A stretch of 64,000 nt of DNA. Source: a virus (lineage: Duplodnaviria; Heunggongvirae; Uroviricota; Caudoviricetes). Shown here in pieces: positions 1 through 64,000 of this stretch. Positions within the stretch are counted from its first letter, which is position 1. Every line of letters starts with the position of its first letter. The position numbers were made by a program, and so were the translations under genes. The stretch is from the IMG/VR virus record IMGVR_UViG_3300045007_000064, positions 60,236 to 124,235 of that record. One strand, written 5' to 3'. The notes under the pieces are model-generated. The model saw only the letters and a list, made by a program, of their open reading frames with translations, was not told where the DNA came from and made no database searches.

Positions 1-1201
1 GCGTGTAGTAACGCTCAGCAGGCTTGGCGCTGTGAACGATCACGAGACGTCGATAGTCGGACGACCAATCCCACGGCGTCACGTGGGAAAGCTCGCGGTG
101 AACCTTCTCGACCAGCCAGCCGGTCTTCGTGTGACCGACCCACTGCGGGGAGCACCAGGTTCCGATGGGGTTAGGAAGCTTGTTGCCCCGGAACTTAGTG
201 CCAGGAAGAAGGATGTACTTCCCCTTGTACTTAATGTCGTCGGCGGGGTAGCCGCTCCGAGCCATCCGGTCACGCTCTCGGAGTGCCGTCTTGATGTTCG
301 GGGCGTTGTTGATTGCCTCCTCGAAATCGACACGGGCGACCTGAAGAGCCTCCTGCATCCGCTTCTGAAGCGCTTCCTTCGTCGGGGTGTTGTAGATCAG
401 GTCCTCACGGCTCGGTGCGATCTTGACCGACCCGTTGTCCACCTTGATGATGTACCCCTTGAGGTTCGACCATTCGTTGAACGAGATACCGATCTTGTTG
501 TAGTGCAGGAGGTAGGAGACCTGGTTGATGACCACACGCACCATGTCACGAGGGGAGGTGGTGCCGGTGAGGTCCTTCCAACCCGAGCCGTTCTTCAGCG
601 GGCGGTAGTAGTTCTCGTCGTGCAGCGAGTACTTCGGCTGCTCGCCGTCGATGGTGATGGTACCCGGCTTCCAGCCGAGGAAGAAGTTGTCCAGGTTCCC
701 CAGACGGTCGCGAGAGGCGATGGGAATGGTGATGAGGGTCCCGGAGTCGTCGTCGGTCTCGGCTTCCGCGAGGAAGTTCATGTGCGGGCGGTTCTGCTCG
801 TCACGCGCCACGACAACCGTGTTGCGCTTGCCGTCCTTGATGGACGTGACGATGAACTGGCTCGCGACCGCCAGGCCCGACTTCGAGCCGAGACCGAAGC
901 CTCCCGTCAGCTCGTTCGTGTCGCGCTTGGTGGACTGACCAAACTGCCCAAAGCCCTTCAGCTCCTCACGGCTGAGACCCACACCGTAGTCGCGGATGCG
1001 GAGGTTGGCGGCGAGTGGGGACGGCAGTTCGACCTCGACCGGGCGGGTGACGCCCTGCTCCACATGCACGTCATAGGCGTTCGACGTGTACTCACGGAGA
1101 ACGGCCTGCTCGGGGAAGTTGTATGCCGAAATGAGTCGTTCGATCACCATGGGGATCGCATCGTGACCGATGCCCATCTCCACGGACTCGTCGTACTGCA
1201 T
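1..1201 (-). CDS. GHKL-superfamily ATPase (HATPase_c-like); 3' end cut off by the window edge
   Basis: Minus-strand reading frame with strong GC3 bias runs off position 1 (the plus ORF 32..1261 is its antisense). The translation carries the Bergerat-fold motifs E-x3-NAYD (N box), DYGVGLS (G1) and GGFGLGSKS (G2). The ATG at 1201 is preceded by AAGGA. Confidence 0.6.
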   Translation of the reverse strand, partial: MQYDESVEMGIGHDAIPMVIERLISAYNFPEQAVLREYTSNAYDVHVEQGVTRPVEVELPSPLAANLRIRDYGVGLSREELKGFGQFGQSTKRDTNELTGGFGLGSKSGLAVASQFIVTSIKDGKRNTVVVARDEQNRPHMNFLAEAETDDDSGTLITIPIASRDRLGNLDNFFLGWKPGTITIDGEQPKYSLHDENYYRPLKNGSGWKDLTGTTSPRDMVRVVINQVSYLLHYNKIGISFNEWSNLKGYIIKVDNGSVKIAPSREDLIYNTPTKEALQKRMQEALQVARVDFEEAINNAPNIKTALRERDRMARSGYPADDIKYKGKYILLPGTKFRGNKLPNPIGTWCSPQWVGHTKTGWLVEKVHRELSHVTPWDWSSDYRRLVIVHSAKPAERYYT

Positions 1202-1311
1202 GTTCGACTGGACTTCAACAGCGTTCACTTCGAGCTTCAAAACGGTTCCTTACGTGTCTAGGGGGCGCTCCCTGCGCCATATCTACAGCGTAGCAGGGTC
1301 TCACACCCGTG

Positions 1312-2373
1312 TCAAGACAGACTTCCGATACGGGCAGGCTTCATCTCGATGCTAGGCCAGACGTTACGCGCCTGCGTGCGGACATCATCGAGGTCCTGCT
1401 CCGGGCACAGGCGCAGGAGGTTGCGGATCGCGAAGCGCAGACCCCAAAGCTCCTCCTGCCGGTTGAACGTCAGCATCTCTCGCATCTGCGGTGCCCAGGA
1501 GATTGACGGTTGAGAGCCGCTGGCGCGAGCCGCGAGGGACTGACAGAAGGTGACGACTCGGCTGTCCACACCGAGGCTCAGCGCCAGGTCCCAGTCCGTG
1601 ACGACCTCCACCTGGAGCGGGAATCGCGAGGACAGCGCTCGGCTCATCTTAGCTCCGGGGACGCCTGGGTTTCCGGTACCGATAATGAAGAACCCTTCCT
1701 TGGCGGGGACGACGCCGATCTTCGGGTTCTCCGTCACGTCCAGGAACCCTCGGTCGTCCATGAGCGGGTACAGCACAGACAGAACCTTGGGGTCACCGAG
1801 GAGGATTTCGTCTAGAAGAATCGGTCGTCCTTCTCGAACGGCTACCAGCAACGGACCGTCAACCCAGACATACCCGCCCTTGCCGTCCGGGATGAAGGAG
1901 CCGACCAGTTCGCTCACCGTGGTCTCACCCGTGATGACGATAGTGACCAGCTCGTCTCCGAACGCGGCTTCCGCCATGGCGGTCTTACCGGTTCCCGGAG
2001 GACCCTGGAGTAGCGGGAACTGGCCTGCCTCTCGGGCCTCCTTGAGAAGTTCCACATCCCAGTAGTCGTCCCACTTTCGGGCGTAGTAGAGGCTGCCGTT
2101 CGGTCGCTTGTATTCCGGTCGAGTATTGTCGGGAACGGGATCGCTCTTAGCTGGGGCGGTGGTGGTCGCTTCGGGGTCGCCCGCCAGGTACTCACGGAAC
2201 TTCGGGTCACGTTCCTGCATGAGCACCGCGAGCAGAAGTTCACCGAGTTCGCGGCGGGCGGCGGCCTGAGAGGTGCCCAGGCCAGAAAAGAGACGACCGG
2301 CATTGTCGTCCTTAAACTCCTGAGCCGCAGCAACGAGGGTGTTCTGTACGAAGAACTGATGGGGCCGAGTCAC
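1312..2373 (-). CDS. AAA+ ATPase (MoxR/AAA_5-like)
   Basis: Walker A LLQGPPGTGKT and Walker B ILLDEI. Sits directly downstream of the GHKL gene on the same strand and overlaps the next gene by 4 nt. Confidence 0.7.
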   Translation of the reverse strand: MTRPHQFFVQNTLVAAAQEFKDDNAGRLFSGLGTSQAAARRELGELLLAVLMQERDPKFREYLAGDPEATTTAPAKSDPVPDNTRPEYKRPNGSLYYARKWDDYWDVELLKEAREAGQFPLLQGPPGTGKTAMAEAAFGDELVTIVITGETTVSELVGSFIPDGKGGYVWVDGPLLVAVREGRPILLDEILLGDPKVLSVLYPLMDDRGFLDVTENPKIGVVPAKEGFFIIGTGNPGVPGAKMSRALSSRFPLQVEVVTDWDLALSLGVDSRVVTFCQSLAARASGSQPSISWAPQMREMLTFNRQEELWGLRFAIRNLLRLCPEQDLDDVRTQARNVWPSIEMKPARIGSLS

Positions 2374-2822
2374 TTTGCGTCCTCCCCGGGTAGAGCCGGA
2401 AGTTCGAGAGCCTTACGCTGAATACGAATTTCAGTCAAAATGGAGGTCGGTACGCGGTTCGACTTTAGCTCCTGGATTTCAAGAATCTCCGCCACCGCTG
2501 ACTCCGACAGTAGGAAGGGGAAAGCGATGCGAAGGTCGGAAGAGGTATCCACAAGGGCCTCTCGCATGTGCGAAGACAGCCCCTCAAGCTGCTTTAGCTC
2601 TTCCCGGATAGCGGTATCGAGACTACCAAAGGGGGAGGGCGGGAAGGGATCGTAGTCAGAACGTACTGACCGGCTCCACGTCCTCTTCGGGCGCTCCGGT
2701 GTGATCGTCCGGGACCAGTAGCTAGGCCAGACGGAAGCTGTGCCGACACGGAACGCGGGACTGAAGATGTTCTGCCGAACGGCGTCCCCGGAGACGAGTT
2801 CGAAGTAAAGGGCGTAAGTCAT
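2370..2822 (-). CDS. hypothetical protein
   Basis: ORF with GC3 bias, translationally coupled to its neighbours. Confidence 0.5.
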   Translation of the reverse strand: MTYALYFELVSGDAVRQNIFSPAFRVGTASVWPSYWSRTITPERPKRTWSRSVRSDYDPFPPSPFGSLDTAIREELKQLEGLSSHMREALVDTSSDLRIAFPFLLSESAVAEILEIQELKSNRVPTSILTEIRIQRKALELPALPGEDAK

Positions 2823-2844
2823 GGTGACTCCACCTTATACAGGA

Positions 2845-3231
2845 TCAAGCCCAGTTGTCAACCTGTTCGGGGATACGGGTCAGAAGCTCCCGGGGGACGC
2901 GACCCGCAACGAGGTCACCGAAGTCCCAGCCCTCGGTGTTGACGTGGCCGCGCGCCTCGGTGATGAGGCCTTCCGGGGCCATCCACGGAGACTCGAAAAC
3001 TTCCTTCATCGCCACGTCGGCAACGAATTCGTCCAAGCCGTCAAACTTCAGACTCAAACGCATTCCCACAATGGGAATGACGCGCCACCCCTCGGTCGGG
3101 TCCAGACGGTCCCGAGCCGAGGAGAAGCGCATAAGTGCTGCGGCGCTCACATTGAACGACCAAGGCAGCACGATAAGCTGGAGACGCTTTCCGCCCCGGC
3201 GTCGATACTGGAGTACAAGCATTTCATCCAC
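2845..3231 (-). CDS. hypothetical protein
   Basis: Minus-strand ORF fits the surrounding gene order; the overlapping plus-strand ORFs look like antisense artefacts. Confidence 0.45.
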   Translation of the reverse strand: MDEMLVLQYRRRGGKRLQLIVLPWSFNVSAAALMRFSSARDRLDPTEGWRVIPIVGMRLSLKFDGLDEFVADVAMKEVFESPWMAPEGLITEARGHVNTEGWDFGDLVAGRVPRELLTRIPEQVDNWA

Positions 3232-3247
3232 GGCGGGCCTCCTCTAG

Positions 3248-3889
3248 CTACGCGATGATGTGATCTACCTTGCGGTACAGGTCTTCCAGTGTACCATCAT
3301 TGCGGATGGTTCTGTCAAAGTCGGTCTCGCGAACGCTGTTCTCGCTAGAGTGCTCGGAGTTGGCTCCGGCCTGGAGCGAGGGACGAACGACCCACCACAG
3401 CTCACCCTCTAGCTCGTCGGTGATCATGTCCAGCTCGTTCGGGTACCGGATACCGGTGATGATGACACCTGGTGCCGTTTTTGCGGCTTCCTTTGCACGA
3501 CGAACAACGATGTCGGTCCACACGGACTCGCTGATGATCTTCCGACCTACCTCAGTGCCGAGCTTCTGGAGCAGGCGGCGGACCTCCTCATTCGTCTTCG
3601 CTTCCACATAGCCGACCTCATCGAAGAGGTCCGAGTAGCGCTGGAAGTCCGCGATTTCCACAGTACGCTTCTTGCGATCCAGGAACCGGGAGAGCATGCC
3701 CTTCAGACCTGTTTCGGTCTTCGGGTCCGGAAGGTGGATCGGAACGTACGGGTCCAGGATGTAGAGCGCTTCCGCGAGGGCGTCACTCATTCCGAGCTTC
3801 ACCCATCCGTGCTTCTCCACGAGGTGGTCGGAGATTGCGTCCTTGCCGGAGGCGAGCTTGCCTCCGATGCCGATGATGTTGTTTACCAT
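3248..3889 (-). CDS. deoxynucleoside monophosphate kinase (T4 gp1-like)
   Basis: N-terminal P-loop GIGGKLASGKD, as in the phage dNMP kinase family. Confidence 0.6.
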   Translation of the reverse strand: MVNNIIGIGGKLASGKDAISDHLVEKHGWVKLGMSDALAEALYILDPYVPIHLPDPKTETGLKGMLSRFLDRKKRTVEIADFQRYSDLFDEVGYVEAKTNEEVRRLLQKLGTEVGRKIISESVWTDIVVRRAKEAAKTAPGVIITGIRYPNELDMITDELEGELWWVVRPSLQAGANSEHSSENSVRETDFDRTIRNDGTLEDLYRKVDHIIA

Positions 3890-4497
3890 GGATTGGTTCC
3901 TAGGGTTGCGAGTAGTTCCTGTCGTTCAGCCTCTTCGGCTTTGTCCTCTGCGATTTCCTCTAGAACGATCTTCCACTGATCCGAGGTCCAGTCCGTGATA
4001 CGGTAGCCAGGCTGGTCCCGGTTGTAGGGTGCGTCAACGTACACCTGAGTCCAGGTGGCGTTTTCCTTGTTCGGGATCGGGTGCTTGTCGTCAAAGAGGA
4101 CATCACCCGCAACGATGGTCTTATCACGCGCGAGAATGAGCTTCTTCGCCAGGTCGAGGCCGAAGTGCTCCTCCACCCAGGCGTACTTGTCCGAGGCTCC
4201 GGTGGGGTTGGTGATCCACGGCGCAGACAGGAAGAAGACCTCGTGGCCCATAGCCACAGCCTCGTGAACGGCGTCCACGGCTCCCTCGTACGGCTCCAGG
4301 TCTCGGTAGAAACCCTTGTGGTTCATGAGGGCGTCGATAGCCGCAACCTCTTCCGGCGTGCGATTCTGCCAGAGATTGAAGCTCGCGTGGTTTTCGAGTA
4401 CGATACTCGTCAGTAGAGGATACTGCTCGGCACGCAGCGCATCAAAGCGACGGCGGAAGTGCGCGACTGTATCGTCTAGGTCAAATAGAATTCGCAT
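3883..4497 (-). CDS. 5'(3')-deoxyribonucleotidase (HAD superfamily, NT5C-like)
   Basis: HAD motif I DLDDTV near the N-terminus; length and later motifs match NT5C nucleotidases. Confidence 0.6.
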   Translation of the reverse strand: MRILFDLDDTVAHFRRRFDALRAEQYPLLTSIVLENHASFNLWQNRTPEEVAAIDALMNHKGFYRDLEPYEGAVDAVHEAVAMGHEVFFLSAPWITNPTGASDKYAWVEEHFGLDLAKKLILARDKTIVAGDVLFDDKHPIPNKENATWTQVYVDAPYNRDQPGYRITDWTSDQWKIVLEEIAEDKAEEAERQELLATLGTNPW

Positions 4498-4537
4498 AGG
4501 GGCGAGTGTATCAGTACACCCGCCCCGTATGCAAGTC

Positions 4538-5812
4538 TTATCGCATGATGTTCAGAAGGTCCGGACGCTCAACACCGTTGATGATGAGCTTGATGTCCGA
4601 GACGATCTGCTTGTTGGGGTTACCCTGGTAGCCGCCACCCGTGCGGAGGTTGAACTTCTCTCCGGTGAAAATCGGGTCGATGATCTTCACGACAGCGCTG
4701 GTCGTGTCCGACTGGAGCATCATGTGAGCCTGTCGTCCTCCGGAGCCAAAGTCGCACTTCTCCAGGATGACCGTGCCCGCCATGCGCTCGAAGTTGGCGC
4801 AGACCTCGCCACCGATGCTGCGGAACTTGACGTTACGCATCGTGGCGTTGTTGCAGGTAAACCAGGCGATACCGTGACCGTACTTGGTGTCGTGGAGGTA
4901 GGAGTTCTCGATGAGCACGTTGTCGGAGAAGTTGACACCGATAGCCGCAGCCGCGACCGCTACACCATCACGGCGACCATCGATTTCGATGTCCCGAGCC
5001 GTGGTCTTGTGGGAGCGGAAGATGTTGATGCTGAATGTCTCGCCGGGATTGGCACTGGCGCTACCGGGGATGCCGGTTACCTTGACGCGCTCCAGCAGGG
5101 ACTCTGGAGCCTCGTAAATCTGGAGACCGTTGTAGTCGTGGCCCTGGTCGGTGCCCTGAATAGTCAGGTCAGTAACCGCTACCGCGCCGTCCGTGTTGCC
5201 TAGACGGACGTAGTAGAGGTTGTTGGTACCGGCATTCAGGTAGTTCACGGTTCCGGCAGGCGGATTGGGCGGAACCTGGCTCTTACGAGTCGAGACGCCC
5301 GGAGTCTGACGAACGATGCTACGGTCAATACCCGAACCGCGAAGACCGCGAAGACCTCGGACCAGGTAAACTCCGATACCGTATGCACCTACCGTACGGG
5401 TGTCGTACATAGTGAAGTCGCCAAACTCGGCAACCTCAGCAGGGAGAGTGATCTGAGAACCTGCCGGTGCGGCTGCATAGGTAGCGGTAAGTGTGGCCTT
5501 CTTCGTGAGGCTTTCTGCCTTGACGAATCCAGAACCTTCCGGGCGAGGGGGCGGCGCGGGGGTAGGCGTCTGAGCCTCAAGCTCCTTGATCCGAGCCTGA
5601 AGTGTATTGATCTTGTTCAGAAGCGAGGTCACCTGGTCGGTCGCTGTAGTCAGTAGGTCCGTTGCCTTGTCTAGCTCAGCGCGAGTGGTGTCTCGGTCGA
5701 TCTTTAGATCACTGATGATTCGTGTCTGATCCTCGATCACAGCCTTCAGCTCGTTGATCTTGTCGTCATACACCTTGTAGTACGCAGCGCGCGCATCTTC
5801 ATGGATTGTCAT
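4538..5812 (-). CDS. tail fibre or tailspike protein with a right-handed beta-helix domain
   Basis: N-terminal coiled coil followed by repetitive parallel-beta-helix-like sequence (NVLIENSYLHDTKYGHGIAWF). Start chosen at the internal M (MTIHED), which abuts the upstream gene. Confidence 0.55.
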   Translation of the reverse strand: MTIHEDARAAYYKVYDDKINELKAVIEDQTRIISDLKIDRDTTRAELDKATDLLTTATDQVTSLLNKINTLQARIKELEAQTPTPAPPPRPEGSGFVKAESLTKKATLTATYAAAPAGSQITLPAEVAEFGDFTMYDTRTVGAYGIGVYLVRGLRGLRGSGIDRSIVRQTPGVSTRKSQVPPNPPAGTVNYLNAGTNNLYYVRLGNTDGAVAVTDLTIQGTDQGHDYNGLQIYEAPESLLERVKVTGIPGSASANPGETFSINIFRSHKTTARDIEIDGRRDGVAVAAAAIGVNFSDNVLIENSYLHDTKYGHGIAWFTCNNATMRNVKFRSIGGEVCANFERMAGTVILEKCDFGSGGRQAHMMLQSDTTSAVVKIIDPIFTGEKFNLRTGGGYQGNPNKQIVSDIKLIINGVERPDLLNIMR

Positions 5813-5813
5813 G

Positions 5814-6038
5814 TTAGTCGTCGTCCTCCGGGACAATACCGTGCTCGTTATATAGAGACACGCCGTAGCTCTGCATGAAAAGTTCAAAGAACTCTTCGGG
5901 GGAGAGATTCATGTTCTGATTCGAGACACACCATCTATCTGCGTACTCGAAGAGAGCGCTGTCATCATCTCTGGAATACCCGTGGGTCTCCATGTTTTCG
6001 AATAGAAGACTACGCAACTGTTCCAGGGGTGTAGGCAC
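5814..6038 (-). CDS. hypothetical protein
   Basis: Small ORF lying between tail genes. Confidence 0.45.
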   Translation of the reverse strand: MPTPLEQLRSLLFENMETHGYSRDDDSALFEYADRWCVSNQNMNLSPEEFFELFMQSYGVSLYNEHGIVPEDDD

Positions 6039-8070
6039 TGCCCTTGTCCTCTCGGGTCCATAGTCGAGTGTTTCCCATAGCTACAAACTCTGCCTGGGTT
6101 GTTCCCATGTAGGCGTTCTCGATGTCGGTGCCGTAGCTCCGCTCGAAGAACGCGATGGTATCTTCAGTATAGCTGGTTGTGCCCGTCTGATGAACTCGCT
6201 TGGCCTCCCAGCGGAATCGCAGCTCCTTGCCGTTGTCCGTGATCGTCAGTAGGCTGTAAGCGCCCCATCCCTGTTCCGGCGTGTTGGTAACGGTGATCGC
6301 GCCGTTGGCGATGTCCCAGCCGGTAGAGCCATCCCCGGTCCAACTGTTGCGGTTGAACCCCGAGATATTCAGGGACGGAATGCCCTTGAAGCGGTACTGA
6401 GTTCCGGTGCGTGTACCGGAGTCCGCCTGAAGGGAATGCGAGTCTCCTCCGATAATGACCATCTTCTTCTTTAGAGCGGGTCGAGCATCGATGAAGTTCT
6501 CTAGCTCCGTAGTCTCCGAGTTGAATGAGGCCCAACGACCGTTACCGTTGTTCATGGCTGTCCACGAGCACCACCACACAACCAGAGCTACGTCTGAGGA
6601 GTCGTTCGCGGCCTGTAGAGCGTCCTTGAATGCCTGCTTCTGGGCAGCACCTAGGAATGTCCTAGGCTCCGCCACAGCGTCCGGGTCGTCCTTGTTGGTC
6701 CAGTTGTCGGTCTGGATGAACATGACGCGTCCGACCTGCCACATGCGCCCCGCAGAGTCATTCGAGAGGTAGTCGGGAACCGCACCCGAGAATGTCCGCC
6801 ACTGCGTGTTGGTCGCAGGGTCGGTGTAGCCCATGTTCAGAGGGGACGCCGATGCACCCGCATCGAGGATGATGCGGTCGTGATTGTCCCACGTCCAATG
6901 GAAAGGAATGCGGTCGAGCATGTACTGGAAGTTCGATGCCGTGAGACTAGAATTGACCGCTGTGCGCCATGCCGTGTCGGTGGTAGGGTCGGCGTAGTGG
7001 AGGTCACCCATGTGGCTGATGAATTCAGGATTCTTGTCAGCCATTGCACGGAACACGGGATTATTGGACGCCGTGAACTGACAGGAGCCACCAATAGCGA
7101 TGAAGGAGGAGGGGGTGCCTGCCGCCTTCTTGGTCTTCGCACGGACGATGTTCACGTCCGTCTGGAGAACGCCGTCAACTTCGAACTTGACCGTGTAAAC
7201 CGTATCAACTGTCAGCCCCGTGAATGCCGCGTTACCCCAAGATGTGGTCGCATTCACCGTCATAGTGGTACGCTGAAGCTCCGTGGTTCCGGCTGCGTCA
7301 TATAGCACCGCTACAACGCTGGAGCCACCAAGTCGTGCCGCGCCCACCGTGAGAGCGGTAGTACCGGCGTGAGTGACCGCGTGTCCACCGATCCGACCCG
7401 TAGACACCGGCTGGTTTGCGGTGCCAATGGCGTAGAGGAATGCGCTGGAGTTGGAGGCGTGGCTGTTGGTGAATGTTCCAGTGGTGTCGCCCACAGCTCC
7501 CGCCGTAGGCATGGGCTTCTCGGCAAGGACGATAGCGTTGGGGTTAGCGTCTCCGGATGTGTTGTGCGCTTCAAAAACGAGGCTGAATCCGTTGTTGATG
7601 GTAGGCGCATTGTCAATCGCATTGGTACGCTCCATCGCGATGTACATTGCCGTGTAATCATTTGCGGGGGTAGTAATACTCGGTGCGGTGGTAGAAAAGG
7701 CTCCACCAGATGCCGCACGGGTACCGATAGCACCGACGACAGGAGTCGCAGAGGAGTTCCATCCTGAGATGGTGATAGGAACTACTCGCCATCCGTCTGA
7801 TCCGCTACGAGTCAGAGTATAAGTCGTATCCCCGGCCTCGAATGTCTTTGTAAAGGCGGTCAGTTTACCCGTACCGGTAGCCGGAGCATTCATGATCCGG
7901 GTCCACGGCGAGGGCATTGTCCAGTTGGAGGATGCCGTGTCAGCCGCCGCAACGATGACCAGGATGAGGTCACCCACCTTCGAGGAGGCATGCGGAGTAA
8001 CGGTCAGGGTACCGGCTGAGGCCTGACCGACTGCCCCGAGAAGCGTACCGGCTGAATAAGAAAGTGCCAT
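6010..8070 (-). CDS. minor tail protein with a C-terminal PhoD-like metallophosphatase domain
   Basis: The Thr/Ala/Gly-rich N-terminal half resembles tail fibre shafts. The C-terminal half carries metallophosphatase motifs GDLHYAD and WDNHD. Confidence 0.55.
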   Translation of the reverse strand: MALSYSAGTLLGAVGQASAGTLTVTPHASSKVGDLILVIVAAADTASSNWTMPSPWTRIMNAPATGTGKLTAFTKTFEAGDTTYTLTRSGSDGWRVVPITISGWNSSATPVVGAIGTRAASGGAFSTTAPSITTPANDYTAMYIAMERTNAIDNAPTINNGFSLVFEAHNTSGDANPNAIVLAEKPMPTAGAVGDTTGTFTNSHASNSSAFLYAIGTANQPVSTGRIGGHAVTHAGTTALTVGAARLGGSSVVAVLYDAAGTTELQRTTMTVNATTSWGNAAFTGLTVDTVYTVKFEVDGVLQTDVNIVRAKTKKAAGTPSSFIAIGGSCQFTASNNPVFRAMADKNPEFISHMGDLHYADPTTDTAWRTAVNSSLTASNFQYMLDRIPFHWTWDNHDRIILDAGASASPLNMGYTDPATNTQWRTFSGAVPDYLSNDSAGRMWQVGRVMFIQTDNWTNKDDPDAVAEPRTFLGAAQKQAFKDALQAANDSSDVALVVWWCSWTAMNNGNGRWASFNSETTELENFIDARPALKKKMVIIGGDSHSLQADSGTRTGTQYRFKGIPSLNISGFNRNSWTGDGSTGWDIANGAITVTNTPEQGWGAYSLLTITDNGKELRFRWEAKRVHQTGTTSYTEDTIAFFERSYGTDIENAYMGTTQAEFVAMGNTRLWTREDKGSAYTPGTVA

Positions 8071-8399
8071 TACGGAAGTACCACGTAGTAAACGTTAGGG
8101 TCCTTGGTCGGGATTGCGTCATACTGAGCCTTTGTGCCCTTCCACAAACCAGTAACACCATTCAGGCCAGTGACCTTAGAGGTGGCAATCCCAAAGACGT
8201 TATCGAGGTCGGCAGCATTCGCCTTCTGAGCGAGCTGATTGTTGACGTTGGATTCTGTAGCCTTGGTCGCAACTACGTCTGAGAGCGCGTCAATTTCACC
8301 CTGAAGAGATACCCCTCCAGCGGCAATTTCCGAGCGGACCGCCTTGAATTCGGCAGCGATTCGCTGGACTACGAGAAGAATATTGGTCGCGAGACCCAT
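8070..8399 (-). CDS. tail fibre-like protein (short paralogue)
   Basis: Its N-terminus MGLATNILLVVQRIAAEFKAVRSEI is paralogous to the N-terminus of the adjacent tail fibre. Confidence 0.5.
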   Translation of the reverse strand: MGLATNILLVVQRIAAEFKAVRSEIAAGGVSLQGEIDALSDVVATKATESNVNNQLAQKANAADLDNVFGIATSKVTGLNGVTGLWKGTKAQYDAIPTKDPNVYYVVLP

Positions 8400-8425
8400 C
8401 GCGCCTCCTTAAAGTGGTGTTGGAT

Positions 8426-9070
8426 TTAGGCGAGGGCTGTGTTGAATGCTGTTACAAAGTCCGTGGTGGAGTCTCCGGCGACAGCCATGAGGTTAGCGGG
8501 GGTGACAGCGCGCACGGGGTCCGTACCGGCGATAGCCTCGGCGTCCGTAGCAAGCTCGACCTTACCCTGAGTGGTGGCGGAAGCCGCAGGGACGGCCCCA
8601 GCTACACGGGCGTCTACCGCCGTGGCGAAGTCCGTGATCTGAGATGCGGTGTGGGTGTGGCTCGTGCTGGCCTTTCCGGCGAGCGCATTGGTGATCGTGG
8701 TGGCGAAGTTCGGATCGTCACCGAGAGCCGCAGCCAGCTCGTTCAGCGTGTCGAGTGCGCCGGGAGCCGAGTCGGTGATCGCAGCGATAGCGGCCTGAAC
8801 CGCAGCGTCAATCTCCGCGTCCGTCTTGGACGAGGACCATACGCTGGTCGTGGTAGGCGCACCGTCAACGATGGTGGCACCACCCTCGGCGCTGGACAGG
8901 GCCTCGATAGCGGCGTCCAGCTCGTTGATAGCGGCGACCAGATTGCCCTTGGCGGTCGTGGTCAGCCCTGCGAGAGAGCCGGAGTTGTTGCCTGTGATCT
9001 GCGTGCGAAGAGTCTTGAACTCAGTCGCCACGCGAATGAAGGCGGAGGATACATTTGTAGCGAGTGACAT
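8426..9070 (-). CDS. tail fibre protein
   Basis: N-terminus MSLATNVSSAFIRVATEFKTLRTQI. Contains the segment TQGKVELATDAEAIAGTD, typical of phage tail fibre repeats, and is Ala/Thr-rich. Confidence 0.6.
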   Translation of the reverse strand: MSLATNVSSAFIRVATEFKTLRTQITGNNSGSLAGLTTTAKGNLVAAINELDAAIEALSSAEGGATIVDGAPTTTSVWSSSKTDAEIDAAVQAAIAAITDSAPGALDTLNELAAALGDDPNFATTITNALAGKASTSHTHTASQITDFATAVDARVAGAVPAASATTQGKVELATDAEAIAGTDPVRAVTPANLMAVAGDSTTDFVTAFNTALA

Positions 9071-9759
9071 TAGACTAGTCCATTCTCAAACATGACGGAT
9101 AGGGAGGGGATATCAAGGTCGTAGGCCTTGTGAGGCTCCGGGTCATTCTCGTGGTCCTGAATTGCTGCCGCGAGACTTGCCGGGGATACAACACTTTCGG
9201 GATGATCCTGGAACCACTGATCCACCGAGTCGCCCACAAACTCATCGAGATTTTGCAGAGCTGACGCGACTTCCTCAGCGGACGTAGCCGCTGCGTCTGC
9301 CGCAGCCTGAGCGGCTACAACCGCATCAGACCAGGTATCCGGCACCGAGACCGTGCCACCCGCCGACTTAGCCGTGTAGGACAACATCTCATCGATGTCA
9401 ACCGGGCCAGTACCCGCAGGAAGCAGTGCGCGGATGGGAGTGTTCTTGGAGTGAACAGACCCATTCCGCAGGTAGTACACGTCAATCTTGTAGTAGAAAG
9501 CGTGCTCACCCGGCTCCAGCTCAATCAGGTTCCCGCGGGTGTCGCGGTATCCCTCCTGGTCTGTAACCGGAAGTTCAATAAGGCCCTCATCGCCAGCCTT
9601 GATGCTGTATGTATTGAGGGTTGGAAGGACGGGAGTGCCGTCCCAGACGAGTGTGCGAGAGGGCGCAACCATCACTCGAATTGTGTAGTAGGCACCAGAA
9701 ACGAGGTCGGTAGCTGGACCAACCTTGATTTCTCGTGTAGTGACTCCTGCTGGGAACAC
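9070..9759 (-). CDS. minor tail protein
   Basis: ORF 9070..9915 trimmed to an internal GTG so it does not overlap the upstream gene; the start is uncertain. Confidence 0.45.
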   Translation of the reverse strand: MFPAGVTTREIKVGPATDLVSGAYYTIRVMVAPSRTLVWDGTPVLPTLNTYSIKAGDEGLIELPVTDQEGYRDTRGNLIELEPGEHAFYYKIDVYYLRNGSVHSKNTPIRALLPAGTGPVDIDEMLSYTAKSAGGTVSVPDTWSDAVVAAQAAADAAATSAEEVASALQNLDEFVGDSVDQWFQDHPESVVSPASLAAAIQDHENDPEPHKAYDLDIPSLSVMFENGLV

Positions 9760-9826
9760 AAACACCCCCGGTGTTATAGAGCGGAATTCTCCACATCTAT
9801 AGTACCAGGGGTGTTCGTGGGTGATG

Positions 9827-10417
9827 TTACGAGTGCTTCGCGATGTATTCGCGCATCTGCTCGATGTGCTTCGGTTCAAGTCCGAAGTTGAAGGTCGGGC
9901 TGATAACCAGACCACCAGCGTCCGTCAGCGAGCGCCAGATCATCGGGTGGATGTTGGCCCACTCATCGTCCACCGCGATAAATGGGGAGGGGTCCTTCTC
10001 CTGATCGGCTATGATCGCCTCGTACTTCCAATGGATGGAAGGGAACTCGGTCTTGCCGTTGATCGGGTGAAGTACTCGCTGCGGGTCATGGAGGAGCTTC
10101 ATGGCGGTGCCAACCTTCAGGGCGTCCTCACGCCAGGTGGTTGTCCAAACCCACTCGACATTCTCCAGACTGTTCAGGGCGTCGATGAGGCGAGAGTTCC
10201 ACACCATCTTGAAGCCCTGGAATGAGCGGTAGCCACCCCATCCAGCGGGAACGTTCTCATCTTTCCTCTTACCGAAATCATCGAACTCTGGCATGACGTA
10301 CTCACTCAGAAGACCCGCGTCGTCCGTGTCTCCCTCCTGACGCCACTTGACGGCGTTCCAGTCGGCATTGAGGCATCCATCGATGTCCTCGTATATTCGA
10401 ATCAGCTTATTCACCAT
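9827..10417 (-). CDS. HAD-family phosphatase (possibly a polynucleotide 3'-phosphatase)
   Basis: Motif I YEDIDGCL (DxDG) and a later FIAVDDE segment. Confidence 0.45.
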   Translation of the reverse strand: MVNKLIRIYEDIDGCLNADWNAVKWRQEGDTDDAGLLSEYVMPEFDDFGKRKDENVPAGWGGYRSFQGFKMVWNSRLIDALNSLENVEWVWTTTWREDALKVGTAMKLLHDPQRVLHPINGKTEFPSIHWKYEAIIADQEKDPSPFIAVDDEWANIHPMIWRSLTDAGGLVISPTFNFGLEPKHIEQMREYIAKHS

Positions 10418-11277
10418 GATCGGTTTCCGTTCAGTTCACCGCGGAACTCCGTGAGGAGGTCGTTGTGGTCGATGTTTCGGGCGGTGCGGGTCTCGGTATC
10501 GAGAACGGCCATGGAGTAGTTGTTGAACTCACAGTTGAGACCGATCACGTGGGTGATGTCGCCGTACTGGCCACCGGGCCGCTGGATGTTCTCGTTCACT
10601 GCCGTGTGGTAGTGCCCGTGGAAGAAGAACTCCGGAGCTACACCCCGGAATGCTTCGGTCATCAGCAGACGACCCTCCTCGGCGTACAATAGGTCCGCCA
10701 TATGGAACCCGTGAGGGTTGCCTTGGATGGCCCTCTCGATGCCTCGAATTCCGTGGGGTGCGTCGTGTCCGATCATCACGTCCGCGTAGCCGCCAGCCAC
10801 CACGTAGTCCACGTCAGCCTGCGTAATCTGCTCCTCAGCGTACCAGAGCTGATTCGCCTTGTACTTATCCTTGGAGCGATTGTCAAGCTGGAGACGCCAG
10901 GTGCGGTCCACACTAGGAGCACCGCCGAGAGCGAGGAAGGACATACTCCACCAGTCCCAGCGGTACCCACGAGGCGCGATGAAGATGTTCGACCGATATG
11001 CCACCAGGTTCTCGCGGTCATCGCCCACCATCTCGTTGATGACGCGCCAGTTCTCGTGGTTACCTGGCACCACAATGAGCGTGATGCCGTACTCCTTGGC
11101 GTACTCGTTGACCTTCGAGGCGAACTTCATGCTCTTGTTGTCCGTGTAGATACCGAAGTCGCCTACGTGGATGACTCGCTGGACGCCCATGCGGTGCATA
11201 GACCACAGCATGAACCGGGCCGCTGCGGTGTTGCCGTGGAGGTCACCGAGGATGCCGACGAGGAGTTGAGTAGTCAT
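10411..11277 (-). CDS. calcineurin-like metallophosphoesterase
   Basis: Motifs GDLHGN, GDF and GNHE. Start chosen at the internal M (MTTQLL). Confidence 0.6.
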   Translation of the reverse strand: MTTQLLVGILGDLHGNTAAARFMLWSMHRMGVQRVIHVGDFGIYTDNKSMKFASKVNEYAKEYGITLIVVPGNHENWRVINEMVGDDRENLVAYRSNIFIAPRGYRWDWWSMSFLALGGAPSVDRTWRLQLDNRSKDKYKANQLWYAEEQITQADVDYVVAGGYADVMIGHDAPHGIRGIERAIQGNPHGFHMADLLYAEEGRLLMTEAFRGVAPEFFFHGHYHTAVNENIQRPGGQYGDITHVIGLNCEFNNYSMAVLDTETRTARNIDHNDLLTEFRGELNGNRSW

Positions 11278-11602
11278 TAGAGTCCTGTAGTTTCTGTCTG
11301 TAGTCGAAAGTCCATCTCTCACCAAACACTGGATTGTAGAGGGGTGCGATTCTTCTGACCCCGGAGGTGTCATCGATAGCTCCCTCTGGGGTGAGCTTCG
11401 CCATCATCACTCCACCAGCGGAGAGAGGCTTCTTCTGCGGTTTCCTGCTCTCTTCCAGCTCGGATTCGTACTCTAGGAGTTGTTCCTTCAGCACAGCCTC
11501 CCGCTCCTGACCGAGAGCAAGACTGGTTTTCAGTGCACTGTTTTCGGCCAGGAGACGGTTATACTGCCGCAAGAGCTTATCCAGATCGTCTTCTGCGGTC
11601 AT
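11243..11602 (-). CDS. hypothetical coiled-coil protein
   Basis: Start placed at an ATGA overlap with the upstream stop codon. Confidence 0.45.
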   Translation of the reverse strand: MTAEDDLDKLLRQYNRLLAENSALKTSLALGQEREAVLKEQLLEYESELEESRKPQKKPLSAGGVMMAKLTPEGAIDDTSGVRRIAPLYNPVFGERWTFDYRQKLQDSNDYSTPRRHPR

Positions 11603-12270
11603 GGCAGGTAGTCCAGCCACTCAACGATGGTGGCCTCGGAGACAAGCTCCATGTCCCAGGCGTCGGGGCCGACGTGGAACATCGGCGTGCCCTCCAGGGA
11701 TGTGTGGGCCTTGTGACGACCGTGGGTGTGTCCGTGCAGTAGAGGGATGCCCTCGTCCCGCAGACGGACCTCCAGCAGACGGTCTCCACCCTCGAACTCG
11801 CGGTCACCCTCCCCGTCATACGGGTAGTGGCTCAGCGCGACCCGGCGACCGCCGATCTTCAGGAAGGCGAAGTCGGTGACGGTCTCAAAGGTGCCCGCCC
11901 ACTCAGGCCGCATGCGAGCGTTCAGCCCCTTGGAACGAAAGCCTGCAACCTCGTCGTGGTTTCCGGCGATCAGAATCTTCTTCCCGGGGCGCTCACGGAA
12001 CCACTCGAAGGCACCCTTCTTCGGGTTCATCGCGATGTCCCCCAGGACGTAGACCGTATCATCCGGACCTACGACGCGATCCCAGTTTGCTGCCAGCTCA
12101 GCGGCATGCTCAGCGACGAACAGAGCGATCTGTCCAGGGGTCAGGTCTTCCTTCCGCAGAAGGGGGCGACCAGCAGCGGCACGTTCTTGATTCCTCCGGC
12201 GCAACATGCGCTCCACCGACACCAACTCGTGGTTGATGTGGGGGTCGGAAGTGAAGTGTCTCTTGGTCAT
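11599..12270 (-). CDS. calcineurin-like metallophosphoesterase
   Basis: Motifs FTSDPHINH, GDI and GNHD. Confidence 0.6.
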   Translation of the reverse strand: MTKRHFTSDPHINHELVSVERMLRRRNQERAAAGRPLLRKEDLTPGQIALFVAEHAAELAANWDRVVGPDDTVYVLGDIAMNPKKGAFEWFRERPGKKILIAGNHDEVAGFRSKGLNARMRPEWAGTFETVTDFAFLKIGGRRVALSHYPYDGEGDREFEGGDRLLEVRLRDEGIPLLHGHTHGRHKAHTSLEGTPMFHVGPDAWDMELVSEATIVEWLDYLP

Positions 12271-12306
12271 AGGACCAGCCTATCAGTTAGAGTACGAACT
12301 GTCAAG

Positions 12307-12519
12307 TCACTCTCCCAGGATGAGATTCAGTCGGTCGCGCAGGAGAGTCGCCTCTTCGAACGTCATGCTGAATCCAAAGTCCTGATCGGCTGGATTGCCA
12401 TAGATATGCACCCACATTGAGGGAGTAAACGACGAATCGGAGTCCACATCGACGGAAATCGGCTCTCCATCATACATGGACAGAGGAATGTTCTCGTTAG
12501 TACGGTCTTCTAGTGACAT
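12307..12519 (-). CDS. hypothetical protein
   Basis: Small acidic ORF. Confidence 0.4.
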   Translation of the reverse strand: MSLEDRTNENIPLSMYDGEPISVDVDSDSSFTPSMWVHIYGNPADQDFGFSMTFEEATLLRDRLNLILGE

Positions 12520-13061
12520 CAGTCATCTCCGTAGTTGTAGCCGGTAACCTCGTACGTCTTGCCGCCGAAGACCTCATCCATGCGGGTGATCCACGTCTGG
12601 AGGTCTGCGCTGCCCTTGACATAGGCGAGGGTAATGTGGGGCTTGAAATCGTACTGGTTCGTGTGATCAAGTACCTGGAGTCGGGCGTTACCCTCGATTA
12701 GATTCGGCTGAGGTGAAACCTTGGCGATGACCGTGTTGTAGTCCTGACCTTCGATCCGGCTCGGGAAGAAGCTTACGTGGTCCACGAACAGGTCTTCCGG
12801 CTTCCAGCCCCGTAGAACGGCATCCACCATCCGCTTGTAGTCGGGGGATGGGTGAATACCGCCCAGCAGGGTCATGTGCGCCTTCGTCTCCGCGACTGCC
12901 CCCTGTGCGTATTTCAGCTCGGGGATATCCCCGTAGAAGAAGTCGTCCTCGTTGAGGTCCGGACCGTACGCCTGGTGGATGTCCAGCGGAGCGACATTCA
13001 GCATGAAGTATTTGAGGTCGGTGCTCTCGACCCCCTCGGGTAGAGGAATGTTAGGCACCAT
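12519..13061 (-). CDS. 2H phosphoesterase (LigT-like 2'-5' RNA ligase / cyclic phosphodiesterase family)
   Basis: Two H-x-T-x motifs (HMTL and HITL) at the spacing seen in LigT. Confidence 0.6.
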   Translation of the reverse strand: MVPNIPLPEGVESTDLKYFMLNVAPLDIHQAYGPDLNEDDFFYGDIPELKYAQGAVAETKAHMTLLGGIHPSPDYKRMVDAVLRGWKPEDLFVDHVSFFPSRIEGQDYNTVIAKVSPQPNLIEGNARLQVLDHTNQYDFKPHITLAYVKGSADLQTWITRMDEVFGGKTYEVTGYNYGDD

Positions 13062-13227
13062 TCACCTCTTCGCTGAAGGTCACGACCTGCGCCATGATCT
13101 TCTCGTGCAGCTCGAACGTGGCCGGGTGTCCCGCCACGATGAGGGAGGCAGACACCAGGGTCCACTCATCGAAGGTGAGCGTCACAGGGACCTCAACATT
13201 CGTGAATTCTGGCTGGTTATCGTCCAT
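13051..13227 (-). CDS. small hypothetical protein (58 aa)
   Basis: Not in the ORF track (under 60 aa). Strong GC3 bias, GGAG ribosome-binding site, and it fills the gap between the flanking genes. Confidence 0.4.
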   Translation of the reverse strand: MDDNQPEFTNVEVPVTLTFDEWTLVSASLIVAGHPATFELHEKIMAQVVTFSEEVNGA

Positions 13228-13960
13228 GGTTGTAACTCCAATCTGACTTGTAGATGTAATGCAGAAGACCGCTCATTCGGTCGCGGTCCCCCTTCTCAGG
13301 CAGACCGCTGGCTTCGATTTGGCCTTCGAGGTCGGACTGAAGCCGGTTGATGAGGTCGAGACCTTCATCCTTGGTGACCAGGCCAGAGCGGATTGCGCGG
13401 CAGGTTTCCAGAGCCTCGCCTTCCATGGGGAGCTTGATCTGGCCTGTACGCATGAGTTCCACGCCCTGGAATCCAAGGCGGACGGCGTGCGCGCCGAACT
13501 TCGTATCCCAGCCGTGCAGCTCGACCAGCTCCGGACGGTTCGTGGATCGATTCTTCTCGCCCGTGATCCGCATCTTCTGCGAGGTCATGTAGCCGAGGTA
13601 CTTCCGACCGGCCTGCTTGGACACGCACATATCGCGCTGCCCCTTCAGGATGTCGAAGTACTTCGAGGATTCGATGAGGTCGTCCATCCACAGGGTCGCC
13701 ATGACCTGGGGGTTGCCCTCAACGGCGAGCGTAGCGTAGTGCTTGAGGCCGTACTGCACCACGTCCGTATCCCACTTCTGAGAACGTTCGCCGTCAGTCG
13801 CGGTGCTGGTGTGCTTGGGGCGGAACTCACTGAGACCAGTGATGAAAATGGGCGGCTCGATGACAACCTGGATGATGTCTCGGTCGCTCTCGGGGGTGTT
13901 CGTGCCGTAGGCGCGAGACCCCCATTCAGCCTTGAAAAGTGTCGTCGGGTCTTCTGTCAT
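13217..13960 (-). CDS. Pol-beta-superfamily nucleotidyltransferase
   Basis: N-terminal GSRAYGTNTPESDRDI matches the nucleotidyltransferase signature hG[GS]x9-13Dh[DE]. Confidence 0.55.
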   Translation of the reverse strand: MTEDPTTLFKAEWGSRAYGTNTPESDRDIIQVVIEPPIFITGLSEFRPKHTSTATDGERSQKWDTDVVQYGLKHYATLAVEGNPQVMATLWMDDLIESSKYFDILKGQRDMCVSKQAGRKYLGYMTSQKMRITGEKNRSTNRPELVELHGWDTKFGAHAVRLGFQGVELMRTGQIKLPMEGEALETCRAIRSGLVTKDEGLDLINRLQSDLEGQIEASGLPEKGDRDRMSGLLHYIYKSDWSYNHGR

Positions 13961-14067
13961 TTCTCGGTCTCATTCCTAGGGAGTGGTAGTCCCCATCGGG
14001 GTTGTCGCACCAGCAGTATCCTTGGGCGATAAGGATGTTATCGGCCATGATTACTCGCCAGTGTGGT

Positions 14068-14274
14068 TTAGTCATCGAGGGGTGTCCAGTTCGCGTCGAG
14101 TACGTACTTCTTCAGCTCGTACTGCTGTCCGCTCTTTTCAGCCCGGATTTTGATCGTGTCGATACGCTGATTCATATCGCGTTCGGTGCGGAAGATACCA
14201 CCACCTGGGCCTCTGTAATAGGTTCGGTTGGTGAACTTCACTTCCAGGAGGAAAATCTGCTTAGGCTTTGGCAC
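14068..14274 (-). CDS. hypothetical protein
   Basis: Small ORF. Confidence 0.4.
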   Translation of the reverse strand: MPKPKQIFLLEVKFTNRTYYRGPGGGIFRTERDMNQRIDTIKIRAEKSGQQYELKKYVLDANWTPLDD

Positions 14275-14644
14275 GGATGGGTCCTCGCTTCAGGTCTCGG
14301 GGGTCGTCCATATCATCGCAAGGGCAGCCCGGACGCCCCATGCCGCCGCGGTTACCCATCTTCGGGTGCCAGATGACGGTGCAGGTTCCGTAGACGCACC
14401 GGTACTGCTCGGACTCGTCATGCGCGCGCCCCGCGCAGGCCGAGAAGAATTCGACCGCCTTGTCCTTCGGGAAGCCGAGGACGGTATCTACCCCCGTATC
14501 CTCTGCCTTGCGGTAGGCGTTGATGAGCCAGAGCCACCCGAACGGGTAGCGGCGGTGGGCGTAGATGACGACCGACCAAGGGAACGCCTTGTAGATGACG
14601 TTGTTGATCGGGACGTAGTACTTGTTATAGAGTTTCTTCAGCAT
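14261..14644 (-). CDS. hypothetical protein
   Basis: ORF that overlaps the ORFs on either side. Confidence 0.45.
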   Translation of the reverse strand: MLKKLYNKYYVPINNVIYKAFPWSVVIYAHRRYPFGWLWLINAYRKAEDTGVDTVLGFPKDKAVEFFSACAGRAHDESEQYRCVYGTCTVIWHPKMGNRGGMGRPGCPCDDMDDPRDLKRGPIRAKA

Positions 14645-14889
14645 CAGATGGGGCGACCTGCCTTCTTCATCCGCTTCCGGAAGCGCTCCTCGAAGCCGTC
14701 ACGGCTGTAGGGACGGCCTCCCAGCTCCGTCATTCGAGAGAAGTAGGCGTTGTACGCCTCCTGCATCCGGCTCTCCTGGTTCAGCCGATCCGAGTAGAAC
14801 CACGCGAACTCAGCCTGAAGCATGGCGCTCTGGTTGAGCACCTTGCCCTTGTCCCGCTCCGCGCGGTCTCTACGCTTGAAAGTAGCCAT
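14644..14889 (-). CDS. hypothetical protein
   Basis: Last ORF of the minus-strand block. Confidence 0.45.
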   Translation of the reverse strand: MATFKRRDRAERDKGKVLNQSAMLQAEFAWFYSDRLNQESRMQEAYNAYFSRMTELGGRPYSRDGFEERFRKRMKKAGRPI

Positions 14890-14937
14890 GAGGACACCCT
14901 ACCGGAACCGCCTGCTTTCGTCAACTTGAACTTTCGT

Positions 14938-14969
14938 CTTGACTTGGTAGGACGGACATGTCTATAATC
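14938..14969 (+). promoter_or_regulatory. sigma-A-type promoter giving a leaderless transcript
   Basis: TTGACT, an 18-nt spacer, then TATAAT ending 7 nt before the ATG at 14976. Confidence 0.55.
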
Positions 14970-14975
14970 GTAGGC

Positions 14976-15440
14976 ATGACCCAAGACCCTGATCGCCTGG
15001 AGCGATACGCGCTGCTCATCGAGCCGCTGTTGCCGCTGGCCAAGCGAGCTTACGGGTCCCGAGACACCATCTCACCTCAGCACGATGCCAGCCGTGAGTA
15101 CACCCGGCTGCTGTGTGAGTTCTATAATGATGGACAGGGGTCCCTCCTCGACATGGCGAAGCGCCTCGGTGTCCAGTATGCCGGGGTTCGCCGCCGAGTT
15201 GTCAACAAGGATGTCCCGGCATCCAGTCATCGCCCTCGCAAGAAGTTCCCGGAGGCCGTCTACGATGAGGCCGTCAAGGATATTCTTGCTGCCAAGGAGC
15301 AGGACACCTACACGTACCACCTGACCCTCCACAAGTACTACGAGGAGGGGCTGTCCATGGCGAAGATCGCTAAGAAGATGGGCCTGTCCAGCGCTAACCC
15401 GCTGTACTACGGCATCAATCGAATCAAGAAGGGAAAGTAG
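14976..15440 (+). CDS. helix-turn-helix DNA-binding protein
   Basis: C-terminal segment GLSMAKIAKKMGLS looks like a helix-turn-helix; first gene of the plus-strand block. Confidence 0.55.
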   Translation: MTQDPDRLERYALLIEPLLPLAKRAYGSRDTISPQHDASREYTRLLCEFYNDGQGSLLDMAKRLGVQYAGVRRRVVNKDVPASSHRPRKKFPEAVYDEAVKDILAAKEQDTYTYHLTLHKYYEEGLSMAKIAKKMGLSSANPLYYGINRIKKGK

Positions 15441-15454
15441 AGTAGACTATACAC

Positions 15455-15721
15455 ATGGAGCCAGTACTCGCAGAAGTGGGTCCGAGCGAAGGCGCTACAC
15501 AGGTGGAGCGTCCTCTGTCCGACACACTCAACAACTCTGACCGATGTGATGCATGCGGCGCGCAGGCGTTTGTGTGGATCAACATGCCCAATTCGAAGGC
15601 GGGACTGCTCTACTGCTCCCACCACTTCAACAAGTACGAGGTAAAGCTCCGTGAGCACGCCATCGACATTGTTGATGAGAGATACAAGATCAACAAAAAG
15701 GCGTCACAGTCGAGTTTCTGA
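15455..15721 (+). CDS. hypothetical zinc-ribbon protein
   Basis: Cysteine and histidine pattern CDACG...CSHH. Confidence 0.45.
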   Translation: MEPVLAEVGPSEGATQVERPLSDTLNNSDRCDACGAQAFVWINMPNSKAGLLYCSHHFNKYEVKLREHAIDIVDERYKINKKASQSSF

Positions 15722-15812
15722 CTGTACAAACCTGTAATATAATAACCTTGCAATTGCCGTAGTCTGGTAGTGTACAGGACATTTCCTGTGCTTCACCCTT
15801 GCAAGGAGAATC

Positions 15813-16298
15813 ATGGTACTCTCGCACTACTCCAAGGCGATCACATACATCGCCATGGCTGCGCTGACGTTCCTGGTCACTGCACTGTCTGACAACGCGC
15901 TGAGCACAGAAGAGATTCTGAACCTCGTCGTCATTGTCCTCGGTGCAATTGGTGTCTACCTCATCCCCAACTTCCCGGATGGAGTCGCGAAGGTCGCTAA
16001 GACCGGCGTGGCATTCTTCACGGCGGCTGTGGTTGCTGCCCTGTCGTTCCTGACAGGCGGTATCGAGGTCACCGAGTGGATTCAGATCGTCCTCGCCGCG
16101 TTCGCTGCCGTAGGTGTCTACATCGTCCCGAACGGCCCGGAGAATCCCGAGCCTGCACCGGTCGAGGTTGTCAACACCGAGGCCACGGCTGGCCCCGTCA
16201 CCACCACTAATGTGTTCGTGGCTGACCCAAAGGAGGCCGCTGACGTACTGAAGGCGACCGCCGAAGCCACTGTTGATCAGGGCTATCACGGAATCTAA
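15813..16298 (+). CDS. membrane protein with an internal tandem repeat
   Basis: About four predicted transmembrane segments. The segments VLGAIGVYLIPNFPDG and AAFAAVGVYIVPNGPEN are duplicated. Strong ribosome-binding site AAGGAG. Confidence 0.55.
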   Translation: MVLSHYSKAITYIAMAALTFLVTALSDNALSTEEILNLVVIVLGAIGVYLIPNFPDGVAKVAKTGVAFFTAAVVAALSFLTGGIEVTEWIQIVLAAFAAVGVYIVPNGPENPEPAPVEVVNTEATAGPVTTTNVFVADPKEAADVLKATAEATVDQGYHGI

Positions 16299-16305
16299 GT
16301 TCTGA

Positions 16306-16340
16306 AAACGAAACCCCGGGTCTCACGGCCCGGGGTTTTG
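16306..16340 (+). terminator. rho-independent terminator
   Basis: Hairpin CCCCGGG...CCCGGGG followed by TTTTGCTTTG. Confidence 0.6.
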
Positions 16341-16371
16341 CTTTGCCAAGTTGCAACTTCATTATAGAAAC

Positions 16372-16405
16372 CACTTGCTCGAACCCTGGTTCATCTGCTA
16401 GGATG
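16372..16405 (+). promoter_or_regulatory. candidate promoter of the nrd operon
   Basis: TTGCTC, an 18-nt spacer, then TAGGAT, upstream of nrdH. Confidence 0.4.
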
Positions 16406-16499
16406 GACGAACACTAAACACGCTTCACCAGCGAACAGATCATGGGTCTTCATGGTCTGTTTTCGTGTCTCTGGAGCCATTCTACACAAGGAGTCCACT

Positions 16500-16754
16500 G
16501 TGACCATTACCGTTCTCTCAAAGCCTTCCTGCGTTCAGTGCACCGCTACGTACCGGAAGCTTGACGCTGAGAAGCTGGAGTACAGCCCCGATGACATCTA
16601 CGAAGAGTCAAACCTCGCCGTCATCACCGAGCTTGGATACAAGGCTGCTCCTGTCGTTCTCGTCCGTGACGAGGCCGGAACCATCATCGACCACTGGGCC
16701 GGATTCCGCCCGGACAAGATTTCTGGACTTGCGTCTGAGCTGAAGGCTGCGTAA
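16500..16754 (+). CDS. nrdH: glutaredoxin-like protein NrdH
   Basis: CVQC redox motif, about 84 aa, GTG start after AAGGAG, directly upstream of nrdI and nrdE. Confidence 0.75.
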   Translation: MTITVLSKPSCVQCTATYRKLDAEKLEYSPDDIYEESNLAVITELGYKAAPVVLVRDEAGTIIDHWAGFRPDKISGLASELKAA

Positions 16755-16766
16755 GCTCGATGTGTA

Positions 16767-17156
16767 ATGAAAATCGTCTACTTCTCATCAGTCTCGGAGA
16801 ACACGCACAGGTTCGTCCAGAAGACGGGGATTCCGGCTCTACGGATTCCCCTACGTGCTGCGGAAACTCCTGCTCTCGCAACTGAGCCATACGTCCTCAT
16901 CACACCCACCTACGGCGGTGGCAGTAGACGAGGCGCAGACGTTCCCAAGCAGGTTATCCGGTTCCTCAACAACCAGGACAACCGAGCTTTGCTACGAGGG
17001 GTCATAGCCTCGGGGAACACCAATTTCGGTGCAGACTTCTGTCGCGCCGGAGAAATCGTGAGCGAGAAGTGCCAGGTACCGCTGTTGTACCGGTTCGAAC
17101 TTCTAGGCACCCCGCTCGATGTAACCGAAGTCCAATCACTAATGGAAAAGATATAA
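16767..17156 (+). CDS. nrdI: ribonucleotide reductase flavodoxin-like protein NrdI
   Basis: N-terminus [16 protein letters not shown] is typical of NrdI, and the gene sits between nrdH and nrdE. Confidence 0.8.
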
Positions 17157-17160
17157 TACA

Positions 17161-19314
17161 ATGGTCGTTGCTGAGGTCGAATCCGACATCAAGGTCACGA
17201 GCGAGAAGCTCGATTACCACTCCCTGAATGCTATGCTGAACCTGTATGACGCAAACGGCAACATTCAGTTCGAGGCGGACAAGAAGGCTGCCCGCGAATA
17301 CATCATCAACCATGTCAACGCGAACCTGGTGACGATGGAATCGCTGGAGGAAAAGTTGGAGTTCCTGGTGGAGGAGGGCTACTACGAGAAGGAAGTTCTC
17401 GACCAGTACGACCCGGCGTTCATCAAGAGCCTCTACAAGAAGGTCTATGACGCGAAGTTCCGTTTCCCCACCTTCATGAGCGCGTTCAAGTTCTACCAGA
17501 GCTACGCGCTGCGCACCTTCGACGGCAAGCGCTACCTGGAGCGCTACGAGGACCGCATCGCCATCACGGCGCTGTACCTGGCTCGTGGCGATGACCTTCT
17601 GGCGGAGACGCTGGCATTCGAGATGCTGAATGGGCGCTACCAGCCCGCCACCCCCACATTCTTGAACGCTGGAAAGGCTCGCCGTGGTGAACTCGTCTCG
17701 TGCTTCCTGGTACGCACGGAGGACTCGATGGACTCGATTTCTCGGTCGGTCAACGCGGTTCTTCAGCTCAGTAAGCGCGGCGGTGGTGTCGCGATTTCGC
17801 TGACCAACCTGCGCGAGGCGGGCGCACCGATTAAGGGCATGGAGGATCAGGCTGCGGGTCTCATCCCCGTTGCCAAGATGATCGAGGACGCCGTGTCCTA
17901 TGCCAACCAGCTCGGTCAGCGTGACGGTGCTGCGGCGATCTACATCTCGGCTCACCACCCTGACGTGCTCACGGTCCTGGACTCGAAGCGTGAGAATGCC
18001 GACGCACGTATCCGCCTGAACCGCCTCTCGATTGGTCTGGTCGTTACCGACATCGTGATGCAGAAGTTCAAGTCGGGTGAAACCTTCTACACCTTCTCGC
18101 CGTACGATATCGAGAAGGAGTACGGCGTACCCATGTCGGACATCTCCATCACGGAGAAGTACGACGAGCTAATGGCGAACCCGAACATCAAGAAGACCTC
18201 CATCGATGCCCGTAAGTTCATGAAGCTCGTGGCTGAGGTCCAGTTCGAGTCCGGCTACCCGTACATCATGTTCGAGGACACGGTGAACGGCGCATCCAAC
18301 ATCGATGGCCGTGTGTCCATGTCGAATCTCTGCTCGGAAATCCTCCAGGTCTCGACTCCCTCCACGTTCAAGGAAAACCTGAACTACGATGTGATCGGCA
18401 AGGACATCTCCTGCAACCTCGGCTCGATGAACATCGCCCAGGCGATGAAGGGGCGAGACCTTGAACGTACTGTAAGGTCGGCTATTCGTGCCCTCACGGC
18501 GGTTTCGGACCTGTCCAACATCGAATCGGTCCCTTCGGTCGCACGAGGCAATGATGAGAGCCATGCAATCGGTCTAGGGCAGATGAACCTCCACGGCTTC
18601 CTGGCCAGTGAGGGCATCCACTATGACTCGCCCGAGGCCGTAGACTTCACGTCGGCCTACTTCGCAATCATCGCGTACCACGCTGTCAATGCTTCCAGGG
18701 AGATTTCGTGGGAAACCGGCAAGAAGTTTGTCGGATTCGAGAAGAGCAAGTACGCCTCGGGTGAGTACTTCGAGAAGTACATCACCAAGAGCTTCGCACC
18801 TAAGACCGAGAAGGTCCAGGCTCTCTTTGAGAAGTACGGAATCTATGTTCCGGACGAGGCAGATTGGAGCATTCTTCGAGACAGCGTGATGGATCACGGC
18901 ATGTACAACGCCTATCTCCAGGCTGTGCCGCCCACGGGATCGATTTCCTACCTGTCCAATGCAACCTCGTCCATCCACCCCATCGTGGCGCAGGTCGAGA
19001 GCCGTAAGGAGGGCAAGATCGGTCGTGTCTACGTGGCTGCGTACGGACTCACCAACGAAAACCGTGAGTTCTACAAGGATGCGTACGAGATTGGTGCGAA
19101 GGCTGTCATCGATGTGTACGCCGCCGCAACCGAGCACGTTGACCAGGGTCTTTCTTGCACCCTGTTCTTCACGGACGAGGCAACCACCAAGACGATCAAC
19201 ATGGCCCAGGGTTACGCCTGGTCCAAGGGCATCAAGACGATCTACTACATCCGCTTGCGTCAGACAGTACTTGAAGGCGTGGACATGAGTGAGTGCGTCA
19301 GTTGCGCTTTGTGA
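17161..19314 (+). CDS. nrdE: class Ib ribonucleotide reductase alpha subunit
   Basis: 717 aa with the NLCSEI active-site region and the C-terminal CxxC pair. Confidence 0.9.
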
Positions 19315-19329
19315 GCGTTTGAGCTACGA

Positions 19330-19360
19330 TGAAAGGGCGGGTCTTCGGACTCGCCCTTTC
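19330..19360 (+). terminator. stem-loop after nrdE
   Basis: AAAGGGCGGGTCTTCGGACTCGCCCTTTC. Confidence 0.45.
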
Positions 19361-19376
19361 TTGACAGGAGAACCCA

Positions 19377-19544
19377 ATGACAACCACAGAATTCCCCCCG
19401 GGAATCGAGCTGATCCCTGGAGACACCCGCACACAGTGTGACGGCGGTCTGGTGATCCGAGGTGAGTACTTCCAGTGCGACTACGCCGAGGATCACAGCG
19501 GGTGGGCGCACTCCAACAAGAAGGCAGAGGCCATCTGGTCATGA
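19377..19544 (+). CDS. small hypothetical protein (55 aa)
   Basis: Under 60 aa so not in the ORF track. AGGAG ribosome-binding site and an ATGA overlap with the next gene. Confidence 0.4.
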   Translation: MTTTEFPPGIELIPGDTRTQCDGGLVIRGEYFQCDYAEDHSGWAHSNKKAEAIWS

Positions 19545-19849
19545 CAAAGTACATGAAGAAGCCCCTCGTCATCGAGGCAGTCCGGTTCGACCCGGAAGGT
19601 CTCGGTTTTGAGGCCGCAGTCGAGGCTCTGGATGAGTTTCTGCCTTCGGGGTATCTGGATGTGACGGACCCCGAGGACTGGGAGGACCCCAACGTCCGAC
19701 AGCTCGCGGTGTTCGATACTCTGCACAATACCTGGGTCACCTTCTATGACGGGGACTGGATCATCAAGGGCATCAAGGGCGAGTACTACCCGCACAACGG
19801 AGAGATTTTCTTCGATGTCTACGAGGAGTACGACGATGGGTCTGTGTGA
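19541..19849 (+). CDS. hypothetical protein
   Basis: Start chosen at MTKYMKK. Confidence 0.5.
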   Translation: MTKYMKKPLVIEAVRFDPEGLGFEAAVEALDEFLPSGYLDVTDPEDWEDPNVRQLAVFDTLHNTWVTFYDGDWIIKGIKGEYYPHNGEIFFDVYEEYDDGSV

Positions 19850-20015
19850 CCATATCCGAGAGGATGCTTTTGAGTGTAATCAGAAGGCCACCTGGGTGTT
19901 CTCGCTAGAAGACGAGCCGAATACCCTCATCCGGTCATGTAGCAATCATATTGCTTCAATGTTGCCTAGAAACCAGGCATCAACCACATACTACCTAGGA
20001 GACAGCAGTGAGTAG
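19836..20015 (+). CDS. small cysteine/histidine-containing hypothetical protein
   Basis: Lower-GC segment; the start overlaps the upstream stop codon. Confidence 0.35.
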   Translation: MGLCDHIREDAFECNQKATWVFSLEDEPNTLIRSCSNHIASMLPRNQASTTYYLGDSSE

Positions 20016-20307
20016 CCGTGGAGCCGACCTCATCGCCGCGGAGCGAGAGCGTCAAATGGACGAAGAGGGGTACAGCACCCGAGATGATGTAGACCGCGTT
20101 CAGGAGCTATTGGCCGCTGCCGGTGCATACATCAACTTCACTGATGCCCTGGACAACTGGGGTGTTCTTCTCACTCAGGATGAGGCCGGATTCCCCTGGC
20201 ACCATTCGTGCTGGAAGCCCTCTGACGATTCCGAACGAAACCTAACCAAGGCGGGCGCACTAATCGCCGCCGCAATCGATGCACTAGAGATGGAAAACGA
20301 GCAGTGA
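20008..20307 (+). CDS. hypothetical protein
   Basis: GTG start after AGGAG. Confidence 0.5.
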   Translation: MSSRGADLIAAERERQMDEEGYSTRDDVDRVQELLAAAGAYINFTDALDNWGVLLTQDEAGFPWHHSCWKPSDDSERNLTKAGALIAAAIDALEMENEQ

Positions 20308-21263
20308 GAGATAACGAGGACCTGGTTCTCCCCGTCAACTGGAACAACGTTGACGAGTTCAATAAGTCGATCTGGGAAACCTTGACGACAAACTTCTGGG
20401 TGCCTGAGCGTGTGAACATGTCAGGAGACCTGGCTTCGTGGCGCAAGCTGTCGGATGCCGAGAAGACGCTCGTTCTGCGCGTGTTCGCGGGTCTGACGCT
20501 GCTGGATACCATCCAGGGCACGGTAGGCGCTGTACGGCTCCTTCAGGACGCTAACAGCCCCTTCGAAGAGGCAGTGCTCGCCAACATTGTCTTCATGGAA
20601 CAGGTGCACGCCAAGTCCTACTCGAACATCTTCTCGACGCTCTCGAACACCGAGGACATCAACGAGGCGTTCGAATGGTCGCACGAGAATGAGTTCCTGC
20701 GCTACAAGCAGAAGCGAATCCTCGAAGCCTATGACGGTGACGACCCGCTGAAGCGCAAGATCGCCAGCGTCATGCTGGAATCCGGTCTGTTCTTCTCCGG
20801 GTTCGGTCTGCCGTTCCATTTGGCGGGACGCGGCAAGCTGCCCAACACTGCCGACATGATCCGTCTGATTCTGCGTGACGAGGCGGTTCACGGCTACGCA
20901 ATCGGATTCTATTTCCAGGAAGAGATGCGCAAGCTCTCTGAGGCGGAGCAGTTCGACTACCAGATGTGGGCTATTGACTTTGCCACCGATCTGTACGAGA
21001 ATGAGGAGAAGTACACGCGCTCGCTGTATGATGAAGCCGGTCTGACCGACATCATCCTGCCGTACGTGCGTTACAACTGGAGCAAGGCTTTCCAAAATTT
21101 GGGGTTCGACCCGATCTTCCCGGACACCCTGCGTGACATCGACCCGGTTCTTGCAGCCAGCATGAGCCAGCAGGAAAACGGAGACTTCTTCTCCGGCACC
21201 ACCACTTACGCCATTGGGAAGACAGAAGACGTGGACGGCGAAATCGAAGACTGGGACTTCTAA
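20304..21263 (+). CDS. nrdF: class Ib ribonucleotide reductase beta subunit
   Basis: Carries the ferritin-like di-iron motifs characteristic of NrdF. Confidence 0.9.
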   Translation: MRDNEDLVLPVNWNNVDEFNKSIWETLTTNFWVPERVNMSGDLASWRKLSDAEKTLVLRVFAGLTLLDTIQGTVGAVRLLQDANSPFEEAVLANIVFMEQVHAKSYSNIFSTLSNTEDINEAFEWSHENEFLRYKQKRILEAYDGDDPLKRKIASVMLESGLFFSGFGLPFHLAGRGKLPNTADMIRLILRDEAVHGYAIGFYFQEEMRKLSEAEQFDYQMWAIDFATDLYENEEKYTRSLYDEAGLTDIILPYVRYNWSKAFQNLGFDPIFPDTLRDIDPVLAASMSQQENGDFFSGTTTYAIGKTEDVDGEIEDWDF

Positions 21264-21286
21264 CCCTCTTCTGGTAAGGTGCAGCT

Positions 21287-21817
21287 ATGCTATACATGAG
21301 CCTGACTAGAGCAGAGCAGAGAGACCTGATTGACTCACACATTAGATCGAGTGAGCTTCCGTTGGCGGGCTGGGAATCGATGAGAGATGTTCGCAGAGAT
21401 TCGCTGCCCTCGCGTCAGAAGATTATAGATTGCTGGGCAGATACACTTCAGCTAATCGACAGATTCGACAGTAAGTTCGAGATTGAAGAGGGGGCCTGCT
21501 GGGCATGTGGTTTTTACTACGGGGGGAGCGCCTTGGCTAGGTGCCACATACTGTCGTGGCAACAAGGAGGCTCCTGGTCCGAGACTAATCTTCATCTTCT
21601 GTGCGATATGTGCCATAAAATGTCAGAAAATCTCTGGGGCGAAGACTACTGGGTGTGGTTCGCGGGAGGGGCGAAGATTTTTTCTCCGCATCGAAAGTAC
21701 TTTGAAGATCGGGCCAAGGGACTAGATAGGGGCGCAACTCCGACACTAGAGGAGGTCTTACCAGATGAGCCTGATTGCATTCGAGACTTGATTATCGAAG
21801 AAAGAAAGAAGCCATGA
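21287..21817 (+). CDS. HNH homing endonuclease
   Basis: HNH core with the cysteine/histidine pattern CWACG...CH...NLHLLCDMCH; this segment has lower GC than its surroundings. Confidence 0.7.
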   Translation: MLYMSLTRAEQRDLIDSHIRSSELPLAGWESMRDVRRDSLPSRQKIIDCWADTLQLIDRFDSKFEIEEGACWACGFYYGGSALARCHILSWQQGGSWSETNLHLLCDMCHKMSENLWGEDYWVWFAGGAKIFSPHRKYFEDRAKGLDRGATPTLEEVLPDEPDCIRDLIIEERKKP

Positions 21818-21996
21818 TCACACTTAATCTAGTCGGAGGCGGTCCTCTTGACGGACCCCTCCGGGTGGACCACCCCGAGGGCGCTCCAGTCCCGGACATC
21901 ACTTTGACCAACAACGACACTGGCGAGACATGGACATACCTGCCCACAGATGACCCTCAAGTGTTCCGATTCCAGAAAGTAGTGCACGATGCCTAG
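21814..21996 (+). CDS. hypothetical protein
   Basis: ATGA overlap with the upstream stop codon. Confidence 0.4.
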   Translation: MITLNLVGGGPLDGPLRVDHPEGAPVPDITLTNNDTGETWTYLPTDDPQVFRFQKVVHDA

Positions 21997-22258
21997 CGCT
22001 GGACTTGAAGAGGCTCAGGACTGGAAAGAGCGGACCCTGAAGCAGAACCGCAAGCCCGATCTTGTGGAAGCGCTGGAGGGGGAGTACACTGATGTGATGC
22101 TCATCTCGGCTTTCAACGCCTGGTGGGAGGTGTACTCGATGTACGTTCGGTATGCCCCCTCCAACCGGAGAGGGCAGGGAATCTCCGCCGATCACGCAGC
22201 AAGAGCGGGTCTGGCGGCTGACCACTTTGCGGTCATGATCCTGAGGAACTGGAAGTAG
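21989..22258 (+). CDS. hypothetical protein
   Basis: ORF in series with its neighbours. Confidence 0.45.
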   Translation: MPSAGLEEAQDWKERTLKQNRKPDLVEALEGEYTDVMLISAFNAWWEVYSMYVRYAPSNRRGQGISADHAARAGLAADHFAVMILRNWK

Positions 22259-22539
22259 TGGAAGACAACAATGCCCAGATGATCAAGTACATTGATCACA
22301 TTGCTCACTCGCTGCGCATTCAGGCTGCCGCTATGCTCACGGTCGAAGGCGATCCCAACTGGGATATGCACGACCAGTACGTCTACATGGCGGAGACAAT
22401 CGAAGACAGCGCCGACTACTTCCGGCGAAATGACCCGGAGCTTCCGGAAGCCCGTAAGTACCCCGACCCGGGGTACTACTACCCCAATGGCCAACTGGTT
22501 CTGGACCGGCTGGCAGAAAGACGGAAGACCAATGGCTGA
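22258..22539 (+). CDS. hypothetical protein
   Basis: ORF in series with its neighbours. Confidence 0.45.
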   Translation: MEDNNAQMIKYIDHIAHSLRIQAAAMLTVEGDPNWDMHDQYVYMAETIEDSADYFRRNDPELPEARKYPDPGYYYPNGQLVLDRLAERRKTNG

Positions 22540-22735
22540 AATCAGCAAGGGACGCGCCTCTCTGGACCTGGAGCGCGCACGAGAGAATCTGGCCCGAGTG
22601 CAGGACCTTCCCTCTTCCTCTCGCGTGAGGCGCGAGGCGGAGCTAGCCTACGCAGAGGCTCGTATGCAGGCAGCCCCGGTTGCCGCTCCCCTGGAGGAGC
22701 AGACCGACTTCGGCGGGTGGGAAGACCACTGATGA
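22532..22735 (+). CDS. hypothetical protein
   Basis: Only the well-biased tail of ORF 22292..22732 is kept; it starts at an ATG that overlaps the upstream stop. Confidence 0.4.
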
Positions 22736-22986
22736 CGTACAACGTCTATCCGGTGTTCGTCGGCGCGGACTGGAACCAGTTCAGCGGCGGAACCGCGTGG
22801 GTGAATGTCCCTCTGGAGCCGTATTCCGATCCCCGATTCCCCTTTGATGTCAAGGTGGGAGAGCGCTGCATCATTATAGAGAACGAAGAGATGCTGGGGG
22901 CGTTCGGTACGGTCGAAGAGATTCACCCGAAGACCGACGACAACGGCACCCCCAAATACGTAAAGGTTCGACTCGATGACCGCTGA
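22732..22986 (+). CDS. hypothetical protein
   Basis: ATGA overlap with the upstream stop codon. Confidence 0.45.
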   Translation: MTYNVYPVFVGADWNQFSGGTAWVNVPLEPYSDPRFPFDVKVGERCIIIENEEMLGAFGTVEEIHPKTDDNGTPKYVKVRLDDR

Positions 22987-23389
22987 GACCGTATTCGGCC
23001 TGATCCTCGCGCACTTTGTCGGTGACTACATCCTCCAGTCCGGGTGGATGGCTAACGAAAAGACCAAGCGTTGGCTGCCTGCCATCGCTCACGGTCTAGC
23101 GTACACTTTGCCCTTCATCTTCGTGACCCAGAACCCGTGGGCGCTGTTGATCATCGGCGGAACCCATATCGTGATCGACCGCTACCGGCTAGCGAAGTAC
23201 GTCACGTTCGCTAAGGAGTTCATCGCTCCAAAGCGTACGTGGCCAACATGGAACGACGCCAAGGACAACGCAGGACTCCCTAGCACGGTGCCGCCGTGGC
23301 TGAGCTTCTGGCTCATGTTCATCGCAGACAACACGATCCATGTAGCGATCAACTTCGGAGCTGTTGCGCTTTTCGGGACAACGTGGTAG
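22976..23389 (+). CDS. DUF3307-like membrane protein
   Basis: Motif HFVGDYILQ and several predicted transmembrane segments. Confidence 0.5.
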   Translation: MTAETVFGLILAHFVGDYILQSGWMANEKTKRWLPAIAHGLAYTLPFIFVTQNPWALLIIGGTHIVIDRYRLAKYVTFAKEFIAPKRTWPTWNDAKDNAGLPSTVPPWLSFWLMFIADNTIHVAINFGAVALFGTTW

Positions 23390-23398
23390 CGTGTAGGT

Positions 23399-23806
23399 AT
23401 GACAAACCACACAGACGCACTCAATCGGATCATCGCCCTCTCCAACCTCGCCCACGAGCAGTCCCTGCTCGTTCGTGAGCCGTCCCTGGTGAGCACGATC
23501 CACGCGCTGACGCTCGACATGGTGACCAGTGTCGCAGCCGAAGCTCTCTCTTCCGGTTCCAAGGAGGAGGCTTCCGAGCCGACCGCCGAAGCGCCGAAGA
23601 GCGATGCTGACGAGAAGTCCGATGACCTCATCGAAGGCCTCATCGCGGACCTGCTCGGCGGGAACCTGTCCTCGATCAAGAACATCAACCTCAACCTCCC
23701 CGGAGGCGGCGGCTTCATCGGCGGCATCCTCCCCGATGACACTCCCATCGCGGACCTCCTGAGCAAGGGGTACGACTTCCTCAACAAGCGCAACCCCAAG
23801 GCGTAA
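23399..23806 (+). CDS. hypothetical protein
   Basis: ORF. Confidence 0.5.
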   Translation: MTNHTDALNRIIALSNLAHEQSLLVREPSLVSTIHALTLDMVTSVAAEALSSGSKEEASEPTAEAPKSDADEKSDDLIEGLIADLLGGNLSSIKNINLNLPGGGGFIGGILPDDTPIADLLSKGYDFLNKRNPKA

Positions 23807-23821
23807 GCCCTCAAGGCGCGC

Positions 23822-23865
23822 GTCCACCACTCGGTGGGCGCGCGTCTTTCGTTATTTGGGACTTG
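23822..23865 (+). terminator. rho-independent terminator
   Basis: GC-rich hairpin GCGCGCGTCCACC...GGTGGGCGCGCG followed by a T-rich tract. Confidence 0.55.
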
Positions 23866-23897
23866 ATTCCTCTCCCTGAAAGTGTTATCCTTTTACT

Positions 23898-24131
23898 ATG
23901 ACACCTACACCTGAACTTACGATCTACATCAAGATGGGCGCTATCGGTCTCACCGAGGAGCGCCAGGAGACCTTCACGATCACCTGGGACCCGAACCTTT
24001 CCGACGAGCAGAACCAGCAGATCATGCTTCTGCGTGCACAGGTCATGCAGTCTCGCCTCCAGGCAAACATGCTGGAGATTCTGGCGGCTGCTGGCCCTGA
24101 ATTCCTGAAGGCAATGGGCACCGAGGAATGA
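23898..24131 (+). CDS. hypothetical protein
   Basis: ORF. Confidence 0.45.
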   Translation: MTPTPELTIYIKMGAIGLTEERQETFTITWDPNLSDEQNQQIMLLRAQVMQSRLQANMLEILAAAGPEFLKAMGTEE

Positions 24132-24132
24132 C

Positions 24133-24576
24133 ATGAAGCGGTGGACAAAGCGATCCCGCCTCGACGCAATCAGTCTCGTGATTCTGGTTGTGGGAGCTGT
24201 GCTGTTCGTTTTGTCCGCTGGCTTCTTCCTTGCGTCCGTCCTCATGATTGAACTCAATGACGGAATCGTACCACGATTCACCCTCGGTGAAATTGCCACT
24301 TTCCTCGGCCTCTGTGGTATGGTTATCGTCCCGCTCTTCATTCCGGCTACGATTTTGGCGGGAGTTCGAGAACGCCGAAAGCAGACTGGAAACGAAATTG
24401 ACGATCAAGCTCAGCAGCGAGCAGCAGGCCGTCGTGGACCTGATGGAGAAGACCAACGAACCGATCTTCATCACGGGACGAGCCGGTACCGGCAAGACGG
24501 CTGTGCTGAGAGCATTCGCCAAGACTACGAAGAAGAAGCACGTGGTCGCGGCATCCACGGGCATCGCCGCGCTTAA
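24133..24576 (+). CDS. membrane protein (3' end uncertain)
   Basis: N-terminal transmembrane segments are credible. After about 24360 the frame turns arginine-rich while the overlapping helicase frame gains GC3 bias. Confidence 0.35.
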   Translation: MKRWTKRSRLDAISLVILVVGAVLFVLSAGFFLASVLMIELNDGIVPRFTLGEIATFLGLCGMVIVPLFIPATILAGVRERRKQTGNEIDDQAQQRAAGRRGPDGEDQRTDLHHGTSRYRQDGCAESIRQDYEEEARGRGIHGHRRA

Positions 24577-25660
24577 CGCGGGAGGACAGACCCTCCACCG
24601 CCTCGTAGGCGTAGGCACAGCGCTACCCGCAGACCTCGGCGTGGACCTACACAAGGTCAAGGCTAAGCGCCATTGGCTCAAGAACATTCGGACCATCATT
24701 ATCGATGAGGTCTCGATGGTCTCCGCAGACCTCATGGATTCTATGGACCGCAACCTGCGATTCATCACCGACATTCACGACCAGCCGTTCGGCGGTATCC
24801 AGATCATCATGTTCGGGGACCCCTATCAGCTTCCGCCTGTGGTGACCAAGGAAGACGCCCGCTGGTATGCGGCACACAAGTACGCCTCGCCGTGGTTCTT
24901 TGATGCCAAGGTCTTCCATCGGAACCCGTTTCTGACGGTAGAACTCCAGACGATCTTCCGCCAGGAGGACGACACCTACAAGGACCTCCTGAACGGCGTG
25001 CGAGACGCTTCCCTGGACCGCGAAGGGCTGCTCATGCTCAACGCCCTAGGCGCTCGCGAGGGACGTACAGAGCAGGCGCTTCTTCTCGGCTCGACCAACA
25101 AGATCGTGCTGGACAGAAACCGCACGCGCCTCGCTAAGCTCCCCGGACGCACCCATGTGTACACGGCCCGGGTCAACACCGGATTTGGGCGTGGAGAGCC
25201 TGCCGAGCGCCGTCTGGAGCTGAAGATCGGCGCGCACATCATGATGCTCAATAACGACGACCAGGACCGCTGGGTAAACGGTTCTCGCGGAGAGATTGAG
25301 TACTGCGGTCCGGAGGATATTCAGGTCCGTATCTGGGACACCGATGAGGTCCACACAATCGAGCGCCACGCCTGGGTACCGGACGGCACGCCGCCCAACG
25401 CCTACCAGGCCGCGCCGAAGTACTGGCAGCTCCCGGTGAAGCTCGCGTGGGCCGTCTCGATCCACAAGAGCCAGGGACTTTCCCTCCCGGAAATCGAAAT
25501 CGACATGGGTCAGTTTGGCGCATTCGAGGGCGGTATGACATATGTCGCCCTGAGTCGCGCTACGGACCCGTGGGGTGTATACTTCAACCAGCCACTCCAG
25601 ATGGATGACATCATGGTCAACCCTCACGTGGCTAAATTCTTCGACAGACTAAGGGGGTGA
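24398..25660 (+). CDS. PIF1/RecD-like superfamily 1 DNA helicase
   Basis: Walker A GRAGTGKT, Walker B IIIDEVSM, QIIMFGDPYQLPPV, and a C-terminal VSIHKSQGLS...YVALSRA segment. TTG start chosen to keep the conserved LSSEQQAVVDL N-terminus. Confidence 0.75.
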   Translation: MTIKLSSEQQAVVDLMEKTNEPIFITGRAGTGKTAVLRAFAKTTKKKHVVAASTGIAALNAGGQTLHRLVGVGTALPADLGVDLHKVKAKRHWLKNIRTIIIDEVSMVSADLMDSMDRNLRFITDIHDQPFGGIQIIMFGDPYQLPPVVTKEDARWYAAHKYASPWFFDAKVFHRNPFLTVELQTIFRQEDDTYKDLLNGVRDASLDREGLLMLNALGAREGRTEQALLLGSTNKIVLDRNRTRLAKLPGRTHVYTARVNTGFGRGEPAERRLELKIGAHIMMLNNDDQDRWVNGSRGEIEYCGPEDIQVRIWDTDEVHTIERHAWVPDGTPPNAYQAAPKYWQLPVKLAWAVSIHKSQGLSLPEIEIDMGQFGAFEGGMTYVALSRATDPWGVYFNQPLQMDDIMVNPHVAKFFDRLRG

Positions 25661-25664
25661 CATA

Positions 25665-25838
25665 ATGGCATCAGAAAAGAACCAGTCGATTCGTCTAAAC
25701 GCGCTGGACATCGCTCGTGACACCCTGAAGCGGGGCGTAACTACCCGCGAAGGGGTAACCCTCGTTGACGCGGGAGAGTACACCACGGAAGACCTGATCG
25801 CGGAAGCTAAGAAGATCGAGGCGTACCTCAACGAATAA
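25665..25838 (+). CDS. small hypothetical protein (57 aa)
   Basis: Under 60 aa. Ribosome-binding site AAGGGGG; its C-terminus is paralogous to that of the next ORF. Confidence 0.4.
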   Translation: MASEKNQSIRLNALDIARDTLKRGVTTREGVTLVDAGEYTTEDLIAEAKKIEAYLNE

Positions 25839-25868
25839 CCCATCCAAACAAGAAGAGAAATACCTATA

Positions 25869-26066
25869 ATGACAGACAACAACGACAACGACCTCGCATT
25901 CACCGACGCGGTGGACCCGTATCAGGCTCGCAACGGACGCCGCGAGGCGCTTCAGTTCGCGCTTCCTCTCATCGAGCGAGGCATCGACACCGCGGAGACT
26001 CTGATCAAGTACGCCGACCAGATCGACGCATACCTCGAAGACGGCTCGCTGCCCGAGTCCGAGTAA
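25869..26066 (+). CDS. small hypothetical protein
   Basis: C-terminal pattern I..A..IDAYLEDG, shared with the preceding small ORF. Confidence 0.45.
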   Translation: MTDNNDNDLAFTDAVDPYQARNGRREALQFALPLIERGIDTAETLIKYADQIDAYLEDGSLPESE

Positions 26067-26230
26067 GCTATAATGGGAGAGTAACTACAACTCTCGGCCT
26101 GCGGGCCAGATTACGGAGGCCAAATGCCTAGACTAAAGTTCATCCGTTCGAGCAGCACTGCTGCGTTCTGGTACGAAATTCCGCAGGCGACCACCGCCAT
26201 GATTTAGGGGGTGGTCCCAAATCTCTGAGA

Positions 26231-26275
26231 AAGCCTCAGTCCTTCGGGACCGAGGCTTTCTTGGTTTCTAGGCGG
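26231..26275. terminator. bidirectional terminator between convergent blocks
   Basis: Perfect hairpin AAAGCCTC-A-GTCC-TTCG-GGAC-C-GAGGCTTT with A-runs and T-runs on both sides. Confidence 0.6.
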
Positions 26276-26338
26276 TAGATGTATTGGACACGGGCAATAA
26301 AGAGGCGTGGGATAACGTCCCGGACAAATGCGTAGGCC

Positions 26339-26485
26339 GCAACTCCGCTAGCCAGCAGTATCAGCGTCTTCATGACAGGTACACACGCATCCTCGCGAGT
26401 AGTCTTGCTTCAGGTAGAAATCGGTGCAGATTTCGTGCTGACCGGTAATGCACCAACCGGTCGGAAGTCGGTCTCCCTTGGTCAT
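26339..26485 (-). CDS. small cysteine-rich hypothetical protein (48 aa)
   Basis: ATGA coupling to the upstream gene; cysteine pattern C..C..CxCxC. A membrane-peptide ORF at 26237..26373 in another frame is an alternative. Confidence 0.3.
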
Positions 26486-26805
26486 GCTGCGTCCAGTACC
26501 CAGAGAGATGCCCAGATTGTGGCGGCTTCCACGGCCTCAGCTACGCTGCTCAGGTCTTCTCGGGGAATCTGCACCATGCGCTCGACACCGTTATCCCCGA
26601 ATACGACGAAGCGGACCCCAGCAGGCCCTCTCACGGTCGGATTGTGGTCGGGTCGGGCGAAGGTCCGCTCAAAGGGAAAGAGGCCGGGAAACAGGCTCGT
26701 GAGCGTGCTGAGAGCTGTCAGAGCGTTATCGGCTTCGTCATCGGAAAGTTCATCAATCAATACCGAACGCATGTACTGGTCGGTCGCATGAGGCGTGTAA
26801 TTCAT
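26482..26805 (-). CDS. hypothetical protein
   Basis: A TAGAAT -10 box sits 7 nt before the ATG, so the transcript is probably leaderless. Confidence 0.5.
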   Translation of the reverse strand: MNYTPHATDQYMRSVLIDELSDDEADNALTALSTLTSLFPGLFPFERTFARPDHNPTVRGPAGVRFVVFGDNGVERMVQIPREDLSSVAEAVEAATIWASLWVLDAA

Positions 26806-26837
26806 GATTACATTCTACCTCAGTTATAGAGAAAACA

Positions 26838-26872
26838 AAAGCGCCCCTCTTCGAAAAGAGGGGCGCTTCTGC
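26838..26872 (-). terminator. rho-independent terminator of rsr
   Basis: 12-bp stem AGCGCCCCTCTT / AAGAGGGGCGCT with a CGAA loop, then a T-tract on the minus strand. Confidence 0.65.
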
Positions 26873-26877
26873 TTAAG

Positions 26878-28581
26878 TCAGAACTCGCCGCGAGCGAAGG
26901 CCGACACGAGGGCCGGAGCCGCCGAGTCGAATCCTGCGATGTCCAGGCTGTTCTTGTCGTTCGGGTCGATCAGCGTGTTCGGTGTCGCCTCCGTGGAGAG
27001 GAAGATCACCTTGGCGTCGATTCCCGTCTCCCGTCGATACTTCTCCAGGGCCTCGAAGGGCTGGATGTCTCCGGCCCAGGTCTCGTTGTCCGTGAGGATA
27101 AGGAAGACCTCGGGGCGCAGACCCTTCTCCAGGGCGTACATGATCGGCACGGCGATGTCAGTACCGCCCATCGGCAGACGGCGAACGTCGTTGATCACGT
27201 CATCGAGACGCCGGTTGGGCGAAACGATGCGGTCGAGGTCCGTGACCGCCTGGCTGTAGTGATCCTTCTCCTTGGCCTCGGGGACCTGGTTCCGACGACC
27301 GTAGCCGTAGCGGTACCCGCCGCGTCCGCCAGCGTAGCTGGTGAAGCCGACGATGTGAGTCTCCGGCTCGGTTGCAGCCGTCACGAGGGCGATTGCAGCC
27401 GTGGCCTCACGGGGAGTCAGTACAGGGCGATCCTTGCCGTAGCCGTAGCCGTAGAAGCCGTCCATGGAACCGGACACGTCCAGGCCGATCAGGTACTTCT
27501 TGCCCGCGGGCACAACGTTCTTGAACGCCAGGTAGAAGGCCTTGTCCAGGGCGTCGATGACCTCGCGGCTCGGCGTCCAGACGGTGGAACCCTTCTGGGA
27601 CTTGCCCGCCGCGTAGGTCTTCAGCGCGGTCAGCACGGCGATGGGGTGGATACGAGCGCGCTCGATTTCCTCCTTGCTCGTGAGACGCTTGACGACCTCG
27701 CCCAGACGAGAGCCATCCTTCAGCTTCTCGAAGAAGCCGAGGTTGGTCAGTCGCGGGAGCTGGCGCAGCAGCGCACCGAGCGGCAGGTTGCCGTCCAGAA
27801 GCGCGTCCCACGTCTCACGCTTGTTCAGCGCCTCGGTGGGCAGCATCTCCCAGGTCAGGCCGTACTCACGAATGAGTGCCGGAACATCGGCATCGGCAGC
27901 CTGCGCAAGCAGGAAGCCCTTGACCAGCTCCGGAGCCTTGGAGGCGTCATCGTGCAGGAACCACTCACCCAGGCCCTGCCACGCGGCATCCTGAGTCTTC
28001 GGGTGGGTCGTGCGGAAGATGTCACGGTGCGTCCAGCCCTCACGCTGACGGTACTTGACGATCTGGTAGGCAGCCTTGTCGGCGTCCTTACCCACGTACC
28101 AGTCTCCGACAGCGGTCTTCAGAGCGCGGCCCCAGCCACGGAACTGAAGCGCGAAGTTGACGAACTGAATCAGCGTGGTGCCCGTACGAGCAACCGCGTT
28201 CAGCTTGGACAGCGCGTACCGGCGTGCCTCAACCGATCCTGTGGACGCGGCGATGGCAAGCGCGAACAGTCCGGCGTCCTGCTTGGGAGCGCGACCCTGG
28301 GTCGAGTACTCCACGATGAGGTCCACGAGCTGGCGTGAACCCTCGTCGGTGGAGGCAACGCGCTGGACAGCCTGCGCGTTCTCCAGAGCGAGCTTGGCAC
28401 CGGGCGTGTAGAAGTTGCTCTCAGCGCCGAGGATCAGGAACCGCTTGACGCGCTCGATGTCCTCCAGCTTGAAGGTGTACCCTCCGGCAGCGTTCTTGAT
28501 CTGCTCCGGGCGTGCCTTCTGGCTCTGCGGGGTTGCCGTCATGCCCTTGCGGGTGACAACCGTCTTCAGGGATGATCCCAT
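26878..28581 (-). CDS. rsr: Ro60-related protein Rsr (TROVE domain plus vWA/MIDAS domain)
   Basis: The TROVE-like N-terminal region and the C-terminal vWA MIDAS motif GLDVSGSM match the layout of bacterial Rsr. Start taken at MGSSLKTVV. Confidence 0.75.
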   Translation of the reverse strand: MGSSLKTVVTRKGMTATPQSQKARPEQIKNAAGGYTFKLEDIERVKRFLILGAESNFYTPGAKLALENAQAVQRVASTDEGSRQLVDLIVEYSTQGRAPKQDAGLFALAIAASTGSVEARRYALSKLNAVARTGTTLIQFVNFALQFRGWGRALKTAVGDWYVGKDADKAAYQIVKYRQREGWTHRDIFRTTHPKTQDAAWQGLGEWFLHDDASKAPELVKGFLLAQAADADVPALIREYGLTWEMLPTEALNKRETWDALLDGNLPLGALLRQLPRLTNLGFFEKLKDGSRLGEVVKRLTSKEEIERARIHPIAVLTALKTYAAGKSQKGSTVWTPSREVIDALDKAFYLAFKNVVPAGKKYLIGLDVSGSMDGFYGYGYGKDRPVLTPREATAAIALVTAATEPETHIVGFTSYAGGRGGYRYGYGRRNQVPEAKEKDHYSQAVTDLDRIVSPNRRLDDVINDVRRLPMGGTDIAVPIMYALEKGLRPEVFLILTDNETWAGDIQPFEALEKYRRETGIDAKVIFLSTEATPNTLIDPNDKNSLDIAGFDSAAPALVSAFARGEF

Positions 28582-28614
28582 GATGTATGTCCTTTCTTCG
28601 GCTCGTCCATAGAC

Positions 28615-28650
28615 GAACATTGCCCCTAACCTATCACGAAGGCAGGGGCA
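28615..28650 (-). promoter_or_regulatory. proximal promoter of rsr
   Basis: Minus-strand TTGACA, a 17-nt spacer, then TAGGTT. The leader continues AAUGUUCG...GAGCCGAAG...AAAGGAC before the ATG. Confidence 0.5.
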
Positions 28651-28734
28651 TGTCAAGTGTTAAAGCTGAACATGTTGTTGCGCATGGGGTTCGTTCAAAG
28701 AGATAACCCATACACTTCGGCTCGGCTTCGTGAT

Positions 28735-28775
28735 GATCTTAGGGTACCACACATCTGCGCTATGTGCAAACGAGA
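28735..28775 (-). promoter_or_regulatory. distal promoter of rsr; copy A of the repeated promoter-and-leader module
   Basis: Minus-strand TTGCAC, a 17-nt spacer, then TACCCT, followed by the leader motif CGAAGCCGAGCCGAAG...GGGTTATC. Confidence 0.45.
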
Positions 28776-28834
28776 GTCCCACCCGTACTTAGGTTTCGGG
28801 GTGGGACTCTCTGGCTCGCATTACGCACTTACTA

Positions 28835-30655
28835 CTATGGCAGAAGCTCGCGGAACTTGTCAAGTAGACCAGCGAGAGCGATGGCTTCATCCTTCGAGAG
28901 GGTGATCGTCCACTGATCCTTCGGGGTCTCGGGCTTCGGGTCAACCGGAGTGGTCGGCTTCTCGGCAGCGAATCCCTTTGCCAGTTCGACAATACGATCC
29001 AGGTTCATGCTCGGACCCGGGCAAGCCGTAGCTGCACCGGGGGTCTCGCGGTGACCGATGACGTGCGTGCGGTCAATCGGGAATCCGTAGCGCTTGGATG
29101 CCCAGGCTACCAACTTAGCGATGGCGATGTGGCTCGCTTCCGAGATTCCCCAGTTCGGGTCTCCGGAGGTGTTCTGGGTCTCCACCGTGACGGCGTTGTA
29201 GTCGAACGCACCCGAGGTCCATGCGCGGAAGTTGTCGGGCGGTACAATCTCAGACACCGATCCGTCCGCACCGATCAGCCAGTTGGGGCTGACCTTGCGG
29301 TCGTTTGCGTTCATGAACCGATCACGCAAGCCAACAACCGAGGTGGTTGCAGCCGCGTGGTGGATGACAAAGTACTGAACCTTATCTCCCGGTCGGCGCG
29401 GGCTGGAGTTGGAGGAGTGATCCCACCACACGGATTCCGGATACGTCGCCTTGACAGGCTTCGGGTACTGAACCGGCTTCGGGTCCGCGGGGATCGAAAC
29501 CGACGTGAACTTCTTGTCCGTGTTCAAGAACTCCTGGAGCTTGCGGATTGTGTCGGGGCCAATGGCACCGTCAACAGTAGCGCCAACGTTGATCTGGAGA
29601 GCCTTCGCGGTGTTCGGACCAACCTGACCGTCCTGCGTGATACCTACGGCCTTCTGGAATGCCTTCCAGGTGTTCGGGCCTAGCTCGCCGTCCTCGGTCG
29701 ATCCTACACGCTTCTGGAACGCCTTGATCGTGAGCGGACCCCACTGACCGTCAACCGTCAGCTTGGTCGGCGTCGGAGTAGGTGTCGGGGCGGGGGTGGC
29801 AGGCTTAGGCTTGAAGCCTCCGTTGTTGAGGCTCGTCTGTAGGGCCTTGATCGTGTTGGGACCCATCTGGCCGTCTACAGTCGTGCCGATGGCCTGCTGG
29901 AGGGCGCTGTAGGTCTTCGGACCCAGCTCGCCGTCAACCGCCACACCAAGCCACTTCTGGAGGGCCTTGGTGGTCGCAGGACCCCACTGACCGTCAGCCG
30001 TAACGCCGAGGCGCTGCTGTAGAACCTTCACGGTCGCAGGACCGAGCTTGCCGTCAACAGTGAGCTTGGCCTTGCCAGCCTGAACCTCGTTGTAGTACTT
30101 CTGGTGTGCGGTCTGCGTACCGGCACCCCACTGTCCGTCAATCGCTCCCGAGTATCCGTAGGCACGGAGGAATGTCTGGTAGCGCTTGTAGGCTGCGGTG
30201 GTGGCTGCACCCTGCTGACCGTCCACAGCCAGCTTCTCGCCGCGAGACTGGTTGAGCCATGCCTGACGGTTCTTCGTGTCCTGGTTACCGGCAGACGCTC
30301 CGCCTCCGCTGGTGCGGTAGCGGTCCTCGTTCGGGAAGTACTCGAAGTGCCACGGCTCGACAAGCTTTCCGTTACGGTAAACGGTACGACGCCAGCCGTG
30401 AGACTGAAGCATCGCTACGTGGTTCTGGCCTTCGTTCGTGTCGATAGCCGAACCCTTCTCGTGGAGAGAGGTTCCGGGGCGCGCAGCGATGGGGTAGCCG
30501 TAGCGCTGGTAGCGGTCCCAGTGGGCCTGCTGCTGAGCGCGGGTACGGCCCGCCTCGGTGATCTGCATGCGGTGGCCCAGGGCCTTGTCGATGCGGAAGA
30601 GGGACTGTGCGGGGGCGTCATTCAGCCAGCCGCGTCCGCCGCCAAGATCAGTCAT
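28835..30655 (-). CDS. endolysin (lysin A) with M15 peptidase, peptidoglycan-binding repeats and amidase-2 domains
   Basis: N-terminal VanY/M15-like region (SLHEKGSAID). Six or more LGxxxDGxxGPxT peptidoglycan-binding repeats. C-terminal N-acetylmuramoyl-L-alanine amidase-like region. Confidence 0.85.
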   Translation of the reverse strand: MTDLGGGRGWLNDAPAQSLFRIDKALGHRMQITEAGRTRAQQQAHWDRYQRYGYPIAARPGTSLHEKGSAIDTNEGQNHVAMLQSHGWRRTVYRNGKLVEPWHFEYFPNEDRYRTSGGGASAGNQDTKNRQAWLNQSRGEKLAVDGQQGAATTAAYKRYQTFLRAYGYSGAIDGQWGAGTQTAHQKYYNEVQAGKAKLTVDGKLGPATVKVLQQRLGVTADGQWGPATTKALQKWLGVAVDGELGPKTYSALQQAIGTTVDGQMGPNTIKALQTSLNNGGFKPKPATPAPTPTPTPTKLTVDGQWGPLTIKAFQKRVGSTEDGELGPNTWKAFQKAVGITQDGQVGPNTAKALQINVGATVDGAIGPDTIRKLQEFLNTDKKFTSVSIPADPKPVQYPKPVKATYPESVWWDHSSNSSPRRPGDKVQYFVIHHAAATTSVVGLRDRFMNANDRKVSPNWLIGADGSVSEIVPPDNFRAWTSGAFDYNAVTVETQNTSGDPNWGISEASHIAIAKLVAWASKRYGFPIDRTHVIGHRETPGAATACPGPSMNLDRIVELAKGFAAEKPTTPVDPKPETPKDQWTITLSKDEAIALAGLLDKFRELLP

Positions 30656-30803
30656 CGGTCGGCTCCACTTCTACAATGTCGGTTCCGTCCTCAGTCAGCG
30701 CAACGTAGACCGCTTCGCCGTCCTTACGGGTGGTCAGGATGCGTGGGACACCGGTCGTCTGTAGCGTGTACAGAAGGGTGTCATCTGTGTATGGATAAGT
30801 CAT
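30652..30803 (-). CDS. small hypothetical protein (49 aa)
   Basis: Its stop overlaps the lysin start as ATGA; good GC3 bias; no transmembrane segment. Confidence 0.4.
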
Positions 30804-30868
30804 ACTACTATCATACTACTCGCACAAATTCTGAGTTCTGGGCTGGTATGATACTGTCGGCGGACACG

Positions 30869-30902
30869 AAAAAGCCCCGATCAGCAATGACCGGGGCTTT
30901 TC
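30869..30902. terminator. bidirectional rho-independent terminator
   Basis: AAAAGCCCCG-loop-CGGGGCTTTT. Confidence 0.6.
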
Positions 30903-30992
30903 TAGAGGATCGTGAACATGTTGTGAAGATCGGTGTTTGAGCTAGGTTCCGGACCAGCGCACGAGTCGAACGTGCTTTCGCCTGTGTTTGAG

Positions 30993-31025
30993 ACAGATAA
31001 CCGATACCTCTTCGGCTCACGAAGT
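30993..31025 (-). repeat. copy B of the leader motif
   Basis: Plus strand reads GATAACCGATACCTCTTCGGCTCACGAAG; the reverse complement is GAGCCGAAGAGGUAUCGGUUAUC. Confidence 0.5.
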
Positions 31026-31085
31026 AAATCGCGAAGATGGTGTGGGAGTCGGAGAGCAGCCGTAGCTGCGATTGCGACCTATTCG

Positions 31086-31120
31086 TAAGATAACCGACTG
31101 TCCCTTCGCCTCGCGAAGTC
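31086..31120 (-). repeat. copy C of the leader motif
   Basis: Plus strand reads GATAACCGACTGTCCCTTCGCCTCGCGAAG. Confidence 0.45.
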
Positions 31121-31192
31121 TATGTGTAGTTTTCAAAGTAGTGGAGAACGAACATGGGGTGCAAGTGGGGATTGGATTCATTTACAGTGAAG

Positions 31193-31258
31193 GATAACCC
31201 ACGAGCTTCGGCTCGCTCTCGATAAATCTATAGTACCACAGCTAGAAGCTGTGTGCAA
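31193..31258 (-). promoter_or_regulatory. promoter D plus leader (third copy of the module)
   Basis: Minus-strand TTGCAC at 31253-31258, a 17-nt spacer, TACTAT at 31230-31235, then the leader GAGCGAGCCGAAGCUCGUGGGUUAUCC. Confidence 0.5.
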
Positions 31259-31261
31259 GTC

Positions 31262-31441
31262 CTAGGCGAACTTTTCTTGGAGATAGGCGAGGTACGCGCG
31301 GGCGTCCTCTTCCGGCAGGGTGACCGTCTCCGCACCCACGGTGATGATCAGGTCTGTGACGGTAGGCTCACCCGAGCCAGCCGTGGTGCGCGTGTGAGAT
31401 AGGAACCGCTTCGGGTTCAGGGGGCTGCGTGTGAATGTCAT
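31262..31441 (-). CDS. small hypothetical protein (59 aa)
   Basis: Under 60 aa. Very strong GC3 bias; lies between the SPFH-protein gene and promoter D. Confidence 0.45.
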   Translation of the reverse strand: MTFTRSPLNPKRFLSHTRTTAGSGEPTVTDLIITVGAETVTLPEEDARAYLAYLQEKFA

Positions 31442-31461
31442 GGGGCAAGCATAGCAAAGGA

Positions 31462-31493
31462 CCCAGAGTTTTACAACCCTGGGTCCTTCACTT
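31462..31493 (-). terminator. hairpin downstream of the SPFH-protein gene
   Basis: AAGGACCCAG...CTGGGTCCTT. Confidence 0.4.
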
Positions 31494-31504
31494 ACTGCTG
31501 GGTG

Positions 31505-32470
31505 TTACTTGCGGGTGTCCAGGAGGAGGTCTCCGTTGCCGCCATCGATGATGTAGTTGCCGTTCTTGCTGGCCTCGATGATACCCTCGATGCGGCGAAG
31601 CTCCACGACCTCGGGCGTCAGCGACTCGGAGAGCAAGCGGTTGGCCTCAGCCTCACCGCGGGCCTTCTCGATGTCGGCGTTCGCCTGACCCTGCGCCTCG
31701 ATCAGCTTCTTCTCGGCGTTGACCTCAGACGTGCGCTTCTCGGCCTCAGCCTTCTGCGCGGCCTGGTTCGCCTCCTCGATCTGCGTCAGAGCGGTCTCGA
31801 CCGACTCGGGGTAACGCACATCCTGGATGGTGATGGTCGTGAACTCGACACCGTACTGCTTCAGCTTCTCGTTGAGCTTGGTGCGGATCGCCTCTTCCGC
31901 CTCACCGCGCTGGGTACCGCGGAACTCGACCGCCGTGTACTCGGCAGGGACCTGGCGAGCGATGGAGAGGAGCTGCTTCTGGACGATCTGCTCCGTGAAA
32001 CGCTCCTGCGAGCGGAAGTCGGAGTAGATGTCCTCCAGGTACTCGGTACCCAGGGAGTAGGTCGCCACGAGGTCGATGTTGGCGCGGGTCGAGCCGCCGT
32101 CCACACCACCGACGTTGACGGTGATTTCCTTGCCGCTCACCGAGCCACCGGAGTAGCTAGGGGTCTCGCTGCCGTTACCGGCGAACGTGAGCTGCTGGGA
32201 GAAGAGGTCGAAGTCCACGAAGTCGTTGAGCGGAGACTTGAAGCCCGCACCCGGCGTCTCGATGGTTCCGACGATGGTCTTGTCCACGGAGTTGACGACG
32301 ACCTTCGCCTCACCGACGCCGTTCTGATAGAACGTGCCGAAGAAGAGGAAGATCGCACCGAGGACCGCGAGGCCCGCCGTGGCAAGCCCGGCGACCTTGA
32401 TCTTGCCGAAGATCGCCACAAGAAGCGCGATTGCCGCAAGGACGAACGCGATGACTGCAAGTACGAACAT
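31505..32470 (-). CDS. SPFH/band-7 family membrane protein (HflK/stomatin-like)
   Basis: N-terminal transmembrane segment, an SPFH core, and a Glu/Ala/Lys-rich coiled-coil tail. Confidence 0.75.
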   Translation of the reverse strand: MFVLAVIAFVLAAIALLVAIFGKIKVAGLATAGLAVLGAIFLFFGTFYQNGVGEAKVVVNSVDKTIVGTIETPGAGFKSPLNDFVDFDLFSQQLTFAGNGSETPSYSGGSVSGKEITVNVGGVDGGSTRANIDLVATYSLGTEYLEDIYSDFRSQERFTEQIVQKQLLSIARQVPAEYTAVEFRGTQRGEAEEAIRTKLNEKLKQYGVEFTTITIQDVRYPESVETALTQIEEANQAAQKAEAEKRTSEVNAEKKLIEAQGQANADIEKARGEAEANRLLSESLTPEVVELRRIEGIIEASKNGNYIIDGGNGDLLLDTRK

Positions 32471-32556
32471 GTCTGTCTTTCTGTCGTTGGATGTTCAGGC
32501 TAGTGCCTTGACATCTACGATCTAAGCACAAGGTTGCTCGCCCTGTCAAGTCTGAT

Positions 32557-32937
32557 CTACCACTTTCTCCCAGCGGCTCTAGTGGCCTTAGCTAGAGCGG
32601 CGTGAGCATCCCTACAGAGCTGGCAACGACACTTACCCTTCGTGTACCTGCTGTGCGTCCCGTGAGGGGAGGCCTTTTCCAGATTCGTCTTCTCCAGATG
32701 ATGGTCGTAGCACAGCACCTGACAATTGGCAAGCTCTCTATCTCTGAACGCCTGCCCTCGGGACCAAATACCGGAAGGCTCAACCGTTTTCAGCTTACGA
32801 TCTATGTGGTCAACTTCCAGTCGATCATCGGAGCCGCAGACAGCACAAACGCCGCCCTGACTGTCAATCCAGTCCTGACGGCGCTTAGCAACCCACTTGC
32901 GCTGATACTCGCGCTTGGCATCTCCTGTGTAACCCAT
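32557..32937 (-). CDS. HNH endonuclease
   Basis: CAVCG...LEVDHID...CQVLCYDHH. Start trimmed to MGYTGD so that it does not overlap the tRNA-Ala gene. Confidence 0.7.
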   Translation of the reverse strand: MGYTGDAKREYQRKWVAKRRQDWIDSQGGVCAVCGSDDRLEVDHIDRKLKTVEPSGIWSRGQAFRDRELANCQVLCYDHHLEKTNLEKASPHGTHSRYTKGKCRCQLCRDAHAALAKATRAAGRKW

Positions 32938-32967
32938 GGTTCGATGGTACCATATCCACAGAGATTT

Positions 32968-33043
32968 TGGTGGAAGATAGGAGATTCGAACTCCTGACAT
33001 CCTGCTTGCAAAGCAGGCGCTCTACCAACTGAGCTAATCCCCC
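32968..33043 (-). tRNA. tRNA-Ala (anticodon TGC), CCA encoded
   Basis: GGGGGAT acceptor with the G3·U70 wobble pair, D-arm GCTCAGTTGGTAGAGC, anticodon loop CTTTGCAA, T-arm AGGAGTTCGAATCTCCT. Confidence 0.75.
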
Positions 33044-33104
33044 AAACTAACCAACATGCATGCGTGGTGCCTCGAAAGACGCTTACGTTGCAGCGGTTGG
33101 TAGC

Positions 33105-33177
33105 GTGGACCAGACGTGATTCGAACACGCAACCTTCACTATGCCATAGTGTTGCTCTACCGTTGGAGCTACAGGCC
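33105..33177 (-). tRNA. tRNA-Ala (anticodon GGC)
   Basis: G3·U70 pair, T-loop TTCGAAT, anticodon loop ATGGCAT; one mismatch in the acceptor stem. Confidence 0.5.
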
Positions 33178-33196
33178 CATATGTTGTTCAGTTGTT

Positions 33197-33273
33197 TGGT
33201 GGAGACGAGCGGAATCAAACCCCTCACACTCTGCTTGCAAAACAAAGTCGCCATTCTTGGTACATGCGCCCCC
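33197..33273 (-). pseudogene. degenerate tRNA-Ala(TGC)-like element, CCA encoded
   Basis: Acceptor, T-arm (TTTGATT loop) and CCA are intact. The anticodon region CTTTGTTTTGCAAGCAG cannot form a proper stem, and the D-arm is aberrant. Confidence 0.35.
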
Positions 33274-33291
33274 GTAGGATGTTCAGTTATA

Positions 33292-33368
33292 TGGTGCCCA
33301 CACCTAGAGTTGAACTAGGACTTACGAGTTATCAGCTCGTCGTGCAGAGACCGCTACACCATGCGGGC
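33292..33368 (-). tRNA. tRNA-Ile (anticodon GAT), CCA encoded
   Basis: Perfect cloverleaf with anticodon loop CTGATAA and T-loop TTCAACT. Confidence 0.75.
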
Positions 33369-33579
33369 AGACAACATACAGGGCGAACATGGGGTGCCAA
33401 CGGAGATTCCATTCTTTCATGGTGTCATACGGGCCTTTCCCCGTCAGGTCATTCACTCTGACCCGAAGGCCATTCACCGGAGTGACACGTCCCAGATTAC
33501 CCTCTGGGAGGTTACTGCAAAGTTACGTGGACCTACGTCCACGGTTTGTGGTGGTTACATTACCTATTAGTGTGATAAC

Positions 33580-33647
33580 CGTATAGCTTCGGCTCGCCCT
33601 GTTGAGTTGTTGGTATCTATCGTAGCACACTTTCTCGGAGTGTGCAA
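33580..33647 (-). promoter_or_regulatory. promoter E plus leader, driving the first tRNA array
   Basis: Minus-strand TTGCAC at 33642-33647, a 17-nt spacer, TACGAT at 33619-33624, then the leader GAGCCGAAGCUAUACGGUUAUCAC. Confidence 0.5.
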
Positions 33648-33653
33648 CTTTTC

Positions 33654-33992
33654 TTACTCGTCTGCTCCGTAGGCTGCGTCACGTGCGCGGCGCAGGAGCT
33701 TGATGAGCTTGTTGATCTGGTAGCGAGACAGGCTGTCCGTGTAGATCGCCCGCTTCGTCACCTGTGGATCATCCTTCAGCGATTCCGCGTTTGCGATCCA
33801 CTGCTCGCGCGGGAACTCGATGCTGAGTTGGACGTGACCCATGTCACGACTCCAGTTTAGCTCAACACCGGGGGCGTAGTCAATGTGACCGCCCTCTGGA
33901 ACTTCACCAGGTTCACCGACTCCGGCGTTGACCTGGTGGCCTTCCTTGTTGTAGATGTCCCACGATGAGGGGACGACAGTTTCCTTGGGCAC
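33654..33992 (-). CDS. hypothetical protein
   Basis: ORF. Confidence 0.45.
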   Translation of the reverse strand: MPKETVVPSSWDIYNKEGHQVNAGVGEPGEVPEGGHIDYAPGVELNWSRDMGHVQLSIEFPREQWIANAESLKDDPQVTKRAIYTDSLSRYQINKLIKLLRRARDAAYGADE

Positions 33993-34052
33993 GGTGGCCT
34001 CCTAGTCTCTACCGCATCACGCGGTCTACCCAGCCTCACGCCGGGGAGGAGA

Positions 34053-34454
34053 CTATTCTACCACGGAAAATGCGAGAGCGGCTTCACCAAGAATCTGCTT
34101 TGACAGGTTCTCGGCCTCGATCTTGTTGCCCAGGGCCACGAGGAAGCTCGGTAGCCAGGGCTGATTGCCGGTCGCGTCGTTCTCGTGGGTGAGAATAATC
34201 ACGTTGTTCAGGTTGGTGCGCTGCACCCAGACTGCCGGGTCCACATGGATTTCTTCGCGGTCCTCGTCCAGCACCATCATGTCCAGCTCTTCGCGGCGGA
34301 TGGGGGTGACGCTACTGGGTTCGTCGGTCTCCCGATTCGCCTGCTTGTTCTCCCAGCGCCACAGGTACGCGCCGACAGGCTTGATGGATCGGTTCTCGAA
34401 CCGGTCCCAGTAGGCCATCACCTTGCGGGGGTCGTTGAAAATCAGTACAGCCAT
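34053..34454 (-). CDS. hypothetical protein
   Basis: Start at MAVLIF, overlapping the upstream stop. Confidence 0.45.
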   Translation of the reverse strand: MAVLIFNDPRKVMAYWDRFENRSIKPVGAYLWRWENKQANRETDEPSSVTPIRREELDMMVLDEDREEIHVDPAVWVQRTNLNNVIILTHENDATGNQPWLPSFLVALGNKIEAENLSKQILGEAALAFSVVE

Positions 34455-34828
34455 TACTTGTCCTTTGTCTTCCAGCGGTCTTCGAAATCCTTGCCGTGTT
34501 CCTCTTCCCACGCAGCCCAGTCTTCGAGGGACTTCGGCTCCATGTAGGCAAGCCACAGCTCTATCTCGCCCATTTCGTAGGCGGTCCTGACCTGGAGGTA
34601 GGATTCGTATGCCTGTGTGGCCTTGCCTAGATCGAGGCCGAGCTTGAACGCGTCGGACTCGAAATCGTCGTCCTCCACCCAGGAGACGTACACCTCTTCA
34701 TCGGTGTAGTCATCGCCTTCCTGGAACACTCTGCGGGCGTACTCGCAGGCCTGTTCGACTGACTCGGGGTCGAGACCCTGGTCAGTGGCGTAGCTGCGGA
34801 AGCTATCCAGTCGGTTGTCGTTTGTCAT
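34454..34828 (-). CDS. acidic hypothetical protein
   Basis: ORF. Confidence 0.5.
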   Translation of the reverse strand: MTNDNRLDSFRSYATDQGLDPESVEQACEYARRVFQEGDDYTDEEVYVSWVEDDDFESDAFKLGLDLGKATQAYESYLQVRTAYEMGEIELWLAYMEPKSLEDWAAWEEEHGKDFEDRWKTKDK

Positions 34829-34829
34829 G

Positions 34830-34907
34830 CGCCCCAGGCAGGATTCGAACCCGCATTTTCATCCAGTTACGATTCTCGGAGGTAGAAGCTCCGGTCGGTA
34901 CTGAGGC
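34830..34907 (-). pseudogene. tRNA-like element with an Arg(TCT)-like anticodon hairpin and aberrant architecture
   Basis: Intact 7-bp acceptor stem, T-arm GCGGG-TTCGAAT-CCTGC and hairpin CGGAG-CTTCTAC-CTCCG, but no D-arm and a 22-nt insert before the T-arm. Confidence 0.3.
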
Positions 34908-34914
34908 ATGTCGG

Positions 34915-35223
34915 TCAGTTGCCGATATCGTCCTTCTTCAGGCGATCAACGATTTCGGAAACCATCTTTTCAATTCTCGCGTCTTCCTGTTCTTCCTGTT
35001 CTGCCTGACGCACTTCAACTCGTGCGGCCTGCCAAGCGGCCCAGTGACCGGAGACGAGCGCCCAAACGGAGAGCGCTGATACATATACTACACTAGAGAC
35101 CCATCCGAACGCAAGAGAGGGGATGATCATAACCACCCAGAAGACCGTTGCCCACCCGTTGAATCGGCGCATGAAGACCGGATCACCGATCTTTTCCATC
35201 ATCCAGTCGTAGGTCTTGCGCAT
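34915..35223 (-). CDS. membrane protein (two transmembrane segments)
   Basis: Hydrophobic N-terminal half. Confidence 0.5.
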   Translation of the reverse strand: MRKTYDWMMEKIGDPVFMRRFNGWATVFWVVMIIPSLAFGWVSSVVYVSALSVWALVSGHWAAWQAARVEVRQAEQEEQEDARIEKMVSEIVDRLKKDDIGN

Positions 35224-35235
35224 GAGGTGTTCCTT

Positions 35236-35330
35236 GTTTGGGAGGCGGCGATATGCGGGGGCGAAATAAGAAGTGGCCTACCTCTGCCACTCCCCGCACA
35301 TTCTTCTGTGGGGTACGCGCCGCCTCCCAT
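35236..35330 (-). promoter_or_regulatory. large structured element in the 5' UTR of the membrane-protein gene
   Basis: 11-bp inverted repeat GGGAGGCGGCG / CGCCGCCTCCC enclosing about 75 nt that contain an inner GCGGGGG / CCCCGC stem. Confidence 0.4.
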
Positions 35331-35354
35331 TTGGGAGACGGCTAAGGTCTGAAG

Positions 35355-35535
35355 CTATGCCGTCTGGTCATACGCTCCTCGAATCCGTGCGTACGCATCG
35401 ACATCGAGGATAAACGAAATCCACTGATTGCTGGCCCAGCCGTGTGACCGCGCAAGGGTCTGTGCCTCCGAGAGGCTTCTGGCGTAAATCGAGTAGATCA
35501 TCTCCATCAGTTTAGCACTGATTCTGATGTTCATA
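35355..35535 (-). CDS. small hypothetical protein (59 aa)
   Basis: Under 60 aa. Moderate GC3 bias; begins 4 nt after the tRNA-Cys gene. Confidence 0.3.
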
Positions 35536-35538
35536 AAG

Positions 35539-35616
35539 TGGAGACCCTGGTCGGAATCGAACCGACAAATTCATTCGCTTTGCAGGCGAAGCGCTTGACC
35601 ACTCACGCACAGGGCC
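35539..35616 (-). tRNA. tRNA-Cys (anticodon GCA), CCA encoded
   Basis: Anticodon arm TTCGC-CTGCAAA-GCGAA and T-arm GTCGG-TTCGATT-CCGAC. Confidence 0.7.
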
Positions 35617-35617
35617 G

Positions 35618-35693
35618 TGGTAGGGTGTGTGGGACTCGAACCCACGCTCGTCAGATTATGAGTCTGGTGCCTTTACCAGCTTGGCTAACACCC
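35618..35693 (-). tRNA. tRNA-Met or tRNA-Ile2 (anticodon CAT), CCA encoded
   Basis: Anticodon loop CTCATAA and T-arm GTGGG-TTCGAGT-CCCAC. Confidence 0.6.
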
Positions 35694-35694
35694 C

Positions 35695-35769
35695 GTCGCT
35701 CGGGTGGGGCACGATCCCACCTACACTCCTTATGAGGGAGGGCCGGAACCATCTCCGGTCTACCGAGCG
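35695..35769 (-). tRNA. tRNA with anticodon CAT and a non-canonical T-loop (ATCGTGC)
   Basis: Acceptor CGCTCGG / CCGAGCG, anticodon loop CTCATAA, A in place of T54. Confidence 0.4.
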
Positions 35770-35809
35770 TCTGCCCCGAAGGGCTATTCAGTTGTTCTAG
35801 TTTAGCACA

Positions 35810-36526
35810 TCACCACCAGGACTGCCCAGCCTTGCGGCGCGGGGTGATGTTCTCACGGTCGAAGGAATCCTCCCAGAACTCCTCTCCCGAGTTGAACTGC
35901 TTGGCGACTTCCTTCAGCGTGTCGCGGGCGATTGCACGCTTAGCGGCGTTGTATCCCTGAGGGGAGCAGCAGGAGCAGCGGTACTTGTAGACGTTGCGGT
36001 CTGCGCCGTACCAGTCTGCTTCCATGTAGCAGGGGTTGGCGTTGCTCCAACGGCTCACCATGAGCGGCTTCTCATCGATGGTGCAGTGATCGGGCACGGT
36101 GTACGCGAGGTAGCGCTCCTGCTTCGGGCGGCGGTAGGTGCCACCCTCCACGAGGGCGCTGTCCGGGTAACCGTGAGCGCGGAGCCACATGGCCTCGGAG
36201 CGGACCTTCGCGTAGTCGCGGGAGCGTGCCACGGAGTAGTCGCGGTTCCAACGCCAGTAGCGAATCTCCTCACCGGATTCCGAGCGCTTGGGGATCGAGA
36301 GTCCCTTGTCGGTGACCCAGGCCCACGAGTACATGGTTTCCGGCTTGGCGAGGAGGTCTCCCACGGTGTGGAAGTACGGAACCTCTTCGAGAACGGTCTT
36401 GCCGTCCTCATCCTTTACATCACGGGTGTACCAGACCTCTTCGCCCAGGCGAGAGTGGTCGTGGTGCTCCACACCGTGATCGTTGACCTTCACCCAGTAG
36501 GGTCGGGTCTTGTCAGTGCGAGACAT
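35810..36526 (-). CDS. hypothetical protein
   Basis: Long ORF rich in Trp, Tyr, Arg and His. Confidence 0.55.
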   Translation of the reverse strand: MSRTDKTRPYWVKVNDHGVEHHDHSRLGEEVWYTRDVKDEDGKTVLEEVPYFHTVGDLLAKPETMYSWAWVTDKGLSIPKRSESGEEIRYWRWNRDYSVARSRDYAKVRSEAMWLRAHGYPDSALVEGGTYRRPKQERYLAYTVPDHCTIDEKPLMVSRWSNANPCYMEADWYGADRNVYKYRCSCCSPQGYNAAKRAIARDTLKEVAKQFNSGEEFWEDSFDRENITPRRKAGQSWW

Positions 36527-36737
36527 TGTGTTCCTATCCGGAACACAGGTGCTAGGCCTTTCCTAGCTCTGGTCCTGTGTTCCTAACACCTGAACAGCGT
36601 TGGGCTGCTCATAGTGACTAGGAACGCGGTGTTGTCGAATTCGTTGCTCATGGGTCCAGTGTAGCACACCTTCCGGGATAACGCAAACGGAGCTTGATCC
36701 TATTCGGGTTAGGATCAAGCTCCGTTGATCTTACAGG

Positions 36738-37964
36738 TCAGCCCTTGACGCAGAGGATCGTCTGAAGGTGCGCGACCTTCTCGACCAGGTTGCTCTGAGC
36801 CTCGACCACCGCGTGTAGGTCCTTGTAGGCGTGAGAGATTTCGTCAATCACACCCGCGTCCTTGCGCGACTCGATGCCCTTCATGGTCTCAGCCACGTCC
36901 GCCACCGTGAAGCGGCGCTTGGCCTCACCACGGCTCATCTTCCGACCGGCACCGTGAGATGCGGAGGTCAGAGACGCCTCGTTACCGAGACCACGGACGA
37001 TGTACGAGCCGGTTGCCATCGATCCGGGGATCAACGCCAGCTCGCCCTTCTTCGCGGAGATTGCGCCCTTACGGGTCACGATCATGTCCACCGGCTTGCC
37101 ATCCACGAGGTGAGTCTCCTCCGCCACGTAGTTGTGGTGGCAGTTGATTTCGTCCTCGAAGCGCACCTTGGAGATGACGCGAGCCAGCTCACGCTTCACG
37201 AGGGACATCATCACCGTACGGCTGGTCGCCGCGTAGTTCTGCGCCCACATGAGGTCGTGCCGGTACTCCAGCATCTCCGGGGTGTCCTTCAGGAAGACCG
37301 CCAGCTCCTTGATCGGAAGGTCCTGGTTGTGATCCAGGGTCTTCGCGATGGAGATGTGGCGCTCTGCCAGCTCCTTGCCGATGTTCCGCGAACCGGAATG
37401 CAGCGTGATCCAGATGTTGTCATCCTCGTCCGTGCACAGTTCGATGAAGTGGTTACCTCCACCGAGGGTACCGAGCTGCTTACCGGCACGCTCCTCCAAC
37501 TTGTCCGCACCCGGGGCGCGGAGAGAGTCGAAGCCGTTCTTCAGCTTGGTGACCTCGGAGTTCAGGCCGTTACCGCCGATGTCTCGGAGGTCCTTCGAGG
37601 ACAGCGCCTCACCGTGGGAGTTGAAGCCGACCGGCACCGCGCGCTCGATGGCGCTACGGAGCTTGTGGAGGATGCCGTCAACGTCCTCACGAGTGAGGTT
37701 CGTCTTCACGGCGTTCACACCACAGCCGATGTCCACACCCACAGCGGACGGACAGATCGCGCTCGTGGAGCCGATCACCGTACCGATGGTCGCGCCAGCG
37801 CCCAGGTGAACGTCGGGCATCACGCGCAGCTCGTCAACCCACGGCAGCGCGCCGACGTTGCGAATCTGCTGAACCGCCTGCGGTTCGATTTCCCACTCGT
37901 TCGCCCACATGAGTGTGCGAGTCTTTGCACCCGGCAATTCAACCGGGAAGTTGTTGTCAGTCAT
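36738..37964 (-). CDS. rtcB: RtcB-family RNA 3'-phosphate ligase
   Basis: VMPDVHLGAGATIG, part of the metal-binding histidine signature, in a 408-aa protein. Confidence 0.9.
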   Translation of the reverse strand: MTDNNFPVELPGAKTRTLMWANEWEIEPQAVQQIRNVGALPWVDELRVMPDVHLGAGATIGTVIGSTSAICPSAVGVDIGCGVNAVKTNLTREDVDGILHKLRSAIERAVPVGFNSHGEALSSKDLRDIGGNGLNSEVTKLKNGFDSLRAPGADKLEERAGKQLGTLGGGNHFIELCTDEDDNIWITLHSGSRNIGKELAERHISIAKTLDHNQDLPIKELAVFLKDTPEMLEYRHDLMWAQNYAATSRTVMMSLVKRELARVISKVRFEDEINCHHNYVAEETHLVDGKPVDMIVTRKGAISAKKGELALIPGSMATGSYIVRGLGNEASLTSASHGAGRKMSRGEAKRRFTVADVAETMKGIESRKDAGVIDEISHAYKDLHAVVEAQSNLVEKVAHLQTILCVKG

Positions 37965-38254
37965 TTCGTGTCCTCGTAGTGGAAGAAGATTTCGGTGTCG
38001 GGTCGAAGGTAAATCTTGTACCCGTTTTGGTTGATCAGAATCGTCCCGTTCTGGTGAACGTAGATCGACTCAATGGTGTAGACATGCGGCTTGGTGATCC
38101 AGGCCTTAGCGGTATCATCCCAGTGTCGGGAAGGCTTAGCCTTCCCCCGGCGACTACCGTAGACGATGGACTCTACCGTACGCCCTAGGTCGCTGATCCG
38201 TAGTTCGGATGCTGGAACTGGAATCTTCGAGACGGTCATGCGTTGTACGTCCAC
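37961..38254 (-). CDS. hypothetical protein
   Basis: ATGA coupling to the rtcB start. Confidence 0.45.
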   Translation of the reverse strand: MDVQRMTVSKIPVPASELRISDLGRTVESIVYGSRRGKAKPSRHWDDTAKAWITKPHVYTIESIYVHQNGTILINQNGYKIYLRPDTEIFFHYEDTK

Positions 38255-38697
38255 AGCTCGATGTCTGCTCGATACCGCAGGGCAACTTCGGTGAGGACGA
38301 CCTCGACCATACGTTGGTCCAGACCGCCGATACCGCTGCCGATCCGAGGCAGGGCCAGAGTCTCGATGCCCACCTCATCACACTTCTGGAGGGCCGCAGC
38401 CACACCGCCGATGAGCAGGTCGTAGGAGGCGTTCGCCCCGGGAAGCTCCTGCGAGGCGATGTTCAGAACGAGCGCAGGCTGTCCCCACGGGGTCTTCAGG
38501 CTCCAGGAGAACACGCCTCCCGGCTCCAGGGTGCGGTTGCTGCACGCCTCCCGGTAGGCCTCGAACATCTCAGGGAACCGCTTGCTGAACTGCGCAGCGA
38601 TCCCCGCGCCCATAACGCCCACGGTGTTGACGCCGTGGCCGATGGCTCGCGAAGTCGTGGTGAAGATGTCGCCGTAGCGGTGGATAAGCTTTGTCAT
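38236..38697 (-). CDS. macro-domain protein (ADP-ribose or ADP-ribose-1''-phosphate processing)
   Basis: GDIF...GVNTVGVMGAGIAAQF and LPRIGSGIGG are macro-domain signatures. Confidence 0.7.
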   Translation of the reverse strand: MTKLIHRYGDIFTTTSRAIGHGVNTVGVMGAGIAAQFSKRFPEMFEAYREACSNRTLEPGGVFSWSLKTPWGQPALVLNIASQELPGANASYDLLIGGVAAALQKCDEVGIETLALPRIGSGIGGLDQRMVEVVLTEVALRYRADIELWTYNA

Positions 38698-38736
38698 GGT
38701 CTCAGCCTAACAGGTGTCGCCTGCTGTGTCAAGGCG

Positions 38737-39012
38737 TCAGTACGCCGTGTTGTCCTCGTGACCGCAGGAACCCTTGTGATTGACGGGCTTCTTGCATGGT
38801 TTCCATGTCCAGTCACTCGCATCCCATGCGTCCACGTCCCGGTAGGCCTGACCGCACTCATAGCTGTCGCTGTGGGTGTGGTAGAACCCGGCTCGACTGT
38901 TCGGGAGCTTGCCCAGCTCGGGTCCCGTCAGCTTCTTGATTCCTTGCTGCACTTCCGATAGCTCGTGGAGTAGTCTCTCCTCTTCGCGCTGAAGATCGCT
39001 GAGGGCGCTCAT
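38737..39012 (-). CDS. hypothetical cysteine/histidine-containing protein
   Basis: Start taken at MSALSDL. Confidence 0.4.
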   Translation of the reverse strand: MSALSDLQREEERLLHELSEVQQGIKKLTGPELGKLPNSRAGFYHTHSDSYECGQAYRDVDAWDASDWTWKPCKKPVNHKGSCGHEDNTAY

Positions 39013-39386
39013 TCGCTGTCTCCCTTGCTCAGGTGGTCGTAGATGACGCTGATCTTGACCCACTCGGGGGCCTCGGCGTTCGCGGCGGCGAGCATCTGCT
39101 TGCGCGCGGGAGGGTTGGACGTGTGGATGGTCAGCTCCTCAGGCCAGACCTCGTGCTCGATCATCCAGTTCAGCACCTTCATGCCGGTGTCGTCACCGCC
39201 GAGGTCGTGATCCAGGCTGACCTCCTCGATCCCGCCACCAAGAGGGCGTCCACGCTTGTCGTTGTTTCGACGCCACGTCTCCAGCCAGTCGATGGCCTCA
39301 GCGCTTGTCCGCGCGTGAACGTGCCATGGAATGCTATTGGAGTCCCACGGCATGGGACGCTCGTCGTCTACCCAAATCTTCATCAC
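39009..39386 (-). CDS. hypothetical protein, WVDDERP paralogue 1
   Basis: N-terminus MMKIWVDDERPMP...VSLDHDLG. Confidence 0.5.
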   Translation of the reverse strand: MMKIWVDDERPMPWDSNSIPWHVHARTSAEAIDWLETWRRNNDKRGRPLGGGIEEVSLDHDLGGDDTGMKVLNWMIEHEVWPEELTIHTSNPPARKQMLAAANAEAPEWVKISVIYDHLSKGDSE

Positions 39387-39694
39387 TTACCGTCCTGGTT
39401 GTCGTCGTCTACGAGGATCAGACCCTCCGGCCCTGCTTCCTTGGCGTAGGAGAGAATCTGGTAGCGACCGGTGCCACCGCCCGAGTGGGAGTGAAGTTCA
39501 CGAGGCCAGATGCCACGGCTTTCCATCCACTGGAGAACGTCGAAGCCGGAGTCCCAGCCGATCAGCACGTAGTCCAGCGAGACCACATCGTAGTCATTCT
39601 CCTGGAGCAGGCTGCGCGCATCGTCGGCGGTCTTGGCTACGTCCCAGTTCTCGTCCGGAGCGGGGCGCTCATCGTCTACCCAGAGTTTCTTCAT
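39383..39694 (-). CDS. hypothetical protein, WVDDERP paralogue 2
   Basis: N-terminus MKKLWVDDERPAP...VVSLDYVL; tandem duplicate of the neighbouring gene. Confidence 0.5.
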   Translation of the reverse strand: MKKLWVDDERPAPDENWDVAKTADDARSLLQENDYDVVSLDYVLIGWDSGFDVLQWMESRGIWPRELHSHSGGGTGRYQILSYAKEAGPEGLILVDDDNQDGK

Positions 39695-39744
39695 ACTGCC
39701 AGGGTACACGAGAAAGGCCCCGCTGTCAAGCGAGGCCTTTCCGG

Positions 39745-40818
39745 TCAGCGGTCGTGCTTCAGGAGGTACCGCTGGGAGATTGCCTTCCACGAGGCCCGAG
39801 CACCGTTCGGGAACGTTGCTACCTCGGTGTTCCGCCAGACGACACCCTCGACAGGCCGCTGAGGGTTGATCAGGCTCTTCAGGTTCTCGACCTGAGCCAG
39901 AGCCTCGTCCTGGTCCTTCGGGTAGGGCAGGTCGTGGATCGGCACGGCGATGTCGAGCGCCCACTGTGGCCAGGAGGCACGAGGAAGCTCCTCGCGGTCA
40001 ACCTGGATCGTGAAGAGTCGGAACTGGACTTGCTTGACCTGGAGAGGGTTGCCCTGGATTCCAGGACCAAAAATCTCCCCCTGGAGAGCGATTTCAGCCT
40101 CCACCAGGTAATCCTGAGCGGGGTACCAGTTGGTCATCTTCTCGTGGAGGTCCAGCTCGCGAGCCAGCTTCCACATGGAGTTGTGGCTGGTGTCCTCGAT
40201 GTCCCAGTTGCGCGAGGCCACGCCGTTCTCGTTGTTGGCGTAGAAGACGGTCATTGACGAGCCGTCAATCTTCTCGGTGGCGACCCAGGCATCCGGAGTC
40301 GGCTGAGAGCCGTCGAAGAGCCAGGAGAGGTTCTGCACGCGCTCCTCGTCGGTCTTGCGGAAGATGGACGGGAAGGCACCCTTGGCGCTTCCTGCAAGCT
40401 CGGCGGGGATGGGCGGGTCCCACTTCTCCAGTCCGGGAATGGCGGACGTGATATCCATACCGAGCAGAGCAATGCCCTGAGCCACGGCGAAAGCTTCATC
40501 CTCGAACTGAGCGAAGGGAAGCACGAGGCCCTGGCTGTAGACGCCACGGAGCTTCGCAGTCTTCAGGACGTGGCCCTCCACGCCCTCCTGGTTCTTCCGC
40601 GCTCCACGAGGCGCGAGGAAGGTGAATCGGGGGTCGTCCAGCGGCAGGAACGAGTCGATTTCGAAGTAGACCACAAGGTCTCCAACCTCGAACTCTCCGA
40701 TGCGCACGACGACATCCCAGCCGCGCACACGCGCGACCTCGATGCTGTCGGCTCCCTCGATGGGACGCAGCTCTGTGATTTCCTCGACCGTTGCGAGGGC
40801 GCGTTCTTCTGTAGTCAT
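39745..40818 (-). CDS. ATP-dependent RNA ligase (nucleotidyltransferase KxDG family)
   Basis: Motif I EKIDGSS with the covalent-adenylation lysine, an N-terminal OB-like region, and later ligase motifs. Confidence 0.65.
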   Translation of the reverse strand: MTTEERALATVEEITELRPIEGADSIEVARVRGWDVVVRIGEFEVGDLVVYFEIDSFLPLDDPRFTFLAPRGARKNQEGVEGHVLKTAKLRGVYSQGLVLPFAQFEDEAFAVAQGIALLGMDITSAIPGLEKWDPPIPAELAGSAKGAFPSIFRKTDEERVQNLSWLFDGSQPTPDAWVATEKIDGSSMTVFYANNENGVASRNWDIEDTSHNSMWKLARELDLHEKMTNWYPAQDYLVEAEIALQGEIFGPGIQGNPLQVKQVQFRLFTIQVDREELPRASWPQWALDIAVPIHDLPYPKDQDEALAQVENLKSLINPQRPVEGVVWRNTEVATFPNGARASWKAISQRYLLKHDR

Positions 40819-40872
40819 GAGTCCAGCGTATACGAAAAAAGCCTCGCTGTCAACGCCAGCGAGGCTATGTTC

Positions 40873-40946
40873 TTGGTGGGTCCTGCGGGGATCGAACCCG
40901 CGCTTGAAGGGTAAAAGCCAACAGTGCTCCCGCTACACCAAAGACC
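40873..40946 (-). tRNA. tRNA (anticodon not resolved), CCA encoded
   Basis: Good acceptor stem and T-arm GCGGG-TTCGATC-CCCGC; the anticodon stem is ambiguous. Confidence 0.45.
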
Positions 40947-40947
40947 C

Positions 40948-41019
40948 GCACTCCCACCTGAAATCGAATCAGGACTTCGAGGACCAAAATCTCGCGTGGC
41001 TACCGTTACACTATGGGAG
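40948..41019 (-). tRNA. tRNA-Gln (anticodon TTG)
   Basis: A1-U72 pair, T-arm CCTGA-TTCGATT-TCAGG, anticodon loop TTTTGGT. Confidence 0.5.
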
Positions 41020-41079
41020 TATGTGGAAGCTTTAAGGACTCGAACGTGCGCACGTTTGTCCCACGGTTTTCCAACCTCC

Positions 41080-41150
41080 GCTCCCCAGCCTGGATTCGAA
41101 CCAAGACGAGCAGATTCAGAGTCTGCCATGCTACCGTTACATCACCGGGG
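41080..41150 (-). tRNA. tRNA-Gln (anticodon CTG)
   Basis: U1-A72 pair, anticodon arm GCAGA-CTCTGAA-TCTGC, T-arm CTTGG-TTCGAAT-CCAGG. Confidence 0.7.
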
Positions 41151-41266
41151 AATACGCCTGCCGCATCTACACATACGCTTTGAGGCCGTGACCCAGGCCA
41201 GCAGGACTTCTGTGGAGGTCTCGACTTCGATTTCGCCCCGAAGGATACGCATATCGACTCCACATT

Positions 41267-41337
41267 GCTCCCCAGCCTGGTTACGATCCAAGTCTTCGAT
41301 GTTCAGAGCATCGCGTGCTGCCAGTACACTACCGGGG
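41267..41337 (-). tRNA. tRNA-Gln(CTG)-like paralogue with T-loop ATCGTAA
   Basis: Same acceptor as the preceding gene, anticodon arm CGATG-CTCTGAA-CATCG, A in place of T54. Confidence 0.4.
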
Positions 41338-41346
41338 AATAGATGG

Positions 41347-41466
41347 GCTACATGCCCACCAAGATTGCTGCTACGAGAATGATCAGTCCAAGACCGATGG
41401 TGGCGAGGGTGATCTTCACGTCTGAGGGCGACTTGAACTGGCCCTCTTCTTCTGCGTCGAATGTCA
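41347..41466 (-). CDS. small membrane protein (39 aa)
   Basis: Under 60 aa. AGGA ribosome-binding site, strong GC3 bias, one predicted transmembrane helix; lies between tRNA genes. Confidence 0.35.
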
Positions 41467-41483
41467 TGCTGACATCCTACCAC

Positions 41484-41558
41484 ATGGTGTCCCCGGAGGG
41501 GATCGAACCCTCGACCAAGGTCTTAGGAGGACCTGATTCTGCCACTGAACTACGGAGA
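41484..41558 (-). tRNA. tRNA-Arg (anticodon CCT), CCA encoded
   Basis: Anticodon arm AGGTC-CTCCTAA-GACCT and T-arm CGAGG-GTTCGATC-CCCTC. Confidence 0.75.
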
Positions 41559-41774
41559 CATATGCTGACCTGTAAGCCGGGTTCTGTCGTTGAAGACGCA
41601 CATCTACCTTCGCCACATACCCGCTCATCATCGGGGAATGACACCCTAGAACTGTTTGTGTTGCACCCACGGCCTCACCGCTGCTTCATTAGTCTGTGCT
41701 TAGTGGACGTACCACACGGCTATCATTCGGGTGCCCGGACTTTCCTCAGCTTGCGCCGCGTGCGTCCAGTCAGC

Positions 41775-41847
41775 GTGCCAACACCGGGATTCGAACCCGG
41801 AACCTTCAGCCTCGGAAGCTGCTGCTCTATCCATTGAGCTATGTCGG
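41775..41847 (-). tRNA. tRNA-Arg (anticodon CCG)
   Basis: Anticodon loop TTCCGAG and T-arm CCGGG-TTCGAAT-CCCGG. Confidence 0.6.
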
Positions 41848-41848
41848 C

Positions 41849-41923
41849 GTGGTCTCCCCGGCAAGAATCGAACTTGCATCGCCTGGTTCGTAGCCAGACA
41901 TCGTATCCATTGGAACACGAGGA
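41849..41923 (-). tRNA. tRNA-Arg (anticodon ACG), CCA encoded
   Basis: Anticodon arm TCTGG-CTACGAA-CCAGG. Confidence 0.7.
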
Positions 41924-41973
41924 GTTACCTGCGACTTAAACAGAGCACCGACTTTACGATGTTGCGCCGCATT

Positions 41974-42046
41974 GTACCCCAAGAGGGATTCGAACCCCCG
42001 ACCTCTGCATCCGTAGTGCAGCGCTCTATCCACTGAGCTATTGAGG
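41974..42046 (-). tRNA. tRNA-Arg (anticodon ACG), second copy
   Basis: Anticodon arm CTGCA-CTACGGA-TGCAG and T-arm GGGGG-TTCGAAT-CCCTC. Confidence 0.55.
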
Positions 42047-42047
42047 C

Positions 42048-42120
42048 GCATGGGTGGCAGGATTTGAACCCGCGACACGTCGGGTTGGAGCCGACTGCTC
42101 TGGCCTCTGAGCTACACCCA
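42048..42120 (-). tRNA. tRNA-Trp (anticodon CCA)
   Basis: A1-U72 and G73, anticodon arm GTCGG-CTCCAAC-CCGAC, T-loop TTCAAAT. Confidence 0.7.
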
Positions 42121-42564
42121 TATAGTGGTCGAAGAGCGTCTGAGATATTCAAGCGCTCTGAGAAGACCTGTTTCGTTGTCGCCTAGCATTCCGATCCCAG
42201 TGTTGCAGGGAGCGCAGAGTAGGCCTCGTACACACTTACCGCACGAGTGAGGCCCCGGGCAGCAACTGTGGTCATGGTCCACAACCTTAGCAGGTCTTGC
42301 CTGGCAAGACCAGCACATCCCGTTGAACATGGCAAGGAGTTCCTGCCATCGTTCGACCGAGATACCATGACGAGTATGTGAAGGACCATTCTTCTTGTGA
42401 ATGGCTTGCGCCTTGTCAATGTACTTCTGACGGTTGGCTTGGTAGTGCGACTTTCGATAGGCGCGGTGGCAATCCTTGCACTGGGCAGCGCGTCTGACGT
42501 TCTTCACTCGCCAGCTATAGTTCTCTTCTGGCTGAGTCACGCCACACTTGGTACACTTCTTCAT
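42112..42564 (-). CDS. HNH endonuclease
   Basis: VVDHDHS...CGKCVRGLLCAPCN. AT-rich. A TATAAT box lies 7 nt upstream of the ATG. Its 3' end overlaps the tRNA-Trp gene by a few nt. Confidence 0.7.
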   Translation of the reverse strand: MKKCTKCGVTQPEENYSWRVKNVRRAAQCKDCHRAYRKSHYQANRQKYIDKAQAIHKKNGPSHTRHGISVERWQELLAMFNGMCWSCQARPAKVVDHDHSCCPGPHSCGKCVRGLLCAPCNTGIGMLGDNETGLLRALEYLRRSSTTIWV

Positions 42565-42737
42565 ACTCACATTATAGCACTCCAAAATATTTCGTTTGGA
42601 GACCGCACCCCACCGACGAATCGAACGCCGCACGCAGAGGGTTGGAATCTCTACTGGTACCCAGACCGTGGGATATATGACGACCAACGCACTACAGTCC
42701 AGTTCGCGACCATTGCCGTAGGTGAATTGATCATCCG

Positions 42738-42809
42738 CTCCCCCGCCTGGATTCGAACCAGGGACCTTAGAGTTAACAGCTCTCTGCTCTGCCGCTGAGC
42801 TACAGGGGA
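42738..42809 (-). tRNA. tRNA-Asn (anticodon GTT)
   Basis: Anticodon loop CTGTTAA and T-arm CCTGG-TTCGAAT-CCAGG. Confidence 0.65.
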
Positions 42810-42877
42810 ATACGCTACACATTCGCTAATCAACATGCTTTCGCACCGTTAGCCTAAAAGGACAGTAGCCTTCCTCG

Positions 42878-42950
42878 CTCCCCCGCCTGGTGACGATCCA
42901 AGCTCACGCGGTTAACAGCCGCGGGTTTTACCAACATAAACTACAGGGGA
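42878..42950 (-). tRNA. tRNA-Asn(GTT)-like paralogue with T-loop ATCGTCA
   Basis: Anticodon arm CGCGG-CTGTTAA-CCGCG, A in place of T54. Confidence 0.4.
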
Positions 42951-43021
42951 ATATGGGGACCGTTCCTTTTACGGATTCGTTGGTTACCCCAGCACGGTCC
43001 TACACCGGGGGTTGTTACGTC

Positions 43022-43501
43022 TTAGAGCCAGTCTGCCTCTGGGTGGCTCCACCTGTAGGCTTCCTCGAAAGTCGGCTTGTAAGGCTGGAATGCCAGGGTC
43101 ATGCCGCTCTGTTCAAGCGACTTGTCACCCTTCTTGTTGTTGCAGGGCTGGCAAGCGGCAATCGAGTTCTCCCACGATGCGGGGTTACCCTTGGACTTGG
43201 GCTTGATGTGGTCCACCGTGGTAGCCTTGCCGCCACAGTAGGCACAGACGAAGCCGTCTCGCCTCAGGACGCCACGCTTAGAGAACGGGATGACGCCTGT
43301 GCGGTTGTACTTCCACTTGGCGAAGACGTACCGGACCAGCTCGACAGCCGTAGGCCGCTCGTAGGGGCCGAACATCTCACCAGCAATGCTCTTCAGAATA
43401 CGAGCCTTGCCCTGGTGGACCATCTTGATTGCGTGGGTCAGACTGACGCGGTTCAGCGCTTCCTTACCACCTAGGTTGTAAACGATAACTGTTGCGCTCA
43501 T
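43022..43501 (-). CDS. HNH endonuclease
   Basis: CAYCGG...TVDHIKP...CQPCNNKKG. Start taken at MSATVIV. Confidence 0.7.
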   Translation of the reverse strand: MSATVIVYNLGGKEALNRVSLTHAIKMVHQGKARILKSIAGEMFGPYERPTAVELVRYVFAKWKYNRTGVIPFSKRGVLRRDGFVCAYCGGKATTVDHIKPKSKGNPASWENSIAACQPCNNKKGDKSLEQSGMTLAFQPYKPTFEEAYRWSHPEADWL

Positions 43502-43574
43502 GAGTCTGACCTCCAATCACATTCTATCACAGCGTCATGAGTTTTAGGGGGCAGTAGGTTGCCAGCCCGTCAAT

Positions 43575-43871
43575 TTAGACGATCAGAGCCATTGCCTTAG
43601 CGAATGCCTCGGGGTCGTAACCTCCGGCGTAAGCGCCTGCCCAGAGAGAAGTTGCCTCCTCACGAGCCTGCTCTGCCGTCAGAGGACCGGTTAGGTCATC
43701 ATCCGAGTGGGATTCCCAAGGGCTGTAGCAGGAGCACCCGCTGTCCGTAGACAACCAGTATCCGTCCTCAGTCTTCCAGATTCCCACAAGGTCGTAGGAG
43801 TAGTAAGGCTCAGCCAAATCTACTTCCACGATCATTTCGAACTTGTCACTGATCTTGCTTCCGTACATCAT
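43575..43871 (-). CDS. hypothetical protein
   Basis: ORF. Confidence 0.45.
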   Translation of the reverse strand: MMYGSKISDKFEMIVEVDLAEPYYSYDLVGIWKTEDGYWLSTDSGCSCYSPWESHSDDDLTGPLTAEQAREEATSLWAGAYAGGYDPEAFAKAMALIV

Positions 43872-44042
43872 GATTCTCCATTCGTTGTTATAGCGAAACC
43901 ATTCTTGGAGAACCTATGCACTTGTAGCGTAGACCGCCAGGGAATCGAACCCTGCACAACTTCCGTGTAAAGGATGTCTGCGTACCCAGCGCGCAGTCCG
44001 TATGAGTAGTACTCTAGCAGACACTCGGATGAATGTCAACTG

Positions 44043-44114
44043 TGTTCGCGAGAGGAATTGAACCTCCGACATCCGACGAGTCAGGTCGGCACTCTACCAC
44101 TGAGTTACGCGAAC
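44043..44114 (-). tRNA. tRNA-Val (anticodon GAC), tentative
   Basis: Perfect acceptor stem GTTCGCG / CGCGAAC and anticodon arm CCGAC-CTGACTC-GTCGG; position 37 is unusual. Confidence 0.45.
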
Positions 44115-44259
44115 GTGCGGGAACCTAAGAGTTAGCGACCTCTGACCATGACTCCCGAATACGTCAGCGGCTCTTGTGTTTTGGGCGACTGGTTACGGCC
44201 CGCAGGGTTTCTCGTGTGTTCCCATTTGTATACCGCCTCCAAACCCTTGTCGGCGGGAG

Positions 44260-44333
44260 TGCCGCGTCTGGGAATCGAACCCAGGACCTCTCCCGTACCA
44301 GGGGAGTGTTCTAAACCACTGAACTAACGCGGC
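44260..44333 (-). tRNA. tRNA-Thr (anticodon GGT)
   Basis: Anticodon arm CTCCC-CTGGTAC-GGGAG and T-arm CCTGG-GTTCGATT-CCCAG. Confidence 0.75.
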
Positions 44334-44420
44334 ATGGCATGAGACGGGCACCAACTCTCGCCCTTACTGAGGCTCACACACCCCAACGGATTTTGCTGTG
44401 CACAGCAGGCATTCCTACCT

Positions 44421-44494
44421 TGGTGCCGGAACTCAGAATCGAACTGAGGGCTGCTCGTTACGAAGGAGCTGCTTTACCACTAAGCGATACCGGC
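44421..44494 (-). tRNA. tRNA-Thr (anticodon CGT), CCA encoded
   Basis: Anticodon loop TTCGTAA; U6·U67 mismatch in the acceptor stem. Confidence 0.6.
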
Positions 44495-44575
44495 ATGCAG
44501 GGTTTTTCACTGACAGCCTCTACTGTCACTCGGATATTACCGAGACGCATTCCTAGGAAATGTCCCTTACGTTTG

Positions 44576-44648
44576 TGCCGGAGTTGGGAATCGAACCCAC
44601 GTTAATCCGCTTTACAAGAGCGGTGCAAAACCACTATGCATCACCGGC
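44576..44648 (-). tRNA. tRNA-Thr (anticodon TGT)
   Basis: Anticodon arm CCGCT-CTTGTAA-AGCGG; the same U6·U67 mismatch. Confidence 0.65.
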
Positions 44649-44656
44649 AAGAGTGC

Positions 44657-44766
44657 TGGAGGACTTGAACCTCTCGGACGCCGCATGGACCCTAGGCCTG
44701 TTTTACATGCGTTAGTGCGTGCCTGTTATTTTCTTCAGCCCGAATCATTACGGGTCTACAGCACCG
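44657..44766 (-). pseudogene. unresolved tRNA-like element of about 110 nt
   Basis: 7-bp acceptor stem (GGTGCTG / CAGCACT) and T-arm (TTCAAGT loop) with about 45 extra nt between the D region and the T-arm. Confidence 0.25.
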
Positions 44767-44840
44767 TGCGGAGAACGGGGATCGAACCCGCGACCTTCTC
44801 GTTGGCAACGAGACGCTCTGCCAGATTGAGCTACCTCCAC
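44767..44840 (-). tRNA. tRNA-Gly (anticodon GCC)
   Basis: Anticodon arm TCTCG-TTGCCAA-CGAGA and T-arm GCGGG-TTCGATC-CCCGT. Confidence 0.7.
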
Positions 44841-44962
44841 TTAGGTGCATGGGCATTACCCCCATGCTGGCCGACACCCCTGTAACGAAACTCAGTCGGA
44901 GAGACCCGGCACTGCGTTTTAGCCTCGTCAAGTGCGTTCGAGGGAGCCGTATGCATCCGGCT

Positions 44963-45036
44963 TGGAGCGACTAGCGGGAATCGAACCCGCGCGTACACCA
45001 TGGCAAGGTGTCAAGCTACCATTACATCATAGTCGC
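44963..45036 (-). tRNA. tRNA-Gly (anticodon GCC), second copy, CCA encoded
   Basis: Anticodon arm ACACC-TTGCCAT-GGTGT and T-arm CGCGG-GTTCGATT-CCCGC. Confidence 0.5.
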
Positions 45037-45142
45037 GTATGGACACGGCGTCCCCAGAGCGACTGCCCGAGGACAACAATAACGACTTCGCTATTCGCAT
45101 TCACATATCGTTACCGCTAAGCACCCGTATCCGGTTGCTCCG

Positions 45143-45213
45143 AGTGAGTGACGGGGATCGAACCCGCGACAACAGGGTGGAAGCCTGTCATGTTACCGCT
45201 ACACCACACTCAC
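45143..45213 (-). tRNA. tRNA-Gly (anticodon TCC)
   Basis: Anticodon arm ACAGG-CTTCCAC-CCTGT. Confidence 0.7.
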
Positions 45214-45362
45214 GTATCTGTACCATTCTAGCACAGAAGTGTTTAGGGCGCAACCATCGAAAGTTGCATCTGCCACGCGGGAAGTCATGACTTTCCCGGT
45301 TCCGCCTCGGGTAGTACTCCCCGATTTGGACAAGGCCGTGTTTCCATTGACACCAGCCCCCG

Positions 45363-45436
45363 TACCCCCACTCGGACTCGAACCGAGGACCCACCGCTTA
45401 AGAGGCGGTTGCTCTAACCAACTGAGCTATAGAGGC
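45363..45436 (-). tRNA. tRNA-Lys (anticodon CTT)
   Basis: Anticodon arm ACCGC-CTCTTAA-GCGGT and T-arm CTCGG-TTCGAGT-CCGAG. Confidence 0.7.
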
Positions 45437-45507
45437 AAATTGAGAAGGGACGTTTGTGCCACTCGTCCTGCCGTGATCATTCGGCCATGCCCTTCTCGGA
45501 CGCGACG

Positions 45508-45581
45508 TGGGTCCCACGGGATTCGAACCCGTATTCCGCTGGGTAAGAGCCAGGAGTAATAAGCCGTTATACCAGAGACCC
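45508..45581 (-). tRNA. tRNA-Lys (anticodon CTT), second copy, tentative
   Basis: Anticodon loop CTCTTAC and T-arm ACGGG-TTCGAAT-CCCGT. Confidence 0.45.
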
Positions 45582-45689
45582 AAATGCGAGGCGGCAAGAT
45601 TTGTGACCTTTGCGCTTCTCTCCGGTACGGTCATGCGGAGACCTCGTGCTATTACAGTACTACAAGTCGGGGCTATTGTCAACCCCTCG

Positions 45690-45775
45690 CGGCGAGCAGA
45701 GAAATCGAATCCCACAGCCTTGCGACTGCCGACTCCTTAGCAGGGAGCGCCCAGAACCATCGGGGATTACTCGCC
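45690..45775 (-). tRNA. tRNA-Ser (anticodon GCT), class II
   Basis: Anticodon arm GCTCC-CTGCTAA-GGAGT, long variable arm, T-loop TTCGATT. Confidence 0.55.
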
Positions 45776-46127
45776 AAAGATACCACCTAAGTAAAGGTAC
45801 GAGCAACCCTCCTGTGTCTCATGGACGTGTACCCCTGTCCCCGTAAGCCTACTTAGCAACATACAGGACTCGATACACCAAGGTTGCAACCCAAGCCGCA
45901 CAAAGACGACGTGTGGTAACGCGGAGAGCAGAGTAGTCGAAACCCATACCTTGCGGTACCAGCGGTGTTCAAAGCCGCGCCGTCATTCCCTGCCGGTTTA
46001 CTCTCCATGGCGGTGAGCAGAGTATTCGAAACCCATGCCCGGAGGCACCATCAGTTTTCGAGGCTGAGTCACGGAACCCCCGTGATTTACTCACCATGTG
46101 CCGGGATCAAGGCTCCCGGCGAGCCTA

Positions 46128-46302
46128 CTAGACGCGAGTGTCCGTCTTCTTGCCTGTGATGTAGCGCCACAGCCACGAGATAAGGGCAACGAGTGCCAGG
46201 GCCAGGGCGATCCAGAGCATCCACTTCACGGCCTCGACCAGAAGGCCGAATCCAAAGAAGATGATTGCAAGGACAATAAGCACGATCAATAGTGCGTTCA
46301 TG
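46128..46302 (-). CDS. small membrane protein (58 aa, two transmembrane segments)
   Basis: Under 60 aa. AGGAG ribosome-binding site 11 nt upstream; hydrophobic. Confidence 0.45.
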
Positions 46303-46323
46303 AGTTGTGTTACTCCTAGTTAA

Positions 46324-46641
46324 TTACCAATTGCGATCCGGGAACAGGTAAACCAAGTCAGCAGGGGTGATTGAGTAAATCTCAATTCCTCGCTTCCGGA
46401 ATTCCTTGATCAATTTCGCACCAGAATGGTCGTCCGACCACTCCAGGTCTCCATGATCCCCCGGGAACAGATAATCCTCCGGGTGAAGATCGTACACGAC
46501 CTCGTTGAACTTGTCAACCGTCAGGTCCCACGGGGCGTCAACAACCACCCAATGTCTCCACTTCTTTCGAAGGTCCTTCTTTGTCAAAGTACCTACGATT
46601 TCACCCACGAAGAAATTCTGCATGGGTACATCGTAGCACAA
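46324..46641 (-). CDS. hypothetical protein
   Basis: ORF with lower GC than its surroundings. Confidence 0.45.
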   Translation of the reverse strand: MCYDVPMQNFFVGEIVGTLTKKDLRKKWRHWVVVDAPWDLTVDKFNEVVYDLHPEDYLFPGDHGDLEWSDDHSGAKLIKEFRKRGIEIYSITPADLVYLFPDRNW

Positions 46642-46644
46642 AAC

Positions 46645-46744
46645 TGCACGGCCCGCTCACAGGATTCGAACCTGATTTCGGCGGGTGGGCTTATTTACCA
46701 TCGTCCCAAGTTCATCCATTCGGTAACCAACCGTTGGGCCGTGC
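46645..46744 (-). pseudogene. tRNA-like element with a 9-bp extended acceptor stem
   Basis: GCACGGCCC / GGGCCGTGC stem, D-arm-like CGG-TTGGTTA-CCG, T-arm (TTCGAAT loop), and no recognisable anticodon arm. Confidence 0.3.
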
Positions 46745-46748
46745 ATTG

Positions 46749-46834
46749 CGGTGGGCAGCGGAATCGAACCGCAAGGATTTTCACCCTCGACTATCTTTCC
46801 AGGATAGCTCCGTCACCATCAGGAGTTACCCACC
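46749..46834 (-). tRNA. tRNA-Ser (anticodon GGA), class II
   Basis: D-stem CTCC / GGAG, anticodon arm CTATC-CTGGAAA-GATAG, long variable arm. Confidence 0.6.
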
Positions 46835-46927
46835 ATTTTCCTCTGTGTACTTTTCACGTCTTGCTTCAAGCGACTCGCCCTGTCTGCATATCAACAGCTT
46901 CAGACGGTCTAGACCCACTATAACCAA

Positions 46928-46958
46928 AAACCCCCGGCTTGTCAACCGGGGGTTTCTA
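46928..46958. terminator. bidirectional terminator
   Basis: AAAAACCCCCGG-CTTGTCAA-CCGGGGGTTTCT. Confidence 0.55.
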
Positions 46959-47084
46959 GGGTAAGTAGTTTAGTCCTAGAGCGCCCCGATGATCCCGTTG
47001 ACGGATGATACCGTACGGGTCCACTGGTTGCGCTTCGAACTTGTCATACCGACAGTCTAGCACAGATTTGGATGGGTGTCTAGC

Positions 47085-47276
47085 TCAGAACAGAGGTTCC
47101 TGAGATTCGTCGTCCTGGCGGCGCTCTAGGAACTCCGCCCAAACGACCCACGCCTCGGCGGCGCGGCGGGCGAATTCGGGGCTTGAGTCATTCTCATCCG
47201 TGATGTCGAATGACCACTCACCAACGTCATACCAGTCCGGTAGTTCGTTGTGAGGTGTGACAGTTGGTCGTGTCAT
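47085..47276 (-). CDS. hypothetical acidic protein
   Basis: ATGA coupling to the thyX stop codon. Confidence 0.4.
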   Translation of the reverse strand: MTRPTVTPHNELPDWYDVGEWSFDITDENDSSPEFARRAAEAWVVWAEFLERRQDDESQEPLF

Positions 47277-47974
47277 GGTGCTACTCTTCCGTGCTCGTTC
47301 CACAGCTCGAACACGAGTGGGAACTGTTCTGAGAGCAGAGCTTCAATCTTCTTCGAGGCCTGCTGGATTTCATACTGGGGGTGGCCCTGGTAGGTGGACC
47401 ATTCTTCATTCGTCCGAAGACTCAGGAAGTGGAGCCAACCGCGAAGGTTGACCGAGGCGTACATCGACTTCTTGATTCCGGTGGGGATAACCGAACGCGC
47501 GGCTTCCTTGGACCATCCGATGTCAAGCAGCTCTTCGTAGGCGTTCCAGGCGTACGTGTACGCCTCGAACTGAACCTCGATACCGCGTTCGTACTGCTCC
47601 TGCGATGCGGGAGCCATTTTCGGGCGTGCGGAGGTTCCTACGTTGACCAGCGGGCGCTCGGGAGCCGGTTGCCAGAAGCGAGGGGTGGCCTTGGTGTAAC
47701 GGCCCGACTCCTCGTTGAAAGACTGGATGCGGTGGCGGTGCCATTCGTAGAAGGTGAATAGCTCTGCCTCTACGCGGATGGTAGCCCAGGCGTGCTCGAA
47801 CGGGGTACCGTGACGCTGCTCCATGAGGTAGTTGAGAAGACCGCGAATGCGACCTTCATCCTTCTCGCGCTCGTCAACCGTGGTGGAAATCCATGCGGCT
47901 CGTGCGATTGCAACGTCATCGCCTACGTGCTGGATCAGCTCGACCGTAGGCTCAGAGAATGTCTCGATGCTCAA
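47273..47974 (-). CDS. thyX: flavin-dependent thymidylate synthase
   Basis: ThyX motif RHRxxxxxxxS, seen here as WHRHRIQSFNEESGRY. Confidence 0.85.
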   Translation of the reverse strand: MSIETFSEPTVELIQHVGDDVAIARAAWISTTVDEREKDEGRIRGLLNYLMEQRHGTPFEHAWATIRVEAELFTFYEWHRHRIQSFNEESGRYTKATPRFWQPAPERPLVNVGTSARPKMAPASQEQYERGIEVQFEAYTYAWNAYEELLDIGWSKEAARSVIPTGIKKSMYASVNLRGWLHFLSLRTNEEWSTYQGHPQYEIQQASKKIEALLSEQFPLVFELWNEHGRVAP

Positions 47975-48363
47975 AAGCTCTTGACCCCCGAGTTCTTCGT
48001 GTCGGCGCGGCGAGCGTTGTATTCAATCTTGCCGACCAGGTGCGCGAGAGTATCCTCAGCATCGAGACCGTAGAACTCGATGATTTCGTAGATGGTGCCG
48101 AAGGATCGGATAATCGCATCGAACTTCTCGATGAGATAGCCTTCGAGCTTGTTGTCACCCGAGAGGTAAATCTCGTGGGGAGCCTTGCCCTTACGCAGCT
48201 CGTCCAACGCCTCAGCTAGCTCGCTGACCTCCAAGAGGTCCTTCTTGGCGAGGTAGTCCACGCCGTACCCGTCTGCCTCCGCTGCCGCGAATCCGTTGTA
48301 GCCGTTCTTGCCGTTCGTCTCGCCTGCAAGCACGACGAGTTCTGAGAGTGTCTGATTTGTCAT
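47971..48363 (-). CDS. hypothetical protein (possibly nucleoside 2-deoxyribosyltransferase-like)
   Basis: Start taken at MTNQTLS; the functional call rests on weak similarity only. Confidence 0.4.
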   Translation of the reverse strand: MTNQTLSELVVLAGETNGKNGYNGFAAAEADGYGVDYLAKKDLLEVSELAEALDELRKGKAPHEIYLSGDNKLEGYLIEKFDAIIRSFGTIYEIIEFYGLDAEDTLAHLVGKIEYNARRADTKNSGVKSF

Positions 48364-48457
48364 GAGGGATATCTTACACGAAGAAACCCCTCCGTGCAAC
48401 GTCGGAGGGGTTTCAATCAGGAGTAACAAGCGGTTGGAATGCGCTGAGACTAGTGTA

Positions 48458-48724
48458 TCACACCAGGCTCAGGTGGTCGTACTTACCGAGACCGCCGCGC
48501 TGGATCAGTCGCTCGGCAATGGCGTTGTTGATCACGTACGGCATCCGCACGACAGAAATGCCGAGCACTTTGGATGCGACCCGTTCGAGGTCCTTCTGCC
48601 TCATCTTGCCACCATGGTCCCGCAGCACATCGACCGTGGTGTTGATCCAGTCCCAGAGCTGACTCACACCGGGGCTGGAGACATCGCGCTCGATGTCAGG
48701 CATTTCGCTGAGGTAGTGACCCAT
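48458..48724 (-). CDS. hypothetical protein (MGHYLSEM family, member 1)
   Basis: N-terminus MGHYLSEMPD is shared with the ORF at 48985..49416. Confidence 0.45.
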   Translation of the reverse strand: MGHYLSEMPDIERDVSSPGVSQLWDWINTTVDVLRDHGGKMRQKDLERVASKVLGISVVRMPYVINNAIAERLIQRGGLGKYDHLSLV

Positions 48725-48985
48725 TTATCGCTCCTTCTGGGCTGCTTCGAGTGTTTGTGGTGGGGTGGGGGTGTTGTGGTTTGAGAAGAACTCGGTGTCA
48801 GGTCCGAAGTACGGGGGAGTACAATTCCCCTCGCTGTATAGCTCGATGATGTTTCCATCCTCGTCATAGACGTTCGTGATACACCGGCACGGACCCTCAT
48901 GTCCTGGATCGAGAGAGCACCCATGCGATCCCCAGAAGACATCGCAGTACAGCGGGTTGTCGTAGTCCCAGTCATCTCGTGGCAT
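48725..48985 (-). CDS. cysteine-rich hypothetical protein
   Basis: C..C...C.C...C pattern; the start position is uncertain. Confidence 0.4.
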   Translation of the reverse strand: MPRDDWDYDNPLYCDVFWGSHGCSLDPGHEGPCRCITNVYDEDGNIIELYSEGNCTPPYFGPDTEFFSNHNTPTPPQTLEAAQKER

Positions 48986-49416
48986 TAGTACCATCCCTCG
49001 CTGTGCTCGTTGCTCTCTGCGATGACTTCCCACGGCCCGTATGTGACGGTGCGCTTCATGACGCGGCCCGGGCGACCGGTACGGTCCTGGTTACCATGAG
49101 ACCGGATAGACTGCTCGCCCCACTTGATCTGCTCCTCTTCGGAGGCACCACTAGATGGGCTGTACAGATGCATGCGCTGAGGCTTCCACTCGCTGAGAGG
49201 CGGATCATCCGGGCGCTTCGGGAGATATCGAGCGCTGTAGTCGTACACGTCGTAATCAACCGCATACTCGACACGAACGGTGTCTTCGTCCATACTTCCG
49301 AGTACATCTTCGGGCTGGTTGACGGCTCGTCGGGCCTTATCCTCCAGACCAACTCTCTTCCGAGTCGGAGACACGCTTGGCCCGTCTGACATTTCGCTAA
49401 GATAGTGACCCATCAT
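48985..49416 (-). CDS. hypothetical protein (MGHYLSEM family, member 2)
   Basis: N-terminus MMGHYLSEMSD. Confidence 0.45.
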   Translation of the reverse strand: MMGHYLSEMSDGPSVSPTRKRVGLEDKARRAVNQPEDVLGSMDEDTVRVEYAVDYDVYDYSARYLPKRPDDPPLSEWKPQRMHLYSPSSGASEEEQIKWGEQSIRSHGNQDRTGRPGRVMKRTVTYGPWEVIAESNEHSEGWY

Positions 49417-49874
49417 TCCTCCGAGTCTTCAGGCCAGTTGGTACCGGCTGTCATGGTTCCGGGGTCGAGCTGCGTGTGACCGGCATCGTGGATCACGGTG
49501 GTCATCTGCTTGATCTTCGTGGGACCGGCGTCCAGCACCACGACCTTGCAGTCGGGATGCACGCCCAGCGCCACCAGGGCCGCGTGCACGGCGTGTGCGG
49601 CGAGCTTGTTGGGCGTGGCCTTGTCCTTCAGCGCCCGGTTGAGGTAGATGCGCATCTTGGGCTGTGGACGGTCCTGCGGCCCCTCAGCCGCCAGCTCAGC
49701 GCTGAGGCGGTTGCGGAGGAGGCGCTTCTCGTCATAGGACGAGGCAACGTTCGCTCGGAGCCGTTCAATCTCCTCCGCCGCCTCCAGGATCAGAGAGGCG
49801 GGCACGGAAGCACGACCCGTATCACTCGGGTAGGTGGCATGTGCTCGAAGCAGATCACTCAGGTTCTCAGTCAT
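49413..49874 (-). CDS. peptidyl-tRNA hydrolase, PTH2-like (tentative)
   Basis: KMRIYLNRALKDKATPNKLAAHAVHAAL resembles the PTH2 core motif. Start taken at MTENLS. Confidence 0.45.
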   Translation of the reverse strand: MTENLSDLLRAHATYPSDTGRASVPASLILEAAEEIERLRANVASSYDEKRLLRNRLSAELAAEGPQDRPQPKMRIYLNRALKDKATPNKLAAHAVHAALVALGVHPDCKVVVLDAGPTKIKQMTTVIHDAGHTQLDPGTMTAGTNWPEDSEE

Positions 49875-49878
49875 GACT

Positions 49879-49917
49879 CCAACATACACGAAAAAGCCCC
49901 CGACCGCAAGGCCGGGG
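49879..49917 (-). terminator. rho-independent terminator
   Basis: Minus-strand hairpin AGCCCCCGG...CGGGGGCT followed by TTTTT, just upstream of the PTH2-like gene start. Confidence 0.55.
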
Positions 49918-49996
49918 GCTAATTGTCCAACGTAGCTCATCCCGTTGGATCGACAGTTACGGATGACCGAGAGCTTCAGGGGTTCCGTTGTCGTCG

Positions 49997-50071
49997 TCTC
50001 GCAGAGGGGATTCGAACCCCCAGCATCGCGGACTCTCATTCCACGTGGTCTACCAGATTGCCTACCGCGAG
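49997..50071 (-). tRNA. tRNA (anticodon not resolved)
   Basis: Acceptor CTCGCGG / CTGCGAG and T-arm GGGGG-TTCGAAT-CCCCT; the D and anticodon arms are ambiguous. Confidence 0.45.
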
Positions 50072-50081
50072 ATAAAGGAGA

Positions 50082-50152
50082 CGAGAAGTCAGGACTCGAA
50101 CCCGATCCAACGCCCATAACGGCGCTGTGCTGACCCTTACACTACATCTCTC
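50082..50152 (-). pseudogene. tRNA-like element (imperfect)
   Basis: T-arm TCGGG-TTCGAGT-CCTGA and D-arm are present, but the acceptor stem has mismatches and the loop that should hold the anticodon is 6 nt long. Confidence 0.3.
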
Positions 50153-50234
50153 AGGAGGCTAGTGAGACCTACCTGCTCCTGCACAGCGTCCAGCCCGATC
50201 AGGTCACTATCCCAATTTGACTTTCTGCTTTGCG

Positions 50235-50308
50235 TGCCCCTGGTGGGGTTCGAACCCACAGACCCCAAGGTTTGAGCTTGGTCCATATTCCTGTTCTGGT
50301 ACAAGGGC
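50235..50308 (-). tRNA. class-I-shaped tRNA with anticodon CAA (a leucine codon)
   Basis: 74 nt, 5-nt variable loop, A73. Anticodon arm CCAAG-CTCAAAC-CTTGG and T-arm GTGGG-TTCGAAC-CCCAC. Confidence 0.45.
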
Positions 50309-50309
50309 A

Positions 50310-50789
50310 TTACTTTCTGTACTTGTGAGGCATGTTACTGGTCTCTTCCTGCGAGTGGCAATTAGGACAGATGAATCTGAGGTTGTCCCGTCTGTTATCC
50401 TCCCACTTCCCATTGATGTGATCAATTTCTAGTGTAAGCTTCTTACCGTTCCAGGATGGGCCTAGACCGCAGCACGCGCACTCCTCGCTTCGACCGATTG
50501 ATATCAGTGCTCTGCGCAGCGCAGCGGTCTTTTCTTTGCCGCGAGAGATGTCTCTCAGTACAAGTACTTCGTCCGGAGTGCGTCTATTTCTAGCCGCTCG
50601 TCCCTTTGACCACCCCTGACCTCTGAAATGAGAAGTGTCAACCTCAAACTCCTTCAGCTTTTTGCTGATATGGGAGTGAGTGCCACCAGCCCGTCGAAGA
50701 CCGAGGTAGTCAAGAACTTCCATGATGCTGATGCTGTTGGCAGCAGCTTCTGTTAGAAGCTCTTTGGTATACTTGATGTGCTTTGCCAT
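50310..50789 (-). CDS. HNH endonuclease
   Basis: EIDHINGKWEDNRRDNLRFICPNCH. AT-rich. Start taken at MAKHIKY, which has a TATACT-like box close upstream. Confidence 0.7.
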   Translation of the reverse strand: MAKHIKYTKELLTEAAANSISIMEVLDYLGLRRAGGTHSHISKKLKEFEVDTSHFRGQGWSKGRAARNRRTPDEVLVLRDISRGKEKTAALRRALISIGRSEECACCGLGPSWNGKKLTLEIDHINGKWEDNRRDNLRFICPNCHSQEETSNMPHKYRK

Positions 50790-50806
50790 ATACCAAGTAT
50801 ACCATT

Positions 50807-50880
50807 GTATCCGTGGAGGGATTCGAACCCACACTGCACAGGACCTAAACCTGTTGCCTCCTACCGTTGGGCTACACGGA
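50807..50880 (-). tRNA. class-I-shaped tRNA with anticodon TAG (a leucine codon)
   Basis: 74 nt, anticodon arm ACAGG-TTTAGGT-CCTGT, T-loop TTCGAAT. Confidence 0.45.
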
Positions 50881-50944
50881 CATACAGCGCCAGGGAAGAG
50901 CGTGGCAACCCTTCACAAGTCGGCCTTCCACCGAACCCTGACTC

Positions 50945-51017
50945 GTAGCGCAGACCGGATTCGAACCGGCAGCATCTGATGTTCTGGGCATCAGTGGTCT
51001 TCCGTTGCCTACCGCGC
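50945..51017 (-). tRNA. class-I-shaped tRNA with anticodon CAG (a leucine codon)
   Basis: 73 nt, anticodon arm TGATG-CCCAGAA-CATCA, T-arm GCCGG-TTCGAAT-CCGGT. Confidence 0.45.
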
Positions 51018-51128
51018 CATATCGGATACGCTCGCGGGGTATCCCTCCCAGTCTAACAAACTGCAAGAGAGCACTCACGCATCCTCAGACCTTGCGACAG
51101 ATACCCTCTGTCAGGCGAGTCACTCCTT

Positions 51129-51200
51129 GTGGGACCGAGGGGAATCGAACCCCTGCCATTCGGGCTTCAACCGAACGCTCTACCTACTAAGCTACAGCCC
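51129..51200 (-). tRNA. tRNA-Phe (anticodon GAA)
   Basis: D-arm GCTTAGTAGGTAGAGC, anticodon arm TTCGG-TTGAAGC-CCGAA, T-arm AGGGG-TTCGATT-CCCCT. Confidence 0.75.
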
Positions 51201-51224
51201 CGTTGCCCCGAAGGGCTGTCCCGG

Positions 51225-51396
51225 CCTACGCCGAGACGACTACGAGAGTGACCTTGCGATCATTCTCCAGCGCTCGCTTGCCCATGCGGGCCAGCTCACG
51301 CGACGAATACACGAACGGCTCGCCGTTCTTCTGACGGACGATCTGACGATCTTCCTTTGTCACCAGGGTGAACTTCTCATTCTTGTTATTTGTCAT
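51225..51396 (-). CDS. small hypothetical protein (57 aa)
   Basis: Under 60 aa. Moderate GC3 bias; starts 2 nt downstream of the tRNA-Tyr gene. Confidence 0.3.
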
Positions 51397-51397
51397 G

Positions 51398-51472
51398 TGG
51401 CGAGACTGAGAATCGAACTCAGAGGGGCTACTGTTTTACAGACAGCGCAGGGACCCAGCCCTAGACCTCGCC
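51398..51472 (-). tRNA. tRNA-Tyr (anticodon GTA) with a short variable arm
   Basis: Anticodon arm GCTGT-CTGTAAA-ACAGT and T-arm CTGAG-TTCGATT-CTCAG; 75 nt. Confidence 0.5.
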
Positions 51473-51601
51473 ATATCTGCGTTTGCTTTCATCCTGTACC
51501 GTAGTATTCCACCAGGCAATCCAGGTCCCGCAGGTTCCGTGCTGTGTCTAAGTTACCACGTAGGTCCTGGCACGTCAAGCCCTACGATCTTTTGTTTCAA
51601 G

Positions 51602-51675
51602 TGATGCGGACGGGAATCGAACCCGCGACGCCCGGATTGAAAGTCCAGGTTGCAACTACCAGCGTACACCGCACC
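51602..51675 (-). tRNA. tRNA-Glu (anticodon TTC)
   Basis: Anticodon arm CTGGA-CTTTCAA-TCCGG and T-arm GCGGG-TTCGATT-CCCGT. Confidence 0.55.
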
Positions 51676-51760
51676 ATTCGGCAGGGGAGAAGTGGTGAAC
51701 GTCCTCCATTTTCCTGCCTAAGTCCAGAAGGCTTATCCACCAACAACCTTTCCTGACTTG

Positions 51761-51832
51761 TACTCCCACGGGGAATTGAACCCCGACCTCATGACTGAGA
51801 ATCACGTGTACTAACCATTATACTATGAGAGC
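51761..51832 (-). tRNA. tRNA-Glu (anticodon CTC)
   Basis: Anticodon loop TTCTCAG and T-arm CGGGG-TTCAATT-CCCCG. Confidence 0.6.
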
Positions 51833-51844
51833 ATATTTCATGCG

Positions 51845-51916
51845 TCCTCGCGAAGGGAGTTGAACCCTCTCTACAAGCTTGACAAGCTTGCGTGCGCACC
51901 GGTACACTACGCGAGG
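51845..51916 (-). tRNA. tRNA-Asp (anticodon GTC)
   Basis: Anticodon arm CAAGC-TTGTCAA-GCTTG; perfect acceptor stem. Confidence 0.7.
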
Positions 51917-52161
51917 AAAGGTGAGTAGTGGGATCGCCCCACACTGACAGGTAGACATTCGCTAAAATGAATTGCTGTCAGACCATGCGTTAGCCGCTAA
52001 GCAAATCCCGTTCATGACCGCTAAGTCGTTCCGGTTGACCCAGACTCACCGATTGGCTCTGCCTGTGACCTCCGATTGAGATTCCACATGTGCGTTTCGT
52101 CTCCCGCATCTACTACGGGATTTCGTTCCGCCATACTCCAGTCGAGTGCCCCCGACTGTTG

Positions 52162-52236
52162 CGATCCTGACCGGATTTGAACCGGCGACCTCCTGCTTGA
52201 CGGGCAGGCGAACACTCCAAACTGTTCTACAAGACC
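52162..52236 (-). tRNA. tRNA-Asp (anticodon GTC), second copy
   Basis: Discriminator G73, anticodon arm CCTGC-CCGTCAA-GCAGG, T-arm GCCGG-TTCAAAT-CCGGT. Confidence 0.5.
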
Positions 52237-52303
52237 AATCTCCGTCATATCCTGGACGGCCAGGCCCGACTGTCGGGCTAGAGCTAGAAATACTCTAGGT
52301 TCG

Positions 52304-52377
52304 TTGCGGGAGTTGGAGTCGAACCAACGTCGTCAGGTTATGAGCCTGCACCGGAACCACCTCCGGGTTACCCCGCA
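52304..52377 (-). tRNA. tRNA with anticodon CAT (third copy; Met, fMet or Ile2)
   Basis: Anticodon loop CTCATAA and T-arm GTTGG-TTCGACT-CCAAC. Confidence 0.5.
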
Positions 52378-52417
52378 ATACCACTGTATCACACGTTCAG
52401 AGTACGTGTCAACTCCG

Positions 52418-52491
52418 GGTGACCGACGGGGTTCGAACCCGCAAAAAACAGGTCCACAACCTGCCGCATTTTCCGCCTCTGCCACGGCCAC
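52418..52491 (-). tRNA. tRNA-His (anticodon GTG)
   Basis: Discriminator C73 and anticodon arm GCAGG-TTGTGGA-CCTGT. Confidence 0.65.
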
Positions 52492-52529
52492 ACTTAGGGA
52501 GGATATAGACCAGGGGTCCACTCCTCTTG

Positions 52530-52605
52530 TCGGGATAACAGGATTTGAACCTGCGACCTCACGCCCCCCAGGCGCGCGCTCTAAACCAAACTGAGCTATA
52601 TCCCG
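52530..52605 (-). tRNA. tRNA-Pro (anticodon GGG)
   Basis: Perfect acceptor stem CGGGATA / TATCCCG and anticodon arm CGCGC-CTGGGGG-GCGTG. Confidence 0.7.
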
Positions 52606-52671
52606 TTACGTAGGTTCCTCATTCGTCGGAGTCTATACCGAGCACGGGAGTTTACCCACAACTAACCTGCG

Positions 52672-52745
52672 TCTAGGTGACAGGATTTGAACCTGCGACT
52701 TCTCCCGTCCGAGGGGAGCGACCTACCAAGCTGGCCTACACCTAG
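52672..52745 (-). tRNA. tRNA-Pro (anticodon CGG)
   Basis: Acceptor CTAGGTG / CACCTAG and anticodon arm CTCCC-CTCGGAC-GGGAG. Confidence 0.65.
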
Positions 52746-52835
52746 TCAGGTTGTTTCAACGAAGGCTCCTCAGCCTCTCCCTCGGATGTGCCGTCTGTGA
52801 CGATAGGCTCCCAGGACCGATCCTGCGTTAGTTAG

Positions 52836-52876
52836 ACTCTAGCAGACCGAATCTGCCGTTGTCAAGTGTCGAAGCT
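52836..52876 (-). promoter_or_regulatory. strong sigma-A-type promoter driving the second tRNA array
   Basis: Minus-strand TTGACA, an 18-nt spacer, then TAGAGT; the leader contains a UUCG-loop hairpin. Confidence 0.55.
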
Positions 52877-52944
52877 CCTACCCACCTGGCACATCGACTT
52901 TAGGCACGTAACTGCCCACTCTCCGCTTCCCCGAAGGGAAGAAT

Positions 52945-52985
52945 TAGACTCTAGCAGACGCATCTGCCAGTGTCAAGCACGTACG
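52945..52985 (-). promoter_or_regulatory. second tandem promoter driving the tRNA array
   Basis: Minus-strand TTGACA, a 17-nt spacer, then TAGAGT. It lies inside a roughly 50-nt direct repeat shared with the promoter at 52836-52876. Confidence 0.55.
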
Positions 52986-53055
52986 GTGTTCTACCTTAAA
53001 CTACCAGACGAACCAACGCCCGGGCGGGACTACGATACCCCCATCTCCGTACTCG

Positions 53056-53126
53056 TCAAGCTGGGGAGAATCGAACTCCCACCTCAAGGTCCCAAACCCC
53101 GTGCGCTACCATTACGCTACAGCCTG
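53056..53126 (-). tRNA. tRNA-Pro (anticodon TGG)
   Basis: D-stem GCGT / GCGC, anticodon loop TTTGGGA, T-arm GGGAG-TTCGATT-CTCCC. Confidence 0.5.
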
Positions 53127-53377
53127 ATGATTTCCTCTATTGTCTTGTCAGTGTTCTTGCCCGTGCTCGCTACCGAATCTCTCCGGCTCCTGAGCGGGAC
53201 TACCCATCTAAACAGAAGACCCCCACTTTGTCAAGTGAGGGTCGTGAAGACGGTTTTTACGCGCGTTCGACCCCTACCTAGGCTCTAGGTGGAAATCGAG
53301 TTCATAAGTACGCATGCGTCTATGGTAGCACACTTCCAGAGGGGTGTCAAAACGGATTTCGGGTGTAGAATGGACGC

Positions 53378-53641
53378 ATGGATGACAAGCCCGAACTCCC
53401 CACGCTCCGCACGGAGATTTCCTTCCTCCGCGAGATTGCGCTGGAGGGCCGTGAACTCCTGGACGAGCTACTCGATGTAGGCTTCTCCGACAAGCAGGCG
53501 ACCTTCGTAGTTGCGCAGATGATTGTTGATGCGGTAAACTCTCGGGACGAGGATGCCTACTCCATCGAGTTTGTCTCCTCGTATGAAGAAGACGAAGACG
53601 ATGATGATGAGGACTACTATGGCGACGGATACCCAGGTTAA
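53378..53641 (+). CDS. hypothetical acidic protein
   Basis: A TAGAAT box 6 nt upstream suggests a leaderless transcript; the C-terminus is rich in Asp and Glu. Confidence 0.45.
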   Translation: MDDKPELPTLRTEISFLREIALEGRELLDELLDVGFSDKQATFVVAQMIVDAVNSRDEDAYSIEFVSSYEEDEDDDDEDYYGDGYPG

Positions 53642-55490
53642 TGAAGGACTAGGGTCACCAAACCTCCATCTTGTCGATAGTGTAGCCGAAGCGCAGAACT
53701 TTCTGAGCTGGCTTGGCGAGCGCCGTCCCCACGACGCTGTAGCTATCGACTTGGAGACCGGCGAGCACAAGGGCCGGGACAAGTCCGGGGCACTTTCGCC
53801 CTGGCACGGACGCATCCGTCTGGCACAGGTTGGTGACGGACAGACGGGTTGGGCCATTCCGTGGGAGATGTGGTCTGGAGTCTTCTATGAAGGCATGAAC
53901 AACTATCAGGGTCCGGTTATCGCGCACAACATCGCGTTCGAGTCGAAGTGGCTCGCGGTCAACTCGGACTACAAGCTGCCGTGGGATCGCGCGCACGACA
54001 CGATGATCATGAGCCAGGTCTTCCAGCCCGCGTCCCCGACGCACGCGCTGAAGTCTTTGACGGATATCTACATCGATCCGCGAGCTTCCGCGCTCCAGGG
54101 CTTCCTCGACCAGACCATGGTCAAGAACGGCTGGACCTGGGGCACCATCCCGGTGAACTTCCCGATCTACTGGCAGTATGGCGCGCTCGACACCGTGATC
54201 ACGGCTCGTCTTTTCACTGAGCATTTCTACCAGCACGTCAAGCCGGGTACGCAGCTCAACCGCGCGTACGAGCTTGAGATGTCCAACCGCCGTATTTGCA
54301 CGCAGATGGAAATCAACGGCGCTCGCGTGGACCTGGAGTACTCTGCTCAGAAGTTCCAGCAGCTTATGGACTACGAGGAGCAGGCGAAGACCATGGCCAT
54401 GCAGCGCTATGGCTACAACATCGGCTCCCCGTCCCAGCTTGCGCAGGCGGTCCTCTCCCTCGGTGGTGAGATTGTCAAGCAGACAAAGGGCGGCTCTCCT
54501 TCCATGGACAAGGAGGCGATGGACATCTACATGCGTGACGGCAACAAGGACGTACGCGAACTGGCTGAGCTGGTGAACAACGTCCGCAAGGCACGCAAGC
54601 TCGCGATGAGCTACTTCCACAACTTCCAGAAGGACGCTGTGGATGGATTCCTTCACCCTGAAATCCGTACGCTCGAAGCTCGTACCGGTCGTATGTCGAT
54701 CACGAACCCGGCGCTCCAGACGCTGCCCTCGGGCGATCCTCTGGTGCGTCACGCCTTCCTCCCGCGTAACGAGAACGAGCGCATCGTCTCGTCCGACCTC
54801 GACCAGGTGGAGTTCCGCCTCACGGCAAACTTCTCCAAGGATCAGGCCCTCATCAACCTGTTCCTGGAGGCTGACCGCACGGGCGGTGACGTGTTCACCG
54901 AGATTATGCGCCAGGTCTACAAGGACGACTCGCTCCAGAAGTCGGACCCCCGACGCAAGCTCATCAAGGGAACCGTTTACGGAAAGCTCTATGGCGCGGG
55001 TGTCCCGAAGATGGCCCTGACCTCCAAGGTTTCGGAATCCGACATGCAGGAGGTCGTGGACGCCTTCGACCGCACCTACCCCGGTGTCAAGCAGTTCCAG
55101 AAGCGTGTTGAGCGTGAGGGACAGGAGCGCCTGGATCGTGAGGGCGTCGGATACGTTCTTACGGAAACGGGACGCCGCCTGCCCGCGGATGACGACAAGA
55201 TGTACGCACTGACCAACTACAAGATTCAGGGCACCGCTGCGGAGCTGTTCAAGCAGAACCTCATCGACCTGGATGCGGCTGGTCTCACCCAGTACATGCT
55301 CGTCCCCGTGCACGACGAAATCGTCTTCTCCATTCCGGAGGAGATGATCAAGGACGCCGCCCCGGTCATCCAGGAGTGCATGACCACTTCCAAGGGCTGG
55401 GATGTCCCCCTCACTGCTGGATGCGATTACGTGAACAGTAAGGGCGAGTACTTCCACACCTGGGGTCAGAAGTACGAAGAGGATCACTGA
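53619..55490 (+). CDS. family-A (Pol I-like) DNA polymerase with a 3'-5' exonuclease domain
   Basis: Exo I motif AIDLETGE, polymerase motif A region DYSQIELR-like, motif B KxxxYG, and C-terminal HDE. Start at the first in-frame ATG that has an AGGA upstream. Confidence 0.85.
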   Translation: MATDTQVNEGLGSPNLHLVDSVAEAQNFLSWLGERRPHDAVAIDLETGEHKGRDKSGALSPWHGRIRLAQVGDGQTGWAIPWEMWSGVFYEGMNNYQGPVIAHNIAFESKWLAVNSDYKLPWDRAHDTMIMSQVFQPASPTHALKSLTDIYIDPRASALQGFLDQTMVKNGWTWGTIPVNFPIYWQYGALDTVITARLFTEHFYQHVKPGTQLNRAYELEMSNRRICTQMEINGARVDLEYSAQKFQQLMDYEEQAKTMAMQRYGYNIGSPSQLAQAVLSLGGEIVKQTKGGSPSMDKEAMDIYMRDGNKDVRELAELVNNVRKARKLAMSYFHNFQKDAVDGFLHPEIRTLEARTGRMSITNPALQTLPSGDPLVRHAFLPRNENERIVSSDLDQVEFRLTANFSKDQALINLFLEADRTGGDVFTEIMRQVYKDDSLQKSDPRRKLIKGTVYGKLYGAGVPKMALTSKVSESDMQEVVDAFDRTYPGVKQFQKRVEREGQERLDREGVGYVLTETGRRLPADDDKMYALTNYKIQGTAAELFKQNLIDLDAAGLTQYMLVPVHDEIVFSIPEEMIKDAAPVIQECMTTSKGWDVPLTAGCDYVNSKGEYFHTWGQKYEEDH

Positions 55491-55948
55491 TGGTTGCTCG
55501 CCGGATCATCGCTATTGACCCCGGTAAGATGACAGGCCTCTCCTGCTTTTCCTTGGAGAAGGGGGGAGAGCCTGTCCTCGAATGGTCAGCAGAAGTTGAC
55601 GAGGATACCTATGCGATCCCGCTCCGAACGGAGTTCGCCAAGTACCCCCATCTGGAGGTCGTCTGTGAGCGATTCGTCATCACAGTTCAGACCGCGAAGA
55701 ATACTCAGGCCCCTTATTCGCTTGAACTTATTGGAGTGCTGAAGCAGATCGTCCGTGACCACGGTCGCCCGGTCTCTTCCATCCACTTCCAGAGTCCTAG
55801 TGACGTGATGAAGCTCTTCCCCAATCCCGCCCTCAAGAAGCTGGGCTACTGGCACAAGGGAGGCGCGGACCACGCCAACGACTCGATTCGTCATGGCCTT
55901 GCATACCTCTCCGGAAATGGTTGGATGCCAACCCGCCTTCTCGATTGA
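55490..55948 (+). CDS. RuvC-like Holliday-junction resolvase
   Basis: N-terminal IIAIDPGKMTG and a later acidic residue spaced as in RuvC-family resolvases. Confidence 0.55.
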   Translation: MVARRIIAIDPGKMTGLSCFSLEKGGEPVLEWSAEVDEDTYAIPLRTEFAKYPHLEVVCERFVITVQTAKNTQAPYSLELIGVLKQIVRDHGRPVSSIHFQSPSDVMKLFPNPALKKLGYWHKGGADHANDSIRHGLAYLSGNGWMPTRLLD

Positions 55949-56000
55949 CAGGCGTAAGGGAAACTGCTAGGCTATATACCCTAGCCAGAAGGATACATCA

Positions 56001-57944
56001 ATGCCCGTAACCGCCACCATCGAACCCGATGGCGAGTACATCTTCCTGAAGTCCGAGCCTCGGTTCTATGACGCTATCCGTGCGCTCCCGGGAGCCAACT
56101 TCAAGTCGGCTCGCCAGGGATTCCGCATGCCTCTTTCGTGGGCTACGTGCCTCATGATCAAGAACACGCTGACACACAACCTAGAACCGGATGCGGAGCT
56201 TACCGCGTGGCTTCAGAAGGAGTATGCCGAGCGAGTTTACCCCGCCATGCTCCTGCGCGATGTCACAGAGCTGGCGGAGGGGGAGGGGGACCCCGATTTG
56301 TTCCCGCACCAGCGAGCCGGTGTGAAGTTTCTCACGACCGCTCGTCGTGCCCTGCTGGCTGATGAGCCGGGTCTGGGTAAGACGGCTCAGGCTATCCGCT
56401 CGATGACGGAGCTGGTGCGACAGGGCGTGGACACACTGCCCGCGCTCGTTGTGTGCCCGAACACGCTGAAGCCAAACTGGAAGCGTGAAATCGAAAAGTG
56501 GTGGCCCGGAATACGTGTCCACATCATCGAGGGCACCCCCACCGACCGACGCAAGCAGTTCGAGAAGTTCAAGGGCAACCCTGACCGTAGCCAGTGCCCC
56601 ATCCACGGCACCGAGGAGGCAAAGGCTGAAGCTCTCAAGGCAAAGCCGAAGGGCCGAGGTAAGAAGGCCTCTACAGAGCCGGAATGCTCGTGCCCGGGTC
56701 ACGTGCTCATCATCAACTGGGAGAACCTGAAGAACCACTCGAAGCTAGAGTGGCACGGCGGTACGGCTCTCAAGAAGTGCGAGGAGCACGGCGGAGCCGA
56801 CCCCAAGATCACACCCGCACGCTGCGAGGTGCACGAGAAGGAACTCAACGGCATCACCTTCCACACGGTTATCGCGGACGAGATTCACCGAGCCAAGAAC
56901 CCGAAGTCTGCACAGACGCGCGCTCTGTGGGCTGCCACGGGCGACGCAGGCAACCGGTTTGCCCTCACAGGCACACCGCAGTCTGGAGATGTCTCAGACC
57001 TGTGGTCGATCATGCACTGGGTCAGCCCGGAAGAGTGGCCCAGCAAGTCGAAGTGGCAGGACCGCACGGTCGTGACCCAGACTAACGCTTTCGGTGGGAC
57101 CATGATTCTCGGTCTTCAGCCTGAGCGTATGCAGGAGTTCTTTGACATTCTGAACCCCCGAATGCGTCGAATGCTGAAGAAGGTTGTGCTTCCGTTCCTC
57201 CCTCCGGTCCTCAACCAGGTCCGTACGGTAGAGATGAGCGCGAAGCAGAAGACCGCCTACAAGCAGATGGAAGAGAACATGATCGCGCAGGTCGATGGTG
57301 GTCACCTCTTGGTGAAGACACCTCTGACACGCGCAAAGCGCCTCCAGCAGTTCGCCACTGCGTACGCGGAGCTTCATGAAGACGGCGTGACGGACCAGGG
57401 CGAGACCAAGTACAAGGTCAAGCTCTCCGAGCCGTCCAGCACCGCTGAGGCCATCGCAAACGACATCATCGAGGGTGACTTCGGTACGCAGTCCATCGCG
57501 GTCATGGCCGTGTCTAGCCAGCTCCTTGAGCTAATTTCTGCTAGACTTACTAAGGCAAAGGTTCCCCATGGAATGATCACCGGAGACTACTCTGTCGATG
57601 TGCGTCAGAACGCAATTGATGCATTCCAGGCGGGGCATACAAAGGTCATCCTGTACACGGCTCAGGCCGGTGGTGTGGGTGTGACCCTCACGGAAGCCAG
57701 CGTGCTTCTCCGTGCTGAAATCCCCTTCTCCTTCATCGACTACATCCAGGCGAACGACCGCGTACACCGAATCGGCTCCGAAAAGCACGAGAGCATTCTG
57801 ATCGTGGACTACTTCGTCAAGGACACGGTGCAGTACAAGGTATTCGAGGCCATCAACAGAAAGGGCCTCAACTTCGAAGAGGTCGTACGAGACCAGGACC
57901 AGCTAGCCAAGCTGCTAGCAGAGGAGCAGATCGTACCGTGGTAG
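56001..57944 (+). CDS. SNF2-family helicase
   Basis: Motif I LADEPGLGKT, motif II DEIHRAKN, and C-terminal helicase motifs. Confidence 0.8.
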   Translation: MPVTATIEPDGEYIFLKSEPRFYDAIRALPGANFKSARQGFRMPLSWATCLMIKNTLTHNLEPDAELTAWLQKEYAERVYPAMLLRDVTELAEGEGDPDLFPHQRAGVKFLTTARRALLADEPGLGKTAQAIRSMTELVRQGVDTLPALVVCPNTLKPNWKREIEKWWPGIRVHIIEGTPTDRRKQFEKFKGNPDRSQCPIHGTEEAKAEALKAKPKGRGKKASTEPECSCPGHVLIINWENLKNHSKLEWHGGTALKKCEEHGGADPKITPARCEVHEKELNGITFHTVIADEIHRAKNPKSAQTRALWAATGDAGNRFALTGTPQSGDVSDLWSIMHWVSPEEWPSKSKWQDRTVVTQTNAFGGTMILGLQPERMQEFFDILNPRMRRMLKKVVLPFLPPVLNQVRTVEMSAKQKTAYKQMEENMIAQVDGGHLLVKTPLTRAKRLQQFATAYAELHEDGVTDQGETKYKVKLSEPSSTAEAIANDIIEGDFGTQSIAVMAVSSQLLELISARLTKAKVPHGMITGDYSVDVRQNAIDAFQAGHTKVILYTAQAGGVGVTLTEASVLLRAEIPFSFIDYIQANDRVHRIGSEKHESILIVDYFVKDTVQYKVFEAINRKGLNFEEVVRDQDQLAKLLAEEQIVPW

Positions 57945-58873
57945 CACAGAATATCGGAGAACCGTACAAGGTCTCCAACTCAGAAATCCAGGCGTTCAAG
58001 GATTGCCGTCGAAAGTGGTATCTCAACTACTATCGCCACTTGATGCCCAAGAAGGTGAAGGTCTCCGGACCCCTCGCCTTGGGTACTCGCATTCACGCTG
58101 CACTGGAGGCCTTCTATAATGGTGAAGACCTCATCGCAACCTACATGGAGCTGCTGAAGCAGGACGAGATTATCGCTATCACGAATGATCTTGACGTGGA
58201 CGCGCTGCTTTCCGAGGGCGATATGGGCCGCATCATGCTGGAAGGCTACATCGAGTGGATTGAGGAAGAGGCTATCGACTCCAAGTACGAGATTATCTCG
58301 AACGAGGAGACGCTGGAAATGCCTATGCTCGATGGACGTGTTGCTCTGCGAGGTAAGATCGACATGCGTCTGCGGCGTAAGTCTGACGGTACCCGTCTCA
58401 TCCGAGACTTCAAGACCGTAGGACAGACGTTCCAGCAGTATGCCGCAACCCTGAACCTCAACGAGCAGGCGCTCACGTACATGACGCTGGACGCCTACCA
58501 CAACACCCCGGAGGACCGCGCTGACGGTGCGATCTTCACCCTGCTCAAGAAGAACAAGCAGACGGCTCGGGCCAAGGGTCCGTTCTACGGTGAGGAAGAA
58601 GTTCTCCACAACATTTTCACACTTCGGTCGTTTTGGATTAGGCTAAACGCCACCCTGTCTGATATGATGGCTGTCAAGGACGCACTAGACGACGGGGCGG
58701 CTCACCAGAGCGTGGCCTATCCTCGACCGTCTAATGACTGCACTTGGAAGTGTCCGTTCTTCTCGATCTGCGGATCGATGGACGACGGTTCACCGGTCGA
58801 AGAGATGATCGCAGACCTTTACACAGTCGGAAACCCCGACGAACGATACGACGACAAGAAGGGCAACGAGTAA
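57938..58873 (+). CDS. PD-(D/E)xK nuclease of the Cas4/RecB family
   Basis: Nuclease core with a C-terminal cysteine cluster CTWKCPFFSIC. Confidence 0.65.
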   Translation: MVAQNIGEPYKVSNSEIQAFKDCRRKWYLNYYRHLMPKKVKVSGPLALGTRIHAALEAFYNGEDLIATYMELLKQDEIIAITNDLDVDALLSEGDMGRIMLEGYIEWIEEEAIDSKYEIISNEETLEMPMLDGRVALRGKIDMRLRRKSDGTRLIRDFKTVGQTFQQYAATLNLNEQALTYMTLDAYHNTPEDRADGAIFTLLKKNKQTARAKGPFYGEEEVLHNIFTLRSFWIRLNATLSDMMAVKDALDDGAAHQSVAYPRPSNDCTWKCPFFSICGSMDDGSPVEEMIADLYTVGNPDERYDDKKGNE

Positions 58874-59640
58874 TGTCCCTCGATAGAGGCCTTACCATCC
58901 TGGTACACGGTGAAACCGGTGCAGGAAAGAGCAGCTTTGCGGTTACCTCCCCGTACCCGCGTCTGCTTCTAGACATCGAGTCGGGATACCGATTCCTCCC
59001 CATCAAGACCGTCCGATGGGACCCCTCAATTGAGGCTCCCCCTGTAGCGGACGGAAGCTGGGACACGTGTGTTGTAGTTGTCCACAACTATGACACCGTG
59101 CTGAAGGTGTACGAGTGGCTGCGCTCGGGGCAGCACCAGTTCCGCTCGCTCATCATCGACTCCATCTCGGAGCTTCAGGTCCGATTCTTCGACCAGCTTG
59201 CCGGTGACGAGCAGCTCAAGATGCAGCAGTGGGGTGAAGTTCTCCGTAAGATGGGTGGACTTCTGCGTAACATCCGCGACCTCACGACTCACCCGACTAA
59301 CCCACTTGAGGCCATTGTGCTGACCGCTATGACGCGTCAGGACAAGGACGGCGTGTTCCGACCCTATCTTCAGGGTCAGCTCGCAGTTATGGCTCCATAT
59401 TTGTTCGACATTCTGGGTGCACTTGTGGTAGAGTCTTTCCAGCACCCCGATCCTACTCAGGGCCGTTATTCCGTCCGAAGAATGTACATCGAGCGGACAC
59501 CGACCCATGAGGCCAAGGAGCGGGTACAGGGCCGTCTTGGTTCCATTGTGGAGCAGGACAACCTGAACGTCGATCAAATGCTTGACCGAATCTTCGGCCC
59601 ACGGGAAGTTCCCGCGGCGACCGCGCAGACAACTGAATAA
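58873..59640 (+). CDS. AAA_24 / RecA-like ATPase (Sak4-like recombination protein)
   Basis: Walker A VHGETGAGKS. Start taken at MSLDRG, which overlaps the upstream stop as TAATG. Confidence 0.65.
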   Translation: MSLDRGLTILVHGETGAGKSSFAVTSPYPRLLLDIESGYRFLPIKTVRWDPSIEAPPVADGSWDTCVVVVHNYDTVLKVYEWLRSGQHQFRSLIIDSISELQVRFFDQLAGDEQLKMQQWGEVLRKMGGLLRNIRDLTTHPTNPLEAIVLTAMTRQDKDGVFRPYLQGQLAVMAPYLFDILGALVVESFQHPDPTQGRYSVRRMYIERTPTHEAKERVQGRLGSIVEQDNLNVDQMLDRIFGPREVPAATAQTTE

Positions 59641-59669
59641 CCTCTAACCGAAACACAGGAGAAACACTA

Positions 59670-60395
59670 ATGACCTCAACCAACTGGATCGACCTTCTCA
59701 ACGAGGCGAAGCAGAATGGTGGCCCCCAGGACTTCGGTCCCATTCCGGCCAACGACTACCACCTGAAGGTTCTTGAGGCGGAGACCCGCCAGACCCAGGC
59801 TGGCAAGACGAAGTACACCATCAAGGCGCAGGTCCAGACCGGACCCCACGCCTCTCGACTCATCTGGGACGACCTGATCGTTTCTCCTGAGTCCGCTGGA
59901 GCCATGGGCTTCTTCTTCCGCAAGATGAAGGCTCTCGGCCTGGACGAGGCGTTCTTCGCCACGGCCCCGACCGACGACCAGATCACTTCTGCCCTGAAGG
60001 ACCGTGAGTTCCTTGGCAAGGTAATCATCGACAACTACGGCGGCAAGAGCCGTAACAAGATCGACGGTTACAAGCCGTTCACCGCTGGCGCTGGTGGTGC
60101 GTTCCCGCCGTCCCCGCAGGCCGCAGCCACCCCCGCTGCTCCGTTCCCGCAGGCTGCACCCGCTCCTGCGGCTGCTCCTGCCCCGCAGGCAGCCCCGGCT
60201 CCTCAGGCAGCACCCGCGCCTGCTCCGGCCCCGCAGCAGCCTGCACAGGCCCCGTGGGACCAGGGTGGCGCACCGGCAGCACCCGCGGCTCCGGCAGCGC
60301 CCGCTCCGGGTGGAAACCCGTGGGACCAGGGTGCCGCTCCCGCACCGGCAGCTCCGGCTCCCGGCGCACCGCAGTTCCCCCAGCCCCCGTTCTAA
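59670..60395 (+). CDS. DUF669-like ssDNA-binding protein with a Pro/Ala-rich C-terminal tail
   Basis: Sits after the AAA_24 gene as in many phages; low-complexity PAPAA repeats with WDQG motifs. Confidence 0.5.
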   Translation: MTSTNWIDLLNEAKQNGGPQDFGPIPANDYHLKVLEAETRQTQAGKTKYTIKAQVQTGPHASRLIWDDLIVSPESAGAMGFFFRKMKALGLDEAFFATAPTDDQITSALKDREFLGKVIIDNYGGKSRNKIDGYKPFTAGAGGAFPPSPQAAATPAAPFPQAAPAPAAAPAPQAAPAPQAAPAPAPAPQQPAQAPWDQGGAPAAPAAPAAPAPGGNPWDQGAAPAPAAPAPGAPQFPQPPF

Positions 60396-60463
60396 GCCCT
60401 GATATAATGACATGTGGGTCAGGTTACTACAGCCTGGCCCACATTGTCAATAGGAGATAACCC

Positions 60464-60895
60464 ATGAATGAAGACGAGCTAGACCTGAGCTGGGTCAAGG
60501 ACCAGCTAGCCAATGCTCGCGTCCATGTCTCCGTGGGGGTCGCCGTGTTGGCGCTTCTCAAGGAGTGGGCTGAACTGCAATTCCCTAACGAAGAAACCCG
60601 AGATAAGGCGCTGGAGATTTTCTCCAAGCTGGCCAAGGACGAGGCTGTCTATGTTGAAGAGGAGCACCAGTACGCTCCCGTGATGGTCGGATTCAATGTC
60701 CAGGTCGGTAACATTGTCCGAGTCCGCTCGGATGCCTTCACGGGCGAGGCGGGTCGCCTCCACAACGGGCGTATCGGTCGAGTCACCGCTAAGCGCAACG
60801 GAGACATCATCGTTACGAGCATCGACGGACGAGAGCCGAAGCTAGAAATGGCTCACTATCCGCCCTCTGCACTAGAACTCCGCATCAACAGATGA
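60464..60895 (+). CDS. hypothetical protein
   Basis: ORF. Confidence 0.5.
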   Translation: MNEDELDLSWVKDQLANARVHVSVGVAVLALLKEWAELQFPNEETRDKALEIFSKLAKDEAVYVEEEHQYAPVMVGFNVQVGNIVRVRSDAFTGEAGRLHNGRIGRVTAKRNGDIIVTSIDGREPKLEMAHYPPSALELRINR

Positions 60896-60934
60896 CTAAA
60901 AACCCCTTCGGAACAATCCGGAGGGGTTTTCAGT

Positions 60935-61324
60935 TTGCTTTATTCAGGATCGTGTACTATGATAGAACTCGCGATCTTGACCAGGAGAACAATGACACCC
61001 TCACATTACTGGGAGCAGTGGGACGGCCTAGGCTTTCCTTCCGAGAAAACTGACCCCATCGTCTACTACACGCTTGACGTTGTAGATATCGAAAACCCGG
61101 ACAATCTTGATGACCTCATTGTCACGCTGCACCAGGACGGCGTAGCTGAGTCCAAAAAGGAAGCCCGAGAAATGCTCGACACCGCCACCGTTGTGCACGG
61201 TCAGGTCCTGAAGTCCGAAGGCGAGCTTCAGTGGTATTCCGGCACCGAATACGGCTATGGAGAAGAAGTACTAGAAGCAACCGCGGACGCAACGTGGATC
61301 GAAATGGACAGCACCGATGACTAA
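60935..61324 (+). CDS. hypothetical protein
   Basis: ORF; the start position is uncertain. Confidence 0.45.
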   Translation: MLYSGSCTMIELAILTRRTMTPSHYWEQWDGLGFPSEKTDPIVYYTLDVVDIENPDNLDDLIVTLHQDGVAESKKEAREMLDTATVVHGQVLKSEGELQWYSGTEYGYGEEVLEATADATWIEMDSTDD

Positions 61325-61880
61325 GGATCGTGAGCTATTCGAGCCAGATAGTGATTGGCGATCCAAGGCTGTATGCGCTACTCCAGAGAATAAGCAGAAG
61401 TACTTCATCGAACATGACGTGTGGTTCCATCCAGACGAAGATGATCCCGCCTACGATCCTGTACAAGAGGCCCGGGACGCTGGCGTAGCGCTTGCGATGT
61501 GCTTCCAGTGCCCTGTCCGCGATCTGTGTCTCCGGGACGCCCTGGAGGACCAGAGAATTGACGGGACCCGTGGAGGACAGACGGAGCGCGGCATCCGTAA
61601 GACCCTATCCGTAGACGAGACGGGCAAGGAAGTGCGTCGTGGAGACTACCCCATCTGCCCGTTCTGCGCGGCCCCTACGTCCCGTCTGAGACCTACCACC
61701 ATCGATCTAGACGGTGGAGGCCGTTGGTCTGTCGCGAAGGCTGTCCAGTGCGAGAGCTGCGGATTCGAGTGGAAGTCCAGGAGTTCTCACAATTCCGTCA
61801 CGGCCTTCTACAAGGAGAAGCACAAGCGCGAAGAACAAGAAAGACGTGAGCAAATAGCACGAGAGCGGCTGTCGAAGTGA
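61317..61880 (+). CDS. WhiB-family transcriptional regulator with a C-terminal zinc ribbon
   Basis: Four-cysteine WhiB pattern (C...CFQCPVRDLC) plus a second cluster CPFC...CESCG. Confidence 0.7.
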   Translation: MTKDRELFEPDSDWRSKAVCATPENKQKYFIEHDVWFHPDEDDPAYDPVQEARDAGVALAMCFQCPVRDLCLRDALEDQRIDGTRGGQTERGIRKTLSVDETGKEVRRGDYPICPFCAAPTSRLRPTTIDLDGGGRWSVAKAVQCESCGFEWKSRSSHNSVTAFYKEKHKREEQERREQIARERLSK

Positions 61881-61904
61881 CAGCCGCTCTCGCGGTTTCT
61901 GGAG

Positions 61905-62804
61905 TCAGTAACTCCGCTGGTTGGTTGTGCTGACGCGCTTGTAGCTGCGGGACCACTTTCCGCAGTTGCTACACAGCAGCTTCGGGAACTCTCCGGCACC
62001 GGTCTTGGTGGTGCCGTGGGCCTTCAGGTTGGTCGAGCCGCAGTTCGGGCAGCATTCTGCCTCACCGGAATACAGGCCGTAGTTCGGGTGGCCCTTGATC
62101 CACGGGAGCAGGCGCTTGTAGAGCGGGATGAGAAGGTCCACGTCCTGAATCTGGTATTCCTTCATCTGGTCCCAGGCCTGCTGGTCACCTGCCATGCACT
62201 TCACCCACAGGGTGTGTCCTTCGTGCTGGACCTTCGCGCCGAGTCCGAGCTGCTGGGCCACATAGTCCAGCTTGTTGCTCGGGAAACGGAAATTCGCCTT
62301 CACCGTGAGCATCAGATCAAGATCGATGACCGGGGAAGGCGGATTCATACCTGCTTCCAGGAACTCGCGATTCAGGTGCTTCATATCGAAGCCCTTGGAG
62401 TTCCAGCCCATAACTGCGTCAGCCTCGTTGATAAGCTCCCACGCGCGCTGAAGCATAGCTTCCTTGCCGTCGTGATGCACGGACCGGAACTCTACCGTGT
62501 CCTCGTGGAGCCACCGCGCGCCGAAACAGATGACCTCGGCTGAGGCCATGAGCTGGTTGAGTGAAACGTTCTGCTTGAAAAGTCCCCACACGTGCGCGAT
62601 GTTTGGGCTGTTCTCCAGGTCGAGCGCCAGAATCTTCGGAGCCTTCGCGATTGGTAGAACCGGAGGGAGGCTTGATTCGAGTGCCCGCTGTCGTGCCCGC
62701 GCGTCGTTGATGGTAGACTTTCCGCATCCGAGCACCTTCGCAGCCTTACGAGATGTAAGGTGTGCGACAGAGGCCAGGTCTGCGTCTGAAATGTACTTTG
62801 CCAT
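61905..62804 (-). CDS. DEDD-family 3'-5' exonuclease (RNase H-like fold) with an N-terminal helix-turn-helix and a C-terminal zinc ribbon
   Basis: ILALDLEN (Exo I), GWNSKGFD (Exo II) and YQIQDVD (Exo III); CPNCGS...CSNCGKW. Confidence 0.65.
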   Translation of the reverse strand: MAKYISDADLASVAHLTSRKAAKVLGCGKSTINDARARQRALESSLPPVLPIAKAPKILALDLENSPNIAHVWGLFKQNVSLNQLMASAEVICFGARWLHEDTVEFRSVHHDGKEAMLQRAWELINEADAVMGWNSKGFDMKHLNREFLEAGMNPPSPVIDLDLMLTVKANFRFPSNKLDYVAQQLGLGAKVQHEGHTLWVKCMAGDQQAWDQMKEYQIQDVDLLIPLYKRLLPWIKGHPNYGLYSGEAECCPNCGSTNLKAHGTTKTGAGEFPKLLCSNCGKWSRSYKRVSTTNQRSY

Positions 62805-62849
62805 GTCGTCCTAACGGATTGGAACGGAGGCATCGTAAACCTCCAGCGC

Positions 62850-63431
62850 CTATTCTACCTCATCCTGGCCGATAACAAAAGTTCCAGTCACAATCTTGGC
62901 CGCAGCCTCCTCGCGCTCGCGTGCCTTGTCGATCAGAACCGCAATCTCCTGCTGCTTCAGACGGAGCTGTTCCTTCTGTGCGAGAATACGTGCCTCGGCC
63001 CGCTCCAGAGCTGCCTGCGTGCGGTCGCGGTCATTGGTGAGCTGGCTAATGATGTCACCCTGCGCGGCATTTACATCCTTCATGAGGGCGATGGTGCCGT
63101 TCAGCGTTTCCACTGTGCTCTTCAGAGCCGCGATCTGTTCCTTGGACTCTCCTAGAAGCTCCTGGATGACGCGGACCGCGGACTCCTTGCCTTCACGCTC
63201 CTCACGAGCCTGGTCCTTGTACCGATTCACAACATCAGACTCAGCATCGAGTGTGTTCTTACGCTCGGTGATTCGGGAGTTACGGCGGTTGATGAGGTAC
63301 TGAACTAGTCCGGTGATGATCGCGCTAAAGACGGTAGCAGAAACAACGGATGTGATGACAAGGGACACCACATCCGCTGCGGGGCTTACCTCACCGACTG
63401 CCGCGGCGAGGATATGGAGCGCGTAGAACAT
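62850..63431 (-). CDS. coiled-coil membrane protein
   Basis: N-terminal transmembrane segments followed by a long Glu/Arg/Lys/Ala-rich coiled coil. Confidence 0.5.
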   Translation of the reverse strand: MFYALHILAAAVGEVSPAADVVSLVITSVVSATVFSAIITGLVQYLINRRNSRITERKNTLDAESDVVNRYKDQAREEREGKESAVRVIQELLGESKEQIAALKSTVETLNGTIALMKDVNAAQGDIISQLTNDRDRTQAALERAEARILAQKEQLRLKQQEIAVLIDKAREREEAAAKIVTGTFVIGQDEVE

Positions 63432-63434
63432 CGA

Positions 63435-63902
63435 TTACTTCAGCTCCTCGTCTGCTAGCGGAATCTTCTTCACCAGCTTCACACGCGCCTTGAGCTGACG
63501 GCGGCGCTTGTTGAGGAACAGGTAGGGCCATAGGGCGAAGAAAATGAGGTGGACACGGGCCATCGGGTCTCCGATGCCAGTGACGAGACCAAAGACAAGA
63601 AGACCGAGCTGAGTCAGGGCGAAGGCAAAAGGACCGATCATGAGTAGGTTGACGCCGAAGCGCTCGACCAGTAGATTGTCGTTGGTAACCAGGCCGAAGA
63701 CGCCAAGCGATCCGCCTAGAATCGTTACCCCTGTCCACAGGAAGACCAGCGTGGTGCTGAAGACCGTGAGAGTTGCGGTGGGGGTCGCGACGAGGTACAC
63801 TAGTGCCCACAACGCTCCCCACGAGTAGATGAAAAGGTAGTCCTTTTGCTCGGGAGGAGAGTTGCGCCAGAACTGTCGAATCGACTTCACGGTTACTCTC
63901 AA
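63435..63902 (-). CDS. membrane protein (about four transmembrane segments)
   Basis: Hydrophobic ORF. Confidence 0.5.
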   Translation of the reverse strand: MRVTVKSIRQFWRNSPPEQKDYLFIYSWGALWALVYLVATPTATLTVFSTTLVFLWTGVTILGGSLGVFGLVTNDNLLVERFGVNLLMIGPFAFALTQLGLLVFGLVTGIGDPMARVHLIFFALWPYLFLNKRRRQLKARVKLVKKIPLADEELK

Positions 63903-64000
63903 TCTAAAGGGTCTTACACTATTGTACTTGGCGTTTCATTGTTCTAATGGAAGGTAGTGTACGGCGGGCTGTGGTACCCTGGAGGGACCCCTTCTCCGCG

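What the first reader, a model, noticed from the sequence alone, without database searches (positions are those of the whole stretch)
26878..28775. A phage-encoded Ro60/Rsr homologue with dedicated tandem promoters and its own terminator
The 567-aa protein (TROVE-like N-terminal domain plus a vWA domain with MIDAS motif GLDVSGSM) forms a single-gene unit. It has two sigma-A-like promoters (TTGACA-17-TAGGTT and TTGCAC-17-TACCCT) and a 12-bp-stem terminator. In bacteria Rsr works with Y RNAs and exoribonucleases in RNA quality control and is frequently linked to rtcB. Here rtcB lies about 8 kb away on the same strand, so a phage copy points to manipulation of RNA surveillance or tRNA repair during infection.
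Basis: partly seen in the sequence, partly recalled or inferred. Interest (0 to 1): 0.7.

Follow-up and report, generated by a model that had tools for sequence, protein, structure and literature searches.

The report
Phage Ro60 gene with Y RNAs
The gene is a genuine phage copy of the RNA-binding protein Ro60, a kind already known from hundreds of phages.

Summary
A 567-aa ORF on the minus strand (26878-28581) has TROVE and Ro60-vWA domains with an intact MIDAS. It aligns end to end with solved Ro60/Rsr structures (E 6e-90). Both promoter-like hexamer pairs and a strong terminator are present, and rtcB lies 8.2 kb upstream on the same strand.

Phage Ro60 is well known: 355 phage records carry a homologue, and the literature runs from 2003 to 2025. 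The gene is also not a single-gene unit. The distal 'promoter' (TTGCAC-17-TACCCT) drives a 70-nt Y RNA (28733-28660) lying between the two promoters.

Four more Y RNAs sit upstream: a three-gene array at 31222-30906 and a 231-nt one at 33605-33375. They share a promoter type found nowhere else in the window. Their stems covary strongly (score 0.553 against 0.179 in shuffles). A model built from them finds Y RNAs beside bacterial Ro60 genes, with 14 of 14 hits on the Ro strand.

The rsr leader holds a circularly permuted copy of the Ro-binding helix abutting the Shine-Dalgarno sequence. The same element lies at the same position upstream of Ro60 genes in Nocardia, Armatimonadota and Myxococcota. 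I found no published description. It suggests that Ro60 represses its own translation.

Verdict: a new member of a known kind, with moderate interest.

The parts
26878..28581 (-). rsr/Ro60 coding sequence, 567 aa, with stop TGA at 26880-26878. N-terminal TROVE/HEAT ring domain and C-terminal vWA domain with MIDAS (DVSGS, GGTD, TDNET).
   Evidence: Pfam TROVE 4.9e-43 and vWA_Ro60 1.2e-42. PDB 2NVO (D. radiodurans Rsr) 5.9e-90, 1YVP (Xenopus Ro60) 2.2e-83, 9NEN (human RO60) 1.5e-81.
26830..26868 (-). Intrinsic terminator of rsr. 13-bp G+C stem at 26839-26868 (extendable to 19 bp), UUCG loop, then UUUUGUUUUCU.
   Evidence: (-32.2 kcal/mol, z -6.46).
28590..28622 (-). rsr leader element: CAAU-GUUCGUC-UAUG-GACGAGC-CGAAG-AAAGGA. 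A hairpin whose 3' arm plus tail is the 9-nt Y-RNA motif GAGCCGAAG (28604-28596), running into the Shine-Dalgarno sequence (28595-28590). It is a circularly permuted copy of the Y-RNA Ro-binding helix.
   Evidence: Model R2 scores it 34.1 bits. The same element lies at the same position in 4 related phages and about 20 bacterial Ro60 loci.
28628..28656 (-). Proximal promoter-like site P2: TTGACA, 17 nt, TAGGTT. A conserved hairpin (28650-28621, UGCCCCUG.../...UAGGGGCA) overlaps it. P2 probably drives the rsr mRNA, whose 5' end would be the leader hairpin.
   Evidence: TTGACA/TTGACT is conserved in A3Wally, the masked relative, Zooman, Big4 and Pumpernickel. The hairpin is compensatory in Pumpernickel. 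Fold.
28660..28733 (-). Y RNA 1, of the YrlB-like short-hairpin type. Outer stem 28729-28724 with 28667-28662. GAGC (28723-28720) pairs with GUUC (28671-28668). CGAAG 28719-28715. Upper stem 28714-28707 with 28688-28681. UUAUC 28706-28702. It lacks the roughly 40-nt insert, carrying a GGUUCGAAUCC T-loop-like motif, that is present at the orthologous position in A3Wally, Zooman and Big4.
   Evidence: Rfam sbRNA RF01656, 30.1 bits, local E 1.9e-4. Also, (R1, 48.8 bits, E 4e-11; MFE reproduces the architecture, z -2.3).
28741..28769 (-). Distal promoter P1: TTGCAC, 17 nt, TACCCT, with extended -10 TGTGG. This is the Y-RNA promoter, not a dedicated rsr promoter.
   Evidence: The pattern TTGYAC-N14-TGNKAYNNT has only three exact matches in 64 kb, and each lies directly upstream of a Y RNA gene. 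Conserved in relatives.
28772..28811 (-). Terminator hairpin of the upstream endolysin gene (28835-30655). It marks the 5' boundary of the Y RNA-rsr unit.
   Evidence: -33.9 kcal/mol, z -7.35. Conserved in A3Wally and Pumpernickel, with a different stem sequence at the same place in Zooman.
30866..31258 (-). Y RNA array. Promoter 31258-31230, then Y RNA 2 (31222-31142) and Y RNA 3 (31120-31029, variant GAGGCGAAG paired with CUUC). Then Y RNA 4 (31026-30906, with T-arm-like GCACG-UUCGACU-CGUGC, so YrlA-like) and a terminator at 30902-30868.
33375..33647 (-). Promoter 33647-33619 and the long Y RNA 5 (33605-33375, with a 170-nt variable domain). It abuts tRNA-Ile (33368) and heads a tRNA operon.
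   Evidence: Orthologues in A3Wally, Zooman and Cece have covarying outer stems.
36738..37964 (-). rtcB RNA ligase. Context only, in a separate transcription unit.
   Evidence: Pfam RtcB 1.6e-116.

Best explanation
The gene encodes a functional Ro60/Rsr orthologue of a roughly 190-kb Microbacterium-type actinophage. It is the protein half of a phage-encoded Ro60-Y RNA ribonucleoprotein system.

Shown here:
- The protein has the full Ro60 domain set with an intact MIDAS.
Four more Y RNAs lie within 5 kb on the same strand.
- All five share one architecture: outer stem, GAGC-CGAAG, upper stem, UUAUC, variable domain, upper stem, CA(Y)-GUUC, outer stem. Both stems covary.
- All five have the same dedicated promoter type.
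- The module is the same one found beside bacterial Ro60 genes.

Inferred from the D. radiodurans, Salmonella and Thermus-phage phiLo systems: Ro60 binds the GAGC-CGAAG/CAUGUUC helix of each Y RNA. The variable domains (one with a T-arm) then tether the ring to other factors such as host PNPase, or gate its cavity. This would direct degradation or handling of structured or damaged RNA during infection. The phage also carries 43 tRNA genes, RtcB and a second RNA ligase.

The rsr mRNA probably starts at P2 with a hairpin that mimics the Ro-binding helix next to its Shine-Dalgarno sequence. The most likely role of that hairpin is feedback control of Ro60 synthesis.
For: Protein identity.

Y RNA 1:
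- Rfam nematode stem-bulge (Y-RNA homologue) model, 30.1 bits, local E 1.9e-4.
- Conserved with indels typical of RNA, not protein, in 5 relatives.
- The MFE fold gives the expected architecture.

Family of modules:
- 27 modules were collected from 4 phages. 88.4% of cells are paired against 67.7% in shuffles. The covariation score is 0.553 against 0.179 (0/500 shuffles reach it), and slid controls give 0.07-0.11. 11 of 14 pairs change on both sides.
- GAGSCGAAG occurs 10 times in the window against 1.9 expected.
- The promoter pattern has 3 exact hits, all in front of Y genes.

Homology to known Y RNAs:
- Model R1 hits 14 sites in 80 bacterial Ro60 loci. All are on the Ro strand and within about 1.1 kb of the gene.
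- R1 also hits upstream of Ro in mycobacteriophage ET08, where YrlA was published (PMC4201824).
- The GNCGAAN0-1G motif of PMC4201824 is present in all five.
- Rfam YrlA gives sub-threshold hits on the tRNA-like modules of relatives.

Published precedent for a phage Ro60-Yrl-PNPase complex: PMC12135203.
Against: - No expression, binding or phenotype data exist for this phage. Y RNA ends are inferred from promoter position and stems only.
- No window module reaches any Rfam gathering score, and RF02553 (YrlA) gives no hit in the window even at E<=5.
- 3' partners and upper-stem partners were chosen partly by pairing, which inflates the pairing statistics somewhat. The independent CAU-GYUC motif fixes the register.
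- The PNPase tethering step is entirely by analogy.
- Y RNA 1 has only a 3-U tail, so whether it is terminated or processed from a Y-rsr co-transcript is open.
Confidence: 0.82

Rival explanations
1. A stand-alone, single-gene Ro60 unit is driven by two tandem promoters that both serve the protein. Ro60 acts alone or with host RNAs.
For: Both hexamer pairs and the flanking terminators exist. Y RNA 1 has a weak U-tail in this phage, so P1 transcripts may read through into rsr.
Against: The 74 nt after P1 form a conserved, covarying Y-RNA module. The P1 promoter type occurs only in front of Y RNA genes. Relatives carry a 5-U run after the Y RNA stem.
Confidence: 0.06
2. The repeated modules are not Ro60 ligands. 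They would be tRNA-operon processing signals, tRNA-like decoys for host anticodon nucleases, or attenuators that merely sit near rsr.
For: They are interleaved with tRNA genes, and Y RNA 5 abuts tRNA-Ile. Some relatives' modules carry T- and D-arm-like hairpins, and one was annotated as a tRNA. PMC7790460 raises a decoy role for the YrlA tRNA-like domain, but in addition to Ro binding.
Against: The invariant part is exactly the published Ro-binding motif and helix, not the tRNA-like part, which is variable or absent. The same core is found specifically next to Ro60 genes in unrelated bacteria, 14/14 on the Ro strand.
Confidence: 0.07
3. The leader hairpin is an ordinary 5' stabilising stem-loop, a processing site, or a DNA-level palindromic operator. 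Its resemblance to the Y-RNA motif would be a relic of duplication, not a Ro60 binding site.
For: Short G+C hairpins at mRNA 5' ends are common. The hairpin fold is not exceptional thermodynamically (z about -1.6). Covariation rests on few independent lineages. The CGAAAGGAG tail overlaps a generic Shine-Dalgarno sequence.
Against: - The 8-nt motif G[AG]GCCG[AG][AG] lies within 45 nt upstream of the start in 16/79 bacterial Ro loci. 15 of those start at -19..-24. About 1.8 are expected for the whole 45-nt window.
- The 21 best hits of model R2 in 743 kb are all rsr leaders. These include the held-out loci L050, L012 and L070.
- Spacing is fixed to the start codon rather than to the promoter.
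- In Pumpernickel the Y-RNA motif and the leader motif have both changed, to similar sequences.
Confidence: 0.45

Closest known systems
Mycobacteriophage Bxz1/ET08-type Ro60 (gp220) with YrlA-like RNAs (Pedulla 2003 as cited in PMC4201824; Chen et al. 2014, PMC4201824)
   Same: An actinophage with many tRNA genes. The Ro60 orthologue is 43% identical over its full length. Several Y RNA modules lie upstream on the same strand with the same core (AGGCCGA..GGUUAYC..CAUGUCU).
   Different: A different phage lineage and host. The window has five Y RNAs in three transcription units with a dedicated promoter type. ET08 lacks the GAGCCGAAG leader hairpin.
Thermus phage phiLo Ro60 with Yrl1/Yrl2 (PMC12135203)
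   Same: A phage-encoded Ro60 with Y-like RNAs carrying a CGAA motif, encoded just upstream. It has been shown biochemically to bind them and to form complexes with host PNPase.
   Different: No detectable close sequence relationship was tested here. phiLo has two Yrl RNAs. Nothing biochemical is known for the window's system.
Bacterial Rsr with YrlA/YrlB or Yrn1/Yrn2 (D. radiodurans, S. Typhimurium, M. smegmatis)
   Same: The protein aligns end to end with Rsr 2NVO. Y RNAs have the GNCGAAN0-1G motif and a 5'/3' terminal stem and are encoded near Ro60 on the same strand. One has a tRNA-like element and another is a short hairpin (YrlB-like), as described in PMC4201824.
   Different: More paralogues here: 5, and 6-8 per fetched locus in relatives. 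There is no adjacent rtcBA and no RtcR-type control. A G/Y/R-rich insertion of about 35 aa sits in the vWA domain.
Metazoan Y RNAs and nematode stem-bulge RNAs (Rfam RF01656)
   Same: Y RNA 1 shares the GNCCGAAG, GGGUUAUC and CA..UG.UC stem elements. It is picked up by the nematode sbRNA model.
   Different: Below the gathering score (30.1 against 38). Bacterial-type promoter. No pol III features.
Salmonella rsr-yrlBA-rtcBA RNA repair operon (PMC7790460)
   Same: Ro60, Y RNAs and RtcB are encoded by one genome on one strand.
   Different: They are not one operon here. rtcB is 8.2 kb away, behind terminators, an endolysin gene and tRNA genes. RtcR and sigma-54 control were not looked for.

Membership tests
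Ro60/Rsr (TROVE) protein family | TROVE (HEAT-repeat ring) domain | tested here: met
   Pfam PF05731, E 4.9e-43, 148 bits against a cutoff of 23.
Ro60/Rsr (TROVE) protein family | C-terminal Ro60-type vWA domain with MIDAS residues (DxSxS...T...D) | tested here: met
   PF25045, E 1.2e-42. D368-S370-S372, T474/D475 and T497/D498 are invariant in 9 phage Ro60s.
Ro60/Rsr (TROVE) protein family | Full-length collinear similarity to experimentally solved Ro60 proteins | tested here: met
   2NVO 5.9e-90, 1YVP 2.2e-83, 9NEN 1.5e-81. Residues 3-415 and 453-566 align.
Ro60/Rsr (TROVE) protein family | Ring-shaped three-dimensional structure | not tested
It was judged unnecessary given.
Ro60/Rsr (TROVE) protein family | Binds Y RNA | not testable with these tools
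   Needs RIP or EMSA.
Bacterial/phage Y RNA (YrlA/YrlB type, Chen et al. 2014) | GNCGAAN0-1G motif near the 5' end | tested here: met
   GAGCCGAAG or GAGGCGAAG is present in all five modules.
Bacterial/phage Y RNA (YrlA/YrlB type, Chen et al. 2014) | Long stem formed by the 5' and 3' ends and containing the Ro-binding site | tested here: met
   Covariation score 0.553 against 0.179 in shuffles, with 88% of cells paired. The MFE folds agree.
Bacterial/phage Y RNA (YrlA/YrlB type, Chen et al. 2014) | Encoded within about 4 kb of Ro60 on the same strand | tested here: met
   Y1 lies 79 nt upstream and Y2-Y4 lie 2.3-2.6 kb upstream. Y5 lies 4.8 kb upstream, slightly beyond the limit. All are on the minus strand.
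Bacterial/phage Y RNA (YrlA/YrlB type, Chen et al. 2014) | At least one Y RNA per genome with a tRNA-like domain | tested here: inconclusive
   Y4 has a T-arm-like GCACG-UUCGACU-CGUGC and a UAGCUCA fragment. Neither Rfam YrlA nor tRNA models score it. Relatives' modules give YrlA hits of 25-52 bits.
Bacterial/phage Y RNA (YrlA/YrlB type, Chen et al. 2014) | Reaches the Rfam RF02553 gathering score (69 bits) | tested here: not met
   No RF02553 hit in the window at E<=5. The published ET08 region also reaches only 37 bits, so the threshold is too strict for actinophage Y RNAs.
rsr-yrlBA-rtcBA RNA repair operon | rsr, Y RNAs and rtcB co-transcribed in one operon | tested here: not met
   rtcB is 8.2 kb upstream. 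Terminators at 30902-30868 and 28811-28772, an endolysin gene, a band-7 gene and tRNA genes intervene.

The most novel reading that the evidence does not exclude
Ro60 controls its own synthesis through an operator in its mRNA that mimics a Y RNA. The rsr leader folds into the Ro-binding helix (GUUC.../...GAGC-CGAAG), closed by a loop where the Y RNA termini would be. The CGAA strand runs straight into the Shine-Dalgarno sequence. Free Ro60 would bind there and block ribosome entry. Y RNAs would compete for Ro60 and relieve the block, matching protein to Y RNA supply.

The element is not special to this phage. It occupies the same position, 19-25 nt before the start codon. It occurs in the related Microbacterium phages and in about a fifth to a quarter of the 79 bacterial Ro60 loci examined (Nocardia, Armatimonadota, Myxococcota). 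I found no description of it in the searchable literature. The two main reviews of bacterial Ro60 were not held and could not be checked.
Probability: 0.4. Interest if true: 0.65.

Novelty: new member of a known kind. Interest (0 to 1): 0.42.

Why it matters
The second look adds three things.

1. These roughly 190-kb Microbacterium phages carry unusually many unannotated Y RNAs: 5 in this window and 6-8 in the fetched loci of relatives. They are organised like tRNA arrays, with their own promoter type. None is annotated in the GenBank records examined, and current Rfam thresholds miss them.
2. A close natural series of Y RNAs with and without the tRNA-like insert sits at one orthologous position. 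This is useful for asking what that domain does.
3. A conserved Y-RNA-mimic hairpin sits on the rsr ribosome-binding site in phages and three bacterial phyla. If it is a Ro60 operator, it would be the first known feedback circuit in Ro60/Y RNA biology, and it is directly testable with simple binding and reporter assays.

Tried and rejected
- Rfam at gathering thresholds found only tRNAs in the window. The Y RNA lead came only from the permissive E-value scan.
I kept them because they are conserved.
- My first automatic module finder was too strict and missed most modules. It was replaced by motif-anchored extraction with three manual overrides.
- Model R1 with filters off scored modules with long inserts poorly and found no further convincing copies. 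So there are five modules, not more.
- Four other GAGSCGAAG matches are not Y modules, because none has GTTATC downstream. The copies at 34540 and 32311 also have near-identical flanks in a relative's annotated CDS. The copies at 59703 and 60833 were not examined further.
- An R1 hit antisense to the Pumpernickel ribonucleotide reductase gene (L005 379-431, 22 bits) was not pursued and is probably chance.
- Two MAFFT runs of the leader mis-aligned the 5' arm. I used A4 even though three Nocardia rows are shifted by one column, so one search is a lower bound.
- The supplement of PMC4201824 and two reviews were not held. I therefore could not check published phage Y RNA coordinates or rule out an earlier mention of the leader element.
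- An SD-sequestering alternative fold of the leader (AUGUUC with GGACAU) was rejected, because that pairing is not conserved in A3Wally.
Full report
**1. The observation**

The feature is on the minus strand. The longest ORF is 26878..28656.

- Pfam gives TROVE (E 4.9e-43) and the Ro60-specific vWA domain (E 1.2e-42).
- The protein aligns over residues 3-415 and 453-566 with D. radiodurans Rsr (2NVO, E 5.9e-90), Xenopus Ro60 (1YVP, 2.2e-83) and human RO60 (9NEN, 1.5e-81).
- The MIDAS residues are invariant in nine phage Ro60s.
- Both hexamer pairs are present exactly as described: TTGACA 28656-28651, 17 nt, TAGGTT 28633-28628; and TTGCAC 28769-28764, 17 nt, TACCCT 28746-28741.
- A generic sigma-70 scan does not call them, because their -10 boxes are weak. 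They are conserved in relatives.
- The terminator after the stop codon is strong (stem 26839-26868, -32.2 kcal/mol, z -6.5).
- rtcB is at 36738-37964(-), 8.2 kb upstream.

**2. Context**

The window comes from a large actinophage with 43 tRNA genes. Its nearest relatives in the phage collection are roughly 190-kb Microbacterium phages. A3Wally and a name-masked record are about 85% identical in DNA here. Zooman, Big4, Cece and Pumpernickel are more distant. All annotate the gene as 'Ro-like RNA binding protein'.

By tblastn, 355 phage records encode a homologue, mostly Mycobacterium and Streptomyces phages. Phage Ro60 has been known since the Bxz1-type mycobacteriophages, as cited in PMC4201824. 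Y-like RNAs next to phage Ro60 were reported for 22 phages (PMC4201824). A Thermus phage Ro60 has been solved with two Y-like RNAs and shown to complex with host PNPase (PMC12135203). A phage Ro60 is therefore not new in kind.

**3.

All relatives have an unannotated 300-500-bp gap upstream of Ro60. A permissive Rfam scan hit 28663-28729(-) with the nematode stem-bulge RNA family RF01656, which I recall (not checked here) is considered the nematode counterpart of Y RNAs. The score was 30.1 bits against a gathering score of 38, with E 1.9e-4 for the local search.

The sequence reads GAAGCC-GAGC-CGAAG-UGUAUGGG-UUAUC...CCCAUGCG-CAACAACAU-GUUC-AGCUU. It has a terminal stem, the GNCGAAN0-1G motif that PMC4201824 assigns to Ro60 recognition, an upper stem and a UUAUC box.

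Alignment of the six upstream regions shows the following order:
1. The endolysin terminator.
2. P1 (TTGCAC-17-TACCAT/TACCCT, preceded by TGTGG).
3. The Y RNA.
4. A U-run, 5 U in A3Wally but only 3 in the window.
5. P2 (TTGACA-17-TAAGCT/TAGGTT) embedded in a conserved hairpin.
6. A second hairpin.
7. The Shine-Dalgarno sequence.

A3Wally, Zooman and Big4 have an extra roughly 40-nt insert in the loop, carrying a GGUUCGAAUCC T-loop-like motif. The window lacks it, so its RNA is a 56-nt core hairpin. This resembles the 'long hairpin with a small loop' class (YrlB, Yrn2) described in PMC4201824. Cece has three tandem modules at this place.

**4. Five Y RNAs, one architecture, one promoter type**

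Motif searches found five modules in the window, all on the minus strand and all intergenic:
- 28723: Y1.
- 31214, 31112 and 31018: a tandem array Y2-Y4, with a promoter at 31258-31230 and a terminator at 30902-30868.
- 33595: Y5, 231 nt, abutting tRNA-Ile at 33368.

GAGSCGAAG occurs 10 times in the window against 1.9 expected. The promoter pattern TTGYAC-N14-TGNKAYNNT has only three exact matches in 64 kb, and each lies immediately upstream of Y1, the array or Y5. P1 is therefore a Y-RNA promoter. In the fetched loci, A3Wally and Zooman carry eight modules each and Cece six.

On a core alignment of 27 modules, the proposed structure has 88.4% of cells paired against 67.7% in shuffles. The covariation score is 0.553 against 0.179 (0 of 500 shuffles reach it). 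Slid controls give 0.07-0.11, and 11 of 14 pairs show changes on both sides. One instructive case is Y3, where GAGC>GAGG is matched by GUUC>CUUC.

There is a caveat. The 3' partners were chosen partly by pairing, so the percentage paired is somewhat inflated. The invariant CAU-GYUC box fixes the register independently. MFE folds reproduce the architecture for Y1-Y4 (z -1.6 to -3.1). Y4 contains a T-arm-like hairpin (GCACG-UUCGACU-CGUGC).

**5. These are ordinary Y RNAs**

A covariance model of the core (R1) recovers Y1, Y2 and Y4 in the window (49-53 bits). It also hits upstream of Ro60 in mycobacteriophage ET08 and within the tRNA array downstream of Ro60 in Gordonia phage Forza.

Over 80 bacterial Ro60 loci fetched with the protein alignment, it gives 14 hits. 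All are on the Ro60 strand and within about 1.1 kb of the gene. The taxa include Actinomycetota, Janthinobacterium, Verrucomicrobia, Rhodospirillales and Myxococcota, with the same G(A/G)GCCGAAG...GGGUUAU...CAUG(U/C)(U/C)C signature.

Rfam's YrlA model gives only sub-threshold hits (25-52 bits against a gathering score of 69). These fall on the tRNA-like modules of relatives and of ET08, Farewell, FuzzBuster, Forza and Big4. It gives nothing in the window. The curated threshold is simply too strict for actinophage Y RNAs.

**6. The leader element**

A sixth copy of GAGCCGAAG lies at 28604-28596, 0 nt from the Shine-Dalgarno sequence. It is the 3' arm and tail of a hairpin: CAAU-GUUCGUC-UAUG-GACGAGC-CGAAG-AAAGGA. 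This is the Ro-binding helix of the Y RNAs (CAU-GUUC-stem / stem-GAGC-CGAAG) with the Y RNA termini closed by a loop. If P2 is used, the hairpin is the very 5' end of the mRNA.

A3Wally, the masked relative, Zooman, Big4 and Cece keep it, with changes that preserve pairing. Pumpernickel has replaced both the Y-RNA motif (GCGCCCCUGAU) and the leader motif (UGCCCCCUAAU) by similar sequences. This hints at co-evolution, but from a single case.

Evidence from bacterial Ro60 loci:
- The motif G[AG]GCCG[AG][AG] lies within 45 nt upstream of the start codon in 16 of 79 loci. In 15 of these it starts at -19 to -24. About 1.8 are expected for the whole 45-nt window from the motif's frequency in the same loci.
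- Each copy is the 3' arm of a mismatch-free 4-8-bp hairpin followed by CG(A/G)A(A/G) and the Shine-Dalgarno sequence. An example is CACUU-GCCCC-GAU-GGGGC-CGAAAGGA in Capsulimonadaceae.
- The lineages are Nocardia, Armatimonadota and Myxococcota.
- The hairpin shows modest covariation: 94% paired against 82%, score 0.369 against 0.181, 0/500 shuffles reaching it.
- A model of it (R2) was searched over 743 kb, covering the window, 10 phage loci and 80 bacterial loci. Its 21 best hits all fall immediately upstream of a Ro60 start codon. These include the loci L050, L012 and L070, which were not in the seed. The first hit elsewhere has E 0.025.

I found no description of such an element in the searchable literature. 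Two reviews could not be read.

The most economical reading is translational autoregulation, in which Ro60 bound to the leader occludes the Shine-Dalgarno sequence and Y RNAs compete for it. This is inference, and I put it at about 0.4. The main alternative is an ordinary 5' stabilising hairpin or processing site.

**7. Mechanism, with status of each step**

Shown:
- Ro60 orthology.
- Five Y RNA genes with covarying Ro-type stems and a shared promoter.
- Homology of the core to bacterial Y RNAs.
- Unit boundaries set by terminators at 28811-28772 and 26868-26830.

Inferred from named precedents (D. radiodurans Rsr/Yrn1/PNPase, Salmonella Rsr/YrlA, phiLo Ro60/Yrl/PNPase):
- Ro60 binds the GAGC-CGAAG helix.
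- The variable domains recruit partners such as PNPase or gate the ring.
- The RNP handles structured or damaged RNA during infection.

The neighbourhood is consistent with an RNA-repair and tRNA-maintenance theme. It includes 43 tRNAs, RtcB, an Rnl-type ligase at 39745-40818, a cyclic-phosphate-processing receiver domain at 39383-39964 and a Macro domain at 38236-38697. However, rtcB is not co-transcribed with rsr.

**8. Verdict**

The gene is a new member of a well-known kind. The added value lies in the unannotated Y RNA repertoire and the conserved leader mimic. Interest 0.42.

Noticed in passing
window 28590-28622 (-); bacterial loci L018, L022, L023, L027, L034, L039, L042, L043, L049, L050, L054, L055, L073, L074, L077 just upstream of the Ro60 start: A conserved hairpin followed by CCGAA and the Shine-Dalgarno sequence lies 19-25 nt before the Ro60 start codon. 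It occurs in phages and three bacterial phyla and mimics the Y-RNA Ro-binding helix. Model R2's 21 best hits in 743 kb are all at this position.
   Followed up: yes
window 36738-40818 (-): An RNA-repair gene cluster upstream of the tRNA/Y RNA region. It contains RtcB (36738-37964), a Macro domain protein (38236-38697), a 'cyclic-phosphate processing receiver' domain protein (39383-39964) and a PHA02142/Rnl-type RNA ligase (39745-40818).
   Followed up: partly
window 27226-27340 (-), protein residues about 415-452 and 383-392: G/Y/R-rich low-complexity insertions (YAGGRGGYRYGYGRRNQ..., GFYGYGYG) in the vWA domain near the MIDAS. They are present only in the roughly 190-kb Microbacterium phage clade and are variable among its members. 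They are absent from solved Ro60s and from other phage Ro60s.
   Followed up: partly
L009 (Microbacterium phage Big4) 3155-3274: An annotated 'tRNA-Ser(cga)' (3155-3222) overlaps a full-length sub-threshold Rfam YrlA hit (3167-3274, 31.7 bits). It is probably the tRNA-like domain of a Y RNA mis-called as a tRNA.
   Followed up: no
L006 (mycobacteriophage ET08) 3797-3970: The annotated hypothetical protein gp219 overlaps a Y RNA module (R1 hit 3870-3949; GACGGAGGCCGAAGG...CAUGUCUCCGUC). The ORF may be spurious.
   Followed up: no
L005 (Pumpernickel) 7118-7414 (-): The rsr-proximal Y RNA has GCGCCCCUGAU in place of GAGCCGAAG, and the rsr leader has UGCCCCCUAAU in place of GAGCCGAAG. This looks like a correlated change of both putative Ro sites in the most divergent Ro60 of the clade.
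   Followed up: partly
L010 (Microbacterium phage FuzzBuster) 2152-2503: A 55-kb phage has three Y RNA modules directly upstream of Ro60, with a vertebrate-like GGGUCGA motif. The 3' strand of the last module (CACAUCUGAA) runs straight into the Shine-Dalgarno sequence (AGG). This is a non-permuted way of placing a Ro site on the ribosome-binding site.
   Followed up: no
window 33197-33273 (-) and 34830-34907 (-): A weak tmRNA/tRNA-like hit lies between tRNA-Ala and tRNA-Ile, and a borderline tRNA hit (29.6 bits) is not called by ARAGORN. These may be degenerate tRNA-like genes.
   Followed up: no
window 28621-28650 (-): A conserved G+C-rich hairpin spans the spacer and -10 of promoter P2, with a compensatory version in Pumpernickel. 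It may be a processing or termination signal for read-through from the Y RNA promoter, or a regulator of P2.
   Followed up: partly
L012 (uncultured Actinomycetota MAG, contig_28940) 2328-2983: The closest cellular-assembly Ro60 (53% identity) has two tandem Y modules (47 and 41 bits) and a leader-motif hit (21.5 bits). The layout matches the phage. It could be a prophage or the donor lineage.
   Followed up: no

What the first reader, a model, noticed from the sequence alone, without database searches (positions are those of the whole stretch)
28582..33647. A family of repeated promoter-and-leader modules upstream of rsr, the candidate RNA locus and the first tRNA array
At least five copies are present: 28686-28775, 30993-31025, 31086-31120, 31193-31258 and 33580-33647. 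On the plus strand each reads GATAACC-N-CTTCGGCTCG. In the transcribed (minus) orientation that is a TTGCAC-N17-TAnnnT promoter followed within about 10 nt by a GAGCCGAAGCUC hairpin and GGUUAUC. The copy at 28686-28775 drives rsr, the copy at 33580-33647 drives the tRNA array (tRNA-Ile through tRNA-Ala), and the copy at 31193-31258 drives the ORF-free locus. A shared leader on an RNA-chaperone mRNA, a tRNA precursor and a candidate non-coding RNA suggests common regulation, such as a processing site or a protein or RNA binding site. This is more than an ordinary promoter.
Basis: seen in the sequence. Interest (0 to 1): 0.65.

Follow-up and report, generated by a model that had tools for sequence, protein, structure and literature searches.

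The report
Five phage Y RNA genes beside rsr
The repeated "promoter-and-leader modules" are the conserved protein-binding ends of five unannotated Y RNA genes, the small RNAs that partner the Ro60/Rsr protein encoded next door; this is a known kind of RNA, and the one new lead is a possible Y RNA look-alike sitting on the ribosome-binding site of the rsr mRNA itself.

Summary
The repeat is real. GATAACC-N6-8-CTTCG[G/C]CTC occurs exactly five times, all on the + strand, against 0 expected. It is not a leader hairpin. On the transcribed minus strand each copy, GAG[C/G]CGAAG-N-GGUUAUC, is the 5' strand of a long-range helix. Its 3' partner (CAUGUUC or CAUCUUC, plus complementary flanks) lies 50-200 nt downstream.

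The five RNAs share one fold: terminal stem, CGAA internal loop, upper stem, variable apex. A covariance model built from them finds only these five in 64 kb. It finds eight in each of three related Microbacterium phages. In 78 unrelated viral and bacterial rsr loci it gives 91 hits, all on the rsr strand and nearly all next to rsr.

Covariation is strong: 95.9% of cells paired, and 13 of 15 pairs have compensatory changes. The motif equals the published Rsr-contact motif GNCGAAN0-1G. These are Y RNA genes, new members of a known kind.

The TTGCAC-N17-TAnnnT promoters are ordinary examples of this phage's extended -10 promoter class.

The most novel point is a sixth GAGCCGAAG at 28596-28604. 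There the Rsr-binding helix is circularly permuted and abuts the rsr Shine-Dalgarno. The same arrangement recurs in several distant rsr lineages. Rsr may therefore repress its own translation; this is untested.

The parts
28662..28729 (-). Y RNA 1 (68 nt, 'mini-Y'), the closest to rsr. Terminal stem GAAGCCGAGC/GUUCAGCUU; CGAAG; upper stem GUGUAUGGG/CCCAUGCGC; apical loop UUAUCUCUUUGAACGAAC.
   Evidence: R1 model hit of 47.7 bits, E=6e-9. Rfam RF01656 (nematode sbRNA, Y RNA homologues) 30.1 bits, E=0.0035. Fold z=-2.3. Orthologues in all four relatives are longer and carry a GGUUCGAAUCC T-loop-like insert.
28741..28769 (-). Promoter-like site upstream of Y RNA 1: TTGCAC-N17-TACCCT with a TGTGG extended -10.
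   Evidence: Conserved in all four relatives (alignment A2).
28628..28656 (-). rsr's own promoter-like site: TTGACA-N14-TGaTAGGTT. The predicted start is about 28620-28622.
   Evidence: -35 TTGACA and a 17-nt spacer are kept in A3Wally, Big4 and Zooman despite indels.
28590..28621 (-). rsr 5' UTR element: AAU|GUUCGUC-UAUG-GACGAGC|CGAAG|AAAGGA. This is the Rsr-binding helix GAGC/GUUC plus CGAAG in circularly permuted order, running straight into the Shine-Dalgarno. The ATG is at 28581.
   Evidence: Exact 10-mer CGAGCCGAAG. The 7-bp hairpin is the predicted fold. GGACGAGCCGAAGAAAGGACA is invariant in four phages, with base changes that keep the stem. The same architecture occurs at rsr starts in other lineages.
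26878..28581 (-). rsr (Ro60 orthologue, 567 aa).
   Evidence: Pfam TROVE 4.9e-43 and vWA_Ro60 1.2e-42. 87.5% identical to the A3Wally 'Ro-like RNA binding protein'.
31144..31220 (-). Y RNA 4 (~77-81 nt), first gene of the three-gene array.
   Evidence: R1 60.6 bits. RF01656 25.4 bits. Fold z=-4.0.
31230..31258 (-). Promoter-like site of the Y RNA array: TTGCAC-N17-TACTAT.
31135..31164 (-). Candidate internal promoter for Y RNA 3 (TTGCAC-N18-TACTTT), embedded in the 3' half of Y RNA 4.
   Evidence: TTGCAC/TTGCGC and a TAnnnT box are kept at the same place in A3Wally, Big4 and Zooman (sequences). Weakest of the promoter calls.
31027..31118 (-). Y RNA 3 (~88 nt). Its 5' motif is GAGGCGAAG and its 3' partner is CAUCUUC, so the C-G pair of the other copies is G-C here.
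   Evidence: R1 74.2 bits. Fold. Compensatory change.
30908..31024 (-). Y RNA 2 (~113 nt), with a T-arm-like hairpin GCACG-UUCGACU-CGUGC in the apical domain.
   Evidence: R1 76 bits. Fold. No RF02553 (YrlA) hit at E<=5.
30861..30902 (-). Intrinsic terminator ending the Y RNA array: 15-bp stem, then UUUUU.
   Evidence: Fold -26 kcal/mol, z=-4.2.
33379..33601 (-). Y RNA 5 (~223 nt). It has an 11-bp terminal stem and a large variable apical domain, and ends 10 nt before tRNA-Ile (33368).
   Evidence: R1 41.6 bits, E=2e-7. Fold z=-3.65. In four orthologues the outer stems are kept with compensatory changes while the apex is hypervariable.
33619..33647 (-). Promoter-like site of Y RNA 5 and the downstream tRNA array: TTGCAC-N17-TACGAT.

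Best explanation
The five repeats are the 5' strands of the Rsr(Ro60)-binding stems of five Y RNA genes on the minus strand. They lie 81 nt to 5 kb upstream of the phage's rsr gene.

Each RNA is made by host RNA polymerase from an ordinary extended -10 promoter or by co-transcription. Y1 may also be released from an rsr precursor. Y4, Y3 and Y2 form one array closed by a terminator. Y5 precedes tRNA-Ile.

Each RNA folds so that its 5' end (NNN-GAG[C/G]) pairs with its 3' end ([G/C]UUC-NNN). This leaves CGAA(G) opposite about 7 unpaired nucleotides (ACNNCAU). A second stem follows, and the apical domain begins with the invariant UUAUC.

Rsr binds this constant module. The variable apical domains (18 to ~170 nt, one with a T-arm) act as adaptors that gate Rsr or tether it to other factors such as host PNPase.

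Shown here: the repeat, the fold with covariation, and the strict linkage to rsr. Inferred from published work on homologues: Rsr binding and the tethering role. Speculative: a role in RNA repair or quality control during infection, together with the nearby RtcB, RNA ligase, Macro-domain gene and 43 tRNA genes.
For: - Repeat: five copies, 0 expected.
- Fold: all five adopt the same architecture of terminal stem, CGAA loop, upper stem and UUAUC.
- Partners: each 5' motif has a complementary 3' partner whose flanks differ from copy to copy but stay complementary. This includes the GAGG/CUUC switch in Y3.
- RNAalifold on 13 sequences: 15 pairs, 8 with compensatory changes.
- Model R1 in the window: exactly five hits in 64 kb, all on the minus strand.
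- Model R1 in relatives: eight hits each in A3Wally, Big4 and Zooman.
- Model R1 in unrelated rsr loci: 26 hits in 15 viral contigs (13 Rsr-defined rsr loci at 37-43% Rsr identity, plus motif-found L006 and L062) and 65 hits in 65 bacterial rsr loci. All are on the rsr strand, and the great majority lie within ~500 nt upstream of the start or ~850 nt past the stop, with a few up to ~2.4 kb away.
- Known phage cases: R1 also hits upstream of the Ro gene of Mycobacterium phage Catera, from the phage group in which Y RNAs were first reported.
- Covariation on 42 aligned hits: 95.9% paired against 70.9% shuffled; 13 of 15 pairs compensatory; score 0.703 against <=0.136 when the partner columns are slid.
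- Published motif: GAG[C/G]CGAAG fits GNCGAAN0-1G, the motif proposed as the Rsr contact, and UUAU fits the conserved YUAY (PMC4201824).
- Rfam: the best hits are to nematode sbRNAs, which are Y RNA homologues. One Y RNA in each relative gives a sub-threshold RF02553 YrlA hit.
- Neighbouring gene: it is a TROVE + vWA_Ro60 protein.
Against: - There are no expression or binding data; the RNA ends are inferred.
- None of the five reaches a curated Rfam threshold. RF01656 gives 30.1 and 25.4 bits against a gathering score of 38, and RF02553 gives no hit at E<=5.
- The window shows no Y RNA with a full tRNA-like domain, which Chen et al. found in at least one Y RNA per species. Y2 has only a T-arm, and about two thirds of the genome is unseen.
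- Y1 is a deletion derivative of a longer orthologue, and its orthologues in A3Wally and Zooman have CGCUG or CGACG in place of CGAAG. That copy may bind Rsr weakly or not at all.
- Alignment A3 was fitted to the model, which inflates the percentage paired. The slid-partner control and the independent MAFFT/RNAalifold result agree with it nonetheless.
Confidence: 0.9

Rival explanations
1. One promoter-plus-leader cassette, containing a local GAGC-CGAA-GCUC hairpin, heads three different transcripts (rsr mRNA, an ncRNA and a tRNA precursor). It acts in cis as a common processing or regulatory site.
For: Three copies do follow TTGCAC-N17-TAnnnT promoters. Transcripts from two of these promoters probably continue into rsr or tRNA-Ile, since no terminator lies between.
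Against: - The hairpin is not conserved and shows no covariation: 53.5% paired against 53.4% shuffled.
- Two of the five copies lack the promoter.
- Every copy pairs with a distal 3' strand, with strong covariation, so each forms a self-contained RNA.
- The promoter type is generic in this genome: 22 copies against 3 expected.
- rsr has its own promoter downstream of Y1.
Confidence: 0.04
2. The repeats act as DNA, not RNA. They would be operator sites (GATAACC...CTTCGGCTC) for a phage or host transcription factor that co-regulates the three promoters.
For: They lie just downstream of promoter-like sites, where repressors often bind. GATAACC alone is over-represented, with 13 copies against 4.4 expected.
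Against: - A DNA operator would not need a covarying partner 50-200 nt away.
- It would not keep one strand orientation relative to rsr in 91 of 91 hits across phyla.
- Two copies have no adjacent promoter.
- The spacing between the two half-motifs varies from 6 to 8 nt.
Confidence: 0.02
3. The sequences derive from Y RNAs, but some are decaying duplicates with no function of their own. The candidates are the 68-nt Y1 and the UTR copy, which would be relics of tandem duplication and deletion in a fast-evolving array.
For: - The array differs in copy number between close relatives: three against five genes between the endolysin and band-7 genes.
- Y1 has lost the T-loop segment present in its orthologues.
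- Neighbouring Y RNAs have mutually complementary 3' and 5' strands, so a junction could yield a UTR-like hairpin by accident (read directly from the sequence; no control run).
Against: - Y1 keeps both stems intact and keeps the invariant CGAAG and GGUUAUC.
- The UTR element is more conserved across four phages than the sequence around it.
- The UTR element recurs independently at rsr starts in distant lineages.
Confidence: 0.08

Closest known systems
Bacterial and phage Y RNAs of the Yrl class: YrlA/YrlB of Salmonella and Mycobacterium smegmatis, and the Y RNAs reported next to Ro genes of 22 phages including mycobacteriophages (Chen et al. 2014, PMC4201824)
   Same: - Encoded next to rsr and on its strand.
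- Stem formed by the 5' and 3' ends.
- GNCGAAN0-1G on the 5' strand, and YUAY at the start of the apical region.
- Several paralogues per genome.
- In M. smegmatis the Y RNAs lie upstream of rsr and are cut from one precursor, as proposed here for Y1.
- Model R1, built only from the Microbacterium-phage repeats, hits upstream of the Ro gene of Mycobacterium phage Catera and next to rsr in 65 bacterial loci.
   Different: - There are five copies here and eight in three relatives, against two per species in the characterised bacteria.
- None of the five reaches RF02553, and none has a complete T + acceptor + D tRNA-like domain.
- One copy is fused upstream of a tRNA array.
- The 3' strand (CAUGUUC) is also conserved within this phage group, whereas only the 5' strand is conserved across bacteria (bioRxiv 10.1101/312249).
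Yrl1/Yrl2 of Thermus phage phiLo, which bind the phage Ro60 (PMC12135203)
   Same: Phage-encoded Y RNA-like genes directly upstream of the phage Ro60 gene. They were recognised by a 5'-3' stem flanking an internal bulge that carries CGAA. Binding to phage Ro60 and formation of a complex with host PNPase were shown in vitro.
   Different: A different phage lineage and host, with two RNAs rather than five to eight. No sequence comparison was made here. No UTR element has been described there.
Vertebrate Y RNAs and nematode stem-bulge RNAs (Rfam RF00019, RF01656)
   Same: - The same modular plan: lower stem with the Ro-binding 5' strand (GGUCCGA in vertebrates), upper stem, and a loop beginning UUAUC.
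- UUAUC is a conserved, functionally required motif in sbRNAs and is present in vertebrate Y RNAs (PMC4726728).
- RF01656 is the best Rfam match for Y1 and Y4.
- A Y RNA on the distant viral contig L131 scores above RF01656's gathering threshold: 40.4 bits against 38.
   Different: - The window's copies score below threshold.
- The bulged-helix sequence differs (GAGCCGAAG/CAUGUUC).
- They would be transcribed by bacterial RNA polymerase from sigma-70-type promoters.
- The literature treats bacterial Y RNAs as not demonstrably homologous to the vertebrate clades (PMC4726728).
Autogenous translational operators that mimic the protein's main RNA ligand (ribosomal-protein operators that mimic rRNA; the tRNA-like operator of thrS). 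Recalled from general knowledge, not tested here. This comparison applies only to the rsr 5' UTR element.
   Same: A copy of the protein's cognate RNA-binding motif overlaps the ribosome-binding site of the protein's own mRNA.
   Different: Nothing of this sort has been reported for Rsr/Ro60 in the papers searched. Binding and repression are untested.

Membership tests
Y RNA (Ro60/Rsr-associated ncRNA, bacterial/phage Yrl class) | [quoted passage not shown] | tested here: met
   Predicted in all five folds. RNAalifold gives 8 of 15 pairs with compensatory changes. On 42 homologues 95.9% of cells are paired, 13 of 15 pairs are compensatory, and the covariation score is 0.703 against <=0.136 for slid controls.
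Y RNA (Ro60/Rsr-associated ncRNA, bacterial/phage Yrl class) | The conserved 5'-strand motif GNCGAAN0-1G, proposed as the Rsr contact (PMC4201824) | tested here: met
   GAGCCGAAG in four copies and GAGGCGAAG in one. G, CGAAG and the preceding GAG are invariant in alignment A1.
Y RNA (Ro60/Rsr-associated ncRNA, bacterial/phage Yrl class) | Encoded within a few kb of an rsr/Ro60 gene | tested here: met
   rsr is confirmed by TROVE + vWA_Ro60. The five genes lie 81 nt to 5 kb upstream on the same strand. The same model hits only the rsr strand, mostly close beside rsr, in 78 other loci.
Y RNA (Ro60/Rsr-associated ncRNA, bacterial/phage Yrl class) | Conserved YUAY at the start of the apical (V) region | tested here: met
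   GTTATC is invariant in all 13 sequences of A1. GGUUAUC or GGUUACC is also present in distant viral and bacterial homologues.
Y RNA (Ro60/Rsr-associated ncRNA, bacterial/phage Yrl class) | Physically bound by Rsr, and dependent on Rsr for accumulation | not testable with these tools
   Needs EMSA, RIP or Northern blots in infected cells.
YrlA subfamily (Rfam RF02553; tRNA-like T arm, acceptor-like stem and D arm) | A tRNA-like effector domain, or a match to RF02553 | tested here: not met
   No RF02553 match at E<=5 anywhere in 28400-33900. Y2 has only a T-arm-like hairpin. Each relative has one sub-threshold RF02553 hit of 30-40.8 bits, against a gathering score of 69.
Metazoan Y RNA / nematode sbRNA (Rfam RF00019, RF01656) | A score at or above the curated gathering threshold | tested here: not met
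   RF01656 gives 30.1 bits (Y1) and 25.4 bits (Y4) against a gathering score of 38. RF00019 gives no hit.
   53.5% paired against a shuffled mean of 53.4%. One compensatory cell was observed and 1.0 expected.
Autogenous translational operator by ligand mimicry (the rsr 5' UTR element only) | Resembles the protein's cognate RNA site and overlaps the ribosome-binding site | tested here: met
   GACGAGC|CGAAG|AAAGGA, with the partner strand GUUCGUC upstream. Conserved in four phages. A hairpin plus CGRA at the Shine-Dalgarno occurs in 20 of 85 rsr loci, against 36 of 2700 other candidate starts.
Autogenous translational operator by ligand mimicry (the rsr 5' UTR element only) | The protein binds its own leader and represses translation | not testable with these tools
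   Needs EMSA, toeprinting and reporter fusions.

The most novel reading that the evidence does not exclude
The rsr mRNA carries a circularly permuted copy of the Y RNA Rsr-binding helix. The order is 3' strand, tetraloop, 5' strand GAGC, then CGAAG, and the CGAAG abuts the Shine-Dalgarno. Free Rsr would bind its own leader and block translation, and Y RNAs would relieve this by competing for Rsr. That would set the Rsr:Y RNA ratio.

The same arrangement is found in four Microbacterium phages. It is also found on an unrelated viral contig (two records, L127 and L136) and in Myxococcota, where the hairpin shows compensatory changes.

Phage Pumpernickel is a partial natural test. Its Y RNAs use a different 5' motif, RCGCCCCWG, and the sequence after its UTR hairpin follows that variant (UGC|CCCCUA).
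Probability: 0.4. Interest if true: 0.7.

Novelty: new member of a known kind. Interest (0 to 1): 0.45.

Why it matters
- Annotation. It explains an 'ORF-free' locus and several intergenic repeats in a group of ~190-kb Microbacterium phages whose records annotate no Y RNAs. It also flags probable misannotations, both small ORFs and a 'tRNA-Ser', that overlap Y RNA genes.

- Y RNA biology. These phages carry five to eight Y RNA paralogues with one constant Rsr-binding module and fast-changing apical domains. The paralogues sit among tRNA genes and next to RtcB, an RNA ligase and a Macro-domain gene. That makes the group a compact natural system for asking what different Y RNA 'adaptors' recruit during infection.

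- Regulation. If the rsr-leader look-alike is a real operator, it would be the first described feedback loop linking Ro60/Rsr synthesis to Y RNA supply. The Pumpernickel motif variant would offer a natural specificity swap for testing how Ro60 recognises RNA.

Tried and rejected
- A fixed 10-nt spacer pattern found nothing real; the spacer varies from 6 to 8 nt.
- A loose home-made descriptor (CGAA plus two stems) gave 1971 hits, mostly noise, and was replaced by a covariance model.
- Rfam at gathering thresholds finds only tRNAs in the window.
- RF02553 (YrlA), RF01053 (Deinococcus Y RNA) and RF00019 give no match to the five copies at E<=5.
- The raw motif scan of viral contigs returned mostly chance matches. 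Only the loci with several copies (L006, L062) were confirmed by the model.
- The promoter/terminator scan missed both the TTGCAC promoters and the strong terminator at 30861-30902, so these were checked by pattern search and folding instead.
- The UTR look-alike is not universal. It is absent or unconvincing in the leaders read of Mycobacterium phage Catera, Gordonia phage Forza, Streptomyces phage PinkiePie and the sampled actinobacterial rsr loci, several of which only have CCGGA fused to the Shine-Dalgarno without a hairpin.
- For the window's UTR, folding the longer 85-nt stretch (28578-28662) gives an MFE that pairs AUGUUC with GGACAU and so sequesters the Shine-Dalgarno. In the 54-nt UTR fold the proposed 7-bp hairpin is the MFE at -9.8 kcal/mol and the alternative is the centroid at -9.7, so the two are nearly iso-energetic. 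The C-for-U change in the relatives favours the hairpin, but this is a single substitution.
- No Microbacterium genome appeared among the 67 closest bacterial Rsr loci, so whether the host has its own Rsr and Y RNAs is unknown.
- No supplementary tables of Chen et al. 2014 were available to check which phages they listed.

Full report
**1. Source and setting**

The window comes from a large Microbacterium phage. Its nearest records are A3Wally, Big4, Zooman and Pumpernickel (186-195 kb), at about 81-84% DNA identity over this region.

All genes from 26.8 to 53 kb lie on the minus strand. Reading along the minus strand, the gene order is as follows:
- RNA ligase (39745-40818), a Macro-domain gene (38236-38697) and RtcB (36738-37964);
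- tRNA genes;
- a tRNA-Ile/Ala array (33368-32968);
- a band-7 protein gene (31505-32470);
- an ORF-free stretch (31260-30810);
- the endolysin gene (28835-30655);
- rsr (26878-28581).

The rsr product has TROVE and Ro60-vWA domains.

**2. Checking the observation**

None was expected in shuffles.

TTGCAC-N17-TAnnnT precedes three of the copies on the minus strand.

The complete 12-mer 'hairpin' GAGCCGAAGCUC exists in only one copy.

A sixth exact CTTCGGCTCG lies at 28596-28605, in the rsr 5' UTR.

**3. What the repeat is**

An Rfam scan with relaxed thresholds gave its only non-tRNA hits of note at two of the copies. Both were to RF01656, the nematode stem-bulge RNAs, which are Y RNA homologues.

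Read on the minus strand, each copy is GAG[C/G]CGAAG-N6-8-GGUUAUC.

Each copy has a partner 50-200 nt downstream, CAUGUUC (CAUCUUC in one copy). The flanks of this partner are complementary to the bases just 5' of GAG. These flanks differ between copies but always match within a copy.

The copy with GAGG has CUUC as its partner, which is a compensatory change.

All five stretches fold into the same plan:
- a terminal stem;
- an internal loop with CGAA on the 5' side and about 7 nt on the 3' side;
- an upper stem;
- an apical region that begins UUAUC.

**4. Comparative test**

The same units occur in the relatives. An alignment of 13 sequences gave an RNAalifold consensus of 15 pairs, 8 of them with compensatory changes. 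I built covariance model R1 from that alignment.

R1 results:
- **Window.** Exactly five hits in 64 kb, all on the minus strand: 28662-28729, 30908-31024, 31027-31118, 31144-31220 and 33379-33601. Nothing else appears up to E=10.
- **Relatives.** Eight hits each in A3Wally, Big4 and Zooman.
- **Viral contigs.** 26 hits in 15 viral contigs: 13 rsr loci found with the Rsr protein (37-43% identity) plus L006 and L062, which came from the motif scan. All hits are on the + strand, which is the rsr strand in the 13 Rsr-defined loci, where they lie mostly in the 400 nt before the start codon.
- **Bacterial rsr loci.** 65 hits in 65 loci spanning Actinomycetota, Myxococcota, Acidobacteriota, Gemmatimonadota, Deinococcus and Poribacteria. 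All are on the rsr strand. The great majority lie within about 500 nt upstream of the start or about 850 nt past the stop, and a few lie further out, up to about 1.9 kb upstream.
- **Known phage Y RNA group.** Hits upstream of the Ro gene in Mycobacterium phage Catera, and near the Ro gene in Gordonia and Streptomyces phages.

On 42 model-aligned hits the structure is paired in 95.9% of cells, against 70.9% after shuffling. Thirteen of the 15 pairs carry compensatory changes. The covariation score is 0.703, against at most 0.136 when the partner columns are slid. That alignment was fitted to the model, so the percentage paired is somewhat flattering. The slid control and the independent MAFFT/RNAalifold result agree with it.

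**5. Identity**

Chen et al. 2014 (PMC4201824) reported Y RNAs next to rsr in 254 bacteria and 22 phages. The features they describe are:
- a conserved 5' motif GNCGAAN0-1G, proposed as the Rsr contact and related to the vertebrate GGUCCGA;
- a conserved YUAY at the start of the apical region;
- at least two Y RNAs per species;
- in M. smegmatis, Y RNAs upstream of rsr that are cut from one precursor.

All characterised Y RNAs carry the Ro60 site in a stem formed by the 5' and 3' ends (bioRxiv 10.1101/312249). Phage phiLo Yrl1 and Yrl2 were recognised by the same stem-bulge-CGAA plan and bind phage Ro60 (PMC12135203).

The window's five units meet every sequence and structure criterion. I therefore call them Y RNA genes Y1-Y5.

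They are not YrlA-type. None matches RF02553, and only Y2 has a T-arm-like hairpin. Each relative has one Y RNA with a sub-threshold RF02553 hit. The window's array between the endolysin and band-7 genes is shorter, with three genes against five, and it lacks that member.

**6. Promoters and transcription units (inferred from sequence)**

The TTGCAC promoters belong to a class, TTGnnn-N13-15-TGnTAnnnT, that occurs 22 times in the window against 3 expected. Most copies precede tRNA clusters and genes.

The likely units are:
- P(28769) -> Y1, possibly reading on into rsr;
- P(28656) -> rsr;
- P(31258) -> Y4-Y3-Y2 -> terminator at 30902-30861, a 15-bp stem of -26 kcal/mol with a U5 tail;
- P(33647) -> Y5 -> tRNA-Ile and the tRNAs beyond it.

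A weaker conserved promoter-like site for Y3 lies inside Y4. The 3' end of Y5 lies 10 nt before tRNA-Ile, so RNase P cleavage of the tRNA could help to release it (inference).

**7. The rsr leader**

From the predicted start near 28621 the 5' UTR reads AAU|GUUCGUC-UAUG-GACGAGC|CGAAG|AAAGGA-CAUACAUC-AUG.

This contains the helix GAGC/GUUC and the CGAAG of the Y RNAs. The order is reversed, with the 3' strand first, and a tetraloop closes the end where a Y RNA has its free termini. The motif runs directly into the Shine-Dalgarno.

Evidence within the phage group:
- The 7-bp hairpin is the predicted fold for the window and for Big4.
- GGACGAGCCGAAGAAAGGACA is invariant in four phages, while the stem differs at two positions in ways that keep pairing (U.G/C-G and C-G/U.G).
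- Pumpernickel's five Y RNAs use RCGCCCCWG in place of GAGCCGAAG. Its leader hairpin is followed by CCCCUAAUG-ACAGGAG, which is close to its rsr-proximal Y RNA (CUGC|GCCCCUGAUUAUG). The match is only partial, so I treat it as suggestive.

Evidence outside the phage group:
- Viral contig L127 (and L136, a second record with the same upstream sequence): CACUU|GCUCC-GUAC-GGAGC|CGAA|AGGAG.
- Sorangium, Polyangiaceae and Kofleriaceae: UUU|GCCCGN-loop-NCGGGC|CGGA|GGNGG, with compensatory differences between species.

I compared candidate translation starts, defined as a Shine-Dalgarno, a start codon and an ORF of at least 100 codons. Twenty of the 85 rsr loci carry a hairpin followed by CGRA at the Shine-Dalgarno. 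Among other candidate starts the figure is 36 of 2700. The odds ratio is 20.5 and Fisher p is 8e-19.

That p-value ignores relatedness. I count three or four independent lineages.

The element is absent or unconvincing at many other rsr genes. I found no paper on Rsr autoregulation.

**8. Mechanism**

Shown here: the repeat, the common fold with covariation, the linkage to rsr, and the leader element with its recurrence.

Inferred from homologues: Rsr binds the constant module, and the variable apices gate Rsr or tether it to partners such as PNPase.

Hypothesis: Rsr binds its own leader and blocks ribosome entry, and Y RNAs compete for Rsr. A rival reading of the leader hairpin is that it is a 5'-terminal stabiliser, or a relic of a junction between two Y RNAs. 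The 3' strand of Y3 and the 5' strand of Y2 are mutually complementary, which I read directly from the sequence without a control.

**9. Verdict**

The thing itself is a set of unannotated Y RNA genes, new members of a known kind.

Interest is moderate. It rests on the copy number (five to eight), the placement among tRNA and RNA-repair genes, the Pumpernickel motif variant, and above all the possible autoregulatory leader.

Noticed in passing
window 33197-33273 (-): A tRNA-like element sits between tRNA-Ile and tRNA-Ala(GGC). It has an acceptor-like stem, a UGC anticodon-like loop and a GGGGUUUGAUUCC T-loop. Neither ARAGORN nor RF00005 calls it, and there is only a 14-bit hit in the tmRNA clan. 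Relatives have a tRNA-Ala(UGC)-like element at the same place that scores on Tymo_tRNA-like and tmRNA models (L002 7129-7199, L003 7330-7404).
   Followed up: partly
window 34830-34907 (-): Rfam RF00005 calls a tRNA at 29.6 bits, just above the gathering score of 29. ARAGORN does not report it.
   Followed up: no
window 36738-40818 (-): An RNA-repair gene set lies next to the Y RNA/rsr region: RtcB (36738-37964), a Macro-domain protein (38236-38697) and an RNA ligase with an OB fold (39745-40818). It is embedded among 43 tRNA genes (32968-53126).
   Followed up: partly
window, 22 sites, e.g. 53350-53322, 52976-52948, 44039-44011, 38732-38704, 36686-36658, 12305-12277 (-): The extended -10 promoter class TTGnnn-N13-15-TGnTAnnnT occurs 22 times against 3 expected. 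Several sites are followed by ATG 6-8 nt after the -10 box, which suggests leaderless mRNAs.
   Followed up: partly
L004 (Pumpernickel) minus strand 9073, 8695, 8390, 8299, 5973: All Y RNAs of phage Pumpernickel replace GAGCCGAAG with RCGCCCCWG and use CCCUUAUGCC on the 3' strand, while keeping GGUUAUC. This is a different 'dialect' of the presumed Rsr-binding module within one phage group.
   Followed up: partly
L001 5286-5414 (A3Wally CDS 192); L002 6234-6301 (Big4 'tRNA-Ser(cga)'); window ORFs 30811-31020 and 31017-31181: Annotated or potential small ORFs, and one annotated tRNA, lie inside Y RNA genes in the relatives' records and in the window. These are probably misannotations. No phage record examined annotates a Y RNA.
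   Followed up: partly
L131 5661-5729 (+) (IMG/VR contig with rsr): A Y RNA upstream of a viral rsr scores 40.4 bits on the nematode sbRNA family RF01656, above its curated threshold of 38. Phage Y RNAs share CGA(A/U)G-N7-GGGUUAUC spacing with metazoan Y RNAs more closely than the literature's 'not homologous' statement suggests.
   Followed up: no
L001 5140-5201, L002 6182-6289, L003 6444-6512, L004 8210-8281: Each relative has one Y RNA with a tRNA-like domain, shown by a sub-threshold RF02553 YrlA hit of 30-40.8 bits. The window's shorter array lacks this member.
   Followed up: partly
window 32557-32940 (-): A 127-aa ORF with no Pfam match sits between the band-7 gene and tRNA-Ala. A3Wally has no gene at that position, so this may be an inserted mobile gene.
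   Followed up: no
window 28772-28811 (-): A 13-bp GC-rich hairpin (-28 kcal/mol) lies directly after the endolysin stop codon. Its weak U tail overlaps the -35 box of the Y1 promoter, so a terminator and a promoter are packed back to back.
   Followed up: partly
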